DNA of 64,000 nucleotides. It comes from Marsupella aquatica (lineage: Eukaryota > Plantae > Marchantiophyta). The first letter of the stretch is position 1. Each line of letters begins with the position of its first letter. The position numbers and the translations under genes are program-made. Below are positions 1-64,000 of the stretch, piece after piece. The stretch lies in NCBI GenBank assembly GCA_973895155.1, contig OZ316895.1, positions 24,933,730 through 24,997,729 of the forward strand. The letters are read 5' to 3'. A model generated the notes under the pieces. It was not told the origin of the DNA. It worked only from the letters and a program-made list of their open reading frames with translations, and made no database searches.

Positions 1-1377
1 TGAGCTTCTGCAACTACGACCCAAGGTTGCAGCCGCCGATGAGTTGTTATCAAAGGCGCACGCTCTTACCGCCCTAGCCGAACAGGCCAAAGCTGGGAAC
101 GAGGCCGAGATTACACGACTCCGGAACCAGATTGACAGTTTGAAGAAACAAGCTGTCACCTGGCAGAAAGACCTGGAGGAGGCCGAGGAGCGAGCCCAGC
201 GGGACGCGACGGAGATAGCCACGCTGCAGGCCGAGATGGCGCGGCTCCAAACCGAGGCCGAGAAGCAGGACCAGCTGGCGAGTAAACTGGCGAGCGACGC
301 CCAGCAGCTGGAGGAGGCATGTCAGGAGGCAGCAGAGGAGACGGACGCGGCGAGGCGAGAGAACGAATCTCTGCTGGACCAGGTCCAGCTCCTCAAAGCG
401 GACAATGACAGGCTTCGAAGGCAGCGGGATGGCCGTTCCCATTCGGGCGGCTTTGGCAAGCGTGCCAGGCATTAGCGGCGGAGTAGGAATAGATTAGGAT
501 TAGGATTGGCTCGGTCAGGCTCTTGGGACAGGCACCTGCCTTAGGTACGGCAGCGCTGCCCTGCTGTCCAGCCTGCGTAGATTAGGATCTTCTAATAAAA
601 CACAGTCGTTTTCCGGCCTGACTGTCAGCTTAGTTAGGACCTTGGTCAGCGAATCTTCGGCGGGAGGATACCCCGTTCCTCGGCTCTTAGTATTTAGTGC
701 ACCCCTCGGTAGAGGCAGGGGGGGGGGTTTTTAGTTTCAGAGTCGGACATCCGCGGGACACGCGGGGAGTCCCGACCTCTAGGAATGACAGAGTACCAAG
801 GGGAGGGGGTAGGACTAAGCTTGCCGGGCGAGTGCGGAGCCGGGCTCCGTTGTAGTGTGCACCCTTGGCCTTGAACCTGTGCATTCCAGGGCTGTCGTGT
901 CAACTAAGTGTACGCATATGTTCCCTTTGTAGTAAAAATCCTTTCCCATCATTTTTCCTTCGTGTAAATCGAGATTGTATGCATGTGTGCGCATATGTGT
1001 GTGGGTTTCTCGTATATGGGTGGCAGCGCCGGGCCGAACGCACTACCCGAGACGTGCACAGGGTGCAGCCTGCGGGTAAGTGGTTGCGAGCACGGGTTGA
1101 GGACCTGTATCATCGAATCCGGATCGAAGGCGGACAGCACGAAGGCTTAGAAGCCCTTAAGCCGGGGTCGATCCTGCTATCGACTAAGGTACGTTCCGGC
1201 GGCGGAACACAAACCATACCTAGGAGGTGTCCGTATTTAGTAGTATGCGCACTTAGCGCTAGTTTACGAGAATAAGGTGCATTACGTGCTTCCCTTCCTG
1301 CCCGAACCCTCAGATTTACGATGGATGTGCCCGTCTAAGCTGAAGTCTGAGTTAAGGCCGAAGCCTACGACGTGACA
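1..1377. mobile_element. Terminal part of a putative LTR retrotransposon inserted into the adjacent gypsy pol
   Basis: GC-rich segment ends in CGTGACA at 1377, exactly where the minus-strand gypsy frame (..KKVKPVALS) loses homology. Purine runs at 708-728 and 798-810 are possible PPT remnants. Confidence 0.45.
2..475 (+). CDS. 5'-partial, GC-rich coiled-coil ORF, probably an accessory ORF of a retrotransposon
   Basis: Frame open from base 2 (ELLQLRPKVAAADELLSK...) to the stop at 475. Sequence is E/Q/A/L-rich and heptad-like, with no recognisable enzyme motif. It lies in a GC-rich segment ending in an LTR-like GTGACA. Confidence 0.5.
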   Translation, partial: ELLQLRPKVAAADELLSKAHALTALAEQAKAGNEAEITRLRNQIDSLKKQAVTWQKDLEEAEERAQRDATEIATLQAEMARLQTEAEKQDQLASKLASDAQQLEEACQEAAEETDAARRENESLLDQVQLLKADNDRLRRQRDGRSHSGGFGKRARH

Positions 1378-2712
1378 ACGACAATGCTACTGGTTTTACC
1401 TTCTTTGCTACTGATTTGTACTTTGTCTCCACAAGCACTTCAGGTCTCTCTCTTCCAACAAACGATCTGATTACCTCATATACTCTATGAGAGCATATTT
1501 TCACCATACTTTGGTCACTCTGTAATATAGACTCTAGTCCTTCTATGGTGTCATCAAAACAAACTTCCTCAAACACTCATGAAATGTACTCATCCCCAAT
1601 CAATTCTCCTCTCCTTCTCAATTCTTTCTCTATAATCTTCACTCTATTTTTCTCAAATTTTTTAAAGGTTTCCACCTTCATGTACGAAATCAATCCCTCT
1701 TCTATAAAACCTAAGAACCCATGAGAAAAACCCTCCCCATCTTCTACTTCAAGCGAGAGGTGTTCTACCTTTGTACCATTGTATTCTCGCTCTACCATGG
1801 TACTTCCCCAAAATCCTTAAATTCTGGAGTCACCCTTGGCAATGGTCTCTCCCTCAAGCTGTCTCCATTCCTTGCATGATCTGGACACACGGTCAAGAAT
1901 TGTACTGTTTGCTTTCCATCTTTGCTCCTGATCCTGGCATATGATGATCCATCATCCATTGTCTTTGTCTCCATCCGCAATCCCGTTATGTATGGCATTC
2001 CAAGTATAATCGGATAGGTAGCTGACTCTTGGACAAAAAAGTTTTGCCCCTCCTTGATATCTCCTATCGTGATATTAACATTGGGGCAGGCTCCCCATAA
2101 ACTACCTTTAGAATTGTTTGATGCTCTCATCAACCATCCATGCTCCTTGTCGACAGGCCAATCCCCTCTGTCAAACAATTCCTTGGACATGAGGTTAATT
2201 TCTGACCCTGAATCCACCAATGCCACAACAGGTTCTTCCAAGTGTCCGATGTGCACCAAGGTTTCCGTAGTGGCTCTAGCCCAATGATTGCGCAAATAGT
2301 GACTCTTTCAAGCCACTTGCTCCTCTTCATCAGCAAATCGCACTATAGATGTTTGATAACATAGAGCCACATTCTTGTCTCCTTCTCCCATGATTCCTTG
2401 TACGCTTGTAGCTTCTGGTTCAACCAAACTCTGACGCTTTCTTTTGATGATATCAATGATGACTTCATGAAACTCTCATTTTGCAATACCCAACACTTCG
2501 CCCAATGTGAACTCCACTTTGCCATTGAGAATCCTCTCCTCCAGCACTTTCTTCAGATCTGTAGCTAGCTCAATGTCGGATTGCAATTTGTATGCTGGCC
2601 CTTTCCCCTTCTCTTTTGACTGATTTCTCCTCCCCTTCATGGAATACGCTTCATCCATCATTTCCTCTCGAGGTGGAGCTGAATCAGCATGCACTCTTTC
2701 CTCCCTTGCCGG
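1378..2712 (-). pseudogene. Ty3/gypsy gag C-terminus, aspartic protease and start of pol (decayed fragment)
   Basis: One frame with in-frame stops reads ..LEERILNGKVEFTLGEVLGIAK*EFHE.. into the retropepsin motif ALVDSGSEINLM and IILGMPY. A -1 frame continues to YKSVAKKVKPVAL, typical of the protease-RT linker of gypsy elements. Confidence 0.85.
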
Positions 2713-5700
2713 TGTCCTAAGGATAAGCAAAGAGGTGGGAAAAGAGGCTCAAGGGACACGCAGGGTGTATGGCTGCTTGAGATATAGGAAACGGTTGCAA
2801 ACAAGATAAAGTAGACCCTAAGCACTTCCTTTCATCCCCATCATCACAAGCAAGCAAGCAAGCAAGCAAGCATGCATGCTTTCGAAACTCAAGCCATTTA
2901 CATACTCATATCCAATCACAATCAAAATAACTAGTTCAAGCTTCCCAATGTAATCCTCACAAGTCTAAGCCCAACATTCAATTGGTCACCATTCCTTTTC
3001 CAACACTTGATTGCACACAATCCCTTGCAACCCTCTAAGGTACACAAGTTCAAGCTTACATCAATGTGGTCAAGTTAAGGGTCACTCTTGGTTGTGGCTA
3101 AGACAAGTGGGACATCCAAAGGTATGCAAGGCATCTCTATGCACCATTCAAACATCCAACTTTTGAAACATGGAAAACTACTTTCGAAAAGTGACCTAGG
3201 GTTGGTCAACAAACTCCTTAACAAACATGGAATTGACCTTAGTCCCTTCCTCTAGTAGAACCACCAAGTACAATCCACAAACAACCCATTCCATCAATAG
3301 AAAATGCCTTTACTCTTTACTCTTGTAACTTCCCTCATGCATAATAACTACTTTCGAAAGTACCTTCATTCAACCCATCTACTTTCAAAAACACCTTCAA
3401 GCTCACAACAACATTCAAAAATGGCATGAAGACATTCATTCTAACCATTCCATCACTCATAGCCAAAGCAAGGCATCAACACACATCTCAAAAACGAGGA
3501 TACCTCTCCTCTAAATGCATAGCAAGAAGGCACATGTAGCATCATGGCCTCCAAGTAAAAACATGGGTCACAAGCAAGACCCTCCTAGCAAAAATGAATC
3601 ATCACCAAGTCTAGTCATCAACCAAGCATTCAAAATCCCTCCATAGCCTATCCAAGCTTCAAAACCCTAGTCTCCTTCTCTCATACTTCCTTCTATCAAC
3701 CAAATCTACTTTCGAAGCTTCAAGTCAAGGAGTTTACAAGAGAGTAGGCCTTCTTAGTGAGCCATCTCTAATGCAAGACTCCCAAGCTTCAACAAGATTA
3801 GGTCTCATCTCCTCTAAGCTTTCAAAAATCTCCTACAAGTCCATTCTCCTCAAAACTTGAAGCAACAAACCTACATTCGAGTATGCCTTCTTGTGGGCAA
3901 TCTCTCATGTAAGCTCCTTATACTTCCTACTCACATCCTACCTCCTTCCTAAGGCTTTGAGTCAGCCTCTCCTACATTCGAAACCTCTCTCCAAATCCCT
4001 AGAAAAACCGTCACAAAACTCAATCTCTTCACATTCAAAGCTTCTACTCCATCTATCTCTTCACAAAATTGCCTCTACATCTCCTACCCTCAAAATCCAA
4101 AGGCCATGGCCAAGGAGGAGGGCTCCCCCTTCACTCATGCCTCATGCTCGAGCTCCCCTCAAGAGGTTCGCTCCTACCTATTCGAAACTTACTCAAAGAC
4201 TCAAAAACTGCCAAAAGCGACAGCACTTTAGCAGCATCACAGTGTGAGAGAGGGCCCTTGCCCTTCGAACTCTCCTCTTTAGTACTCTCGTGGGAAGGCC
4301 TGGGGCAAGGCACGAGCCCTCCACTTATGGTTTAAGTCCTCGACAATTTTCAGCCCTTGATCATCCATCAAAAAGATCTAAGGGTCAAAAATGAGCCAAA
4401 ATACCATCCTTTGTAACTTTGTAACCAAATGAGGCTTCGCACTTTCGAAAAAACCTCGAACTCCTCCAAACCCTAAGGCACGTCCTCATCCTCAATCCTA
4501 TCCATTCATCCATTGACTCAACCAAGATCCACCGTTGACGTAGGTTCAATGAATCTAGTCCTTATTTCACAAAACTAGGAATCTGGCCCATATCTCACAA
4601 AACTGATGCACTTGGACCAAACCCTCTTACATGCCTTGAACCTGGTCACCTCCTCCATGTATTCAATGAACCTGGTCACCATGTTGCCAAAACCCTAAAT
4701 ACCTTGCTTGTTGAGCAAGCAACCTCCATTCCGCCAATCCGCCAAATGATAACTTAATCGCTGGTCACAAATGAAAAACATACCCCACAATAGTAACAAG
4801 GGTGGGTAGGCTCGACCTCATCCCTACCTTGACCCTCATAACTCTACTTCCTCCTTCACCTTGGTCAAGTTAGCTCAAGTCAAGTCAACTTGCCCAAGTT
4901 AGAAGCAAAAATTGGTTTCAACTTCCTTCACAAAACATGAGGATTCCTCCTTCAGGATGGAAACCTCATGACACCGGTCGCTTGGATGGTCCTTCATTGG
5001 CTTCGGTTCTCCTCCGCTTGTCTTCTACTGTCAAACACTTGTCAAGGAGCTTAAGCGGCTTTTCTCCCCAAAAGACTACCTAATACCTGCTCCATATCAT
5101 ACCAGGGTCACAAAGGATTGACAAAACTTCTGAAATGTGCCTACAATGACTTATCACTCCATACATAAGTAGTTTCAACTCTCCACTTCTAGAGAGGTAG
5201 TCCCCTTGACTACTTTTGTACTCACACCCTTCCCCTCTCCTCTACTCCAAGGATCAGCAAGGGGGATCTTCGCTCCAAGCTGTCACCTTAGAGAAGAGTC
5301 TCACACAAACACCCAAGAACCAAAGTACTTTCCTCTTCAAGCTTAAGTCTCCTCAAGACCCTCAAAGTAGTGTTACCCCTCAACCTTGCCCCCTGGGCCT
5401 TGGTTTGGGTCCACACATCCCCTTTGAGCTCTAGAGAAGGCTCCTCTATCTAAGGACTCTTCCTCTTGTTCTTACTTCTTGTTAACACCACACACAAGGC
5501 AAAATACTTTCCACCCTCAAGCTATAATCCTCTCTAAGTCTCAAAGTAGTGCTCTACCTTAACCTTGCCTCCTTGGCCTTGGTTTTGTACTAGCACATCC
5601 CCTTCAAGCTTAGACCAAGATTACATCATAGCATGGACTCTTCTCTTGCTCTCATATGCTTCAAATGCACTCACACTTAATGGTCACAATGAAGATTGGC

Positions 5701-6356
5701 AAGTCTCATTTTATTGCATCACCTTTAAAACAAAATTTCACTACACATTCTCCACACTAAGCATGGACCACCTCTCCCTTCTCAAGCTTAGCCCTACCTT
5801 GGCAAGGTAGAGATTCCACTTAAGAGATGAGACTCCCGGTCCCTAACAAAGGAAAACTTTCTCCTTATATACTATTCTCCTTCCACACCACACCAAGCTT
5901 GACCTGGGGTCCAACTACTCCTCCCCCAAGTCCTCCTAACACACAAAGTCCAACTCTATAGTTTGTAGCTCACTCTACAACCTATTGCTTGACTCCTTCC
6001 AAGCCCTGGAATATGTCACACATGAGTTGCATGCTTTGATCTCCAAACCTGCTCTCACTTATGGTCCTCCTCACCAGCTTTCCAACCCACTTGAAAGCTC
6101 GCAAAAAGAGTGAGTGAGTCTCAAGTTGTGTCATGTCAAAGTTGGCTCATTATTTACTAGTCCTTACTTACTACCCCGACCTATCAACTTACTTTCCTTA
6201 CCCTAACGGCCTTGCACCTTTACCCTGAGGTACTCTCTTCTCCATGTATCCTAACTTGGGTGACACGGGTGCAAGAAGTGTCGGCCTAAAAACCTGGTCT
6301 TACTTCCCCCATGCCGACTCCCGTTTGCAAGCTATGGGGACCCCCTCGTGACCTCT
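2713..6356. mobile_element. Degenerate, strand-biased repeat, probably LTR or non-coding retrotransposon sequence inserted into gag
   Basis: Starts with TGTCC exactly where the gag frame breaks off. Strongly C/A-skewed on +, with a recurring CTACTTTCGAAA motif and no credible ORF. Confidence 0.4.
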
Positions 6357-7484
6357 TGTATATATCTTCTCTGCACAGCGCGTGCAATGAGGCCGGTCTT
6401 CAGGCCATTTCAGGGTATTTAGGGAGCGCGGTGCATGGTCTCCTACATGCAGTGCACGGTCTCAACGTTTCATTATTTGGACTCCCACAACATTATTATT
6501 AAAACCTTTAAACTCCACTAGTATTGATTAGGGTGACTTACGGGTGGTTGCCGTAGGCTCCCATAACATTATTTTTTAAGTGTTCATACACCACTAGCAT
6601 TCATTGTGACTCACTTGTAGTCCCGCACTCCCATAACATTTCCAATAAAAGTCTTTTGCAGCTATAACATTCATGTTGAAACCATTGGACTCCGTTAGCA
6701 TCAAAAGTGTCACCATTCAATTTGGGTTCGTGAGAAATACAAAGGAAACAAAGCTTGGTCAATGCTTCTAGAATTCTTGTACCAGCCTTCAATCTGGTTC
6801 TTTAATGTGCTCGTCACCTTCAAATTCCCTTCTGCATTATTGTTGGGTCGGTATTTTGGTCGGGAAGCATTGGCCTTCAAGAATTCCTGTTGCTGGCCTT
6901 CAATCTGGTCCTTGACTGTGCTCGCCACCTCCAAATTCCCTTCAATCTGCATCTTGAATCTTGCATCGCTTGGATGGCGTACTGACATCGTCAATAATTG
7001 CAGCAAGTGATGGATTAGAGTCATTCACTGTCAGATGCAGTCTTCGAGCGAAGGCATTTCCGAATGGTTGCGTTTTTTATGCTTACTGGTGGCAGTGGCG
7101 TGGCGTGGTTTCAGGCTGAGTGTGCAGTGATGGAGCTTCTCTTCTGTACAACATCCATGGTTGCGGTATCCATGCCTTGCTACTCACCTCCATCTGTGTT
7201 GCAACTCCATTCAGACACTCCTAGGACCCAAATCGCCTTCACTGTCCAACCCACCATACAACACTCTTATGTAAAGGCTGTGTCTCACATGCGATACATG
7301 GTATGTCTCCAAGTTTCAGCATATGGACTCCCACAACATTTCCGGTTAAAGTGGAGGCTCCCATAACATTTCCGGTTAAACCGTAGACTCCCATAGCTTT
7401 CATGTTGAAACCTTTAAACTCCGTTAGCATCAAATGTGTCACCATTCAATTTTGGACGTGGGAAATGAGATACAAAATTTTGGA

Positions 7485-7750
7485 CGTGGGAAATGCCCAT
7501 GTGCTCAGATGGGTATGTATGTTTCAAATTACAGTATTTTGAAGGTTGGGGGTTACGAGGGATGGGGTATTCCAAAACGCACAGCCACCATGTGTTGGGG
7601 TAATGCAAGTGCCAATGTGCTCCGAAGGGTATGTATGTATCAAATTACAGTATTTTGAAGGTTGGGGGGTATGAGGGATGGGGTATTCTAAAATGCACAG
7701 CCACCATGGGCTGGGGTAATGCAAATTAATGCCCATGTGCTCTGAAGGGT
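7485..7750. repeat. Tandem repeat of ~120 bp (CAAATTACAGTATTTTGAAGGTTGGGGG...CACAGCCACCATG), with a dispersed unit near 8088-8155; duplicated near 55125-55390
   Basis: Units read directly from the sequence. Confidence 0.85.
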
Positions 7751-8859
7751 ATTAATAGGATAATGTCCTGGTTAGAGGGCATTGTGGGATATAATGCTCG
7801 TAACTAGGACATTTAATGTACGTAAAAACTTGAGTGACTTTTTGGTAACAAACAAGAAAAAGTGAATCCCTGAAATAGAAAATTCAAATTAAAGGGTCAT
7901 CCAAGAAGTGGTTGCTATGGAATTGGCCAAAAATATACCTTCTTTAGTTATATTAGATTCTATTCATAGATATTGTGTTAGTATCAGGTAGGTGTTTTGT
8001 ATAATCCCCTCCTAAAAAAAAGGGGTGCATTATGGAGAATTAATGCACTCAAATATACAAAGAGAAAAGCCACGAAAGTCTTTACGTATCAAAATTACAG
8101 TATTGAAGGTGAAGGGGGGTACGTGGGATGGGGGTATTCTATAACGCACAGCCACAGTTGAAGCCACTTTGATAAGTGATTACTCAGTTGAACAATAGGA
8201 GAGCAATGCTGCTCTAAGTGGAATGTCTTATTTTGTTTACGAGTGGAATGTTTTGTGGACTACCGTAAACAGACATGTTCATTAATGAAGAAATGCGGTG
8301 CTGGTCAGACTGTCCTCACTGTTGTTTTTATAAAGTGGGATGAGAAGCTATTGACAAACCACATCATCACTGACCACACACACTCTTACTGTATAATAAT
8401 CAGAAGTACTCACTGTACTGTCCAGTAGTCTGCGTTTTTGGATTAGTTGTGATGATTTCTGTTCAGTCTGCTACTATAAGGAGGTTGAATGGGCAACCTT
8501 CCAGTATGGGTGAAGGTTTTTTCGGGAACAAACAGGCACAGCAGGGTAGTATGGTTGAATTGCCTAATCTATCTTGTTGTGGGCATTGTATTGCACCTCG
8601 CGCTAACCCTTGGTACACTCTTAATCTTAAAAGGTGTTCATCTGTAAAGGCCAAGTATTCTGATAAACCCACACAACACTATTGAAAGAAAAGGAACAAG
8701 GTTTAGAGTTTAGAGTATTCTGAGAAAACCACACACTGTTGACACTGTTTACATGATAAATGGCCATTGTCAGTAAGAGATACAAAAGTTGAGGTCATGT
8801 AATGCGGTATTATGGTTCATATTATTTAGGAAATTGGGCCATATACGTGGATATCATGC

Positions 8860-9245
8860 ACAAGCTAGGGTAATCTAATAATCGAGTAATGTACAACTAA
8901 GGTTAATGTTAGGAATACATCTGAACCTCGGGGTAATCCAATCACAAAGCAATGTACTAGACAAGTTAATCTTAGGATATTGTGCCATACACACGGATAC
9001 GAAAGTTGGGGTAATCTTATCCATCAATAAATATACATTAATTAATGTTTAGGATTTGTGCCATACACATGAATACAAAAGCCGGGGTAATCCTACACAA
9101 GGATACGAAACGCAAGCCGGGGTAATCTTATAATCAATAAAGTACTAGTAAGGTTAATGTTTGGAAATTGGCCACACCCATGGATACAAAGCTGGGGTAA
9201 TCCTACACATAGATACGAAGCAAATGCCGGGGTAATCTAATAATC
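8860..9245. repeat. Imperfect tandem array with GGGGTAATC core; duplicated near 56504-56854 with one 35-bp unit missing
   Basis: The (G)GGGTAATC core recurs about 7 times. Copy 2 lacks the interval between the two GCCGGGGTAATC motifs at 9081 and 9116. Confidence 0.8.
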
Positions 9246-10443
9246 ATAATTAAAGTACAAATGAATGTATTAAGGAATGTACTAAGCTGGGCTGTAAAAA
9301 TGTGGGGTTTTACATACATGGACACAAGACTATAAACGTGACGAAATGATGTAATCATGCAGGTCAGGTAAAGTAGGAAGATTGTTTGTTACACCAACAG
9401 TCTTCGGCCACAAATGAGTTTTCGGCCACAAATGAGGTGTTGTACAACACATTTGTTATGTCATACAGCCATCCATTTGAGTAGTGTTTTTTTATCTAGA
9501 TGTAAGTGTCCAGTGTGAGGGAAAATTGGCAGGTCATGTGGGACTGGGGAAAATAAATTTTGATTTGTGTGAAGTGCGCCTCACACGTCGCTTCTAGGTT
9601 CTGAAAATCTAGGGTTGATGGTAAAAATGAAAATGTATAATCTGAGTATGAAATAGATACGGAGGTGTCGAGGAGTAAAACTAGACCAGACCAGAATGGG
9701 GCAGGGGGAGTTTAGGGTCCATTTATATTGAATGTAATGAGAGAATTGTTTACTAGAATAAATGGTACCCCATATTTAAATAACGTGTCTATTGATCGAT
9801 ACCCAGGAAAGAAAATACCGTCCTATCTTCTTTGCACTTCAACCGATGCACAATGCTTGCCTTTCTAGAGAACAAGGTAGCCAAAACAAATTCACCGAAG
9901 AGAATAGATAGTTCAAAACTCCTGACTCTAATTTACAAATACTACAAAAAAACATTTGACTCTTACCTGAAGTTTTCCTATCGTCTAAAATCTTAAAGTT
10001 TCCCTTTCCTGAAGCTCAAATTGTTTTTCCTTCCCTGCCCTTCCTCAAGTTTTTTTCCCTAGCGCCTGAAGCTGGAGTTTTTTTTTCCTTCCCCCCTGAC
10101 GGTGAAGTTTTTTTTTCTTCCTGGAAAAAGCTGAATTTTTTTTTGCTTGCTTTGGTTTTTGCTGTTTTTCTTCTCCCCCACTTTCACATTATGTAGGTTT
10201 GTACATCATGTGCGAAAAAAACTAGGATACAATGTATGGATTTGATGAAAAAAATCACCTCTGGTTTAGGGAACCAATATAGAGCAGGTAAATTCAGGCA
10301 TGTACTTTGGCTGGTATTTGTCCCTGCAATACCCAAAATGCTGGTCCGGTGAGGTTTAGGGTCTTTTCAGTACGTTTGGAGTCCTTCTACCGGCGCAGGG
10401 CGCCTTCATGGGGTCCCTGCCCGCTTTGTTGCTTGCTATGACT

Positions 10444-10930
10444 AATAAAAGTACCCTCATTAATAAGAGTACCCTCATGGACAAGGCCCAACACAAGGAT
10501 ACCCTTAGGAGATAAGAGTACCCTCACTGATAAGGGTACCCTCATTATCAAAGTACCATTGTTGATAAGTGTACCCTCATTGATACTTAAGAGTACCCTC
10601 ATACGCAAGGGTACCCTCAGGAGATAAGAGTACCCTCATTGATAAGGGTACCCTCACTGATCAAAGTACCATTGTTGATAAGCGTACCCATTGATAAGAG
10701 TACCCTCGCTGATAAGAGTCCCTCGCTGATAAGAGTACCCTCGTTGATAAGAGTATCCTCAAGCACAAGGGTACCCTCAGGAGATAAGAGTACCCTCATT
10801 GATAAGGGTACCCTCATTGATCTAATTAAGTACCATCGTTGATAAATGTACCACATTGATAAGAGTACCCTCACTGATAAGAGTACCCTCATGCACAAGG
10901 GTACCCTCAGGAGATAAAAGTACCCTCATT
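10444..10930. repeat. Minisatellite with ~18-bp unit (GATAAGAGTACCCTCA(T/C)T) and higher-order structure
   Basis: More than 20 GTACC(CTC) cores are visible. The overlapping ORFs are low-complexity translations of the array. Confidence 0.92.
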
Positions 10931-13285
10931 CACATGGGGAGCAATGAAAATAGGGATAATTGTAACCACGTCCAAAAGGTGAGATCTGTGATCATAGCCA
11001 TTCAAAAATACTGTCCTTCAAAACCTTGAGGACTTTAGTTTAAGAACTTTTCTAACAAACAGTTCAAGAATGTTTTTATAACAAAGAATCCAATAAAGTG
11101 TAAACTTTAATTTTATGGTGTTCAATTTTTTTAGATTTTCCCACACTATAGCAAACAAATCCACTGAATTTTTTTATTCTAATTCCAATTCAGTAAAATT
11201 TACAATTCCGGTCAAATAGTACACGAACCATTTCAGATCTGAGTACCGAAATGCCGTAAGTTGTAATTTTTATCATTAGATTTATGAATAATTCAACATG
11301 TAGGTGGGAGAAAGGGGGAATTTTGATGTTGAGGTACTCACCTTCATAAATCTACTATTGATTTGTCCCAAGGAGTGTACAGTTCTTTCCTTGGTCTCGC
11401 CTCAATATTTGTACAATGTTGGCATGAATGACACTGCACAGAACACTAAAAGGATTTAGTGTCTTGAGGATGACCAAAAACAATGACAAGAAACCTGAAA
11501 CTGAAACTCATTTGTCCAAGTGCATGTAGAGCTTCATATCATTGGCAACAATAGTGCTTGAAGCCAACTTACTTTTGAATGACGTGTAAGGCAATATCTT
11601 GTGAAAGAGGGCCGATAGCTTCCCAACTACTAAAGAAGTAGATTTTGCACTCACAAAGTCATCCCAACAACCAGATCCCCTTGTGCAATCTGAGAAACGT
11701 GGAGTATTCAATAAAAAGTTCAAAGCAAAATGTAATAAAACCATCATAAACTCAATATAATGAAATGTAACCATGTCCTTTGTGATAAATTCTGCAAACC
11801 CTTCTGCTTTTTAAATATCTACTAATTAAAAGGAAAAGGATAATACACCAGAATTTACTTCAAAACTCACTGTCAATCATGTTCTCCGAACAATAAGAAT
11901 GATAGGGAGGGAAAATGTCAACCTGGGCATACGCCCAAGTCAGGGTGTGAAGCTTAATTTTCAGGATCCTGGAATTGTGGCCGGAGAGAGGCAGCTTGCA
12001 GCAACAAGTGCTTCAGGCTTCTTCCTCATCAGCATAGCCAACACCACTAGGAGACCAACCTAGAGCAAGTACAGGTCGAGCTCCCTCCTTGTTTGTGTAG
12101 TTCAATGTTCTGACCATGTTCAATGTGCTGCATTCCCTTGGGTTTGGATGATCTTCCCTTGGCAGAAATGAGTCACATTCCAGAGTTACTCCATGCATAA
12201 TGATTATTCACCTGCCCCTGGGGTTGGATGATCTTTGTGTGGGATAAATGCCCGGTTTGAGTTAACGGGCAAGTTTACGTGTTGCCCTACGGGGTGTGGT
12301 TGGGACCGGGTGGGGTTGGGATAGGGTTGGGATGAGGTTGGGACGGTGTCAGGATAGGGGCGGGATGACCAGGTGTGACGGATGACAAATCAAGGCCAAA
12401 CCAGGCATAAATGAATCACACTTCAGAGTTACTCAAGGCAAAATGATTATTCTTCTGCCGCCAATCTGAATTGACTACTTGTAGCCTGGTGGAATCAGTG
12501 GATACTCATTACTTGGCGAGAGGTTGCACCATAAAGATTGTTATGGTTAGGAATCAAATAATAGTTGAGTGTTCATTAAGTGTTTATAATACCTTGAAAG
12601 GGTTTAACAGTTTAATGATTAGATGCATGGGACCCGGATGGGATCCCATATGAGCTTACACTTTGAATCGTTCAACAATTTGAACAATAAAATGTACAAG
12701 GGTAAATTTATAAGAAGGTAATGGCATTGTGACTTTTTTCATCAAAGCAAGCTGGAGTGCCAGTTCCTTGTTATTAGGATATATCTAGATCCAGACTAGC
12801 TCCAGAGTACCAAAATCTCTGCACTTTTGGGGCACTCTGTTGTGCTATGCATTTGAGGGAGTATTCATATCTATAACTAGACCAATGCCCGTGCGTTGAA
12901 CAAAAGATGTTGACATGAGAAAACATACCAAGGAGAGAGAAAGAGTAAAAGTGAGGAAAAGATATCAAAGTGAGAAAACTAAGTGAATAGTTTAGCTACT
13001 CATTTGCTAAACTAACAACAATAAGTTCAGCAGTTAATTGGCAAGGGAGTCCACCCTACAATTTAGCTGGTTGCAGTCAAACTGGAGTTTGGACTTTGAA
13101 TGCCATAAACTTACATTCCACCATGGGTGAGTGCAATGTGTGTATTTAGGCAAAGCTCAGATAATTGAAGGGAATGGGCTTACTCCCCTCTTTTATAGGG
13201 GGAGTGACACTTATTTCACTGACAGTTTACATAAGACTGCAAGATGAGCATCACTAGAAATGGAAAATTAGTAAGAAATCATTAG

Positions 13286-13693
13286 TAAACCCTAAACCCT
13301 AAACTTTCTACAGTAGTTGATTCTAAGTGTGTTAATTTATATATATAGTGCACGTTGCACATATTGGTGAGAGGCAGCCAGGGGTGAAGTCTCAATGTGT
13401 GATCACATGTAGGGTCTGTTGAGGGGAATCTAACATTTAGGATACTTAGACCAGTACTGTCAAAGAACTCACACTCCCCTGCTGTAAATTAAGCCGACAT
13501 TGCTCCAAAGCAGAGACAAACTTTCTAAGTTCATTGATCTACAAAACTCTCCCCACATTGAGACCTTACTAAAATAGAAAACGAGGAAGAAGTACATTTA
13601 AGAAAACTAAGGACCAATTTCCTGAAAAAGGCCAAACAAAGTACAATGGAGTAAAGCAAATTATAGAGATAAACTAAACCCTAAACCCTAAAC
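13286..13693. repeat. Two short interstitial plant telomere tracts TAAACCCTAAACCCTAAAC (13286-13304 and 13674-13693), both also in repeat copy 2
   Basis: Exact CCCTAAA units, the complement of the plant telomere repeat TTTAGGG. Confidence 0.85.
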
Positions 13694-13884
13694 TTTACCC
13701 TCAGCTTAAGTGATTTAGAAAGGAAATGCAAACACTATATATATTATCGGCGCATTACGGCCGTAGTGCAGCGGCTGTGTGGCTGTTTTGGAGGCCTGTA
13801 ACAAGTGTAGTGGCGGTCGTGAAGAAGATGGTGTGGTCGTGTGTATACAAGCATCTGGCCCGTTCATTTAAAATCCACGGCCAA

Positions 13885-14112
13885 CATTCATTGTTGACTT
13901 TCCATGCTAATATTTATTGTTACGATGGCTGATATTTATTGTTGACTTGTCGTGTCAAGGAGGTACTTTCCACGGCTAACATTTATTTTTGACTTTTCAC
14001 GGTTGATATTTATTGTTGGCTTGTCCTATCGAGGAGATACTTGTGGCGGATAAGCAGGTTGATATTTATTGTTGACTTGTCTTGTCGAGGAGATACTTGT
14101 GACATATAAGCA
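13885..14112. repeat. Short subterminal repeats, GATATTTATTGTTG(A/G)CTT, about 6 copies
   Basis: Units near 13889, 13909, 13932, 13980, 14005 and 14061, within 400 bp of the 13735/13736 junction. Confidence 0.8.
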
Positions 14113-14467
14113 GGAATGATGATTTGTATACATAATTATGTTAACCATATATTGTAAGAACTGGGATTTTCCATTGAAGATTGGATTGAATTGAAGTCCT
14201 TGCACATGATCTTGCCCATCTATCTCTTCTTATTGACAGTCCAGATTTTCTCTGAATTTCCCCTCTTTCTAGACTAAGTGTTGGCTTTTCTTTATCATCT
14301 TCCTTGTCCATCTTTTACAACTGACTGCCCAATGTGTCAGTCTGCCCTTGTTGTGGCTGTCTATACTCAGGGATCAAAGGTTCAAAGGTTTAGTGTTGAT
14401 TTTCCCTTTTGTGTTGGATTTTCTTTATCATCTTTCTTGTCCATCTTTTACAACATGGTTGTCTCTA

Positions 14468-15924
14468 TCCCAACAAACAACTTCCCCGGCAACTCCCAAC
14501 CCACAATGTCAACCCCCACCCACAACCAAACTCCAAACTCCTTCAACCTCCAACACATAACTCCCCAACTCCCTCAACCCCCAACATACAACTGTCTACC
14601 TACCCAACCCAAGACACAACTTCCAATCCTTGAACCCCCAACACCCAACTCTACAACAAATTAAATCCCCAACTCACTCAACCCCCAACACACAACTCTC
14701 AACCTACCCAACCCAAGACACAACTTCCCCTTGAACCCACAACCCCTTAATCCCCAACACACAACTCCCAACCCCCTCAGCCCCCCAACACTACACCAAA
14801 TTTTGTAACTCCAAACTTTCTCAACTCCCAACATAAATCTCTCAACCTACCCAACCCAAGACACAACTCCCCAAATGAATCCCTCAACCCCCAACACCCA
14901 ACTCTACAACAAATTAAATCCCTAACTCCAGACTTTCTCAACCCCCAACACATCTCCCCCAACCCATGCCACAACCCACAACCAAACTCCCCAACTCACT
15001 CAACTCCCAACACACAACTCTCAACCTACCCAACCCAAGACACAACTTCCCCTTGAACCCACAACCCCTCAATCCCCAACCCACGACTCCCCCAACCCAC
15101 AATGTCAACCCCCACCCACAACCAAACTCCAAACTCCTTCAACCGGTAAACACATAACTCCCCAACTCCCTTAACCCCCAACATACAACTATCTATCTAC
15201 CCAACCCAAGACACAACTTCCAATCCCTCAACCCCCAACACCCAACAATCCCCAACACCCCTCAATCCCCAACACACAACTCCCAACCCCCTCACACCCC
15301 AACACAACACCAAATTTTGTAACTCCAAACTGTGTTAACTCCCAACACAAATCTCTCAACCTACCCAACCCAAGACACAACTCCCCAAATGAATCCCTCA
15401 ACCCCCAACACCCAACTCTACAACAAATTAACTCCCTAACTCCAAACTTTCTCAACCCCCAACACATCTCCCCCAACCCATGCCACAACCCACATTTCCT
15501 AACCTAACCTACAACCAAACTCCCCAACTTACTCAACTCCCAACACAGAATTCTCAACCTACCCAACCCAAGACACAACTCCCCAAATGAATCCCTTAAC
15601 CCCCAACACCCAACTCTACAACAAATTAACTCCCTAACTCCAGACTTTCTCAACCCCCAACACATCTCCCCCAACCCATGCCACAACCCAAATTTCCTAA
15701 CCCAATCTGCAACCAAGCTCCCCAACATACAACTCTCAACCTACCCAACCCAAGACACAACTTCCCCTTGAACCCACAACCCCTCAATCCCCAACACACA
15801 ACTCCCAACCCCCTCAGCCCCAACACCACACCAAATTTTGTAACTCCAGTCTTTCTCAACTCCCAACATAAGACCCTAAACCCATGCCACAACCCACATT
15901 TCCTAACCCAATCTACAACCAAAC
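14468..15924 (+). repeat. C/A-rich higher-order repeat array (G-rich and G4-prone on the minus strand)
   Basis: Recurring blocks CTCTCAACCTACCCAACCCAAGACACAACT, CCCCAACACACAACTC and CCCCAACCCATGCCACAACCC. Almost no G on +. Confidence 0.95.
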
Positions 15925-16647
15925 ATTGATGTCCTTAGTTCAAGCATTTTGTCTTCATTAGATGGTAGAGTTGCCACATCACATTATACAGTGGTTGCCC
16001 ACATGTATCGCATTACACAGTGGTTGCAGCTAGTCACTTTGCAAATGTCGGCGGCAAGTTGAACTGCGATAATCTACCTTTGGGAATTGAACAGAATCAT
16101 TCTACAAGCTTCCAAGCCCCATAATATTTTGTCAGGTAAATTAAATAAAAGTAATCTATTGGGACAAGCTTTAATTCATGAAGGACATAATTCCTTAAAT
16201 TCTCTTAACAAATGCGAATATATGCATGGGATTATGATTTTGAATCTATATATGTATGCAAAATGCATTGGGCATGTAGCTGTCAGTTGTGCTCTGGGGG
16301 TTGACTGCATAGCTGGCCATGCAATGATTATCTATTTTTGTGCACACATTTATTAGCTTTACATTGATGTCTTCAGACTCCAAATCTTTACGGTTTTAGT
16401 TTATTACATTGCTCTGAATTTTTTACAGAGAACTGAACTCCAATAGACTACCTTGTAACATCATGATCAGAACTCAAGCGCAAGCTCAATTATAACTATG
16501 CTTGAGAGTTCAGTAGCTTGGTAGATACTAGAGACAAAGAACACTTGCATGAGCTTCCTGTAATCTATTCCTGCGCTTCTTGTAATCTATTCCCGATAGT
16601 ACATGGCGATTTATGGCACGAGCTTGTGACATTGATGTGTAGGATCG

Positions 16648-19600
16648 ATGGAGACAACCATTTTTCCATGTAGTGCGTGTGAGCAGATTTTTCAATCAGC
16701 AAGAGCAAGAGATGCTCACAAACGTTTTGAGCACAGGATGACGTTCAAATTCAAGCATTGCGATGGCACTGTGGAGATCCTCCACAAGTCTGAAAATGGG
16801 ATGTTCGCATGCCCCGATAATATGTGTTCTCAGTATTACACACGCGGCGATAGTCTTCGCCGACACTATGACACAATCCATGTTAATCAAGTCGAAAGAT
16901 TTGTTGATCCACACGACTTGGCGGTTAATGAAGGATTGTGCATTACACCAGATCATTCTGGTACACCAGAGATCTTGAGAAGTGTTAATCTCTGCGTTGT
17001 TCGTCATGAGGAATTGGTTTTCCTTGTATGTATAGAGTGTCATTCGGTACTCATATACAATGAAAATATCAATATCATTCATCATGTTCAAAAGCATCAA
17101 CGGGAGAAATCAAGGTGTCATCGAATAGCATCAGACTACGACAGTCATCAACTATTGAGGAGCTTACAACAGTTCTCTTTTACAAGCATGGATGATACAT
17201 CCATATTACCATATACAAGAGATCCACCAGCTGCATTGCTTTCTCCAGTACCAGGTGTTGTCATTCGACACGGCTTTTCTTGCAAACAATGCATCTACTA
17301 TTGTGGGGAGAAAAGGTCAATGTCCAATCATCGTTTGAGAAAACATCCTGAGTTGTCCTATGTCAATGTGAAGAGTGAATGCCAAGTTCAAATCCTCTCA
17401 GATCGTGTTATAGGCCTCAAATACTTCGGTGTTCAACATCACAATCTCAATCTCGATGGGGATGACTGTCACTTGCAATCTAAAAGTTTGAGGGCTATAA
17501 TCACAAAGGAGTTTGATGACCATTTTCAGTCTTTGCGGTTAGAACTTCTACCTCCAATTGCTGAGCTAACTCCATGGCTAGCACAGTCTAAATGGCATGA
17601 GCTTGCGGCCCAATTCATGCCAAAAGGGGTACCATTTTTGCAGGTGAAAGCACAGATGCTCCCACCACCAAAGCAGGGCAAATCTCCACTCTCATATGTC
17701 AGTCAAGTGGTGACTATCTACATGAACAATGTACAAGATTTGGTTCTTAAAGAGGTGGATTACAGATTGAGAAGACTAGTGGAGAAGACAAATATCAATG
17801 ATGATGTTGCAGTGGGATTCAATCAATTGAACTCAAAATCATCAAGGAGTAGGTACTGTGATATAATCACAGAATTCATTCTCTGCTTGCTTCGATCATC
17901 TTCTAATGAGCTTAGTTCGGACATTCATGTTTTTCAAACAAACAGAGAAGAAATGGAAATTGCTCTTCAAAAATTCATGAGTCAACTCAATGAATTAGAT
18001 GACAATTCTATTGACAATGTTGATTTAGCTGTTCTACATAATGTGTTGATTCATCTTTGGACTCCAAAGATGCCTGCAACACTTGAAGCAGGAAGAGCAG
18101 CGAACTGTATTTTCACTCGGTTTCTTATTTTACATTCACTCATAAAAGTTGGCCACAGTCCAGAAGCAGAAGAGTATTCATTTCGGCATGTTCGTCATCT
18201 TACACAACCAATGGCGATACTCAAATATTGGGCTAGGGTGACCATTTTGATGCACCTTGCACAATGTTTTTGGCATAAAAACCCAAGCACCATTCTTAAT
18301 GAAGAAGCTGATCGACTTCTTCAATATTTAAGTGACATAGCACTACCTACTCCATTTACTATTGTATCGCAATCTCTGCGCTTGGCAAATAGGATTACTG
18401 CAGGGACTCCAGTATGGCCAAGACTAGTACCATTGAATGCCAATAATACAGCATGTCTAGTTGATGGTGAATCTATTACAATCGACAATTTTCGAGATAT
18501 GGTGCATGCTATTATTCAAGAAGCCCACTCAATTTTAAATTGTGATGTGCTTCTTGGTCTCCGAACAGATTGGGTTGACAAATTACTTAAGGAGAGTCGT
18601 GCTATTTACGACGATGTCAACAACACAGAAGTTGGGTACAACTTTGTCATAGATCCTCGCAACCGGATTCTTCAGCAACATGGCCTCGATCTACTAACAC
18701 ACTTGTTTGTTGATCCTAAGATTAGAGGACACTTTATTCTCGGGCGGACAGATCGAAATGATGTCATTTGGAATGATATCACACTTTATAAGTGGATGAC
18801 TGCTTGCTCTGATTTACAAGAAAAATTGAATCTGCTTATACATTTCACTGCCGGTCTACCAGCAAGGGGCGAAGAGTACAACAGTTTCTTGATTCGCAAC
18901 ACAGCCACAAGCGAGAGGTCATTTTATTGGGCAACAGCAGGCCCAGATGATGATCCAACAACAAAATTGTTAGAGCATCATACAATAGCGCTCTTTCAAA
19001 CCTATCATAAAGGTGCAAATACAGGTGCTCCAATGAAACCACTTATACGGTTTCTTCCAAGTTCTTTAAGAACTCTGTTTCTGGTATACTTTTGTTTGGT
19101 GAGGCCTACACAATCTTATGTTGCACAGAAAATATGGGGAAAGGAGGTTGCCCGTAATTATGATGATTGTTGGTTCGTTGATATGGATAAAAAGCAAGAT
19201 GCACATGATCTTTCCAAGAGCATACACAACAATTTCTTTAAGCGTTGTGGAGTCACATTCGGGCTTTCAGAATACCGACACCTAGCAGCATTTTTTTCAG
19301 AAAAGATTCGAGACCAACGCACTCAAGATCTTGATGATATTGTAGATGTGGCAGGTGGACATACAACAGCTACAATGGGACATCATTATGCTCAAAGTGT
19401 AAAAGATTTAAGAGCTATTGATGGACATCTCTTGAGAGCATTCCGAATATTTACAGATAAGTGGCATGCATTGCTTAATCTTTCGGATAAGTCCCCAAGA
19501 TTGATTCATCTGGATAGCTCAACAACAGGTTGCAGGGAAGTCACACTAGATCCTTTTCCAAGAACCACTACTGTTCTACGTCCACGTCATGACATTGAGC

Positions 19601-21609
19601 TTGAAATTGATCATGTTCCAAGCAAGACAAGGGTTGTTTATTGCCCTGCCTATGGAGAACCATCAACATCAGTTGTGGGAGATGTTGATTCGGCACTGCA
19701 CATCTGTCACGACACAAGTATAAGAGCTTCCATAGCTCTACACAAGTTGGGTCACAAAAGGTGGAGGTCAACTGAACAAGCAATCTCTGTTGCTTTGGCT
19801 ATTGAAAACACTGTGGATTTTGTAACTGTACTTCCCACTGGAACAGGAAAGTCATTGATTTTCATGGCCCCTTCCACATTGATGGACAAAACAGTGATTG
19901 TGGTAGTCCCATTCAAATCTCTCATATCGGGTCACTTATCTGAATGCAGAAAAGCAGGAATTGGTCACACTGTGTTCACAAGTGGATTTGCACTCGGGAT
20001 AGGAGTAACACCTGCAATTGTTTTTGTATCTATCGAGACTGCAGCTGATTCAGATACATTTGGTGTCTTTGCAAACCACTTGCAAGCTACACAAAGATTG
20101 CATTCGATTGTTTTTGATGAGATTCATACACTACAGTGTCATTTCCGTCCAAAAATGAGAAATCTGATTTCTCTAATGAAAGTTCCTTGTCAAATTATAG
20201 GATTAACAGCGACATTACCACCCACACAACAATCTGATATCGAACTGACTTTGGGTTCAAGATTACATTGGGTTCGTTCTTCTACTGTTAGGCCAAACAT
20301 CCGATACATGGTTGTGGAAGTGCCTGACATGGATGGAGAAATAGTTAGACAGCTTCAAGATTGGAAGAGATCTAGCCTGGTTCATGACCGGGCCATTGTC
20401 TATTGCCTAACAAGAGATGAAGTCCAAGAGATGGCAAAGCTACTCGAAGCCAGGAACTTGTGCTGTACATTTTTGCATGCAGGATGTAGCACAGCAGACA
20501 CCGTGAAAACCTTGAAGAAGTGGGAGTCGAAGGGTTGTGAAATCATGGTGGCAACTGGGGTCATTGGTTCTGGCTATAATTACAAGTCAATCAGACTTGT
20601 AATTCACAGAGGTAATTTCAGGTCCTTTGAGCAATTTCATTAGGAATCTGGCCGAGCTGGGCGTGATGGTTTATTAGCAATAAGCACTGTTGTTTCTAAC
20701 TCCAGCTACCGCAATGAGGCCTTGAGGATGGACTCCAACTTCAAGATTCCAAACAAATGGATTGAGGAGACAAAAATGTGTCGTCGCTTTGCACTACATG
20801 CTAGCGTTGATGGTAAGCCACAGATGTGTTACCTCATCCCGGATGCAATTCCTTGTGACATATGCTCCCAAGCAGCAGACAATCAGGAACTACCAATGGA
20901 ATATGAGGCCGAAGAATTATCACAAGCTAGGTCAGAAGTGGTTGAAATTGTATCTCAGGGGAGCATCTCCCAAAACATACAAGGAGGACAGAGTGTTAGG
21001 GTTACAGCACCAGGTGAAAGAACAACACCAGCATCATCACTCGGATCATCCCAAGGCAAAGGAACCACAACCACGGTTGTGGCAAGAGCTCGACCAACAC
21101 TCATCAAACAAAGAATTGACGAAGCCATGAATAAGATTTGTATCATCCGTAAATTTGCTGGGGATAGGAAAAAGTGCTTGATGTGTTGGAGTCCCCTCTC
21201 AAAGAGTGTTCCTCATGGTATTTTGCAATGTCCTTATGTACGGGGACGATGTGTGAAGTGTCTAGGAACACACAACCGTGCAAATTGCGATAACAAGTTT
21301 CCTTCTCGACCAGACACTTGTTTCAAGTGTCACTTCCCACACCAGCCTAGTGGGATGAGATTTCATGAAGGGCTGTATGGAGATCAGTGTGAAGATGAAT
21401 CAGGAGAGAGATTGCGGCTTTTTGTGTGGAAGGCATGGCGATTTGATAACATACAGAGCGATTTATTCCGAGCAATTCCTGAAATCAAAGGGAAAAGTGA
21501 CCAGGAGCTGTGTGAATGGGTTGTGTCTACAAGTCCTGAGGCTCTGGGCAACAATTTTATGCGTCTTGTAGCAACCATTGTGAGGATCAAGTATCCTGAA
21601 TTTCGGTGA
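16648..21609 (+). pseudogene. Zn-finger (C2H2, DUF3505/OrsD-like) + tyrosine-recombinase-like + RecQ helicase + RQC/Zn-knuckle fusion, ~1653 aa, one premature TAG at 20641-20643
   Basis: N-terminal CxxC..HxxxxH fingers. YR-like motifs HFTAGLPARGEE (R740), YHK (K788), SEYRH (R877), GGH (H905) and HHYA (Y914). RecQ motifs LPTGTGKS, VVVPFKSL, DEIH, LTATLP, RPNI, IVYCLTR and VATG. Motif VI reads H*ESGRAGRDG (CAG>TAG) and the same frame continues through CRR..C..CDIC to the stop at 21609. Confidence 0.9.
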
Positions 21610-22803
21610 TCAATCAGAGAATTGAGAAGAATTCTTATAGAGGCCGGACAGTGTGGTAAATTACTTGGAAGATTTCAAAAGTGAAGTTCAGGAGATGAAG
21701 GGTGAAATGAATATCAGACTACTTAGATGGAAGTATGGTGTTCGGTGGGAAAGTTTCAGGGGAGAGATCCATACTTTAGCTTCGGTTTCTTAATGTAGAT
21801 CACATTGGCATGCAGGTCAGCTCTCTCTAGCTGTTTGAAGTTTAAATAGGATATGCTTTGTTAGACCCAGATTATTTCCTACTCCTATTTTGTGACTTAG
21901 GAGTCAGTTTGGGGCAAAGCTATTTCTTGTTAACTTTACGTGGGATGATCAAGTTGAGTAAAGTATTCAAAATTCATCATGGTATTAGAGAGCTTGTTTC
22001 ATGCATCTTGCCTTGGCAGGCCTGTGAAAACTAAATCACTGAGTTTATTTCTCTGCTCCGTTCCCCCCCCCCCCCCCCTCTCGGTGCTTTGATGTGCAGT
22101 ATTCATTCTCCACCCTAAACTTTGTCTTGTCCTTCTTCTCACTGGTCGAGGAGAGAGGCCCCAAGGGGGGCAGAAGTAGTCTTCAATCTTTGTTCCCACT
22201 TTTCAAAAAGGGTCCCAAATGGAGCTAGAGAGTGCAAGGGCTGACAGAGGTTGGGAATATAGAAGGGTTGTGAAATCATGGTGGCAACTGGGGTCTACAT
22301 GCTAAGTTTTATGGTCTCAGACAGAGGGAGGGACCGACTAGAAGTCACAAATGTGGAAGTGGTGATTGTGATACTTGCTGCCTAGCTAGACCTGTCAGCA
22401 CAATCGAATGTTACAAGGGGCGAAGTGTGCTAGTGTGAGAGATATCAGGATTGAGAATGACTGGTTGTCTCATTAGAGAATAGGTTTGTGTGGTGATCGA
22501 TTTGTGGGATTCCGCAATCAATGAAGCTTCAGCTTTCTTCATCGTTGCTCTCTTACAATTGTGCACGCATGTGCATGACCTATATTGCAGTCCTGTTCTG
22601 ACATCCCAAGTTGAACGAGCCAGAATTACTTCTTCACGGGTTAACGAGTTCACAGTAGTGGGGTTGCTGCACTGTCTGGCTCCTTCCAATTAAGGATGTC
22701 AATGTATGTAACGGTAGAGGATCATCGTTAGGTGCCGGTACGTACGTGCTGCAGGTGCCAGAACTACTTGTAAGCAGACGACAATCTGTTTGCAGCCAGA
22801 AAA

Positions 22804-24101
22804 ATGGCAGATCATTCGAACGACCAGATGGCAGGAAGAGCAAAACTGCAAGCCAAGGACCATTATGTGTTGGGGAACGATACCCGTGTTCCAACTGACG
22901 TTCCTCCTGCTGCAGCAAAACATCCGTCATTGAGCCAGCGATTTGAGAATTCTCCCCTTGACCAGACCGTCGATATGCCTCTCGCAGACGAACAACCAGG
23001 GTGTGGATATTTGGGATCCTTGAAATTGCCATATACATGTCTTATGCGAAAGGTAAGTTCCTACTACCGGTTGCACACTGATAAATTTCATCTCTGTACT
23101 ATGCTAGCTTGTTTTTGTAGTAGCATAGTTTCTCAAGATCTCTCATCTTTTTGGCAATTACCACATCTTGGAACCTCTTCCTCGCACATTAATCTTTTTT
23201 GGCTTGCATGCTGCATTGAAAGCACTCGCTCCGAACTTCTCGGTGAGGACTACTACAGGCTTTTTTAAAAGTTTCAAATGAATGTCATGGACCCCTCTAC
23301 CCAGTCCTCACATAAGTCCTTGTAATTAATCCCGATTAATACTTGGGAGCTTGTGATACTGTCCGCAGTATTGCTGTTGGGAAGCTAAATAACATTCCTT
23401 TGAAGCTTATACGAACGAAATGAATCTGAACGTAGACATCCTCAATGGGGTCAATGCAATAAGTGAGTGAAGACCACATCCCTTGAGGAGAACAATGCCA
23501 ACGGCCAATCTCACCAGCTAACCAGGAGAAATCCTTGTATTGAAGCAGGTTGGAGCAGAAATCATTGCTACTTTCATCCTGGTGTTCACTGATTGTGGAT
23601 CTGCGGTAGTGGATGCGAAGCTCGATCAATGGAGCCGTGACGCATGTGGGCATGTCTTTATCTTTTGGGATTGTTGTCATGAACATGATATATGCAGTGG
23701 GTCACATTTCAGGTGCACACTTGAATCCTTCGGTCACCGTTGCCTTTGCAACTGTGCGGCATTTTCCCTGGAAAGATGTGAGTGCTTTTGCCAGAATGCT
23801 TGCCTAGATAAGCAATCTTTCCATCAAGCATATTCTTTAGTGGAAGTTGGGTACGGGGTCGTAGAGGATCGAGATCAAGTCAAATCAACAACAGATGATG
23901 GATTGCACTAAACCCAGGGGTCAATTGCAATGCTGTACACCACAGGTGCCATTCTGCATTGGCGGTCAAATAGCGGTTGGAATCTGTGCAGGGTATTGTC
24001 TCAGGCTATCTTCAGGGATCATGGGCATCTCGGGGCCATTCTACCCGCTGGTAAAGACAGGCAATCCTTCATTCTGGAGATCATCACCGACTTCATCCTT
24101 A
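22804..24101 (+). pseudogene. NIP-type aquaporin, first three exons only, frameshifted and truncated
   Basis: Exon 1 22804-23052 (..LMRK|GTAAGT). Exon 2 23549-23777 (VGAEIIATFILVF..IYAVGHISGAHLNPSVTVAFATVRHFPWKD|GTGAG) with a frameshift near 23620. Exon 3 from 23946 (VPFCIGGQ..QSFILEIITDFIL). No second NPA box. Confidence 0.9.
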
Positions 24102-26411
24102 AGCCTGCTTTGTCTCAGCCGCAGTGCCCAGAGCAAGGGTCTATGATCTAGAGTCTCAAACTACGTACCCTTTGTTTCTGTTTCATTTGAACATGTAGGC
24201 TATCCAAAAAGGAGACTTTTGCGTTCAAGATCAACTAATCTAGGAATATATATATTGCGCTTCAGTTGCTGTGTCAGGAGAGCAAATTCAATTGTAATCT
24301 CCTTGAAACAGACATTCACAACAGTACCAAAATAAATGATGACCCTAAACTTGTGACTTGTCAGGTTTTGACGGCATGAATGGTTTCTTCAGCAGAATAC
24401 CAGATCTGTAGAGCAATTGGGGTTGCCACATTCACCTCAATACATAAACTTTCAATCGTCTTCGTGAAACAACCGTCAAAGGTGAATCAAACCATTGATG
24501 ATCACGCATTGAGAGAGAACAAAACCAAACCTCAGAATAAAATATATGATAGTCAAAATTGACTCTGTTTTTGTCAAAGAATTAAGCGAGAGACCATTTG
24601 CAACGCTCTCTTTGTGCTTGTCTAATGCAAATAAGCTCGTAACAATTGAAGCATATGATAACCGTCTAAATCCTCTATTAACTAATAACATTACTCTACT
24701 TTGCCCCCACGGAACCAAGCGATTTTCCAGCTCACATTGGACCAGGCTCAAAATACTCTTGAGGACTCTGTGTTGTATCTTGCTTCACCTATAATTCACC
24801 AAAGAGTGAAACAATTTTGAGAGCATTAAGAGACGACAGCCCCCGGCCCCTGTCCGACAGTCCAACCTCTCGGGGCTATTTTCATCTGGTTTACAATCTG
24901 TGCTGACCAAATCAGGTACATTCACAGTAAACTTCTTTTCTTCAGACTTTGCAGAGCGTATTCACCATCAAAGCTCGGTTCGAGTTCAATGCCATAGTGG
25001 TTCCACACATCATTGATTTTTGGGGGGTCTTGTGTCGGTCCAGATATCGAATGAGATTATAGTGAAGGGCCCAATGGGCCTGCTCACTAGGGAGAGTTGT
25101 CTAGAGAATGGAACAAATGCAGCGAGGGAGCCAACCAGAGCTCCGTAGACATCGACGAGGAACCGTGGATGTCTCTGCCAAAATTTACTACCACTCTGCC
25201 CACGCTACAGTCGTGGAGACGGCAAGACCCTTGAGGTGAGCATTCACTTGTTTTTCACAAGAAGAGATTGACACTTGGCTTCTGGTTGGTAGTTATGGAG
25301 CCTGTTATCAAATTGAAGAGTTAACCCTGATCAAATGAAATTGGTGCAATCGAAATGATATGACGGACTTTTGGTTTGTGATGTTCCTGCGGCTTATGCC
25401 AAATGTGCGCCCCGTTCAGGAGATCAACACACAGCACATCTACTACCCGGGAGGCATGGATGACACTAACAAACAGTGACCCTAAGGAGAGCTCTTGTGC
25501 TGCAAAACATGTAGCATCAAATATGGATTGACAGTAGTCGACCGGTAATAAAGAAGCAGTAATCATAGTACAGAGTATGTCTCCTTTTTCTCTAAACATC
25601 TGGGTTGATCGTCTCGATGCTTCTTCAACTGAGAACGGCCATGGATGGAGAGCAGTAAAGCACAGGATAGGGCAGCGCAGAGTTGATGCTTATTTTGTTC
25701 CTAAAAACAACGTTGATTTACAACCATGACGTTGGACATTGTCTTTGATTTGCAATTCTGACAATTTCTAATGTGTTTTCTATGGTCATAGCCCATTCAT
25801 AGCCTGCTGCATCACAGGCTTTTAATTGAGAAGGAGAGTTTTAATGTCCCTGCTTGGACTGAGGATGGTCTAATTATGAGCATCAGACACCTGAAATACA
25901 AACACATCCCGAAACTTGCCCTACTTCTCCTTGGTTTAAATCTCCCTAAACCCCTTCAAGCCCTCCACCAAAGGTCTTCAAACCCTCCACCCAAGGTCAT
26001 GGAAAGTTTGTAGCATTAACTAGCCAATTAACCTATTTGGACTGTAGAGTTGGCATTTGGGCTGCATATATAGTTGGTGCCTGAGTAGGCTGACCCAATA
26101 AAGGCCTCTGGCTACGCAAATTATCTACATAAGGTGGGATAATTTTGATTTATTTGGGTGTGTTAGTTTTGCCTTATAGATTTTACCTACTCTACCCTAG
26201 GCCTATTAACTTCTAGAGCTATAAGAGTTGTAAATTATTTTCTAAAGTAAGTCAATATACATAAAGATTTTGTCAAACATAAGTATTTATATTACAATTA
26301 CAATCCTAAACTAAATTGGTCCAAATATTAAATACATATTTAATAAATTTCATAATTGTTTCTAAAAAGATACATTAAAGTTTGTTTCATGATACCTGAA
26401 ACATATCTAAT

Positions 26412-27853
26412 TTACTCTATTCTATTTAATAATTGTCCTAAGCCACTATTCATAACTAAAGCTGCAATATATGCAGGATTTTCTGTTGGTTTTCTAAAAG
26501 CCATACCATGGAGATGTTTGCCTTTGAATGCAAATAAATCACCATTATGCAAAGGTAATATAAATCCATGTTTGGCAAATACAAAATCAACTGGTGAAAT
26601 ATGTTCATCAGGGTGACTAGTATATGCTAGTGTCCACTCTGTGCTATCATTGTCCACATGAAAACGTGAACAATAATCTCTAGTAATGAATAGTTGATAA
26701 GCAGGAGGTCCCTTCTTCATGTGCTTATCAAAAAATGGTATCTCAACACCTTCCTTAATATATTGGGAAGTTTCTAAGTAAGGGTTACAACATCTAAGAA
26801 AAGTATGTAATAACGTAGGATAATATCTAAACCACATAGACATTAAAATTTCTACCACAGCCCCATGTGCAAATCGATCAATAAATCTACCAAAATCTTT
26901 TAAAGGTTTTGAAGCTTTTACTAACTTATTACTATGAGTGTAGAAAGATGTAACATTTTTTCCAGGTGTCCATGTATGGTGAAATGGACCGAACCCCACC
27001 ATTTCACTCATATAGGATGCTCTAGTTTTAGATCTTTTTGAACTTGGATGAGCACAAAAAAGATCTTTAAGATAAGTTCGCATCAATATAGTAAAAGATT
27101 TATGAACATCTTTAGGGCGAATATGGATACCCACTAGCTCACTTGAGATTTTATCATAGATCTCCGTAACCTGTTTTGTTTTTTGGATTTCAACGTAAGA
27201 AATTGGAAGCTCCCTATATATAGGTGCCTCTTCAATTTCAATTTCTTTCCCTTTGTTTTTCTTCTAGAAAGTATTTGTAATGTTTTTTCTAATTCTAAGC
27301 GATAAAAACATTCACCTTCATCATCAACTCTTCCCCAAAATCCTTGCACTAATTCCATTGGATTCACATTTCCCCACCAAAATTGGGAAATAATTTTTTC
27401 AAACACCATTTCTTTTTTCTCTAGCATATTTTTTTCTCTTTTTACACACTCTTCAATATAGGTAGATGACCTAAGAAAATGGATGTATTTTCTTATACTA
27501 TAGGGTACTGAATCTAAAGAATAATGATGATCAAGAATATCACAGATATTCTCCCATGCGCAAGAAGTAAAGGTTTTTGGTGGTCCAATTTCTTTAAATC
27601 TATAGTAAGCATTATATATCATTGCTTTCGATACAGTATGTTTAATATTCAATACATTTTGTACAAATGCTTGAAAAATATTATCTTCTTGAAGAAGAAA
27701 TAACATGGCAAACTTTTGTGAACGTGGATGCAATATCATGATCGCTGAAAAAATTTGAATGAAAACGTCCATTGCAAATTTCATTTTCTCATACTCATAT
27801 TTGCCATCTTCCTTCATTTGTTTGTTCACTTTCCAAAACTTTCGTTTTGCCAT
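26412..27853 (-). pseudogene. TET/JBP-like Fe(II) dioxygenase, copy A (~480 aa), split by a 1-bp frameshift in the homopolymer at 27179-27184
   Basis: Motifs MVGFGP, YQLFITRDYCSRFHVDND (HxD) and FVFAKHGFILPLHNGDLFAFKGKHLHG (distal His). Adding one A joins the two ORFs (SKKTKQVTEIYDKISSELVGIH), colinear with copy B. ATG preceded by the acceptor TTTTCAG. Confidence 0.72.
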
Positions 27854-27894
27854 CTGAAAAATTCCAAAAACATACTTTAATTTATACAGATATT

Positions 27895-28060
27895 TATTTC
27901 AAAATACATATCTCCAGTCAAACTATCTGGAACTATTAAATAACAATAACCAGAAAAGTATGCCAGATACATATTTCAAAATACATATCTCCGGCCAAAC
28001 TATCTGGAACTATTAAATAACAATAATCAGAAAAGCATGCCAGATATATATTTCAAAATA
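27895..28060. repeat. Tandem duplication of ~77 bp in the 5' intron of dioxygenase A
   Basis: TATTTCAAAATACATATCTCC..CAAACTATCTGGAACTATTAAATAACAATAA.CAGAAAAG occurs twice, plus a partial third unit. Confidence 0.85.
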
Positions 28061-29085
28061 AAGTCAATTGTTTAGTTTTATAATACATATGTTAGGCAAA
28101 TTCATAAGATAATAAGTAGAAAAATATACTCAATATTTGTTTTAAAATACTTATATTTTCTTTGCTTTATTTTATTTTTCCATGTCCTTCATGAATTATA
28201 CTTAAAACAAATAAATGATAGTAGGAACTCACCTTAGAGAAAATAAACGAAATTCAAGTATGATTTCCCAACTTCTAGGTTAGTATTTGGGGCTCCACGT
28301 AGCAACTTGAGCTGATTGCAAACAAACATCAAATTAATGCCAAAATGAGCTTGTACTTAACTAACAAGTTTCACTTGCTTGCAGTAAGTCCTTGAAGAAC
28401 AAAAGCCCTTAAGAATATACTCTGGCTCCCTTCTGACTGTACACATTTAACATAGGAAACTGGAACCTATTGTTGCCAAAGTGTTAGCATTTAGACTTCC
28501 AACCTAGCAAAGTACAAATGACATGCAAGACAAATGTTTACCTAAAAGCAAATAACTACTTTGTAGATTGTAACAGGGTATCCAAAAGAGACTAAAGTAA
28601 ACTCTGTGAGGTTAGGAACGTGAAAGAAACAATCATTGTATCACTAATTCTATATGAGCTGCACCCTACCAAAAATCAATCTAAGGACTGAATCAATGGG
28701 TGTGAACTTCCAATTAAAAGACATTTCAAAAATACCAACTAAGAAGCATACCATGTAAAGGTTGTGCTCAAAATCAACTAGCTTGTTGATGGGTGGTAGC
28801 AAGTGTTGTGGCAAAGTTGGTGTGCAACCCCGCTTGTTGAGAAGGAGAAGTAAAGCTCCAGAATGCCATATAACTCAACAATTGAATCAAGCGCCACAAT
28901 TTACGGGTACGTACTACTACGACGAGACTCATGCAAAGTGCCTGAAGTGTTGGGAGCTAGAAGATCAATGAAGGACCTTCTACTTATGCTGCGGCCCCAC
29001 TGAGTTGAGCTGAGCTCACCAGGGTCCTTTGCGTTGGAACAGATTGCAAAGTCCCTGAAGTGTGGGGAGAAGATTTGATTTATAA

Positions 29086-29409
<324 letters not shown>

Positions 29410-30910
29410 TGAGATTGTCTAGAGAGCTGCCAAGATTTCACGCTTATCTACATTGTTTTCATTGTGGTGAAGTGGGTTTGGACAAGTTTGGACAATTATT
29501 GCAAACTCCCAGAAGCATCTAATCAACTACAGTACTTCATCCACAGCACTTTCTCAGTTTCTCGTGCAGGTGCTCGTTGGTTGAATACTACTACAAAAGG
29601 CTGCCCGAGAAAGGCTGTTACGGAAGAAGATTAGAAGTAGACTGGGATTGAAGCACCACGATTTCAATGCAAGTCAATTTACAAGGGGAAAATCAAGAAA
29701 TTGCTATTGCAAATGACCTCAGTTCAATCAGCATGTCGGGCTTAAACATCGTCAATTCCACAGACAGACCGAAGACACGGAAGAAGGAAGACAAGAGCGT
29801 CACAGACTGCCAAAGACCACATAGATGACACACAGACCTCTCAGTTTGTCGTTTGATTACACTCCAATTCCTGTACATTGACCTAGAGGCAATGAAATTT
29901 CCAGCACCAGACATATACCCACCAAAGATTCTGCTGCAGCATTCCGCGAGCAAAATACTGTTCGTTTTACACAATTCCCTCAAGGAAGAAATCGAAAGAC
30001 TGGCCGGGGAAGATCAGTATCACTTGCGTCGGACTTAGTCCAACAAACAAAGAACTGGGAGCTCGACTGGTAGGCATACTCGCACAAGAAAGCCTAAAAT
30101 CTAATGCAGCCCAAAACGAGTATGCGATCTTTGAAAGGATCTGGATGCAGCTATTGCAACTGGAGAGAATAAATTGCTGTTGAATAAAATTACAAAGTCC
30201 AGGGAAGTAGGGGAATTCGATAGAAAGCTCAACCAGGTAAGAGTCAGACAGAGCAAGACCACAATCGAGAAACAGAAACACGACCGTAGGGCATGAGTGA
30301 CTCAAGGACAGGATATCTACAAATTGTCCCGTGTCTCTCCCTTTCTCTTTTGTTATTCCACCAACGAACCCAGCAACGCACGCTTGGTCCTCATTTACAG
30401 GGAAATCCTCCACAGGATTAGGAAAAGGGACAAAAAGGCAGCAGACGAAGCCGCAATTCAAATGATGCATGATGTGCTTGCCACAAGTAAACGTCATCTT
30501 CGTCTTCAACCAAACCAAGATTGCACCCCGAGAAACAAGCATTGTTTGTCAAAGCAAGATTTAGGGGATCGAGAGAGCACAGACGGATTACCGTTTATCA
30601 ATTCAAAAGCTTCAGGTAGAAATGACCCCCCTATATATTTCCCGGTCTTTAGCTGAGCAAGAGTGAGGGAAGATAGCAGTGTCATTTTTATCAATGCACA
30701 AGGTTCACGGAGAAATTGAATTACCTCTCTCAGTTGACGACGGCGTGGCTGGCTGGCTTGCTGGCCCGCTGATGAACGAGCTAGAAGTGCCTGTGAGTTC
30801 CAAAGGAACGTTGTCTACAACTCCCACTATCAACTGGTACGAGTATCTTAAAATTCTGCAAATGTCGGGAGCAACAGAAATATATGCCTGCCAACATACT
30901 ACAACGACGA

Positions 30911-31109
30911 CGAGCACCTCTTGCTGATGGTACAAACTCTATCGATCATAGGCTACAGAAGCACATAGTAGGCGAGCACCTCCGCGAGCACCTCTTGCTG
31001 ATGGTACAAACTCTATCGATCATAAGCTACAGAAGCACATAGTAGGCGAGCACCTCTCGCCGATGGTACAAACTCTATCGATCATATTAAGCTACCGAAG
31101 CACATAGTA
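30911..31109. repeat. Three tandem copies of a ~62-73 bp unit
   Basis: CGAGCACCTCT..GATGGTACAAACTCTATCGATCATA..CTAC.GAAGCACATAGTA occurs three times. Confidence 0.9.
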
Positions 31110-31444
31110 TTGTACCGCTATTATGCCACCCAAGTCTGATTCCAAGTGAGATACTAATGAAGCCTGTACAATTGATCCCCGCTAACTAGTAGTATATATA
31201 TGATTAATCTTGTGCTACACATGCAGAAATTGTAGTGACTTCGTGCTACCTAAACCTGATCTGAGAAAGAAGGTCATGCTTGCCTCGTGGAGTTTTGTTA
31301 GTTTAATTAAGATTATGCTAGTGAGTATCAAGTGCCTTGTCCTAACCAATCTATGTCCCCGGTTATCCCCAGCACAACACCGCTAATTAAAGTAGCCAGA
31401 AAGACAAACCGCCCCCCAAAATAACAAGGTAATGTCCCTGCTGG

Positions 31445-31695
31445 GAGCATATACCTAACAAAGGCTAGCGCTGATTAAGGGTTGCTGTTTTTGTCCCCTC
31501 TCAAGTTTGTTTTGGCTGGTTCTATTCTAGGCTTGAGCATATACGTAACAGAGGTTGCTGTTTTTGTCTCTCTCAAGTTTGTTTTGGCTGGTTCTATTCT
31601 AGGCTTGAGCATATACCCTAACAGAGGTTAGCGCTGATTAAGGGTTGCTGTTTTTGTCCCCTCTCAAGTTTGTTTTGGCTGGTTCTATTCTAGGC
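31445..31695. repeat. Three tandem copies of a ~72-90 bp unit
   Basis: GAGCATATAC..GGTTGCTGTTTTTGTC..CTCAAGTTTGTTTT.GGCTGGTTCTATTCTAGGC occurs three times. Confidence 0.9.
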
Positions 31696-33232
31696 CTTGA
31701 GAGCTGGCAGAATACCTGTGGGACTGGGAGCCGGAGCAGCGATGGCTGCAGTTGCTGCCTTCATTGATGCCGGTGGTCAAATGACTCAAGTACCGACAAG
31801 AAGAGAAATATCTAACACACCCAAGAGAGGCGGAGACCCGGGCGGTCCGGGCGGAGAAGTACAACATCCTAGCCGCAGCTGACAAAAGTGAAATCTAGTC
31901 CTTCAGAAGACTTATTAGCTCTCAGTAATGTTCATTGCAGTTGCCCGAGTTACATGCACAGCTGTGTCAATTGATGTTGTTACTCATTTATTTCCAGAGC
32001 TGTATTTGAATTTTCAGCTCATTCTGACGATGCTTGAACCACGAGAATTCCTTGAAGTTCAATAATAGAGCTTTAGTACTCTGTTTGATCTAGTTCAAAG
32101 CAAATGCTCTCTCCACAAGCAATGTCTCAGTGGATGCACATACTGATAAGGACTAGTCAAGCGAGAGCAAGAAGATAGTTCCTTAGACGGACCAAGAATG
32201 GTCTCAGTGCGCTGAAATGCAGATAGGGGTTAGTCAACCGAGAACGAAAGGATAGTTGCTTAGACGAACCAAGATGTACTTCTGCCGGATTGGTACGGCC
32301 CGTGTACCTTGCATTACAATAATGATGAAATTGTGGATCTATGAATCAGTTGTTGGTGTACAAACAAAAGAACCAAAAATAAAGATTGTCGTCAATTGAG
32401 TGGCATTATTTGTCTTTATATGTTTGTAGTCTCTAATCATTTTAGCGAGCACTGTACTGACGTGGGGTCAATATACTGAAGGCGGCCTCTATAGTAGAGT
32501 GATCAATCAACAAGACGCAGTTTAGCAATTGCAGCTCATACGCATTTTGGCAATTGCAGCTCATACATCCCAATTTCTACTTTTGAAGCTCCAAGGTCGA
32601 TCTTAAGTGCCCAGCACATTGAAGCCAACTAAATCTCAAGTCCGCGGTTTCAAAAAACAATTGTCAGCCAATGTGGCCCACCGAATGAAGCTGCCGCGAA
32701 TTTGATTACATCCCCCCCTTCCCTTTCTACTGCCTTCTATTTAAAGAAGCAAATCTGGCCGCTGCTCTAGCACAACGCTGCTTGTGTTTACATTTCCTTT
32801 GCCGATTCCCGATTTTCAGGGTCCTTCTCCCCGGCCTCCTGTGTCCGAATCTCCACTCTTTAACCCATTGTGCATGCACGGAGCTTCTCCTAGAAATATC
32901 ATCTTCTTGTTCTGTCGTTTACCTTCATTGGATTATCTTAGTCCAAAACAACATAACAACCCGAAAGGGAATCCCAGGCTTCCCAAGCATAGCAGCAGAA
33001 GGCTGGAGAGGAAAGATGATGAGCATACTGATAACATAATGACAGGCTCTGTGCAGCCACCTTGTCCCACCCCCTTAGCCTCAAAAATAATATGTATAGA
33101 ATTGCATTCCACCATTACACATGCGTCTTACAGGCACCCTAGCTAGGCGCAATGCACACCTTTGACCCACCTTCATAGGGCCAACATAAATCCTATATAC
33201 TAACAATATTTCTCTCTCTTACAGCTGACAAG

Positions 33233-33470
33233 CTGACCTGCTTTACGGACTCTCCTGATGTGTGAATTTTTCTTTCGTTCGGGAAGGGTGGGTGGCAGGG
33301 GGAGGTTGAGAGGCAATCAAAGGCCAAAACTTTTGCTAAGCTTTTTCTCTTTCTTACAACTGACCTGCTTTACGGACTCTCCTGATGTGTGAATTTTTTT
33401 TCCTTTCAGGAAGGGGTGGGTGAGAGGGGGAGGTTGAGCTGAGGAGGCAAGAAAAGGCCAAAACTTTTGC
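33233..33470. repeat. Tandem duplication of ~127 bp
   Basis: CTGACCTGCTTTACGGACTCTCCTGATGTGTGAATTTT...GGCCAAAACTTTTGC at 33233 and 33360. Confidence 0.85.
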
Positions 33471-33989
33471 TTCAGTGCCAAAGGCCGAGAGTCAGGGGAG
33501 AAAGGCCCAGATCAATCCATATGGGGAAACCACGGTACCTAGACGCCAAAGAAACAACATATAACAATAGGATGTAGGATCGGGCATCCCGACCAAGCTA
33601 AGCAGACCCAAAGTCTTGGGGGGATTGAACCGAAGAGTGTGCTGACCAAGTTGCAAGATCATGCACCTTGTGGAGAGTGAATTAAACCTTGATGATCCAT
33701 TGCCTAGAAGTCCCGCTTTTGAGAGAGTTAGATTGTTCAAAAGTAATTAGATTTGTCGTGCCTCTTATTGTGCGCCAGTGGAGCTGAATGCTTCAAAGTG
33801 TGGACCTCGGACGCTCACCGAAGCGGCTACATTGAAGTGCAGATTCAGCACTCGTAGTACGTCTAGCCACAGAGATTTGACTGCTGTAACTGAGTGCATT
33901 CTATGCTCAAGCTGAGCGATCCGGGCTGAAACCCGAAGTGCCCGCTTTTGACTTCATTGATATCCTGTAAATTGACTTCAAATACGTAC

Positions 33990-34632
33990 CTCGTACAGTA
34001 TTTGAAGATGGGGCCATGCCGGTTCTAAGGTTGGATCCTCCTCTTTGGGATCAAAGTTATCAACTCCGGTATTTTCATGAGAGGAGGGGGGTAGCGTACG
34101 AAACAGGCTTGTTACATGCATTTTGGTGATATCTTCGAACACAGCCTCCGTGAACTTCCCTGTTCCCGATGTTGCATCTTCCATCAGCTCCACTAAGGTT
34201 TGCTTCTTAATCTCTTTGTCATTGACATTCTTTGTCGGGTCAGTGAAGTCAAAAGTGTAACAGCAAAGATGGAGCTGTTAATGAACAAGTTCTGCCTGTC
34301 AGAATTTGGAAGGTCTTTGAAAGCAGGCAGAGGATAGAAAAAGGGACCTCAACCATTGTGAGTCAAGTTTGGTAACAACTTCTCCTTTCCTGGTCCAAAT
34401 CTTGGGGTACCGATGCCGTTGATCAAAGCGTTATTCCTGCTACTGGGGCCTACAGCAGCCCTAGCTCCCGCAGCAGATTAACTAAATATGCAGCAGCCGG
34501 GGCTGGGGCCAGAGCTGCAGGTCCAACCCCTCCAGTTGTTGAGGCGCCTACAGATCCTGGTTCATTGGGGTCATTCGGCCCATTACTCCCTTTGTTGCAA
34601 ATCGGCAGGCGCTTCGATATTTTGTTAATCAT
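33990..34632 (-). pseudogene. PP2A B' (B56) regulatory subunit, first exon only, with frameshifts and stops
   Basis: LPAFKDLPNSDRQNLFI / LHLCCYTFDFTDPTKNVNDKEIKKQTLVEL...LFRTLPP...FDPKEEDPTLEPAWPHLQILYE, followed by the donor GTACGT at 33989. No downstream exons seen. Confidence 0.92.
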
Positions 34633-37266
34633 ACCTCAGCGCCTACCCTTGCCCCATCGCCTCTATCTTAGAGCAAGATGAGCACCCGCATACGACTAAT
34701 GTCTACCCAACACTCCCCCTTTCTATTTGGCCGCGCCAGCAGCCAGCCATGCATTTGCAGCAAGGTGCAAATTGGCATGACCAACATGACACAATAGTGT
34801 GAAGTATTTCGAGATCAAAATTCTTCTCGAATCTCCAATGTGTAAATGCGCACTCTGTACGGGGCGAAATACTTCTCCTTCAATGTCTGTCTAGGTTGTT
34901 TCGAGCTGCTGCAGTTGTACTCTTCCCTATAAGCTGTGCTCTTGTCATTGGAAATGGAATGTGATTTCGTGAATGCCTTCTGCATATGAGGGCTAGGGAC
35001 ATCTACGATATTTTCTGTAGATGGCAATTTAGGAAAACATAAGAAATGATGGTGGATATGTGCTCCTGTGTCGTAATTGTTTTTGTTTAGCTACAAAATA
35101 ATGTTCTGGACCTAATTCCGACTTTCTATCCAGTTGACTTGGTTTAGAAGATGCTATTGGCTTGGTGGTGCATAAAGATCAACGCAATAAACTATCTTCT
35201 GCTACAGTTTAGTTCCTGGCCATATCATGATCGTTTATTAAGATTAATGGAGTCCCTTACCATGTGAGAAATCAGTCGGTGCTTTCATCTCCACAAGATT
35301 TAGAGGTCTGTGTTTCTGAGGTGTTGTCAACACTATACTGCCATAGCAGCCCACTTATTATCCAAGGTTTCAGATTTCAAGCTGCCTGATTTTGGGGATT
35401 ACTCCTCATTGTGAATAAGAGCCTCGACGTTTCAGATTAGGTCGGTCGTGGTCTGCAGAATGCGGTGAAAACTACTTCTCTCCTCGTCTATAACGTTTGT
35501 AATCTAAGTTGAATCATTATTACTGGAACTCGGTCACTAGCCAATTTCAGAACAACCTTTCGTACGTGGGCGACTTCTTGCAGTATTATTGCAGAGTCTC
35601 AATCTGCTCTTCATTGAAATTAAGATGTGGGTACGATTCTTGCCTCAGCTCAAAACAAGGCAAATCAAACAAAACTTCTTGTCTGGAGACTCCAGACAGT
35701 ACGATTATGTAAGTGACAGCTCAAAACAAGGCAAATAATTACAGAGGCACTCATGAGATCGATAGGCATGGGGCCGGGTCCCATCTGGTGCCGCGAACGC
35801 TTCCCAAAAAAGGTTATTTTCCTAAATCATGGATCTGAACCTATTGGTGTAAGTATGGTTCGCGCTTGTCTTGCTGGTAGACGAGCTAGACTGCAGCGGC
35901 CGATGAGGACGCAAAATTCCTTCATTTATGCCATCACAAATTGGCAAGCTGGTGTAGGGCTCTGAATCAATTGAGTAGCTAGACAAAGTGCCGTCAACCT
36001 GATCAAAACTGGGGTCTCCAGTAAAATTACAAGGTGGGATTTGGAGTATGCCTAAGGTGCCGTGTTGTATTAATCCGAATGGCTACTAACTCCAGCCGTA
36101 AACTTATGTCTATTGATATGGACCTACTCTAAATGATCTGTACAAAGCTTTAGTCAAAATGCCCCTCATGTCCTTTAGTTCAAGGACGTTCTTAAGATAT
36201 TCATAGGACTATCTCTTTTCCGCATACACTTAACATAGAGTTTCGGATATCATCACAAGTCTACCTCAGTCACTGAGCTAGGACAAAATGTCAACAGAAG
36301 TGGTAGAGGCAAGACGTGTAAAATCCGTAAACATGCACCTTCAGTGAGGCAGACTTAGTTCAATTTTTCCTTCCGATCTGCTATGAAAGCTGGTTGGCAA
36401 CCTGTCGCTTTAAGAGGACCAAGGCACTTTAGATCTTGATTTCACAAATTCTGATACAATTGACGCTGGTTTCTGATCATGGGGCACCGGCGAATGAAGG
36501 TGCAATGGTCCAGTAAAACAGACTGACCAACGACTCGATTTCTCCATTGGTGATAGCTTGAGAAGGAAACCCGCAGATAGTACTGCCAAATGTTACTAAT
36601 TGACACAGAGGTCAGAATCGAGTTACAAATCTCAAAGTCTGATTTGTATCGCTCCTTGCTTTCCTGCCCAGCTGATCGTCCGTCAACAGAACGAGTACTG
36701 TAGTAGTAGCGATCTCTCAACAACACAACCCACCAGGCTTGGGAGAAGGTTACAGCTACTGTGAAGGAATAGCTCCCAAAACATGGTAAACACGTCACTC
36801 GTGATGTCGTGCAATCCAACTTTATAGCGGACAGCTAATGTGTCAATTGACTAAATTGAGCTTTTGTTTTAACGTCTTTTAGCAAAAAGGGAGTCATTCA
36901 GCGGGCGTTGGCTTTTGCTTTTTAAACCACGGCGAAAGACCAAAAAGAGTCATAAGCTCGGATGGGATGTTGAAAGAATCATGCATTCGTAGAGGATATC
37001 CATGTAAACTTTTAAACTCCCATGTCATTCCAAAATGCACTTTGTGTGAAAATAAAGAATTCTTTACTCTAAATCTTTGTCATCCTAGTCAAAATGTATA
37101 TTTTCATAAATCCCTGTAATCTTGGGAATTCTCGGACCATGTGAATTCATATAACACCGCTGTGTTGTATAGATTCATAAGACAAATGGTCAGTGGAACT
37201 TTAGGGTTCATAAAAGTTTAGAGACATAAAAGTGTGCTTTTGGTTCTCTCTGGCAAACTACAACTA

Positions 37267-37935
37267 TAATAGAAACAAGTAAGAAAGTGAAAATAGTAGG
37301 AGGAAATGTAGAATGTGAATTTGGTTTTTCTTTTCTACTTTTATATGTAATTCTTGTATGATTGAGTCCGGGTCAAACAGCCCCCTGCCTTGCAACATGA
37401 GTGCCGGAATGCCCTCATCTCAATCATTAAAATGTAAGTGTCAAGATATATTAACTTTTTTGAGCTGCCCCCCTCCTTCTTTAGAAATAATATGATACCA
37501 TAATAGAAACAAGCAGGAGAGGGAAAACAGTAGGAGGAAATGTAGGATGTGAATTTGGTTTTTTTTCTTTCTACTTTTATATATAATTTTTGTATGATTG
37601 ACTCCGGGTCAAACAGCCCCCTGCCTTGCAACATGAGTGCCGGAATGCCCTTATCTCAATTGTTAAATGCAAGTGTCAAAATGTGCCAACCTTTTCCAAC
37701 CACCACCGCCCCCAGAAATATTGTGATACCCTAAGACGAAACAAGTACATGGGAAGGTGAAAATAATAGGAGGCAATAAAGGATGTGAATTTAATTCTTC
37801 CTTTAGAACTACTTTTATATGTAATTCTTATCATAATTGAATCCAGGTGAAACAGCCCCCTGCCTTGCAACATGAGTGCTGGAATGCCCTCATGTCAATC
37901 ATAAAATGCAAGTGTTAAGATGTACTAACCTTGTC
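37267..37935. repeat. Three diverged tandem copies of a ~235-bp unit
   Basis: Core AAACAGCCCCCTGCCTTGCAACATGAGTGC.GGAATGCCCT near 37375, 37611 and 37850. Confidence 0.9.
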
Positions 37936-38821
37936 AAGCCTTCCAGACCCGTTAGAAACAATGGCCAATTCTGCAATTCACTCTCCTTGTAATGGACCTA
38001 CAAGCGGGCCTACAAGAATCAGACAGGGTATTCAAAAAAATCAGTTTCACATGTGCTTATTTCAATGGTCTGCATGGGTTGTGTCATGGCAAACCAAAAT
38101 GGCTTAGAAGATTAGTTTGGACAACATTCAATAATTTGATGACTGGAGGTGTTCACGCAAATCAAGTGTAACTATGCCCTTGATGAGTTTGGATGCCCAC
38201 CTATATAGAATCTCTACAGTTGTATCTTCAGCCCATGGGAAGCAAGTAACAAGCCCAATAAGGGTGATTTACTAAACAAGGTGAAGTTGCCTGTATGTTT
38301 CTTCTACAAAGTCATACAATGAATGCATACCACTAACCCCACAAGAATAAGACCATTTTCCGGACATCCACACCCACCCTTGTCCTTTGGGGTTTGCAAC
38401 TTGTGGTTGGTGCCTCATCATCAAAGTGTTTGTTACTCTCAAGGGTACGTGTGCTGATCATGTCAATTCCACCTTTGAGTTGATTTGTTTGAGTTCTTCT
38501 ATCTTGCAAAACCTCCCCATTTCAATATATCACCCCCATAACAAGTAACATGCCTTACCTTTCACACCTCAACATGCCCAATATTGCAAAGTCATGATGA
38601 CAACATTCCATTTTTCAACGAGATTATGCCAAACCCTTACTCTTCTTGAAAGAATCGCTAAAATGACGTCAGAATCTGAATTTCAATACCAAATATAATG
38701 ATGACCAGGCTAAATCCAAAATGACCATGGTGTCATCTCCACCCTACGAGCACTCACCACTTTGAGTAGCCCCTCCAAGCGCTCTCAGCTTGCCCCGGGA
38801 GAGCACATCTACACAATAATT

Positions 38822-40198
38822 TTAATGTAATTTTTGCATCAGTCTGCTGAGGTTTTTATTCACGGTAATAGCTCCAACATATGCAGGATTCGATGTTTTC
38901 ATTCTAAAGCCTGTACCATGAACAACATCGCTCCGAAATGCAAATAGATTTCCATCTCTAATTGGCAATCGAATTCCATACTCTGGAATTACAAAATCGA
39001 TTGCTGAAAGGAAATGGTCAGGATGACTAGCATACGCTAAGGTGAAGTCAGTTGCATCATCATCAGCATGTGTTTGCACACAATAATCCTCACTTATATA
39101 TAATTGGTAAGTACTAGGTCTAACATTCTCCCCTATCTGCTCTTCACTTCCATGATATTTGTCACCATCAGATGATAGTAAGTACGGATGAGAGTATTCC
39201 AAAAAACACTCTATCATCTCTGGGCACCACCACATATAAAGCCCCAATATAATATCCATAAGTTCAATATGTGAATATTTATCGATCCACTTCTCAAAAT
39301 CTTTGACATCAAGGCAATCATCGAAAATGGTATTCATCTTCTTCTGGTGTGTGTAATAAGTCAAACGGCCACCCATGTAACTGCTATTCCAAGGACCATA
39401 TCCTGTCATGAAGCTGTCAAAAGCTTTTTTCCCCTCGCCTCTTTGAAATGGAGAATGAGCAACAAACAATGCACTCAAAAGTTTTCGAATGAATTGTAAT
39501 GTTGTCACTCCCAATATTTGTTGGTGCATAAGCATTGCTACAAGCCAAGGCTTTTTCCCTGACTTGTCGTAAAAGTAAACAATATTTTCAGATTTCTCTA
39601 TCACTAGAAAATTTGATGGATAACGCTCAAATGTGAATGTAAGATTACTATGATTGGTTTTAGTCATGTCTTCATTCCAATTTCCCATTATCACTCCAGT
39701 CAATTTTTTCAGTTGTGATTTTGATATTTGTTGCACTTCTACTTGTGTTGAAGAGAATGTATTGTCAACTTTACAAGAAGCTACCCTCTCTACTTGTAAG
39801 GTACGGAGTTGGGATAGGTTAAGGATGTGAAATTTTCCCATGAATTTTTTCAATAGTGGAGGCAATTTTTGTCTCTGTTGATGATGATGAAAGATTTTCT
39901 CGGTTTGTTGAAGTGTTTGAAGAGGGAGAATTGGTGAAATTGCACTTCTGCAGTTGTTATACCCATTCAAAAATTTAGCTCTTGAAAAATTGGACACATT
40001 TATTTGTAAAATGTGTGTAACAAAATATACAAAAATATTTTCATTTTTTAAAATCCAATATAAAATAAATTGTTGTTTAGATTCACATAATTTGCTTAGA
40101 TAATCCCATATTGAACAAAATGTTATGATAGAAAATTCGGCGCCATATTCATGAAATTTATTTTCATTTTTTCTCCTCTCCCTTCGTTTATGGAGCAT
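38822..40198 (-). CDS. TET/JBP-like Fe(II) dioxygenase, copy B (458 aa, intact)
   Basis: Uninterrupted AT-rich ORF from the ATG at 40198 (after acceptor TTTGCAG). Motifs FMTGYGPW, YQLYISEDYCVQTHADDD (HxD) and FVIPEYGIRLPIRDGNLFAFRSDVVHGT (distal His). Clearly paralogous to copy A. Confidence 0.78.
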   Translation of the reverse strand: MLHKRRERRKNENKFHEYGAEFSIITFCSIWDYLSKLCESKQQFILYWILKNENIFVYFVTHILQINVSNFSRAKFLNGYNNCRSAISPILPLQTLQQTEKIFHHHQQRQKLPPLLKKFMGKFHILNLSQLRTLQVERVASCKVDNTFSSTQVEVQQISKSQLKKLTGVIMGNWNEDMTKTNHSNLTFTFERYPSNFLVIEKSENIVYFYDKSGKKPWLVAMLMHQQILGVTTLQFIRKLLSALFVAHSPFQRGEGKKAFDSFMTGYGPWNSSYMGGRLTYYTHQKKMNTIFDDCLDVKDFEKWIDKYSHIELMDIILGLYMWWCPEMIECFLEYSHPYLLSSDGDKYHGSEEQIGENVRPSTYQLYISEDYCVQTHADDDATDFTLAYASHPDHFLSAIDFVIPEYGIRLPIRDGNLFAFRSDVVHGTGFRMKTSNPAYVGAITVNKNLSRLMQKLH

Positions 40199-40909
40199 CT
40201 GCAAAATTGTCAAATTGCATTTTTGTGTCAGTACTAATCAAATTGTTTTCCAAACTTTTTAAATAAAACTGTTACACTATTAAATATAGTAAATATTTAT
40301 TACCAATCAGAATTTTGATTAAAAAATTAATATAAACTTGTAATAATATAATATTTTTTAGTTACTTAAATCCATAATGTCTATTATATTAATAATTTTT
40401 TTAAAAATGATTGAAAAAAATAGATATTATGTTACTTACTTGAGTGGGTTGTGGAAATGTCATTTTTTGGATTTTTGAAGAATAAAACTTGTAGAAAAAT
40501 ACACGGTCAATGTGTCTGCACAGATCTCATTGAAATATGAATTGCAAAGATTAGATAGAAACTCCAACTCCCCGGCTCACCTCAACCTTGCTCTAGTAGA
40601 AGCACCAATTGAGGTTTTTCAATGTAACGTTGCACCACACATATAAATTGGACCTATTGCACCCACCAGAATGTAATTTCAAAATGTGGGGAGAAGTCCA
40701 TGCCTCTTGAAGTCCAGGTCATCAAACTCAATGACGAGATATAATTATTTCTCACTATAGATGCACAACATCCTGCAATGTAGAAGAAGGACAAAACCTC
40801 AGATCAATGATCAATAAAAATTGAACTATAGCCCTCAAGACTAGTCATTTTTTCTTGAAGCCTTAATTTACACACAATGAGAACCTAGTTTCCCCTGAAT
40901 ATGGCAAGC

Positions 40910-41545
40910 ATTTCTCAGCCTTATCTCGGGACAGATTGAAGGCAGCTTCCGACCACGAAAGTCAACAAAACTGCCTATGAGCCATCCGTACCTATAAAGA
41001 TCCGCCATATATAGACCCTCTTCACAGCTTTATAGAATCACTCATTGTCGGAACACACAAGTCAATCTGCACCGATCTGCCTACTACCGCAGCCACAATA
41101 GTGTGCTAGAATTCACCGTGAAGTACTGGATTGGCTCCACTCTAATTCGTGCCTTACTCGAGACATGAGAAACGGAAAAATTGACGCGTCTAGTTTCGTC
41201 TCACCTTGTTTAAGTAAGCAATGTTGACAACCGGGTCGAGAAGGTACCGGAGGAATGCATCCAATGTGAAGGAGTGCTTCGCTTTCATCAATATCGTATT
41301 CTCGTGAGCCATCTGCTCATTGATGATCTTCTCGGCATCACCCAATGTAACCTCGGTTTCACCTTGCTCTGCGTTCAGAAACTCTTTTAACTTCGCCGGG
41401 ACAATGACATCATTCTCTGCATACTTACGCATGCGATCAAATTGCCTCTTTGCTAATTGAACCATTGTCCATCAATCTCTCCTCCTATACAAGCTCGGAG
41501 GATCCATCTCTATCCTGCCCACAGGACTCTAGGGGGAGGCACAAC
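40910..41545 (+). repeat. Segment duplicated at 63399-63995
   Basis: CAGCCTTATCT.GGGACAGATTGAAGGCAGCTTCCGACCACG ... GACTCTAGGGGGAGGCACAACA is colinear in both places, with several indels. Confidence 0.93.
41205..41450 (-). pseudogene. Phosphoinositide phospholipase C, EF-hand-like exon fragment
   Basis: KYAENDVIVPAKLKEFLNAEQGETEVTLGDAEKIINEQ...FTLDAFLRYLLDPVVN ends at the donor AAG|GTGAGA. It matches the plant PI-PLC N-terminal EF-hand pattern; X/Y domains are absent. Confidence 0.8.
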
Positions 41546-43073
41546 AGAATGGAGGGAAGATATTACATTCGAACTAGAGAAGGGAGAACTCACCACAAGG
41601 ATCTGTTGGCAGCAGCAGTCGATACAAAGCAGCAGTCGATACAAAGTCGATCTAACCAGACGAGCGACAAGTACACATGTTAGAGACTCCTCGATGAAGC
41701 TCAAGACGACAAGACTGGTAACAAGCCCAATTGAAAAACTCAAGCTGCGATAGTCCAACGAGAAGCAAAACGATGAAGAAATGAAGGCGGGACCCCACGA
41801 GCCAGAGAATGGTGATGCCAGGCGGGGCTGTTCAGTGGTGATTGAGCTCCCGCGTCGGCATGCATCCCTTCTATCTCTCAAGTGCTGCCGGTGGTTTGTT
41901 GCCCCCCAATGATCTGCGAAGGCGATGAGACTCTGAGCATCGGTTGCTTGAGTCTACAGGAATGAATGGTTTGCTTAAGAGGTCACGTGTAAAGTCAATA
42001 CTGTGCTGAGCTTTGGAAAATTTGGCGGAGTAGTTAGGGATCGCGATGCTGTTGGGTCACTGAGACTTGTCGGAGTAATGTTGTAGCAAGCCAATGTGAT
42101 TAGAACTTGATACCGATGATAGACGGATGCTATGGTACAGAACCTTAGCCGATTTGAGCAGGGGAAAGACATGATACTTCGGTAGGAGGTGCGCCACTAA
42201 AGTATACAGGACAGTACAACAACTCGCAGTGACCCCATGCCTACCTACTATCAAACAAGCCCGAGGTAGTCAGCAGCTTTGGATGCTGAGCCAAAGGGAG
42301 CAACAGCAGGCAAAGACTGACATAATACTAAAGCTGATTTGATCCACCTGGCTGCTCAGTCGGTGCACATTCATTCGAGCTGCAATTCGAAAGTGCGGGG
42401 GCAAGGAGGAAAAGGGGCTACAGCTGTACAGTGCCGGATCAAATGGGCAATGGGGACAGTTCGATAAACAGCTGGGACAAGCAGGTGCTACGGGGCCGGA
42501 CCCAGAGGGCAGAGTTCCCATCTGGGACAAAGCATGCTCACATAAGTGCAAGATTTGCATAGCTTGGAATCAAGCCTCAGTATGTAGCCGCTCTGTCAGC
42601 TTTCTTGGGGCCTGATCAAGGTTGGTTCACACTAGGACTGCCACGACGTAAGTTTGCACTCTGGACAGTAGCTCTGGGAACAAGGAGCTGTGCTTGGCTG
42701 GAGCACCAGAGCGATTGTGATGCCATCGGCTATCTCTAGGTGAGAGAAACAATCACGTCCTGTCATAAATGTCCCCCCGGGAAAGAAAGGGCAACTTTCA
42801 GCACTATGGTTCTGTACTAGGACCTGCTACAAATTTACAAAAATAGTTAACCTCCGCTGATCATTATTCCGCTTTTGATGGGCTGATACAAACCACTGTC
42901 GTTGAATTGGCCTCCAAACAGGACCTACAACGTTGTTTTGTCATCACTGCTACATCGCGATCGGCCTTCACTAGATATCCCTTCCAATTTGTTCTAGATG
43001 CTAATTAATCATCGACGCTGAGTTTTGCGAGGCTGAGCTTTGCCAACGATTAGGAGTAGATAATGTACGGCAG

Positions 43074-43233
43074 ATGCTCAAACTTGCTCGGAAGTTTGCA
43101 GCAACTAAATTTGAAGAGGAAACCGAGAAGCTCTTCAGGGAACACTTTGACATCCTGAAGACTAATGTGTTTGATGTTTTGGAAGGACTTCATTATGATT
43201 CGGAAGGCTCACATGATGGTGAAGTCGTTTCAG
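43074..43233 (+). pseudogene. Probable isolated exon of an unidentified host gene
   Basis: Bounded by CAG| and |GT, with a protein-like translation (LKLARKFAATKFEEETEKLFREHFDILKTNVFDVLEGL). Family not recognised. Confidence 0.3.
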
Positions 43234-43417
43234 GTCAAAAATCATTTGTGGATCTTTGTCAACTCACTCATTCACAATCCGTCATTCGACTCTCAAACCA
43301 GAGAGATCTTGACATCTCGTCAGGGCAGCTTCGGGTCAAAATGTGAACTATCGCCAGAGTTCTCGAAGAAAGATGAAGCGCTTCCGATTGCAGCTCAAAA
43401 GGCAGCAGCAGAGACAA

Positions 43418-43455
43418 GGAGAGGAGAGGAGAGGAGAGGAGAGGAGAGGAGAGAG
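43418..43455. repeat. (GAGAG)n microsatellite
   Basis: About 7 GAGAG units read directly. Confidence 0.9.
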
Positions 43456-44071
43456 GCATTCAATCCATTCCAATCGTCGTTGGGTATCAAACGCCTGTTG
43501 CTGCCCAATTGTTTATTCTAAGCTCAGCTTTGCTGGGTCCAACATTATTCGGAGTGACAGATTAGGGTCTATGGCATCACCACTGCAATCACCTTGGTAG
43601 ACATTGACATCCAAGTAGGAGCAGCCTGGTGGAAACGAGGCCGACAGAAAGTGCCTTAGGGCCCCTGTCCATATGTCGGGTAGTGGTAGCTTCACATCAA
43701 AAAGCAATATGTAGGGACTTTGAAGGAAGAAGAATCGCAGCAACTCACTCATTGCTCTGATTCATTTGAGAGATTTCGTTCATTCCTTGAAAGATGCTTG
43801 TTTAATTGGGTCGATACTCACTGAAAAGCACAAGCGTTATGATCAGTCTTCTTCCATTCTAGCACAATTTAGACTTGACCAATTAGCGGTAGGTTAGTTA
43901 TAATAGAAAAGGGCCTTACTGACATCAGATTCCATGTGTGCTCTGTGAAGCTCGTGTCCAGTGGTCATGTGGGCCCGTCTAAGTAGAAACATACAATTTC
44001 TCAGGCTATTATACTATATAACCCTAACCCACTCAGATCGGTGATTTACTAAATGTTTGCAATGTTTGATG

Positions 44072-44295
44072 TGTATCCCCCACCACAAATTCATGGATCT
44101 TGTTATGAACTTCGATCCAGCTACGTCCAGGCTCCTTCCGAACACCTCTCTGTTGCATCATAGTGCGCACAGATGACACCTTCTTCCACTTCCCAGCTGC
44201 AGCATAGATATTGGAGAGCAGCACATATGTATAGGGCTTACCGGGTTCCAACTTGAAAAGCTTGTTAGCGGCCAGTTCACCCAGCTCCACGTTTG
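44072..44295 (-). pseudogene. E/E+ domain fragment of a PLS-class PPR (RNA-editing factor) gene
   Basis: NVELGELAANKLFKLEP..YVLLSNIYAAAGKW..VRTMMQQRGVRKEPGRSWIEVHNKIHEFVVGD. No PPR tract or DYW domain attached. Confidence 0.93.
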
Positions 44296-44632
44296 AAACT
44301 GCAGAGTTCAGCAGCAAAACCGTGGGCGTGACAGGAGACAGTTAATTCGTGAGCAAAGGATGCGAGTTGCTCATAACGGCTGCACAATACATGGTTTGAA
44401 AATGTCGCTAGATTTCGGTCTTCCCACGCGCAGTACAAAGGAGAGCAGCGCCACAGCAGCTTGTTGCCAATTCTGCAGCTGATGAGGGATCATTTGATCC
44501 AATCATGAGAGAGTCATCAACAAACGCAGAAATGGCGCTCTTGAGGAAATCACGTCCTATTGCTCGGAGGTCTCCGTATTCACCTATTTCACAGCATTGT
44601 AAAAACGTCCGGGCAGCGACTGGAGGCTAGCT

Positions 44633-47415
44633 ATGGGTTTCATGTCTGGTGCATTTACTTCTTGGCGGAGTGGCAAGCACAGGGGCAGTGCCGCTCATCA
44701 GCGACGATGTAATGGCTCTGCTTGTTTTCAAGCGATCCCAACTCGGTGCTTAGTTCTTGGAATGACAACGACTCCAACCCATGCAAGTGGAACGGAGTTA
44801 TCTGCAGACCGAGCAGTGGCAGAGTCACACAGTTGAATCTGGTAGGACTCTCTCTTTTGGGGTCAATCGGGAGAGCTCTGCTGAAGCTAGACTAGCTGGA
44901 GAGTGTCAACTTGGCTTATAACAACTTCTCCGGCATCATCAACCCAGAGCTTGCCCAGATTCCAAAGCTGGGATCGATGAACTTTAGTCACAACGCCCTC
45001 AGCGGTACCATACCGTCTGAATTTGGCAATGCTGGAAGCCTCTACTCCCTTGATCTGTCCAATAATGGTCTCTCGGGACCACTCCCTCCGCAGATCTTTT
45101 CAAACGATTGCCAGAGCTTGCGGTACATCTCTGTGGCTAATAACCGGCTTAAGGGCCCGATACCTCTCTCTGTTGGCTCTTGCTTGGAACTGCAGGAACT
45201 GAACTTCTCTTCTAATTCTTTCTCTGGCAGGTTTGCAAACTATGGACCTTTCCTACAATTCTCTCTCAAGCCAAATTCCAGTGGGTGTTGGTTTCTTGAC
45301 CAATCTGACTTCCCTGAGTCTCCAGGGAAATGGCTTTTCAGGGCAAGTCCCCTCAGAGCTTGGCAACTGTGGGCTCCTGCAGGAACTCGTTCTGAACTCG
45401 AACCACTTCTCTGGCGAGCTGCCACTCCAGCTGGGCAACTTGAGGTTTCTCTCCGTACTTTGACTTGGGTTGGAACTATTTATCCGGTAGCATCCCGTCT
45501 TGGCTCTTCAACATGATATGTTTGACATCGCTCAATTTGGCTGGGAACCAATTTGGAGGCCAGATCCCTTCGTCTTTCCGGTCCCTGCAGACGCTGGAGA
45601 CCATCGACCTCAGTTGGAATAACCTCACTGGGAACATTCCCCTCAAGCTGACTACTCTTCCGCGGGTGATCCGTCTGTCCAACAATTTCTTCACTGGAGG
45701 TGTTCCCGATTACTCTTCAAATGGCGGCTGTCAAAATCTACAGTGGCTGGACCTATCTCACAATGGCCTTTCCGGTGCTGTTCCCCCCAATCTTTCGTCC
45801 TGCTCCAGCCTCCACTATTTGAGCTTATCCGGAAACATGCTAGCGTCGTATGTTCCAATTGACTTCGATTCTCTGTCTTTTCTGGCTGTCCTTGACCTCA
45901 GCGACAACTATGTGATCGGCACCATTCCCGCCAGCTTAGGAAACGCTCCTTCAACTCGAATATTGCGGCTTAATGGCAATTTTCTCAATGGCTCCTTGCC
46001 AGGCGAGCTTGGCAATGCGACTTCTCTTGTAGACTTGAATATTGCTCAAAACAATTTGACAGGACCGATTCCGAACGAATTAGGCCGGCTCGTAAACCTG
46101 GAGTTTCTGGACCTCTCGATCAATTTCTTTACGGGACAGATACCAGACGATCTGGGCCAACTGCAAAATCTTCAAGCGATAAATGTCTCTCATAATCAAT
46201 TGCAGGGTCCTATACCCACTGGTGGTGTCTTTAATCATACGAACACCTCTGTGTTTGACCAGGATACGGGGCTCTGTGGATCAGCTATCAACCTCTCGTG
46301 TTCAACATTTCCCAACCCACTCATCATAAATCCAAACGACCCGAATTCACAGCCAGGAGGCCTCTCTCCCCTGTTCAAGAGCAAGAGAAGTCAGACTATA
46401 TTGAGCGTCTCGGCTATTACGTCTATTTCGGCTGCAGCGGCTATTGCTTTGGGAGTGATTATGGTCACTCTATTAAACATGTACACCCAGACGAGGCGCA
46501 GGTTGAATGTCTGCACCGTCGACAGCGATCCTCAATCTCCAAATACCGCTGAGATGGCAATGGGGAAATTGGTGATGTTCACTCGGAAAAGTGACCCCAA
46601 GTCGGATTACTGGATGACAAGCACACACGCAATATTCAACAAAGACTGTGAGATTGGCAGGGGCGGTTTTGGAACCGTGTTCAAAGCCGTTTTGGCGCAT
46701 GGCGAGACTGTTGCTATGAAGAAGCTGATGGTGGGGAGGCTTGTTAAGACCCGCGACGATTTTGAAAAGGTCGTTCATATGCTCGGAAATGTTAGGCACC
46801 CACATCTTGTAAGCTTGCAAGGCTATTACTGGACAGAGAAACTACAGCTTCTGGTCTATGACTACCTCCAGAATGGTAACTTGTACAGCCAACTGCACGA
46901 AAGGCGAGAAGATGAGCCCCCATTGAGCTGGCGCGTGAGATTTAAAGATTGCCCTAGGTACAGCTAACGGGCTTGCTCACCTTCACCATGGATGTACCCC
47001 ACAACTCATACATTACGACATTACGATGTGAAATCCCAATATTCTACTCGATGAAGAGTACGAGGCACGTCTATCAGATTACTCTCTCGCCAAGCTTCTA
47101 CCAAAGCTGGACTCCTACGTGATGAGCAGTAAAATGCAGAGTGCCTTGGGCTATATGGCACCAGAGTTTGCATGTCAAAGCCTGAAAATTACAGAGAAGT
47201 GCGATGTGTATGGGTTTGGAGTTTTGCTACTGGAGCTTGTTACAGGAAGACGGCCCGTAGAGTATATGGAAGATGATGTTGTAATATTGTGTGATTTTGT
47301 TTGTGCTCTGCTGGACGAAGGTCGGGTCCTTTTCTGTGTTGACCCGAAGCTTCGCCTTTTCCCTGAAGACGAAGTTCTTCCCATCATCAAACTTGGTCTT
47401 ATTTGCACATCACAA
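44633..47415 (+). pseudogene. LRR receptor-like kinase (IRK/PXC2-like), several frameshifts and stops, 3' end replaced
   Basis: LRRNT (DDVMALLVFK..SSWNDND..PCKWNGVIC), many LxxLDLSxNxLxGxIP repeats, TM ILSVSAITSISAAAAIALGVIMVTLLN, and kinase motifs EIGRGGFGTVFK, SALGYMAPEFACQSLKITEKCDVYGFG. Homology ends at LGLICTSQ. Confidence 0.95.
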
Positions 47416-47950
47416 AGCCCTAAACGGTTTAAGGTGATGTGCAAATAAGCGGCGTAAGGTGCCTGCAATGTTTTTCTCTAATAGGATAGGTAAACCAATT
47501 GTGAATTCATCCCCGCCAAGCAATGGATTGGGTCTCCTGAATGGAAATATTGCTGGACCTACAAATAGATGGACCCCGAGTAGTCCAGGCATTCCAAGGG
47601 CGGACGTCCTAGAGGCTCGTAAGCGACCACAACAAGCAGATGTTTCTTTCGGTCATGTAAATGGAATCTCTGATAAACCAACCGTGAAGAAGAATGGCAG
47701 CAGTAGACTAGGATCTGTGAATGGGAATGCTGAACTAGTAGATAGGAATGAAGAGCAATTGCATGAAACAGAGAGCAAGAGCTTAGAGAAAGTAGCAGTT
47801 GAGGATAATGCATCATTTTACAGAGCTCCTGATAATAGTACGTCAGAGGAAGTTGACAAACCAGTCAGAGTGGAAGGTGACATGTGTGCATCTACCACCG
47901 GAGTGGTCCGCCTTCAATCGAGAAAGAAGGCAGAGATGTTCCTGGTACGA
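47416..47950 (+). pseudogene. NADK2: Internal fragment of chloroplast NAD kinase 2
   Basis: Ends in VEGDMCASTTGVVRLQSRKKAEMFLVR, the conserved segment that precedes the kinase domain of plant NADK2. The kinase domain is absent. The 5' limit is approximate. Confidence 0.82.
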
Positions 47951-48089
47951 AAGTATAGACTACTTGAAAACCATCCTGAAAGTGAAGAATTCACAAAAAA
48001 ATTGCTGTAATATAACATACTCGACACCCCCTAACACTTGACGTGCATTTTCTGAAATGACAGAGATAAGACTTGTCTTGTCAGCATGG

Positions 48090-49344
48090 GTTCTCTACGA
48101 GGGACCAGAGAATGTACGCTAAGGTGAAAGTGTTGGCAGTTCGCCTCTTTGCCAGGCTTGGTAACTCATCTGTGCTTTCTCTGCAAGCTTTTGAGGTCAG
48201 TACTGTGCCCAGACTAAACTTCTCGGGGACATGGCAGGGCTACGTTTCTTGTTTTGGTTACCATACTTCAGCTTTGGTGAGATTGGAACCGGTTCAGCTG
48301 GGTTAGGTCTTTGTGTAGTTTGGATTGTTGTGATGTGCGACCTCACGGATGTTAAAAGAATTTGCCTTCTTTGCTTTGCAAGGTGTACTTTAGAGTGGCT
48401 CACGTGGAAAATTGTAATATGTAAGTGATGGAAAGAAAGGTGCTAAGTTCGACGTTCCGACCTGCAGATGGGAAGGTGCATATTGCTAAGATACCCTCTT
48501 GATGAGATTGTAACACTATGCTCGTATCTCTCACAATGCTTGCCGCTGGGTCCAGTGTTATTATGGGGAACCAGGTACAACTCGCCTCTCCCATATAGCA
48601 CGATTTTCCGTTATACTCTTCCAATTGAGCCACATTGACAATTTGTAAGGCTAAGCTTCACTAAAATACGTCCTGGTACTTTCAGGTGGATGTCCTACCT
48701 ACTTATATTGCCGGTGACCCTTGAATGAATGTCCGTGCTGTAGCTCTGAAATGTTTAAGCAAGTTGGTCCCACAAGTATTCTGCGGTATAGAAGCTAGCG
48801 ACAATATCTTCGAGGGAGTTTTTGCAGTTGTGCAAGATATGACTGTACCATCAACTTTGCATACACTTGCACTTCGAGTTATTCAGAAGGTATTTGTAGT
48901 TGTGACGCATAGTTGTCGATCAAGAAATTCAGGAACTCATACAAAATGTTTTGTGCAGCCCCTTGTCAAGATTGTATCCTGTTCATAACTGCAATTTGCA
49001 GAATTATGTTATGATCCAATGTCTCCAGAAATGTGTCCTTTGGCGCAACTTTCCAAATTGGCTCCTTAAGTTACTTAACTACGTTTTGTCCTGACATCAT
49101 TTCAGCTGTTTCATCAACACTGGAGTTCGCACATCTACTTCGAATCATCTCATGGATAGAATTGGCTGCCTTCTGTGATGTTTGGCCGGTTATCGCACAG
49201 GCACTGTCACTTTTAGTCGATGAGTCCGCGATATCAAGAAACTTAAATTGCAGAGTGGGCCTTCAGATCACTGGGCAGAATTTGATGGAGTTAAGCACGC
49301 GAGTATGCTTTCTTTTGTGTGATCAAGCGTCTGTAACTGGTTAA
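48090..49344 (+). pseudogene. Multi-exon fragment resembling Integrator subunit 7
   Basis: Spliceable exons: ..KVKVLAVRLFARLGNSSVLSLQAFE|GT; ..YPLDEIV/MLVSLTMLAAGSSVIMGNQ|GT; AG|VDVLPTYIAGDP*MNVRAVALKCLSKL..ALRVIQK|GT (probable CGA>TGA in DPR). Similarity to INTS7 is from recollection only. Confidence 0.55.
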
Positions 49345-50844
49345 GTTGCAAGGAGATCCTGAGAAATGTAGATTTTAATTACGCAGACATTAATTGACGA
49401 GCTACACGTACTGGATGAATCAGTGGACACTTTTGACAGACTTGCTTACGCTGCGCCATTGAACTTAGCCATAAGGACGTTCGATCTAGCCTCTCTATGA
49501 CTATTTTATGCCGGTGAAGCCAATTATCACAGATTTCTTTAGATCACCTCGGAATGAAATCGGAATGAAATCTTCAACTGAAATCGGACTCCGCAGCCAT
49601 GTGGATCGGGGTTGCGAGCTTGTAGGTTTCGTCATGCGAGGTAACAAGGTCGGTGGCTGGATCGGATGGCACCCTAAACGCTCCCAAGAGAATAATTGAA
49701 GTCTTGTTTACTGGTAGCCTTACATGATTGGATAGACTGCCTAAGAGTCAGAGTTAGATTTTTGGGATACCTTGAAGGTAGGTAGTTCGCTACTCATGGG
49801 AGGAGCCACTTACGAATTGAACAACTATCAGAGGAAACGCAAGCAATTGTCTTCTAACTTAATGATGGAGTTGCAAAACGTCGGATTGCTCACATCTTGT
49901 TGTCGATGGTCACCAAACCAACAAAGTAAAGCAGCTAGAGAAGCTTACCGGGGGAGTGGAACATACCGTTTTAAAGTCTGGAAACTTCAGCCATGACAAT
50001 CTTAAGGCTCTACGTACAATAACTGCATTGTAACTTCGCGGTCTTCACTAGCCAGCAAGAAGCTGCGGAGGTCTAATGGAAATCCAAATTGGTTCTCAAA
50101 GAGCATCGACGTCGGGAGTCGAGTTGTACATGGTATCTCACGGAGCACCGAACAAGAAGCAATGATATATATCCCACAGGTTTGATGGCAAGAGCAGTGC
50201 GAATACTAGCCTGTAATCATTCGTGGGAATATTTTCACTATATTTATTGGACTGAGCATCAATTCCGCTTCTCTCTCATTGGTACATATTTCTGTACAAA
50301 CTTCTTTAGGAAGACTTCCCATCGCCGAAAAGTCAAGAACGCATTCTTGATTGGCTTCAGATCAATTGCAGGTGCGAAAACTTACAAAGAGAAATCAATG
50401 TGGACCATCATTTTCTCGATGTTTTTCAACTTGAGTTGTATTTTCCTTAGATGGGGAAGGTGGCGACTCAAAGTTCACACCCACCACGGCCAATTATTTC
50501 TCAAATACCAGGAATTCATAAGTTAGAGAGGAGAAGTCTTATAACCCTGTCCCAGTGTATGCTTTTCCTAGGCTTAGTTGGTAGGACAATTATTTGGGCC
50601 TTTAGTCTAACCAAACATAGATCAACCACAATAATTTCCAATGCTGCCAAAACAGAGACAGTTACTCCTTTGTTTACAGTCTAGCTTTTGGAGGGAGTCC
50701 ATCATAGGTTTCCAAATTTATTCTCTCAGATTCTTAATCTTATCTTAACCTCTATAATATTCAATCCAGCCAAAAAGAGTACTATGTGGTCCATATACAA
50801 ACTAGCTTTTTGGAGTGAATCCATGATATCCTTCTCATTTGTTC

Positions 50845-51140
50845 TCTACAATTCATATGAGTCCATTTCTAAGTATGCGGAGGCCTCTCAAGTGTAATGA
50901 GTACAATTCATATGAGTCCATTTGATAGAGTGAATTATCTGAAAATGGGGCAGGCTATAAACTAAAGCAAATGTATAAGAGTATGTGGCTCAAGTGTAGC
51001 TAGTAGATTTCATATGAGTCCATTTGATAGAGTGAATTATCTGAAAATGGGGGCAAGCTATAAACCAAAGCAAATGTTTATTAAGAGTACTTGTCTCAAG
51101 AGTAGACAGTTAGTACAATTCATATGAGTACATTTGATAG
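50845..51140. repeat. Tandem repeats with CATATGAGTCCATTT core (~110-bp unit plus partial units)
   Basis: TTCATATGAGT(C/A)CATTT occurs near 50852, 50907, 51009 and 51119. Confidence 0.85.
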
Positions 51141-51942
51141 TGGTACAGGATGTGCAAGTTATATAGGTACAGCCTACACTTAATCAGATAGGTATAGCAT
51201 GATGGCTAGGGATGGAGAAAGGCGGATGACCAAAGTGAGTTATTTTTTTTCATTTTTGGAAAGGTTTTCCCTCTTTCCATATTAATGTTTTTTAGGAGGT
51301 GGGGAGACAGTTTTTGGAACGTTTGTTGCCATTTTGTGTTTTTTAAGAGGTCATATTTGTTTTTTGGTTGGTGATTGTGTGGTGGGGCTTTTCTTCCTTT
51401 GGGGAAGGAAGCTTGGTTGGTTGTTGCATGTATGGAGGCCAATGGTGGTTATTTATCAGTCTTGGCCCCTCTTGACTCTCTTCAATCCCTCTTAAATACC
51501 TGTCCTACCCTTTCTCCCTCTCCCCTTCCTTTCCCAGGCCTCTCCACACTGGCCAGACCGTGGCAGCGCCTAACTGCCCGATGAACTGCCCACACCTCCA
51601 CCCATGACCGACTCCATGGCCATCAGACCCCACCCTGTGTGTCTTCTTCCCTTATTTCACCCTTTTGCTCTCCTTTGCTCTCCTTTTGCCCACCTTCACT
51701 TCGCAACTCCTCCATGGGCGTGTCTAACATCACAAGTCCTCTTAATTTAAATTGTTGAGGCAATCTGTACATATCTTCTCCGCACAGCCTCGGGGGTCTC
51801 ACTATATGGGGACCTCCCCATCACCTGCGATGTTTTTAGGCCTTGGACCCCCTAAAATGAAAGTTTAAAAAAATAAAATTAACCCCTATAAAGATGGAAT
51901 ATTCCAAAAATTGGATTCAAAAGACCCTACTGTTCTTCTACA

Positions 51943-52986
51943 ATTTTTTTTTAAGTGTTCATACACCACTAGCATTCATGGCGACTCACTTGTAATGCCG
52001 CACTCCCATAACATTTCCAATTAAAGTCTTTTGCAGCTATAACATTCATGTTGAAACCATTGGACTCCGTTACCATCAAAAGTGTCACCATTCAATTAGG
52101 TTCGTGAGAAATACAAAGGAAACAAAGCTTGGTCAATGCTTCTAGAATTCCCGTACCAGCCTTCAATCTGGTTCCTTAATGTGCTTGTCACCTTCAAATT
52201 CCCTTCTGCATTATTGTTGGGTTGGTATTTTTGTCGGGAAGCATTCATTTGGCCTTTGAGAATTCCCGTCGCTGGCCTTCAATGTGGTCCTTTACAGTGC
52301 TCGCCATCTCCAAATTCCCTTCTACGTCTTGAATCTTGCGTTGCTTGGATGGTGTACTGACGTCGTCAATAATTGCAGCAAGTGATGGATTAGAGTCATT
52401 GTCGGATGCAGTCTTTGAGCGAAGGCGTTTCCGAATGGTTACGTTTTTTATGCTTACTGGTGGTTTAGGGTCCTGAATCTTGCGTCGCTTGGATGGCGTA
52501 CTGACGTCGTCAATAATTGCAGCAAGTGATGGATTCGAGTCATTGTCGGATGCAGTCTTTGAGCGAAGGCGTTTTCGAATGGTTGCATTTTTTATGCTTA
52601 CTGGTGGCAGTGGCATGGTTTCAGGCCGAGTTTGTAGTGATGGAGCTTGTCTTCTGTACAACATCCATGGTTGCGGTATTCATGCCTTGCTACTCACCTC
52701 CATCTGTGTTGCAACTCCATTCAGACACTCCTAGGACCCAAATCACCTTCAGTGTCCAACCCACCATACAAGACTCTTATGTAAAGGCTGTGTCTCACAT
52801 GCGATGCATGGTATGTCTCCAAGTTTCAGCATATGGACTCCCACAACATTTCCGGTTAAAGTGGAGGCTCCCATAACATTTCCGGTTAAACCGTAGACTC
52901 CCATAGCTTTCATGTTGAAACCTTTAAACTCCGTTAGCATCAAATGTGTCACCATTCAATTTTGGACGTGGGAAATGAGATACAAA
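51943..52986 (+). repeat. Older, diverged partial copy of the long-repeat head (equivalent to 6571-7476) with an internal 144-bp duplication
   Basis: Colinear with 6571-7476 but with more substitutions. Duplicated units start at 52327 and 52471. Confidence 0.92.
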
Positions 52987-53174
52987 TTAAAGAAGACCAG
53001 GCTTCCTGATTAGAACTAATTCACTCTGTACAGTTGTGATATATTATTTACTTTCTAGACTCAATGCTAATCCACACTCGGGTCTATACCCGATCCGCCT
53101 CAAACTCTTGGGCCCGTAATGCCAGGTGTTGTAATTCAGCTTCCTCCCGTTGTTGCTGCTCCTCAGCCTACGCC

Positions 53175-53539
53175 TGTATATATCTTCTCTGCACAGCGCG
53201 TGCAATGAGGCCTGTACATATATATACATTTTCGTGCAGCCTGTACATATCTTCTCCTCACTGCGCGTGCAATGAGGCCGGTCTTCTGGCCATTTCAGGG
53301 AGCCTAGTGCACGGTCTCCTACATGCACTGCACGGTCTTGACGTTTCAACATTTGGACTCCCACAACATTATTATTAAAGCCTTTAAACTCCGCTAGTAT
53401 TGATTAGGGTTACTTACGGCTGGTTACCGTAGGCTCCCATAACATTATTTTTGAAGTATTCATACACCACTAGCATTCATGGTGGCTCACTTGTAATCCC
53501 GCACTCCCATAACATTTCCAATTAAAGTCTTTTGCAGCT
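53175..53539 (+). repeat. Second diverged partial copy of the long-repeat head (equivalent to 6357-6663)
   Basis: Runs from TGTATATATCTTCTCTGCACAGCGCGTGCAATGAGGCC (internally repeated) to CTTTTGCAGCT, where homology stops. Confidence 0.9.
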
Positions 53540-53997
53540 TTAGGGTTTAGGGAGTTCTGTGTTGAGTTGGGATTAGGAGGTTGAGAGTGTGGGGGGTTGA
53601 GGGAGTTGTGTGTTGGGGTTGGGATGGGGAGGTTGAGAGGAGTGTTTTGGGGGAGGTGTGTGTTGAGTTGGGATTAGGAGGTTGAGAGTGTGGGGGGGTT
53701 AGGGAGTTGTGTGTTGGGGTTGAGATAGAGAGGTTGAGAGGAGTGTTTTGGTGGAGGTGTGTGGGGTGGGGGGTTGAGGGAGTTGTGGGGTTGGGATGGG
53801 GAGGTTGAGAGGAGTGTTTTTGGGGGAGGTGTGTGTTGAGTTGGGTTTAGGAGGTTGAGAGTGTGGGGGGTTGAGGGAGTTGTGTGTTGGGGTTGGGATG
53901 GGGAGGTTGAGAGGAGTGTTTTGGGGGGTGGGGGGTTGAGGGAGTTGTGTGTTGGAGATGGGTTGGGGAAGTTGAGGGAGTTGTGGGGCTGGGATGC
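53539..53997 (+). repeat. (TTTAGGG)2 followed by a G/T-rich higher-order array (G4-prone)
   Basis: TTTAGGGTTTAGGG at 53539-53552, then recurring GGGGGTTGAGGGAGTTGTGTGTTGGGGTTGGGATGGGGAGGTTGAGAG blocks. The reverse complement shares motifs with 14468-15924. Confidence 0.93.
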
Positions 53998-56900
53998 TGT
54001 ATATATCTTCTCTGCACAGCGCGTGCAATGAGGCCGGTCTTCAGGCCATTTCAGGGTATTTAGGGACCGCGGTGCATGGTCTCCTACATGCAGTGCACGG
54101 TCTCAACATTTCATTATTTGGACTCCCACAACATTATTATCAAAACCTTTAAACTCCACTAGTATTGATTAGGGTGACTTACGGGTGGTTGCCGTAGGCT
54201 CCCATAACATTATTTTTTAAGTGTTCATACACCACTAGCATTCATTGTGACTCACTTGTAGTCCCGCACTCCCATAACATTTCCAATAAATGTCTTTTGC
54301 AGCTATAACATTCATGTTGAAACCATTGGACTCCGTTAGCATCAAAAGTGTCACCATTCAATTTGGGTTCGTGAGAAATACAAAGGAAACAAAGCTTGGT
54401 CAATGCTTCTAGAATTCTTGTACCAGCCTTCAATCTGGTTCCTTAATGTGCTCGTCACCTTCAAATTCCCTTCTGCATTATTGTTGGGTCGGTATTTTGG
54501 TCGGGAAGCATTGGCCTTCGAGAATTCCTGTCGCTGGCCTTCAATCTGGTCCTGACTGTGCTCGCCACCTCCAAATTCCCTTCAATCTGCATCTTGAATC
54601 TTGCATCGCTTGGATGGCGTACTGACATCGTCAATAATTGCAGCAAGTGATGGATTAGAGTCATTCACTGTCGGATGCAGTCTTCGAGCGAAGGCATTTC
54701 CGAATGGTTGCATTTTTTATGCTTACTGGTGGCAGTGGCGTGGCATGGTTTCAGGCTGAGTGTGCAGTGATGGAGCTTCTCTTCTGTACAACATCCATGG
54801 TTGCGGTATCCATGCCTTGCTACTCACCTCCATCTGTGTTGCAACTCCATTCAGACACTCCTAGGACCCAAATCGCCTTCACTGTCCAACCCACCATACA
54901 ACACTCTTATGTAAAGGCTGTGTCTCACATGCGATACATGGTATGTCTCCAAGTTTCAGCATATGGACTCCCACAACATTTCCGGTTAAAGTGGAGGCTC
55001 CCATAACATTTCCGGTTAAACCGTAGACTCCCATAGCTTTCATGTTGAAACCTTTAAACTCCGTTAGCATCAAATGTGTCACCATTCAATTTTGGACGTG
55101 GGAAATGAGATACAAAATTTTGGACGTGGGAAATGCCCATGTGCTCAGATGGGTATGTATGTTTCAAATTACAGTATTTTGAAGGTTGGGGGTTACGAGG
55201 GATGGGGTATTCCAAAACGCACAGCCACCATGTGTTGGGGTAATGCAAGTGCCAATGTGCTCCGAAGGGTATGTATGTATCAAATTACAGTATTTTGAAG
55301 GTTGGGGGTATGAGGGATGGGGTATTCTAAAATGCACAGCCACCATGGGCTGGGGTAATGCAAATTAATGCCCATGTGCTCTGAAGGGTATTAATAGGAT
55401 AATGTCCTGGTTAGAGGGCATTGTGGGATATAATGCCCGTAACTAGGACATTTAATGTACGTAAAAACTTGAGTGACTTTTTGGTAACAAACAAGAAAAA
55501 GTGAATCCCTGAAATAGAAAATTCAAATTAAAGGGTCATCCAAGAAGTGGTTGCTATGGAATTGGCCAAAAATATACCTTCTTTAGTTATATTAGATTCT
55601 ATTCATAGATATTGTGTTAGTATCAGGTAGGTGTTTTGTATAATCCCCTCCTCAAAAAAAGGGGTGCATTATGGAGAATTAATGCACTCAAATATACAAA
55701 GAGAAAAGCCACGAAAGTCTTTACGTATCAAAATTACAGTATTGAAGGTGAAGGGGGGTACGTGGGATGGGGGTATTCTATAACGCACAGCCACAGTTGA
55801 AGCCACTTTGATAAGTGATTACTCAGTTGAACAATAGGAGAGCAATGCTGCTCTAAGTGGAATGTCTTATTTTGTTTACGAGTGGAATGTCTTGTTTTGT
55901 GGACTACCGTAAACAGACATGTTCATTAATGAAGAAATGCGGTGCTGGTCAGACTGTCCTCACTGTTGTTTTTATAAAGTGGGATGAGAAGCTATTGACA
56001 AACCACATCATCACTGACCACACACACTCTTACTGTATAATAATCAGAAGTACTCACTGTACTGTCCAGTAGTCTGCGTTTTTGGATTAGTTGTGATGAT
56101 TTCTGTTCAGTCTGCTACTATAAGGAGGTTGAATGGGCAACCTTCCAGTATGGGTGAAGGTTTTTTCGGGAACAAACAGGCACAGCAGGGTAGTATGGTT
56201 GAATTGCCTAATCTATCTTGTTGTGGGCATTGTATTGCACCTCGCGCTAACCCTTGGTACACTCTTAATCTTAAAAGGTGTTCATCTGTAAAGGCCAAGT
56301 ATTCTGATAAACCCACACAACACTATTGAAAGAAAAGGAACAAGGTTTAGGGTTTAGAGTATTCTGAGAAAACCACACACTGTTGACACTGTTTACATGA
56401 TAAATGGCCATTGTCAGTAAGAGATACAAAAGTTGAGGTCATGTAATGCGGTATTATGGTTCATATTATTTAGGAAATTGGGCCATATACGTGGATATCA
56501 TGCACAAGCTAGGGTAATCTAATAATCGAGTAATGTACAACTAAGGTTAATGTTAGGAATACATCCGAACCTCGGGGTAATCCAATCACAAAGCAATGTA
56601 CTAGACAAGTTAATCTTAGGATATTGTGCCATACACACGGATACGAAAGTTGGGGTAATCTTATCCATCAATAAATATACATTAATTAATGTTTAGGATT
56701 TGTGCCATACACATGAATACAAAAGCCGGGGTAATCTTATAATCAATAAAGTACTAGTAAGGTTAATGTTTGGAAATTGGCCACACCCATGGATACAAAG
56801 CTGGGGTAATCCTACACATAGATACGAAGCAAATGCCGGGGTAATCTAATAATCATAATTAAAGTACAAATGAATGTATTAAGGAATGTACTAAGCTGGG

Positions 56901-59900
56901 CTGTAAAAATGTGGGGTTTTACATACATGGACACAAGACTATAAACGTGACGAAATGATGTAATCATGCAGGTCAGGTAAAGTAGGAAGATTGTTTGTTA
57001 CACCAACAGTCTTCGGCCACAAATGAGTTTTCGGCCACAAATGAGGTGTTGTACAACACATTTGTTATGTCATACAGCCATCCATTTGAGTAGTGTTTTT
57101 TTATCTAGATGTAAGTGTCCAGTGTGAGGGAAAATTGGCAGGTCATGTGGGACTGGGGAAAATAAATTTTGATTTGTGTGAAGTGCGGCTCACACGTCGC
57201 TTCTAGGTTCTGAAAATCTAGGGTTGATGGTAAAAATGAAAATGTATAATCTGAGTATGAAATAGATACGGAGGTGTCGAGGAGTAAAACTAGACCAGAC
57301 CAGAATGGGGCAGGGGGAGTTTAGGGTCCATTTATATTGAATGTAATGAGAGAATTGTTTACTAGAATAAATGGTACCCCATATTTAAATAACGTGTCTA
57401 TTGATCGATACCCAGGAAAGAAAATACCGTCCTATCTTCTTTGCACTTCAACCGATGCACAATGCTTGCCTTTCTAGAGAACAAGGTAGCCAAAACAAAT
57501 TCACCGAAGAGAATAGATAGTTCAAAACTCCTGACTCTAATTTACAAATACTACAAAAAAACATTTGACTCTTACCTGAAGTTTTCCTATCGTCTAAAAT
57601 CTTAAAGTTTCCCTTTCCTGAAGCTCAAATTGTTTTTCCTTCCCTGCCCTTCCTCAAGTTTTTTTCCCTAGCGCCTGAAGCTGGAGTTTTTTTTTCCTTC
57701 CCCCCTGACGGTGAAGTTTTTTTTTCTTCCTGGAAAAAGCTGAATTTTTTTTTGCTTGCTTTGGTTTTTGCTGTTTTTCTTCTCCCCCACTTTCACATTA
57801 TGTAGGTTTGTACATCATGTGCGAAAAAAACTAGGATACAATGTATGGATTTGATGAAAAAAATCACCTCTGGTTTAGGGAACCAATATAGAGCAGGTAA
57901 ATTCAGGCATGTACTTTGGCTGGTATTTGTCCCTGCAATACCCAAAATGCTGGTCCGGTGAGGTTTAGGGTCTTTTCAGTACGTTTGGAGTCCTTCTACC
58001 GGCGCAGGGCGCCTTCATGGGGTCCCTGCCCGCTTTGTTGCTTGCTATGACTAATAAAAGTACCCTCATTAATAAGAGTACCCTCATGGACAAGGCCCAA
58101 CACAAGGATACCCTTAGGAGATAAGAGTACCCTCACTGATAAGGGTACCCTCATTATCAAAGTACCATTGTTGATAAGTGTACCCTCATTGATACTTAAG
58201 AGTACCCTCATACGCAAGGGTACCCTCAGGAGATAAGAGTACCCTCATTGATAAGGGTACCCTCACTGATCAAAGTACCATTGTTGATAAGCGTACCCAT
58301 TGATAAGAGTACCCTCGCTGATAAGAGTCCCTCGCTGATAAGAGTACCCTCGTTGATAAGAGTACCCTCAAGCACAAGGGTACCCTCAGGAGATAAGAGT
58401 ACCCTCATTGATAAGGGTACCCTCATTGATCTAATTAAGTACCATCGTTGATAAATGTACCACATTGATAAGAGTACCCTCACTGATAAGAGTACCCTCA
58501 TGCACAAGGGTACCCTCAGGAGATAAAAGTACCCTCATTCACATGGGGAGCAATGAAAATAGGGATAATTGTAACCACGTCCAAAAGGTGAGATCTGTGA
58601 TCATAGCCATTCAAAAATACTGTCCTTCAAAACCTTGAGGACTTTAGTTTAAGAACTTTTCTAACAAACAGTTCAAGAATGTTTTTATAACAAAGAATCC
58701 AATAAAGTGTAAACTTTAATTTTATGGTGTTCAATTTTTTTAGATTTTCCCACACTATAGCAAACAAATCCACTGAATTTGTTTATTCTAATTCCAATTC
58801 AGTAAATATTACAATTCCGGTCAAATAGTACACGAACCATTTCAGATCTGAGTACCGAAATGCCGTAAGTTGTAATTTTTATCATTAGATTTATGAATAA
58901 TTCAACATGTAGGTGGGGAGAAAGGGGGAATTTTGATGTTGAGGTACTCACCTTCATAAATCTACTATTGATTTGTCCCAAGGAGTGTACAGTTCTTTCC
59001 TTGGTCTCGCCTCAATATTTGTACAATGTTGGCATGAATGACACTGCACAGAACACTAAAAGGATTTAGTGTCTTGAGGATGACCAAAAACAATGACAAG
59101 AAACCTGAAACTGAAACTCATTTGTCCAAGTGCATGTAGAGCTTCATATCATTGGCAACAATAGTGCTTGAAGCCAACTTACTTTTGAATGACGTGTAAG
59201 GCAATATCTTGTGAAAGAGGGCCGATAGCTTCCCAACTACTAAAGGAAGTAGATTTTGCACTCACAAAGTCATCCCAACAACCAGATCCCCTTGTGCAAT
59301 CTGAGAAACGTGGAGTATTCAATAAAAAGTTCAAAGCAAAATGTAATAAAACCATCATAAACTCAATATAATGAAATGTAACCATGTCCTTTGTGATAAA
59401 TTCTGCAAACCCTTCTGCTTTTTAAATATCTACTAATTAAAAGGAAAAGGATAATACACCAGAATTTACTTCAAAACTCACTGTCAATCATGTTCTCCGA
59501 ACAATAAGAATGATAGGGAGGGAAAATGTCAACCTGGGCATACGCCCAAGTCAGGGTGTGAAGCTTAATTTTCAGGATCCTGGAATTGTGGCCGGAGAGA
59601 GGCAGCTTGCAGCAACAAGTGCTTCAGGCTTCTTCCTCATCAGCATAGCCAACACCACTAGGAGACCAACCTAGAGCAAGTACAGGTCGAGCTCCCTCCT
59701 TGTTTGTGTAGTTCAATGTTCTGACCATGTTCAATGTGCTGCATTCCCTTGGGTTTGGATGATCTTCCCTTGGCAGAAATGAGTCACATTCCAGAGTTAC
59801 TCCATGCATAATGATTATTCACCTGCCCCTGGGGTTGGATGATCTTTGTGTGGGATAAATGCCCGGTTTGAGTTAACGGGCAAGTTTACGTGTTGCCCTA

Positions 59901-61342
59901 CGGGGTGTGGTTGGGACCGGGTGGGGTTGGGATAGGGTTGGGATGAGGTTGGGACGGTGTCAGGATAGGGGCGGGATGACCAGGTGTGACGGATGACAAA
60001 TCAAGGCCAAACCAGGCATAAATGAATCACACTTCAGAGTTACTCAAGGCAAAATGATTATTCTTCTGCCGCCAATCTGAATTGACTACTTGTAGCCTGG
60101 TGGAATCAGTGGATACTCATTACTTGGCGAGAGGTTGCACCATAAAGATTGTTATGGTTAGGAATCAAATAATAGTTGAGTGTTCATTAAGTGTTTATAA
60201 TACCTTGAAAGGGTTTAACAGTTTAATGATTAGATGCATGGGACCCGGATGGGATCCCATATGAGCTTACACTTTGAATCGTTCAACAATCTGAACCATA
60301 AAATGTACAAGGGTAAATTTATAAGAAGGTAATGGCATTGTGACTTTTTTCATCAAAGCAAGCTGGAGTGCCAGTTCCTTGTTATTAGGATATATCTAGA
60401 TCCAGACTAGCTCCAGAGTACCAAAATCTCTGCACTTTTGGGGCACTCTGTTGTGCTATGCATTTGAGGGAGTATTCATATCTATAACTAGACCAATGCC
60501 CGTGCGTTGAACAAAAGATGTTGACATGAGAAAACATACCAAGGAGAGAGAAAGAGTAAAAGTGAGGAAAAGATATCAAAGTGAGAAAACTAAGTGAATA
60601 GTTTAGCTACTCATTTGCTAAACTAACAACAATAAGTTCAGCAGTTAATTGGCAAGGGAGTCCACCCTACAATTTAGCTGGTTGCAGTCAAACTGGAGTT
60701 TGGACTTTGAATGCCATAAACTTACATTCCACCATGGGTGAGTGCAATGTGTGTATTTAGGCAAAGCTCAGATAATTGAAGGGAATGGGCTTACTCCCCT
60801 CTTTTATAGGGGGAGTGACACTTATTTCACTGACAGTTTACATAAGACTGCAAGATGGGCATCACTAGAAGAAATTAATAAGAAATCATTAGTAAACCCT
60901 AAACCCTAAACTTTCTACAGTAGTTGATTCTAAGTGTGTTAATTTATATATATAGTGCACGTTGCACATATTGGTGAGAGGCAGCCAGGGGTGAAGTCTC
61001 AATGTGTGATCACATGTAGGGTCTGTTGAGGGGAATCTAACATTTAGGATACTTAGACCAGTACTGTCAAAGAACTCACACTCCCCTGCTGTAAATTAAG
61101 CCGACATTGCTCCAAAGCAGAGACAAACTTTCTAAGTTCATTGATCTACAAAACTCTCCCCACATTGAGACCTTACTAAAATAGAAAACGAGGAAGAAGT
61201 ACATTTAAGAAAACTAAGGACCAATTTCCTGAAAAAGGCCAAACAAAGTACAATGGAGTAAAGCAAATTATAGAGATAAACTAAACCCTAAACCCTAAAC
61301 TTTACCCTCAGCTTAAGTGATTTAGAAAGGAAATGCAAACAC
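53998..61342 (+). repeat. Long direct repeat, copy 2 (7345 bp)
   Basis: See copy 1. The indels seen (-1, -1, +5, -35, +1, +1, -4) sum to the 34-bp length difference. Confidence 0.97.
58053..58539. repeat. ~18-bp minisatellite, copy within long repeat 2
   Basis: Near-identical to 10444-10930. Confidence 0.92.
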
Positions 61343-61673
61343 AGCAAAGGTTAATTAAATCAATTATTTTGAGCTCAATTTATTAATTGTTATCAGTAAC
61401 AAAATGATGAAAAATAACTGCAAGAAAGAAGCAACAATGGGTACTAGATAGAGGACAAGGTTCACATGTGGTCCCAATAGGTTTTTGCCCACAGGCAGGT
61501 CCCATTTGTTTAATATGTTCCGTTAGCTTACATACATCTAATGAGGGTCCAAATGGAAATGAATCACTCTACCAAAGAACAAAATGAGCCAAATCTGTGG
61601 ATGAGACCCAATAAAGGGGAGAAGGGACAGGATCCCAATTACATGACCCCCCAAAACGGGGAGAAGCTGATAC

Positions 61674-61930
61674 AGGATCTCAACTAAATGAGACACACAA
61701 GAGGGGAGAAGAGACAGAGGATCTCAACTAAATGAGACACACAAAAGGGGAGAAAACCAGAGAAATACCATTTGAAGACCAAAGACTGAGCCAACATTCC
61801 TGAGTTCCGAATAACTACAAAGATTCAGAAATTATGCTAACCTAGGTATTATCACTATCGAAAATTCCTGATCAAGCCGCCAATAACTACAAAGAACTTA
61901 GAACATGCTAACCTAGGTATTATCACTATC
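61674..61930. repeat. Two short local duplications
   Basis: AGGATCTCAACTAAATGAGACACACAA.AGGGGAGAA twice, and AATAACTACAAAG..ATGCTAACCTAGGTATTATCACTATC twice. Confidence 0.8.
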
Positions 61931-63654
61931 TAAAGTAGAGACTAGATTTTCTGCGAGCAACAAGACCATTCATATCTTCTAGAGACTAAAGTGACCAAAC
62001 ACTGTCTAAATGCTCAAGCAACAGCATGTAACATCCGTATCTTGTAGCTGTCCAACTATGTACTAGTAGTGCCCACTGCAAGGTCTCTAGCTCTGGATGA
62101 ATGCCTGGATTGAATGACAATCACTACCATGAAAGGTTTTGATATATAGCAGGCCAGTGACTCTGTTAATCGATCAAGCTCTTTGGCCAGGCATGTCAAG
62201 AAGTTGGAAGGACGGGCTCATTCCCACAGATCAAGATTCTATTCCTCTTTCAATTGTTGGGTTGTCGACAATCTTTAGAACTGCATTGAGTTGTCGTAGA
62301 GACCCTCATCCGTTCGCCCCAGTGAAGGGAAGGGATCAACGAGAACCGCACTCAACGCCCTCTTCTCCAATTGAAAGAAGGATCTCCTTCTATGGATGTC
62401 CCCCCAGGAGATCCCGAGGTGCACACTCAAGGGGCTATGATGTCTGGCCTTCTCTTACAATTGTTATACCAAATTCCTGGAGGTACTGCTCGGCAGGTCG
62501 TTGCACAGTGGAAATGGTTGCCAATGGAAACGAAGACTTGCGTAGATGCTAAGAGTTATGTAGATGCTAAGAGTTGGGTACATGCTAAGAGATGTGTAGA
62601 TGCTCTTGTTAAGATTAACAAGGAGATCACGGTATTGTGGGAAGTAAAGGCAATAGCCCCGCAGTTACAGACGAACTTGGACACGTAATTGATTTTGTAG
62701 TTAAACTTTGTTGAAAGTCTTTATAACAGAGCAATCACAAGTTCCACGCATGCGCGATTGTGAGGAACCAAGTCCAAGTTGCCGCGCGCGCGAAATGACA
62801 AAATTTTACGGGGAGCACAATGTGCACACAACGTAAACTCAAGACTCTATGAGTGCTTGGAGCAAGGTGGACAGGCTATGGGACGTGATCCAGATTTTTG
62901 ACCACCCTCTGCTGGGGAAGCTGCAGTGGCATTCGTTCTCTTGGAGAAGCTATAGCGGCGACCCTTTGGAGAAATCAGCTGGCAGTCTCGAACAGTCTAC
63001 AAGGCCCAATGTTAAGCTTTGATGGCGGCGAGGCAGTCTAATCACAAAACCTAAAAAGTTGTAGCAGGAAGTGGAGAAAAAAACAGGCGCAATGTGTACT
63101 ACTTAAAAAAGTTCCAAAAGTGGCGTTTTGGGTAGAATAGGGCGCTGCCCTCAGCCTTTTGGTCCCGATCCCCTAACAACTTTGTGGCGGGCTTCGGCTA
63201 ACAGGTTCATTATTGGTGTGGGAGTTCTACTCGACCAGCCACCAGAGGCCTTAGTGGACATAAACGCAGTAGCTAGTACAGTAGTTCACTTGACGTGACC
63301 AGTGAGGTGCAACAACCACTCGGTTGATTGAAGCATCAAAAGAATTGGCTGAAACGGCCACAATCTCATACAACATACATGGCAAGGTCTCTATGCCAAT
63401 TTCCCAGCCTTATCTAGGGACAGATTGAAGGCAGCTTCCGACCACGAAAGTCACAAAACTGCCTATGAGCCATCCGTACCTCTAAAGATCCGCCATATAT
63501 AGACCCTCTTCACAGCTTTATACAATCTTCCGACTACCGCAGCCACAATAGTGTGCTAGAATTCACTGTGAAGTACTGGATTGGCTCCACTCTAATTCGT
63601 GCCTTACTCGAGACATGAGAAACGGAAAAATTGACGCGTCTAGTTTTGTCTCAC

Positions 63655-63895
63655 CTTGTTTAAGTAAGCAATGTTGACAATCGGGTCGAGAAGGTACTGG
63701 AGGAATGCATCCAATGTGAAGGAGTGCTTTGCTTTCATCAATATCGTATTCTAGTGAGCCATCTGCTCATTGATGATCTTCTCGGCATCACCCAACCTCG
63801 GTTTCACCTTGCTCTGCGTTCAGAAACTCTTTAAACTTTGCCGGGACAATGACATCATTCTCTGCATACTTGTGCATGCGATCAAATCGCCTCTT
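63655..63895 (-). pseudogene. Second copy of the PI-PLC EF-hand exon fragment, with a 5-bp deletion
   Basis: Within 63399-63995, which matches 40910-41545. CCCAATGTAACCTCGG has become CCCAACCTCGG. Confidence 0.8.
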
Positions 63896-64000
63896 TGGTA
63901 ATTAAACCATTGTCCATCAATCTCTCCTCCTATACAAGCTCGGAGTATCCATCTCTATATATCCTGCCCACAGGACTCTAGGGGGAGGCACAACATAATC

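What the first reader, a model, noticed from the sequence alone, without database searches (positions are those of the whole stretch)
26412..40198. Two divergent TET/JBP-like dioxygenase genes in a land-plant repeat element
Seen: paralogues at 26412-27853 and 38822-40198 (both minus strand) share MxG(F/Y)GP, YQL.I..DYC...HxDxD....TLAY.SHPD, FV....G..LP...G.LFAF.....HG and an N-terminal block (ENIFVYFVTHILQI versus DNIFQAFVQNVLNI). They have many substitutions yet open frames, unlike the decayed cargo around them. Established: TET/JBP enzymes oxidise 5mC or T in DNA, and flowering plants demethylate through DME/ROS1 glycosylases rather than TETs. Inference: these are core element genes that may counter silencing or create a modified base.
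Basis: partly seen in the sequence, partly recalled or inferred. Interest (0 to 1): 0.85.

Follow-up and report, generated by a model that had tools for sequence, protein, structure and literature searches.

The report
Plant mobile element carrying TET-like enzymes
A repeat-bounded, cargo-filled stretch of a likely seedless-plant genome holds two very different genes whose proteins are predicted to fold like the TET enzymes that edit methylated DNA bases, and they likely help a mobile element resist silencing, although they lack an arginine that such enzymes normally use to hold their co-substrate.

Summary
Both genes are real paralogues (25% identical over 483 columns, E 5e-54). Gene B is intact (458 aa). 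Gene A is not open here: it lacks one base near 27255, but contigs of 3 of 3 runs covering the site have that base. The model of B matches TET/JBP structures best (Foldseek top five CMD1; top 15 VIA rows TET2, CMD1, NgTET1, CcTet), with AlkB and prolyl hydroxylases only 1-2 Z units behind. The iron triad and the base-stacking Arg are conserved. Differences to ~85%-identical copies are enriched for synonymous changes (ratio 0.2-0.4). New: the strand-VIII 2-oxoglutarate Arg is missing in a 21-row clade that includes both genes. They lie in a 40-kb segment with a telomere-linked-helicase-like gene (likely a tyrosine recombinase) and host-gene debris, between 7.4-kb direct repeats that hold a fragment of a third paralogue. 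That they are 'core' genes, are expressed, and counter silencing is untested; CpG decay in the repeats shows incomplete protection. TET-carrying transposons are known in fungi and Chlamydomonas, and this scan found TET-like genes earlier in peat moss and in another element of this genome. Verdict: new variant of a known kind.

The parts
38822..40198 (-). Gene B: intact TET/JBP-like dioxygenase, 458 aa; helical N-terminal part plus double-stranded beta-helix; R253, H377, D379, D381, H427; Ala439 where relatives have the 2-oxoglutarate Arg; R432 a possible substitute
26412..27853 (-). Gene A: paralogue, about 480 aa; one base missing in a short A-run near 27255 in this copy, present in contigs of three runs
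40199..40439 (-). Predicted intron ahead of gene B (GTAAGT donor; TTTTGCAG acceptor directly before the ATG)
   Evidence: sequence; no transcript data
27854..28232 (-). Predicted intron ahead of gene A (GTGAGT donor; TTTTTCAG acceptor directly before the ATG)
   Evidence: sequence; no transcript data
10991..11167 (-). N-terminal fragment (59 codons, one stop) of a third paralogue inside the left repeat; 44% to gene B, 76% to P0006
58600..58776 (-). Same fragment in the right repeat
16648..21609 (+). Telomere-linked-helicase-like gene: C2H2 fingers, OrsD/DUF3505, middle domain with R..RH..H..Y (likely tyrosine recombinase), RecQ helicase; one TAG stop at 20641-20643 inside helicase motif VI
6357..13735 (+). 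Left 7.4-kb direct repeat R1; begins TGTATATATC; holds CCCTAAA pairs near its right end
53998..61342 (+). Right direct repeat R2; 24 substitutions against R1
14478..15900 (+). C-rich minisatellite at the left end of the inner segment
53543..53996 (+). G-rich, inverted version of the same minisatellite, preceded by TTTAGGG x2 (53539-53552)
51766..53542 (+). Stack of four truncated copies of the repeat's left end (starts at 51766, 53175, 53213, 53242)
21700..50500 (.). Host-gene debris around A and B: aquaporin (23610), zinc knuckle (29086), PP2A B56 (33981), phospholipase C (41193), gyrase B (43159), PPR E motif (44036), frameshifted LRR receptor kinase (44713-47445)

Best explanation
Genes A and B are predicted TET/JBP-family iron dioxygenases that ride in a large cargo-carrying DNA element and likely oxidise 5-methylcytosine in DNA, which would weaken host silencing of the element. 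Steps: (1) shown, two divergent paralogues with an HxD..H triad lie inside the repeat-bounded segment; (2) predicted, the protein has the TET/JBP fold with the base-stacking Arg; (3) shown on few sites, relatives are under purifying selection; (4) inferred, the genes are spliced and expressed; (5) inferred from the family, the enzyme flips out a methyl-pyrimidine and oxidises its methyl group, with R432 (five residues after the last iron His) standing in for the lost strand-VIII Arg to hold 2-oxoglutarate; (6) inferred, the oxidised base blocks maintenance methylation or methyl readers, so the helicase/recombinase gene can be transcribed and the element copied. The genes were likely picked up from other TET-bearing transposons and kept because they help.
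For: Profile search: best PDB hit CMD1, E 2.4e-4, 4 hits at E<=10. Model pLDDT 78, pTM 0.81. Foldseek ranks 1-5 CMD1, then TET2 and CcTet in 6 of ranks 7-12. VIA on 48,161 chains: TET2 Z 14.1 (rmsd 4.3, 243 aligned), CMD1 12.6 (4.0, 237), NgTET1 12.6 (4.1, 202); the top 15 of 1000 chains are all TET/JBP proteins. R253 in 23 of 23 rows with a letter, H377 28 of 28, D379 27 of 29, H427 25 of 25, of 39 rows. 24.2 synonymous against 20.8 non-synonymous among 45 listed differences; ratio 0.22, or 0.36 (p 8e-4) with the transition bias of 6 estimated from them. R432 in 16 of 24 rows and in none of the 4 rows that keep the strand-VIII Arg. CWG observed/expected is 0.94-1.54 in 15 of the 17 two-kb bins from 16 to 50 kb, against 0.40-0.42 in the flanking Gypsy. 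Precedent: TET+ transposons in fungi (PMC12730594), CMD1 in a Chlamydomonas transposon (10.1101/2022.06.16.496473), a viral TET linked to low methylation (10.64898/2026.10.09.758095).
Against: No Pfam hit reaches a curated cut-off: B none, A PF20515 E 0.11; 6 of 42 relatives have weak TET-type hits. AlkB and prolyl hydroxylases score Z 11.5-12.2, within 1 of CMD1 and NgTET1. The strand-VIII Arg is essential in CcTet (R385A abolishes activity, PMC11040006) and is absent here; the position of R432 in the pocket could not be inspected. The base-stacking Phe/Tyr of TET2, NgTET1 and CMD1 is Thr or Val here. Between R1 and R2, transitions hit 7 of 244 CG sites and 7 of 2294 CHH sites (odds ratio 9.6, p 1.3e-4), so the repeats likely carried CG methylation. 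The two bins with low CWG inside the segment (0.77, 0.82) are the TET genes themselves. The helicase gene of this copy has a stop. Linkage of A and B with that gene in other copies is untested.
Confidence: 0.5

Rival explanations
1. The Arg-less clade uses another co-substrate (ascorbate, as CMD1 does, or something else) and writes a bulky or new base rather than 5hmC.
For: CMD1 is the best sequence-profile and Foldseek match. CMD1 cannot use 2-oxoglutarate because no basic residue holds its C5 carboxylate (PMC7854593); here that Arg is Ala, Val, Thr or Ser in 20 of 20 ingroup rows that reach the strand, while 4 of 4 outgroup rows keep it (split 100/100). CMD1 T337, F371 and T399 have like residues in B.
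Against: CMD1 W358, essential for ascorbate use, aligns with a small residue (A390; Ala, Val, Cys, Ser, Thr in 26 of 28 rows). The shared T337, F371 and T399 equivalents also occur in the Arg-bearing outgroup, so they are not diagnostic. R432 offers a simpler repair.
Confidence: 0.2
2. The genes are active TET-type passengers of other (DDE) transposons and were swept into this element as ordinary cargo; the selection seen reflects their former carriers.
For: A fragment of a third paralogue lies broken in R1/R2 like other debris. Relatives of A at about 85% stop matching at the stop codon and go on into a different flank. GC3 is 0.22-0.30 in A and B against 0.34-0.39 in the helicase gene. Fungal TET genes move often between transposon lineages (PMC12730594). 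An unchecked note reports a TET-bearing IS3EU-like element in this genome.
Against: A and B are full length with putative promoter-side introns, whereas every identified host-gene piece is a fragment; near-identical contigs of a second organism label span A and B with their flanks, with 3 and 4 differing letters.
Confidence: 0.2
3. The proteins have lost catalysis and work as methyl-DNA binders or shields (an anti-silencing factor in the manner of VANDAL proteins), possibly aimed by the helical N-terminal part at the element's minisatellites.
For: Both the 2-oxoglutarate Arg and the stacking aromatic are missing; a well-predicted N-terminal helical region has no assigned family.
Against: The iron triad is invariant across a clade with only 20-40% identity. 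Rust-fungal PU-type TETs also lack the aromatic (Gln in 13 of 13 rows seen) and have His or Lys for the Arg in 5 of 13 (read by eye).
Confidence: 0.07
4. They are AlkB-like, prolyl-hydroxylase-like or small-molecule dioxygenases with no role on 5mC.
For: OsALKBH1 Z 12.2 (rmsd 3.6, 172 aligned) and a Dictyostelium PHD Z 11.7-12.2 are close to CMD1 and NgTET1.
Against: TET/JBP matches align 195-264 residues against 150-190 for the others, fill the top 15 rows, and are the only oxygenase found by sequence profile. The R-x(10)-M-x-x-F/Y-G segment resembles the PU-type TETs (by eye).
Confidence: 0.03

Closest known systems
PU-type TET/JBP dioxygenases of rust-fungal DNA transposons (Kojima 2025, PMC12730594; Pfam PF20515)
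   Same: Transposon-borne; HxDxD or HxDxxD, then W/F-T/A-hydrophobic strand; R..G.M..G motif ahead of the core; no aromatic six residues after the strand-VIII Arg (13 rows of Table S1 read, of 165). Weak PF20515 hits in A and 5 of 42 relatives.
   Different: Host is a land plant; the carrier gene is a telomere-linked-helicase type, while all carriers in that paper are DDE transposons or Helitrons; the strand-VIII residue is non-polar here, but Arg in 8, His in 4 and Lys in 1 of the 13 PU rows seen; two paralogues in one element.
CMD1 of Chlamydomonas reinhardtii (PDB 7cy4-7cy8; PMC7854593)
   Same: Best solved relative by profile and Foldseek; iron triad, R244 equivalent, T337, F371, T399 equivalents; CMD1 also sits in a DNA transposon.
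   Different: No Trp at W358; acidic residue at H+4 instead of H+5 (D350); no F416 or R418 equivalent (Thr/Val, Asn); no maize-size claim of shared chemistry can be made from this.
Human TET2, Naegleria NgTET1, Coprinopsis CcTet
   Same: Highest VIA Z (TET2 14.0-14.4 in four entries), triad and substrate Arg.
   Different: All three keep the strand-VIII Arg and the stacking Phe/Tyr; these proteins have neither.
Fungal telomere-linked helicase (TLH) regions (bioRxiv 10.1101/2024.02.27.582403)
   Same: C2H2 fingers, conserved middle domain and RecQ motifs in the same order; arrays of full and truncated units with interstitial telomere repeats.
   Different: Here in a plant, with 40 kb of cargo and TET-like genes; that paper does not mention a recombinase (0 occurrences).

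Membership tests
TET/JBP dioxygenases | Double-stranded beta-helix with HxD...H iron triad | tested here: met
   Model and DSSP; H377 28/28, D379 27/29, H427 25/25
TET/JBP dioxygenases | Nearest structures are TET/JBP proteins, over more than the bare barrel | tested here: met
   margin over AlkB/PHD is 1-2 Z for TET2 and a tie for CMD1/NgTET1
TET/JBP dioxygenases | Substrate-stacking Arg ahead of the barrel (TET2 R1261, CMD1 R244) | tested here: met
   R253 in 23 of 23 rows; equivalence inferred from position and motif, not from a residue-level superposition
TET/JBP dioxygenases | Asp/Asn after HxD that reads N4 of cytosine (H+5 in TET2, NgTET1, CMD1) | tested here: inconclusive
   Asp at H+4 in 27 of 28 rows; H+5 only in P0020; H+4 also in 2 Dileera PU rows
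TET/JBP dioxygenases | Pfam PF12851 or PF20515 above the curated cut-off | tested here: not met
   A 12.9 bits against 27; B none; best relative 19.1 bits
Canonical 2-oxoglutarate-using TETs (TET2, NgTET1, CcTet) | Arg at the start of strand VIII binding the co-substrate | tested here: not met
   Ala in A and B; no Arg at that place in 20 of 20 ingroup rows
Canonical 2-oxoglutarate-using TETs (TET2, NgTET1, CcTet) | Phe/Tyr six residues later stacking on the base | tested here: not met
   T445 in B, Val in A; no aromatic in 24 of 24 rows
CMD1-type ascorbate-using enzymes | Trp358 filling the Arg position | tested here: not met
   Aligns with A390 by the HMMER alignment; a one-residue shift would put the conserved Y389 there, which I consider less likely
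TET/JBP dioxygenases | Oxidises 5mC or T in DNA | not testable with these tools
   needs an enzyme assay
TET+ DNA transposons (Kojima 2025) | DDE transposase or Helitron Rep with terminal inverted repeats and target duplication | tested here: not met
   No such gene among 221 frames scanned against Pfam; flanks of R1/R2 show no duplication
TLH-containing regions | C2H2 - TLH domain - RecQ gene | tested here: met
   Pfam OrsD, DEAD, Helicase_C; TIGR00614 E 8.5e-37, below its cut-off
Tyrosine-recombinase elements (Crypton, Starship) | Tyrosine recombinase domain | tested here: inconclusive
   R740, R877-H878, H905, Y914 seen in sequence and kept in the Calypogeia protein; no profile hit; single-sequence model unusable, pLDDT 37
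Tyrosine-recombinase elements (Crypton, Starship) | Defined ends, empty sites, circular intermediate | not testable with these tools
   no genome held

The most novel reading that the evidence does not exclude
Seedless land plants harbour an undescribed clade of transposon-borne TET/JBP enzymes with a rebuilt co-substrate pocket that write a non-canonical base on methylated DNA, and a giant telomere-linked-helicase/tyrosine-recombinase element carries two of them as its own anti-silencing kit.
Probability: 0.15. Interest if true: 0.9.

Novelty: new variant of a known kind. Interest (0 to 1): 0.63.

Why it matters
Land plants are described as removing 5mC with ROS1/DME glycosylases, and TET oxidation as the animal route (PMC11065753, passages). 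An intact, selected TET-like family in plant mobile DNA would add an oxidative route run by transposons, give a candidate source for disputed oxidised bases in plant DNA (my recollection of that debate, no call), and supply ready genes for assay. Loss of the otherwise essential Arg makes the chemistry an open and directly testable question; the last TET homologue with an altered pocket, CMD1, made a new base.

Tried and rejected
No whole genome is held, so copy number, ends and empty sites were not examined. No RNA holder was listed for gene B; this is no evidence on expression. Single-sequence PDB searches with B and P0043 found nothing. Scans for loci of the family found none in metagenome or viral contigs, nor for the helicase/recombinase gene. 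tblastn of B against phages and of the recombinase region against phages and plasmids gave only chance hits; PHROGs and NCBIfam gave nothing for A or B. The single-sequence model of the recombinase region failed and was not searched. The N-terminal 115 residues of B were barely covered by fold searches, so their fold is undetermined. Contig depth is no copy number and is used only as a hint; the gap of X2 over gene A proves nothing (57% of the run read). Rejected: R1/R2 as LTRs of a retroelement (no target duplication, no primer site, no RT in the inner segment); an intron as the cause of the break in A (a one-base difference in three runs explains it). dN/dS between A and B was not computed (31% identity, saturated). 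Six papers by the Aravind/Rao groups were not held.
Full report
OBSERVATION. Gene B (38822-40198, minus) is one frame of 458 aa. Gene A (26412-27853, minus) is split into two overlapping frames. Contigs of X1, X3 and X4 carry one more T behind 27255 at their full depth; X6 does not cover the site. So the family form of A is open and this copy, or its assembly, lacks one base in an A-run. Read through with X, A has 479 aa and is 25% identical to B over 483 columns, E 5e-54. Both start codons follow a splice-acceptor-like sequence, with a canonical donor 240 and 380 bases upstream; splicing is predicted, not shown.

FAMILY. A search of 1.84 billion representatives gave 42 relatives at E<=0.001. 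Of 30 looked up, one names an organism (the chytrid Geranomyces variabilis, P0039); the rest are unnamed or 'hypothetical' proteins from short contigs, so the host range of the family is unknown. Pfam: none for B, PF20515 (Tet-like) at E 0.11 for A; PF20515 in 5 of 42 relatives (best E 0.0014) and Tet_JBP in 1 (E 0.13), none above cut-off. A profile of 39 rows finds CMD1 as best of 4 PDB hits, E 2.4e-4. The AlphaFold model of B (pLDDT 78, pTM 0.81) gives CMD1 at Foldseek ranks 1-5, a bacterial dioxygenase at 6, then TET2 and CcTet. VIA gives TET2 Z 14.1, CMD1 12.6, NgTET1 12.6, OsALKBH1 12.2, CcTet 12.1; in the second look the top 15 rows are TET/JBP proteins, with 195-264 aligned residues against 150-190 for AlkB and prolyl hydroxylases. 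Viral matches include two named JBP1/TET proteins among the top five. I take the TET/JBP assignment as about 90% safe.

ACTIVE SITE. Kept: R253 (23 of 23 rows with a letter), H377, D379, H427, a Ser/Thr at CMD1 T337, Phe at F371, Thr at T399 in 20 of 25 (mapping and PMC7854593 sections 9 and 11 part 1). The acidic residue after HxD is at H+4, not H+5. Lost: the Arg at the start of strand VIII, called strictly conserved for 2-oxoglutarate binding and essential in CcTet (PMC11040006 passages). Four distant relatives keep it; 20 of 20 ingroup rows that reach the strand do not (2 of the 26 rows printed end earlier). The tree of 25 rows separates the 21 ingroup from the 4 outgroup rows at 100/100, midpoint root, 14 of 39 rows left out as too short. 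CMD1's Trp358 is not matched, so ascorbate chemistry has no specific support. Rust-fungal PU-type TETs look most alike by eye: 13 rows of Table S1 of PMC12730594 (part 1 of 20 of the supplement) have Arg in 8, His in 4, Lys in 1, and Gln in place of the stacking aromatic in all 13. The other 152 rows were not read and may hold Arg-less forms.

SELECTION. Runs X2-X6 hold diverged copies, about 85% alike over short stretches. Of the differences the tool listed (40 rows in each call; 507 and 14 more not shown), 45 fall in A or B and come from such copies: 24.2 synonymous, 20.8 non-synonymous, ratio 0.22; with transition bias 6 the ratio is 0.36, p 8e-4. No listed change makes a stop or hits the triad. 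This is a small, pooled sample and says that the family was selected, not in which carrier.

CONTEXT. After a Gypsy fragment (1792-2307 protease) come a 7.38-kb repeat R1 (6357-13735), a 40.3-kb inner segment and R2 (53998-61342), with 24 substitutions between the repeats. The inner segment starts with TATATA, has a C-rich minisatellite at its left and the inverted G-rich form at its right end, telomere-repeat pairs near both ends, and four stacked truncated copies of the repeat's left end. It encodes a C2H2-OrsD-RecQ protein with one TAG stop, 62% identical in the searched region to a Calypogeia fissa protein. Its middle domain has R..RH..H..Y in the order of tyrosine recombinases (motif knowledge recalled); no profile or model confirms this. 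The layout recalls fungal TLH arrays (10.1101/2024.02.27.582403 passages). The rest is host-gene debris, including a PPR E motif and an LRR kinase, which with TTTAGGG points to a land plant, likely seedless. Gene B's region is held at 93-100% of words by 4 runs of 2 organism labels and 2 studies, one possibly the source; long X3 contigs span A and B with flanks at depth 197 and 127 against 69 for a diverged PP2A contig, a hint of several copies. Whether the mobile unit is R-inner-R, a tandem array or a nest of related elements I cannot decide. Both repeats hold a broken 59-codon fragment of a third paralogue.

METHYLATION TRACES. CWG is depleted in the Gypsy (0.40-0.42) but not in 15 of 17 bins from 16 to 50 kb; the two exceptions are the TET genes. 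This fits protection but also recent capture of genic DNA, and rests on one control element. Against full protection: R1/R2 transitions are 9.6-fold enriched at CG (p 1.3e-4), not at CHG.

MECHANISM. Most likely the genes encode DNA methyl-pyrimidine oxidases kept as passengers that lower or mask 5mC on the element (0.5). Rivals: altered co-substrate and new base (0.2), hitch-hiking from other TET+ transposons (0.2), non-catalytic binder (0.07), non-TET oxygenase (0.03).

KNOWN AND NEW. TET-carrying transposons are described in fungi, all DDE or Helitron (PMC12730594: abstract, introduction, passages, section 4.2), in Chlamydomonas (passages) and in a latent giant virus (passages). Listings of seven searches showed no paper on TET/JBP genes in land plants, and two none on a TET in a TLH or recombinase element; I read passages of PMC3212892, PMC3627910, PMC13519894, PMC11065753, PMC4738411 and PMC12344493 without finding one. 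The surveys by Iyer and Aravind were not held; I recall, unverified, that they may list a moss among TET/JBP holders, which would lower the novelty of the host. This scan noted dead TET-like genes in peat moss and a decayed TET-bearing element in this genome (unchecked). What this locus adds is intact, selected genes, two paralogues in one segment, a likely recombinase-type carrier and the Arg-less pocket. Interest 0.63; new variant of a known kind.

Noticed in passing
window 16648-21609: TLH-like gene with a likely tyrosine-recombinase middle domain and a close relative in Calypogeia fissa; this copy has a single TAG stop in helicase motif VI.
   Followed up: partly
window 51766-53998 and 6357: Six copies of the same left end (TGTAYATAT..), three of them directly after GCC, stacked head to tail with variable right ends; looks like repeated insertion of one fixed end.
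   Followed up: partly
window 13290-13303, 13679-13692, 53539-53552: Pairs of plant telomere repeats at or near segment junctions, next to telomere-like C-rich and G-rich minisatellites in inverted orientation.
   Followed up: no
window 40910-41550 and 63399-63999: A phospholipase C fragment occurs twice (89% alike) and has the highest contig depth of the laid stretch; probably carried by another abundant element beyond R2.
   Followed up: no
window 10443-10930 and 58052-58539: 18-bp tandem array (23 copies, core GAGGGTACCCTC-like palindrome) begins about 60 bases after the third-paralogue fragment ends; a candidate binding array.
   Followed up: no
window 40440-40463: An ATG eight codons before the predicted donor would add a short in-frame leader exon to gene B.
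   Followed up: no
window 2000-6356: Flanking Gypsy fragment is strongly CG- and CWG-depleted, unlike the rest of the window.
   Followed up: partly
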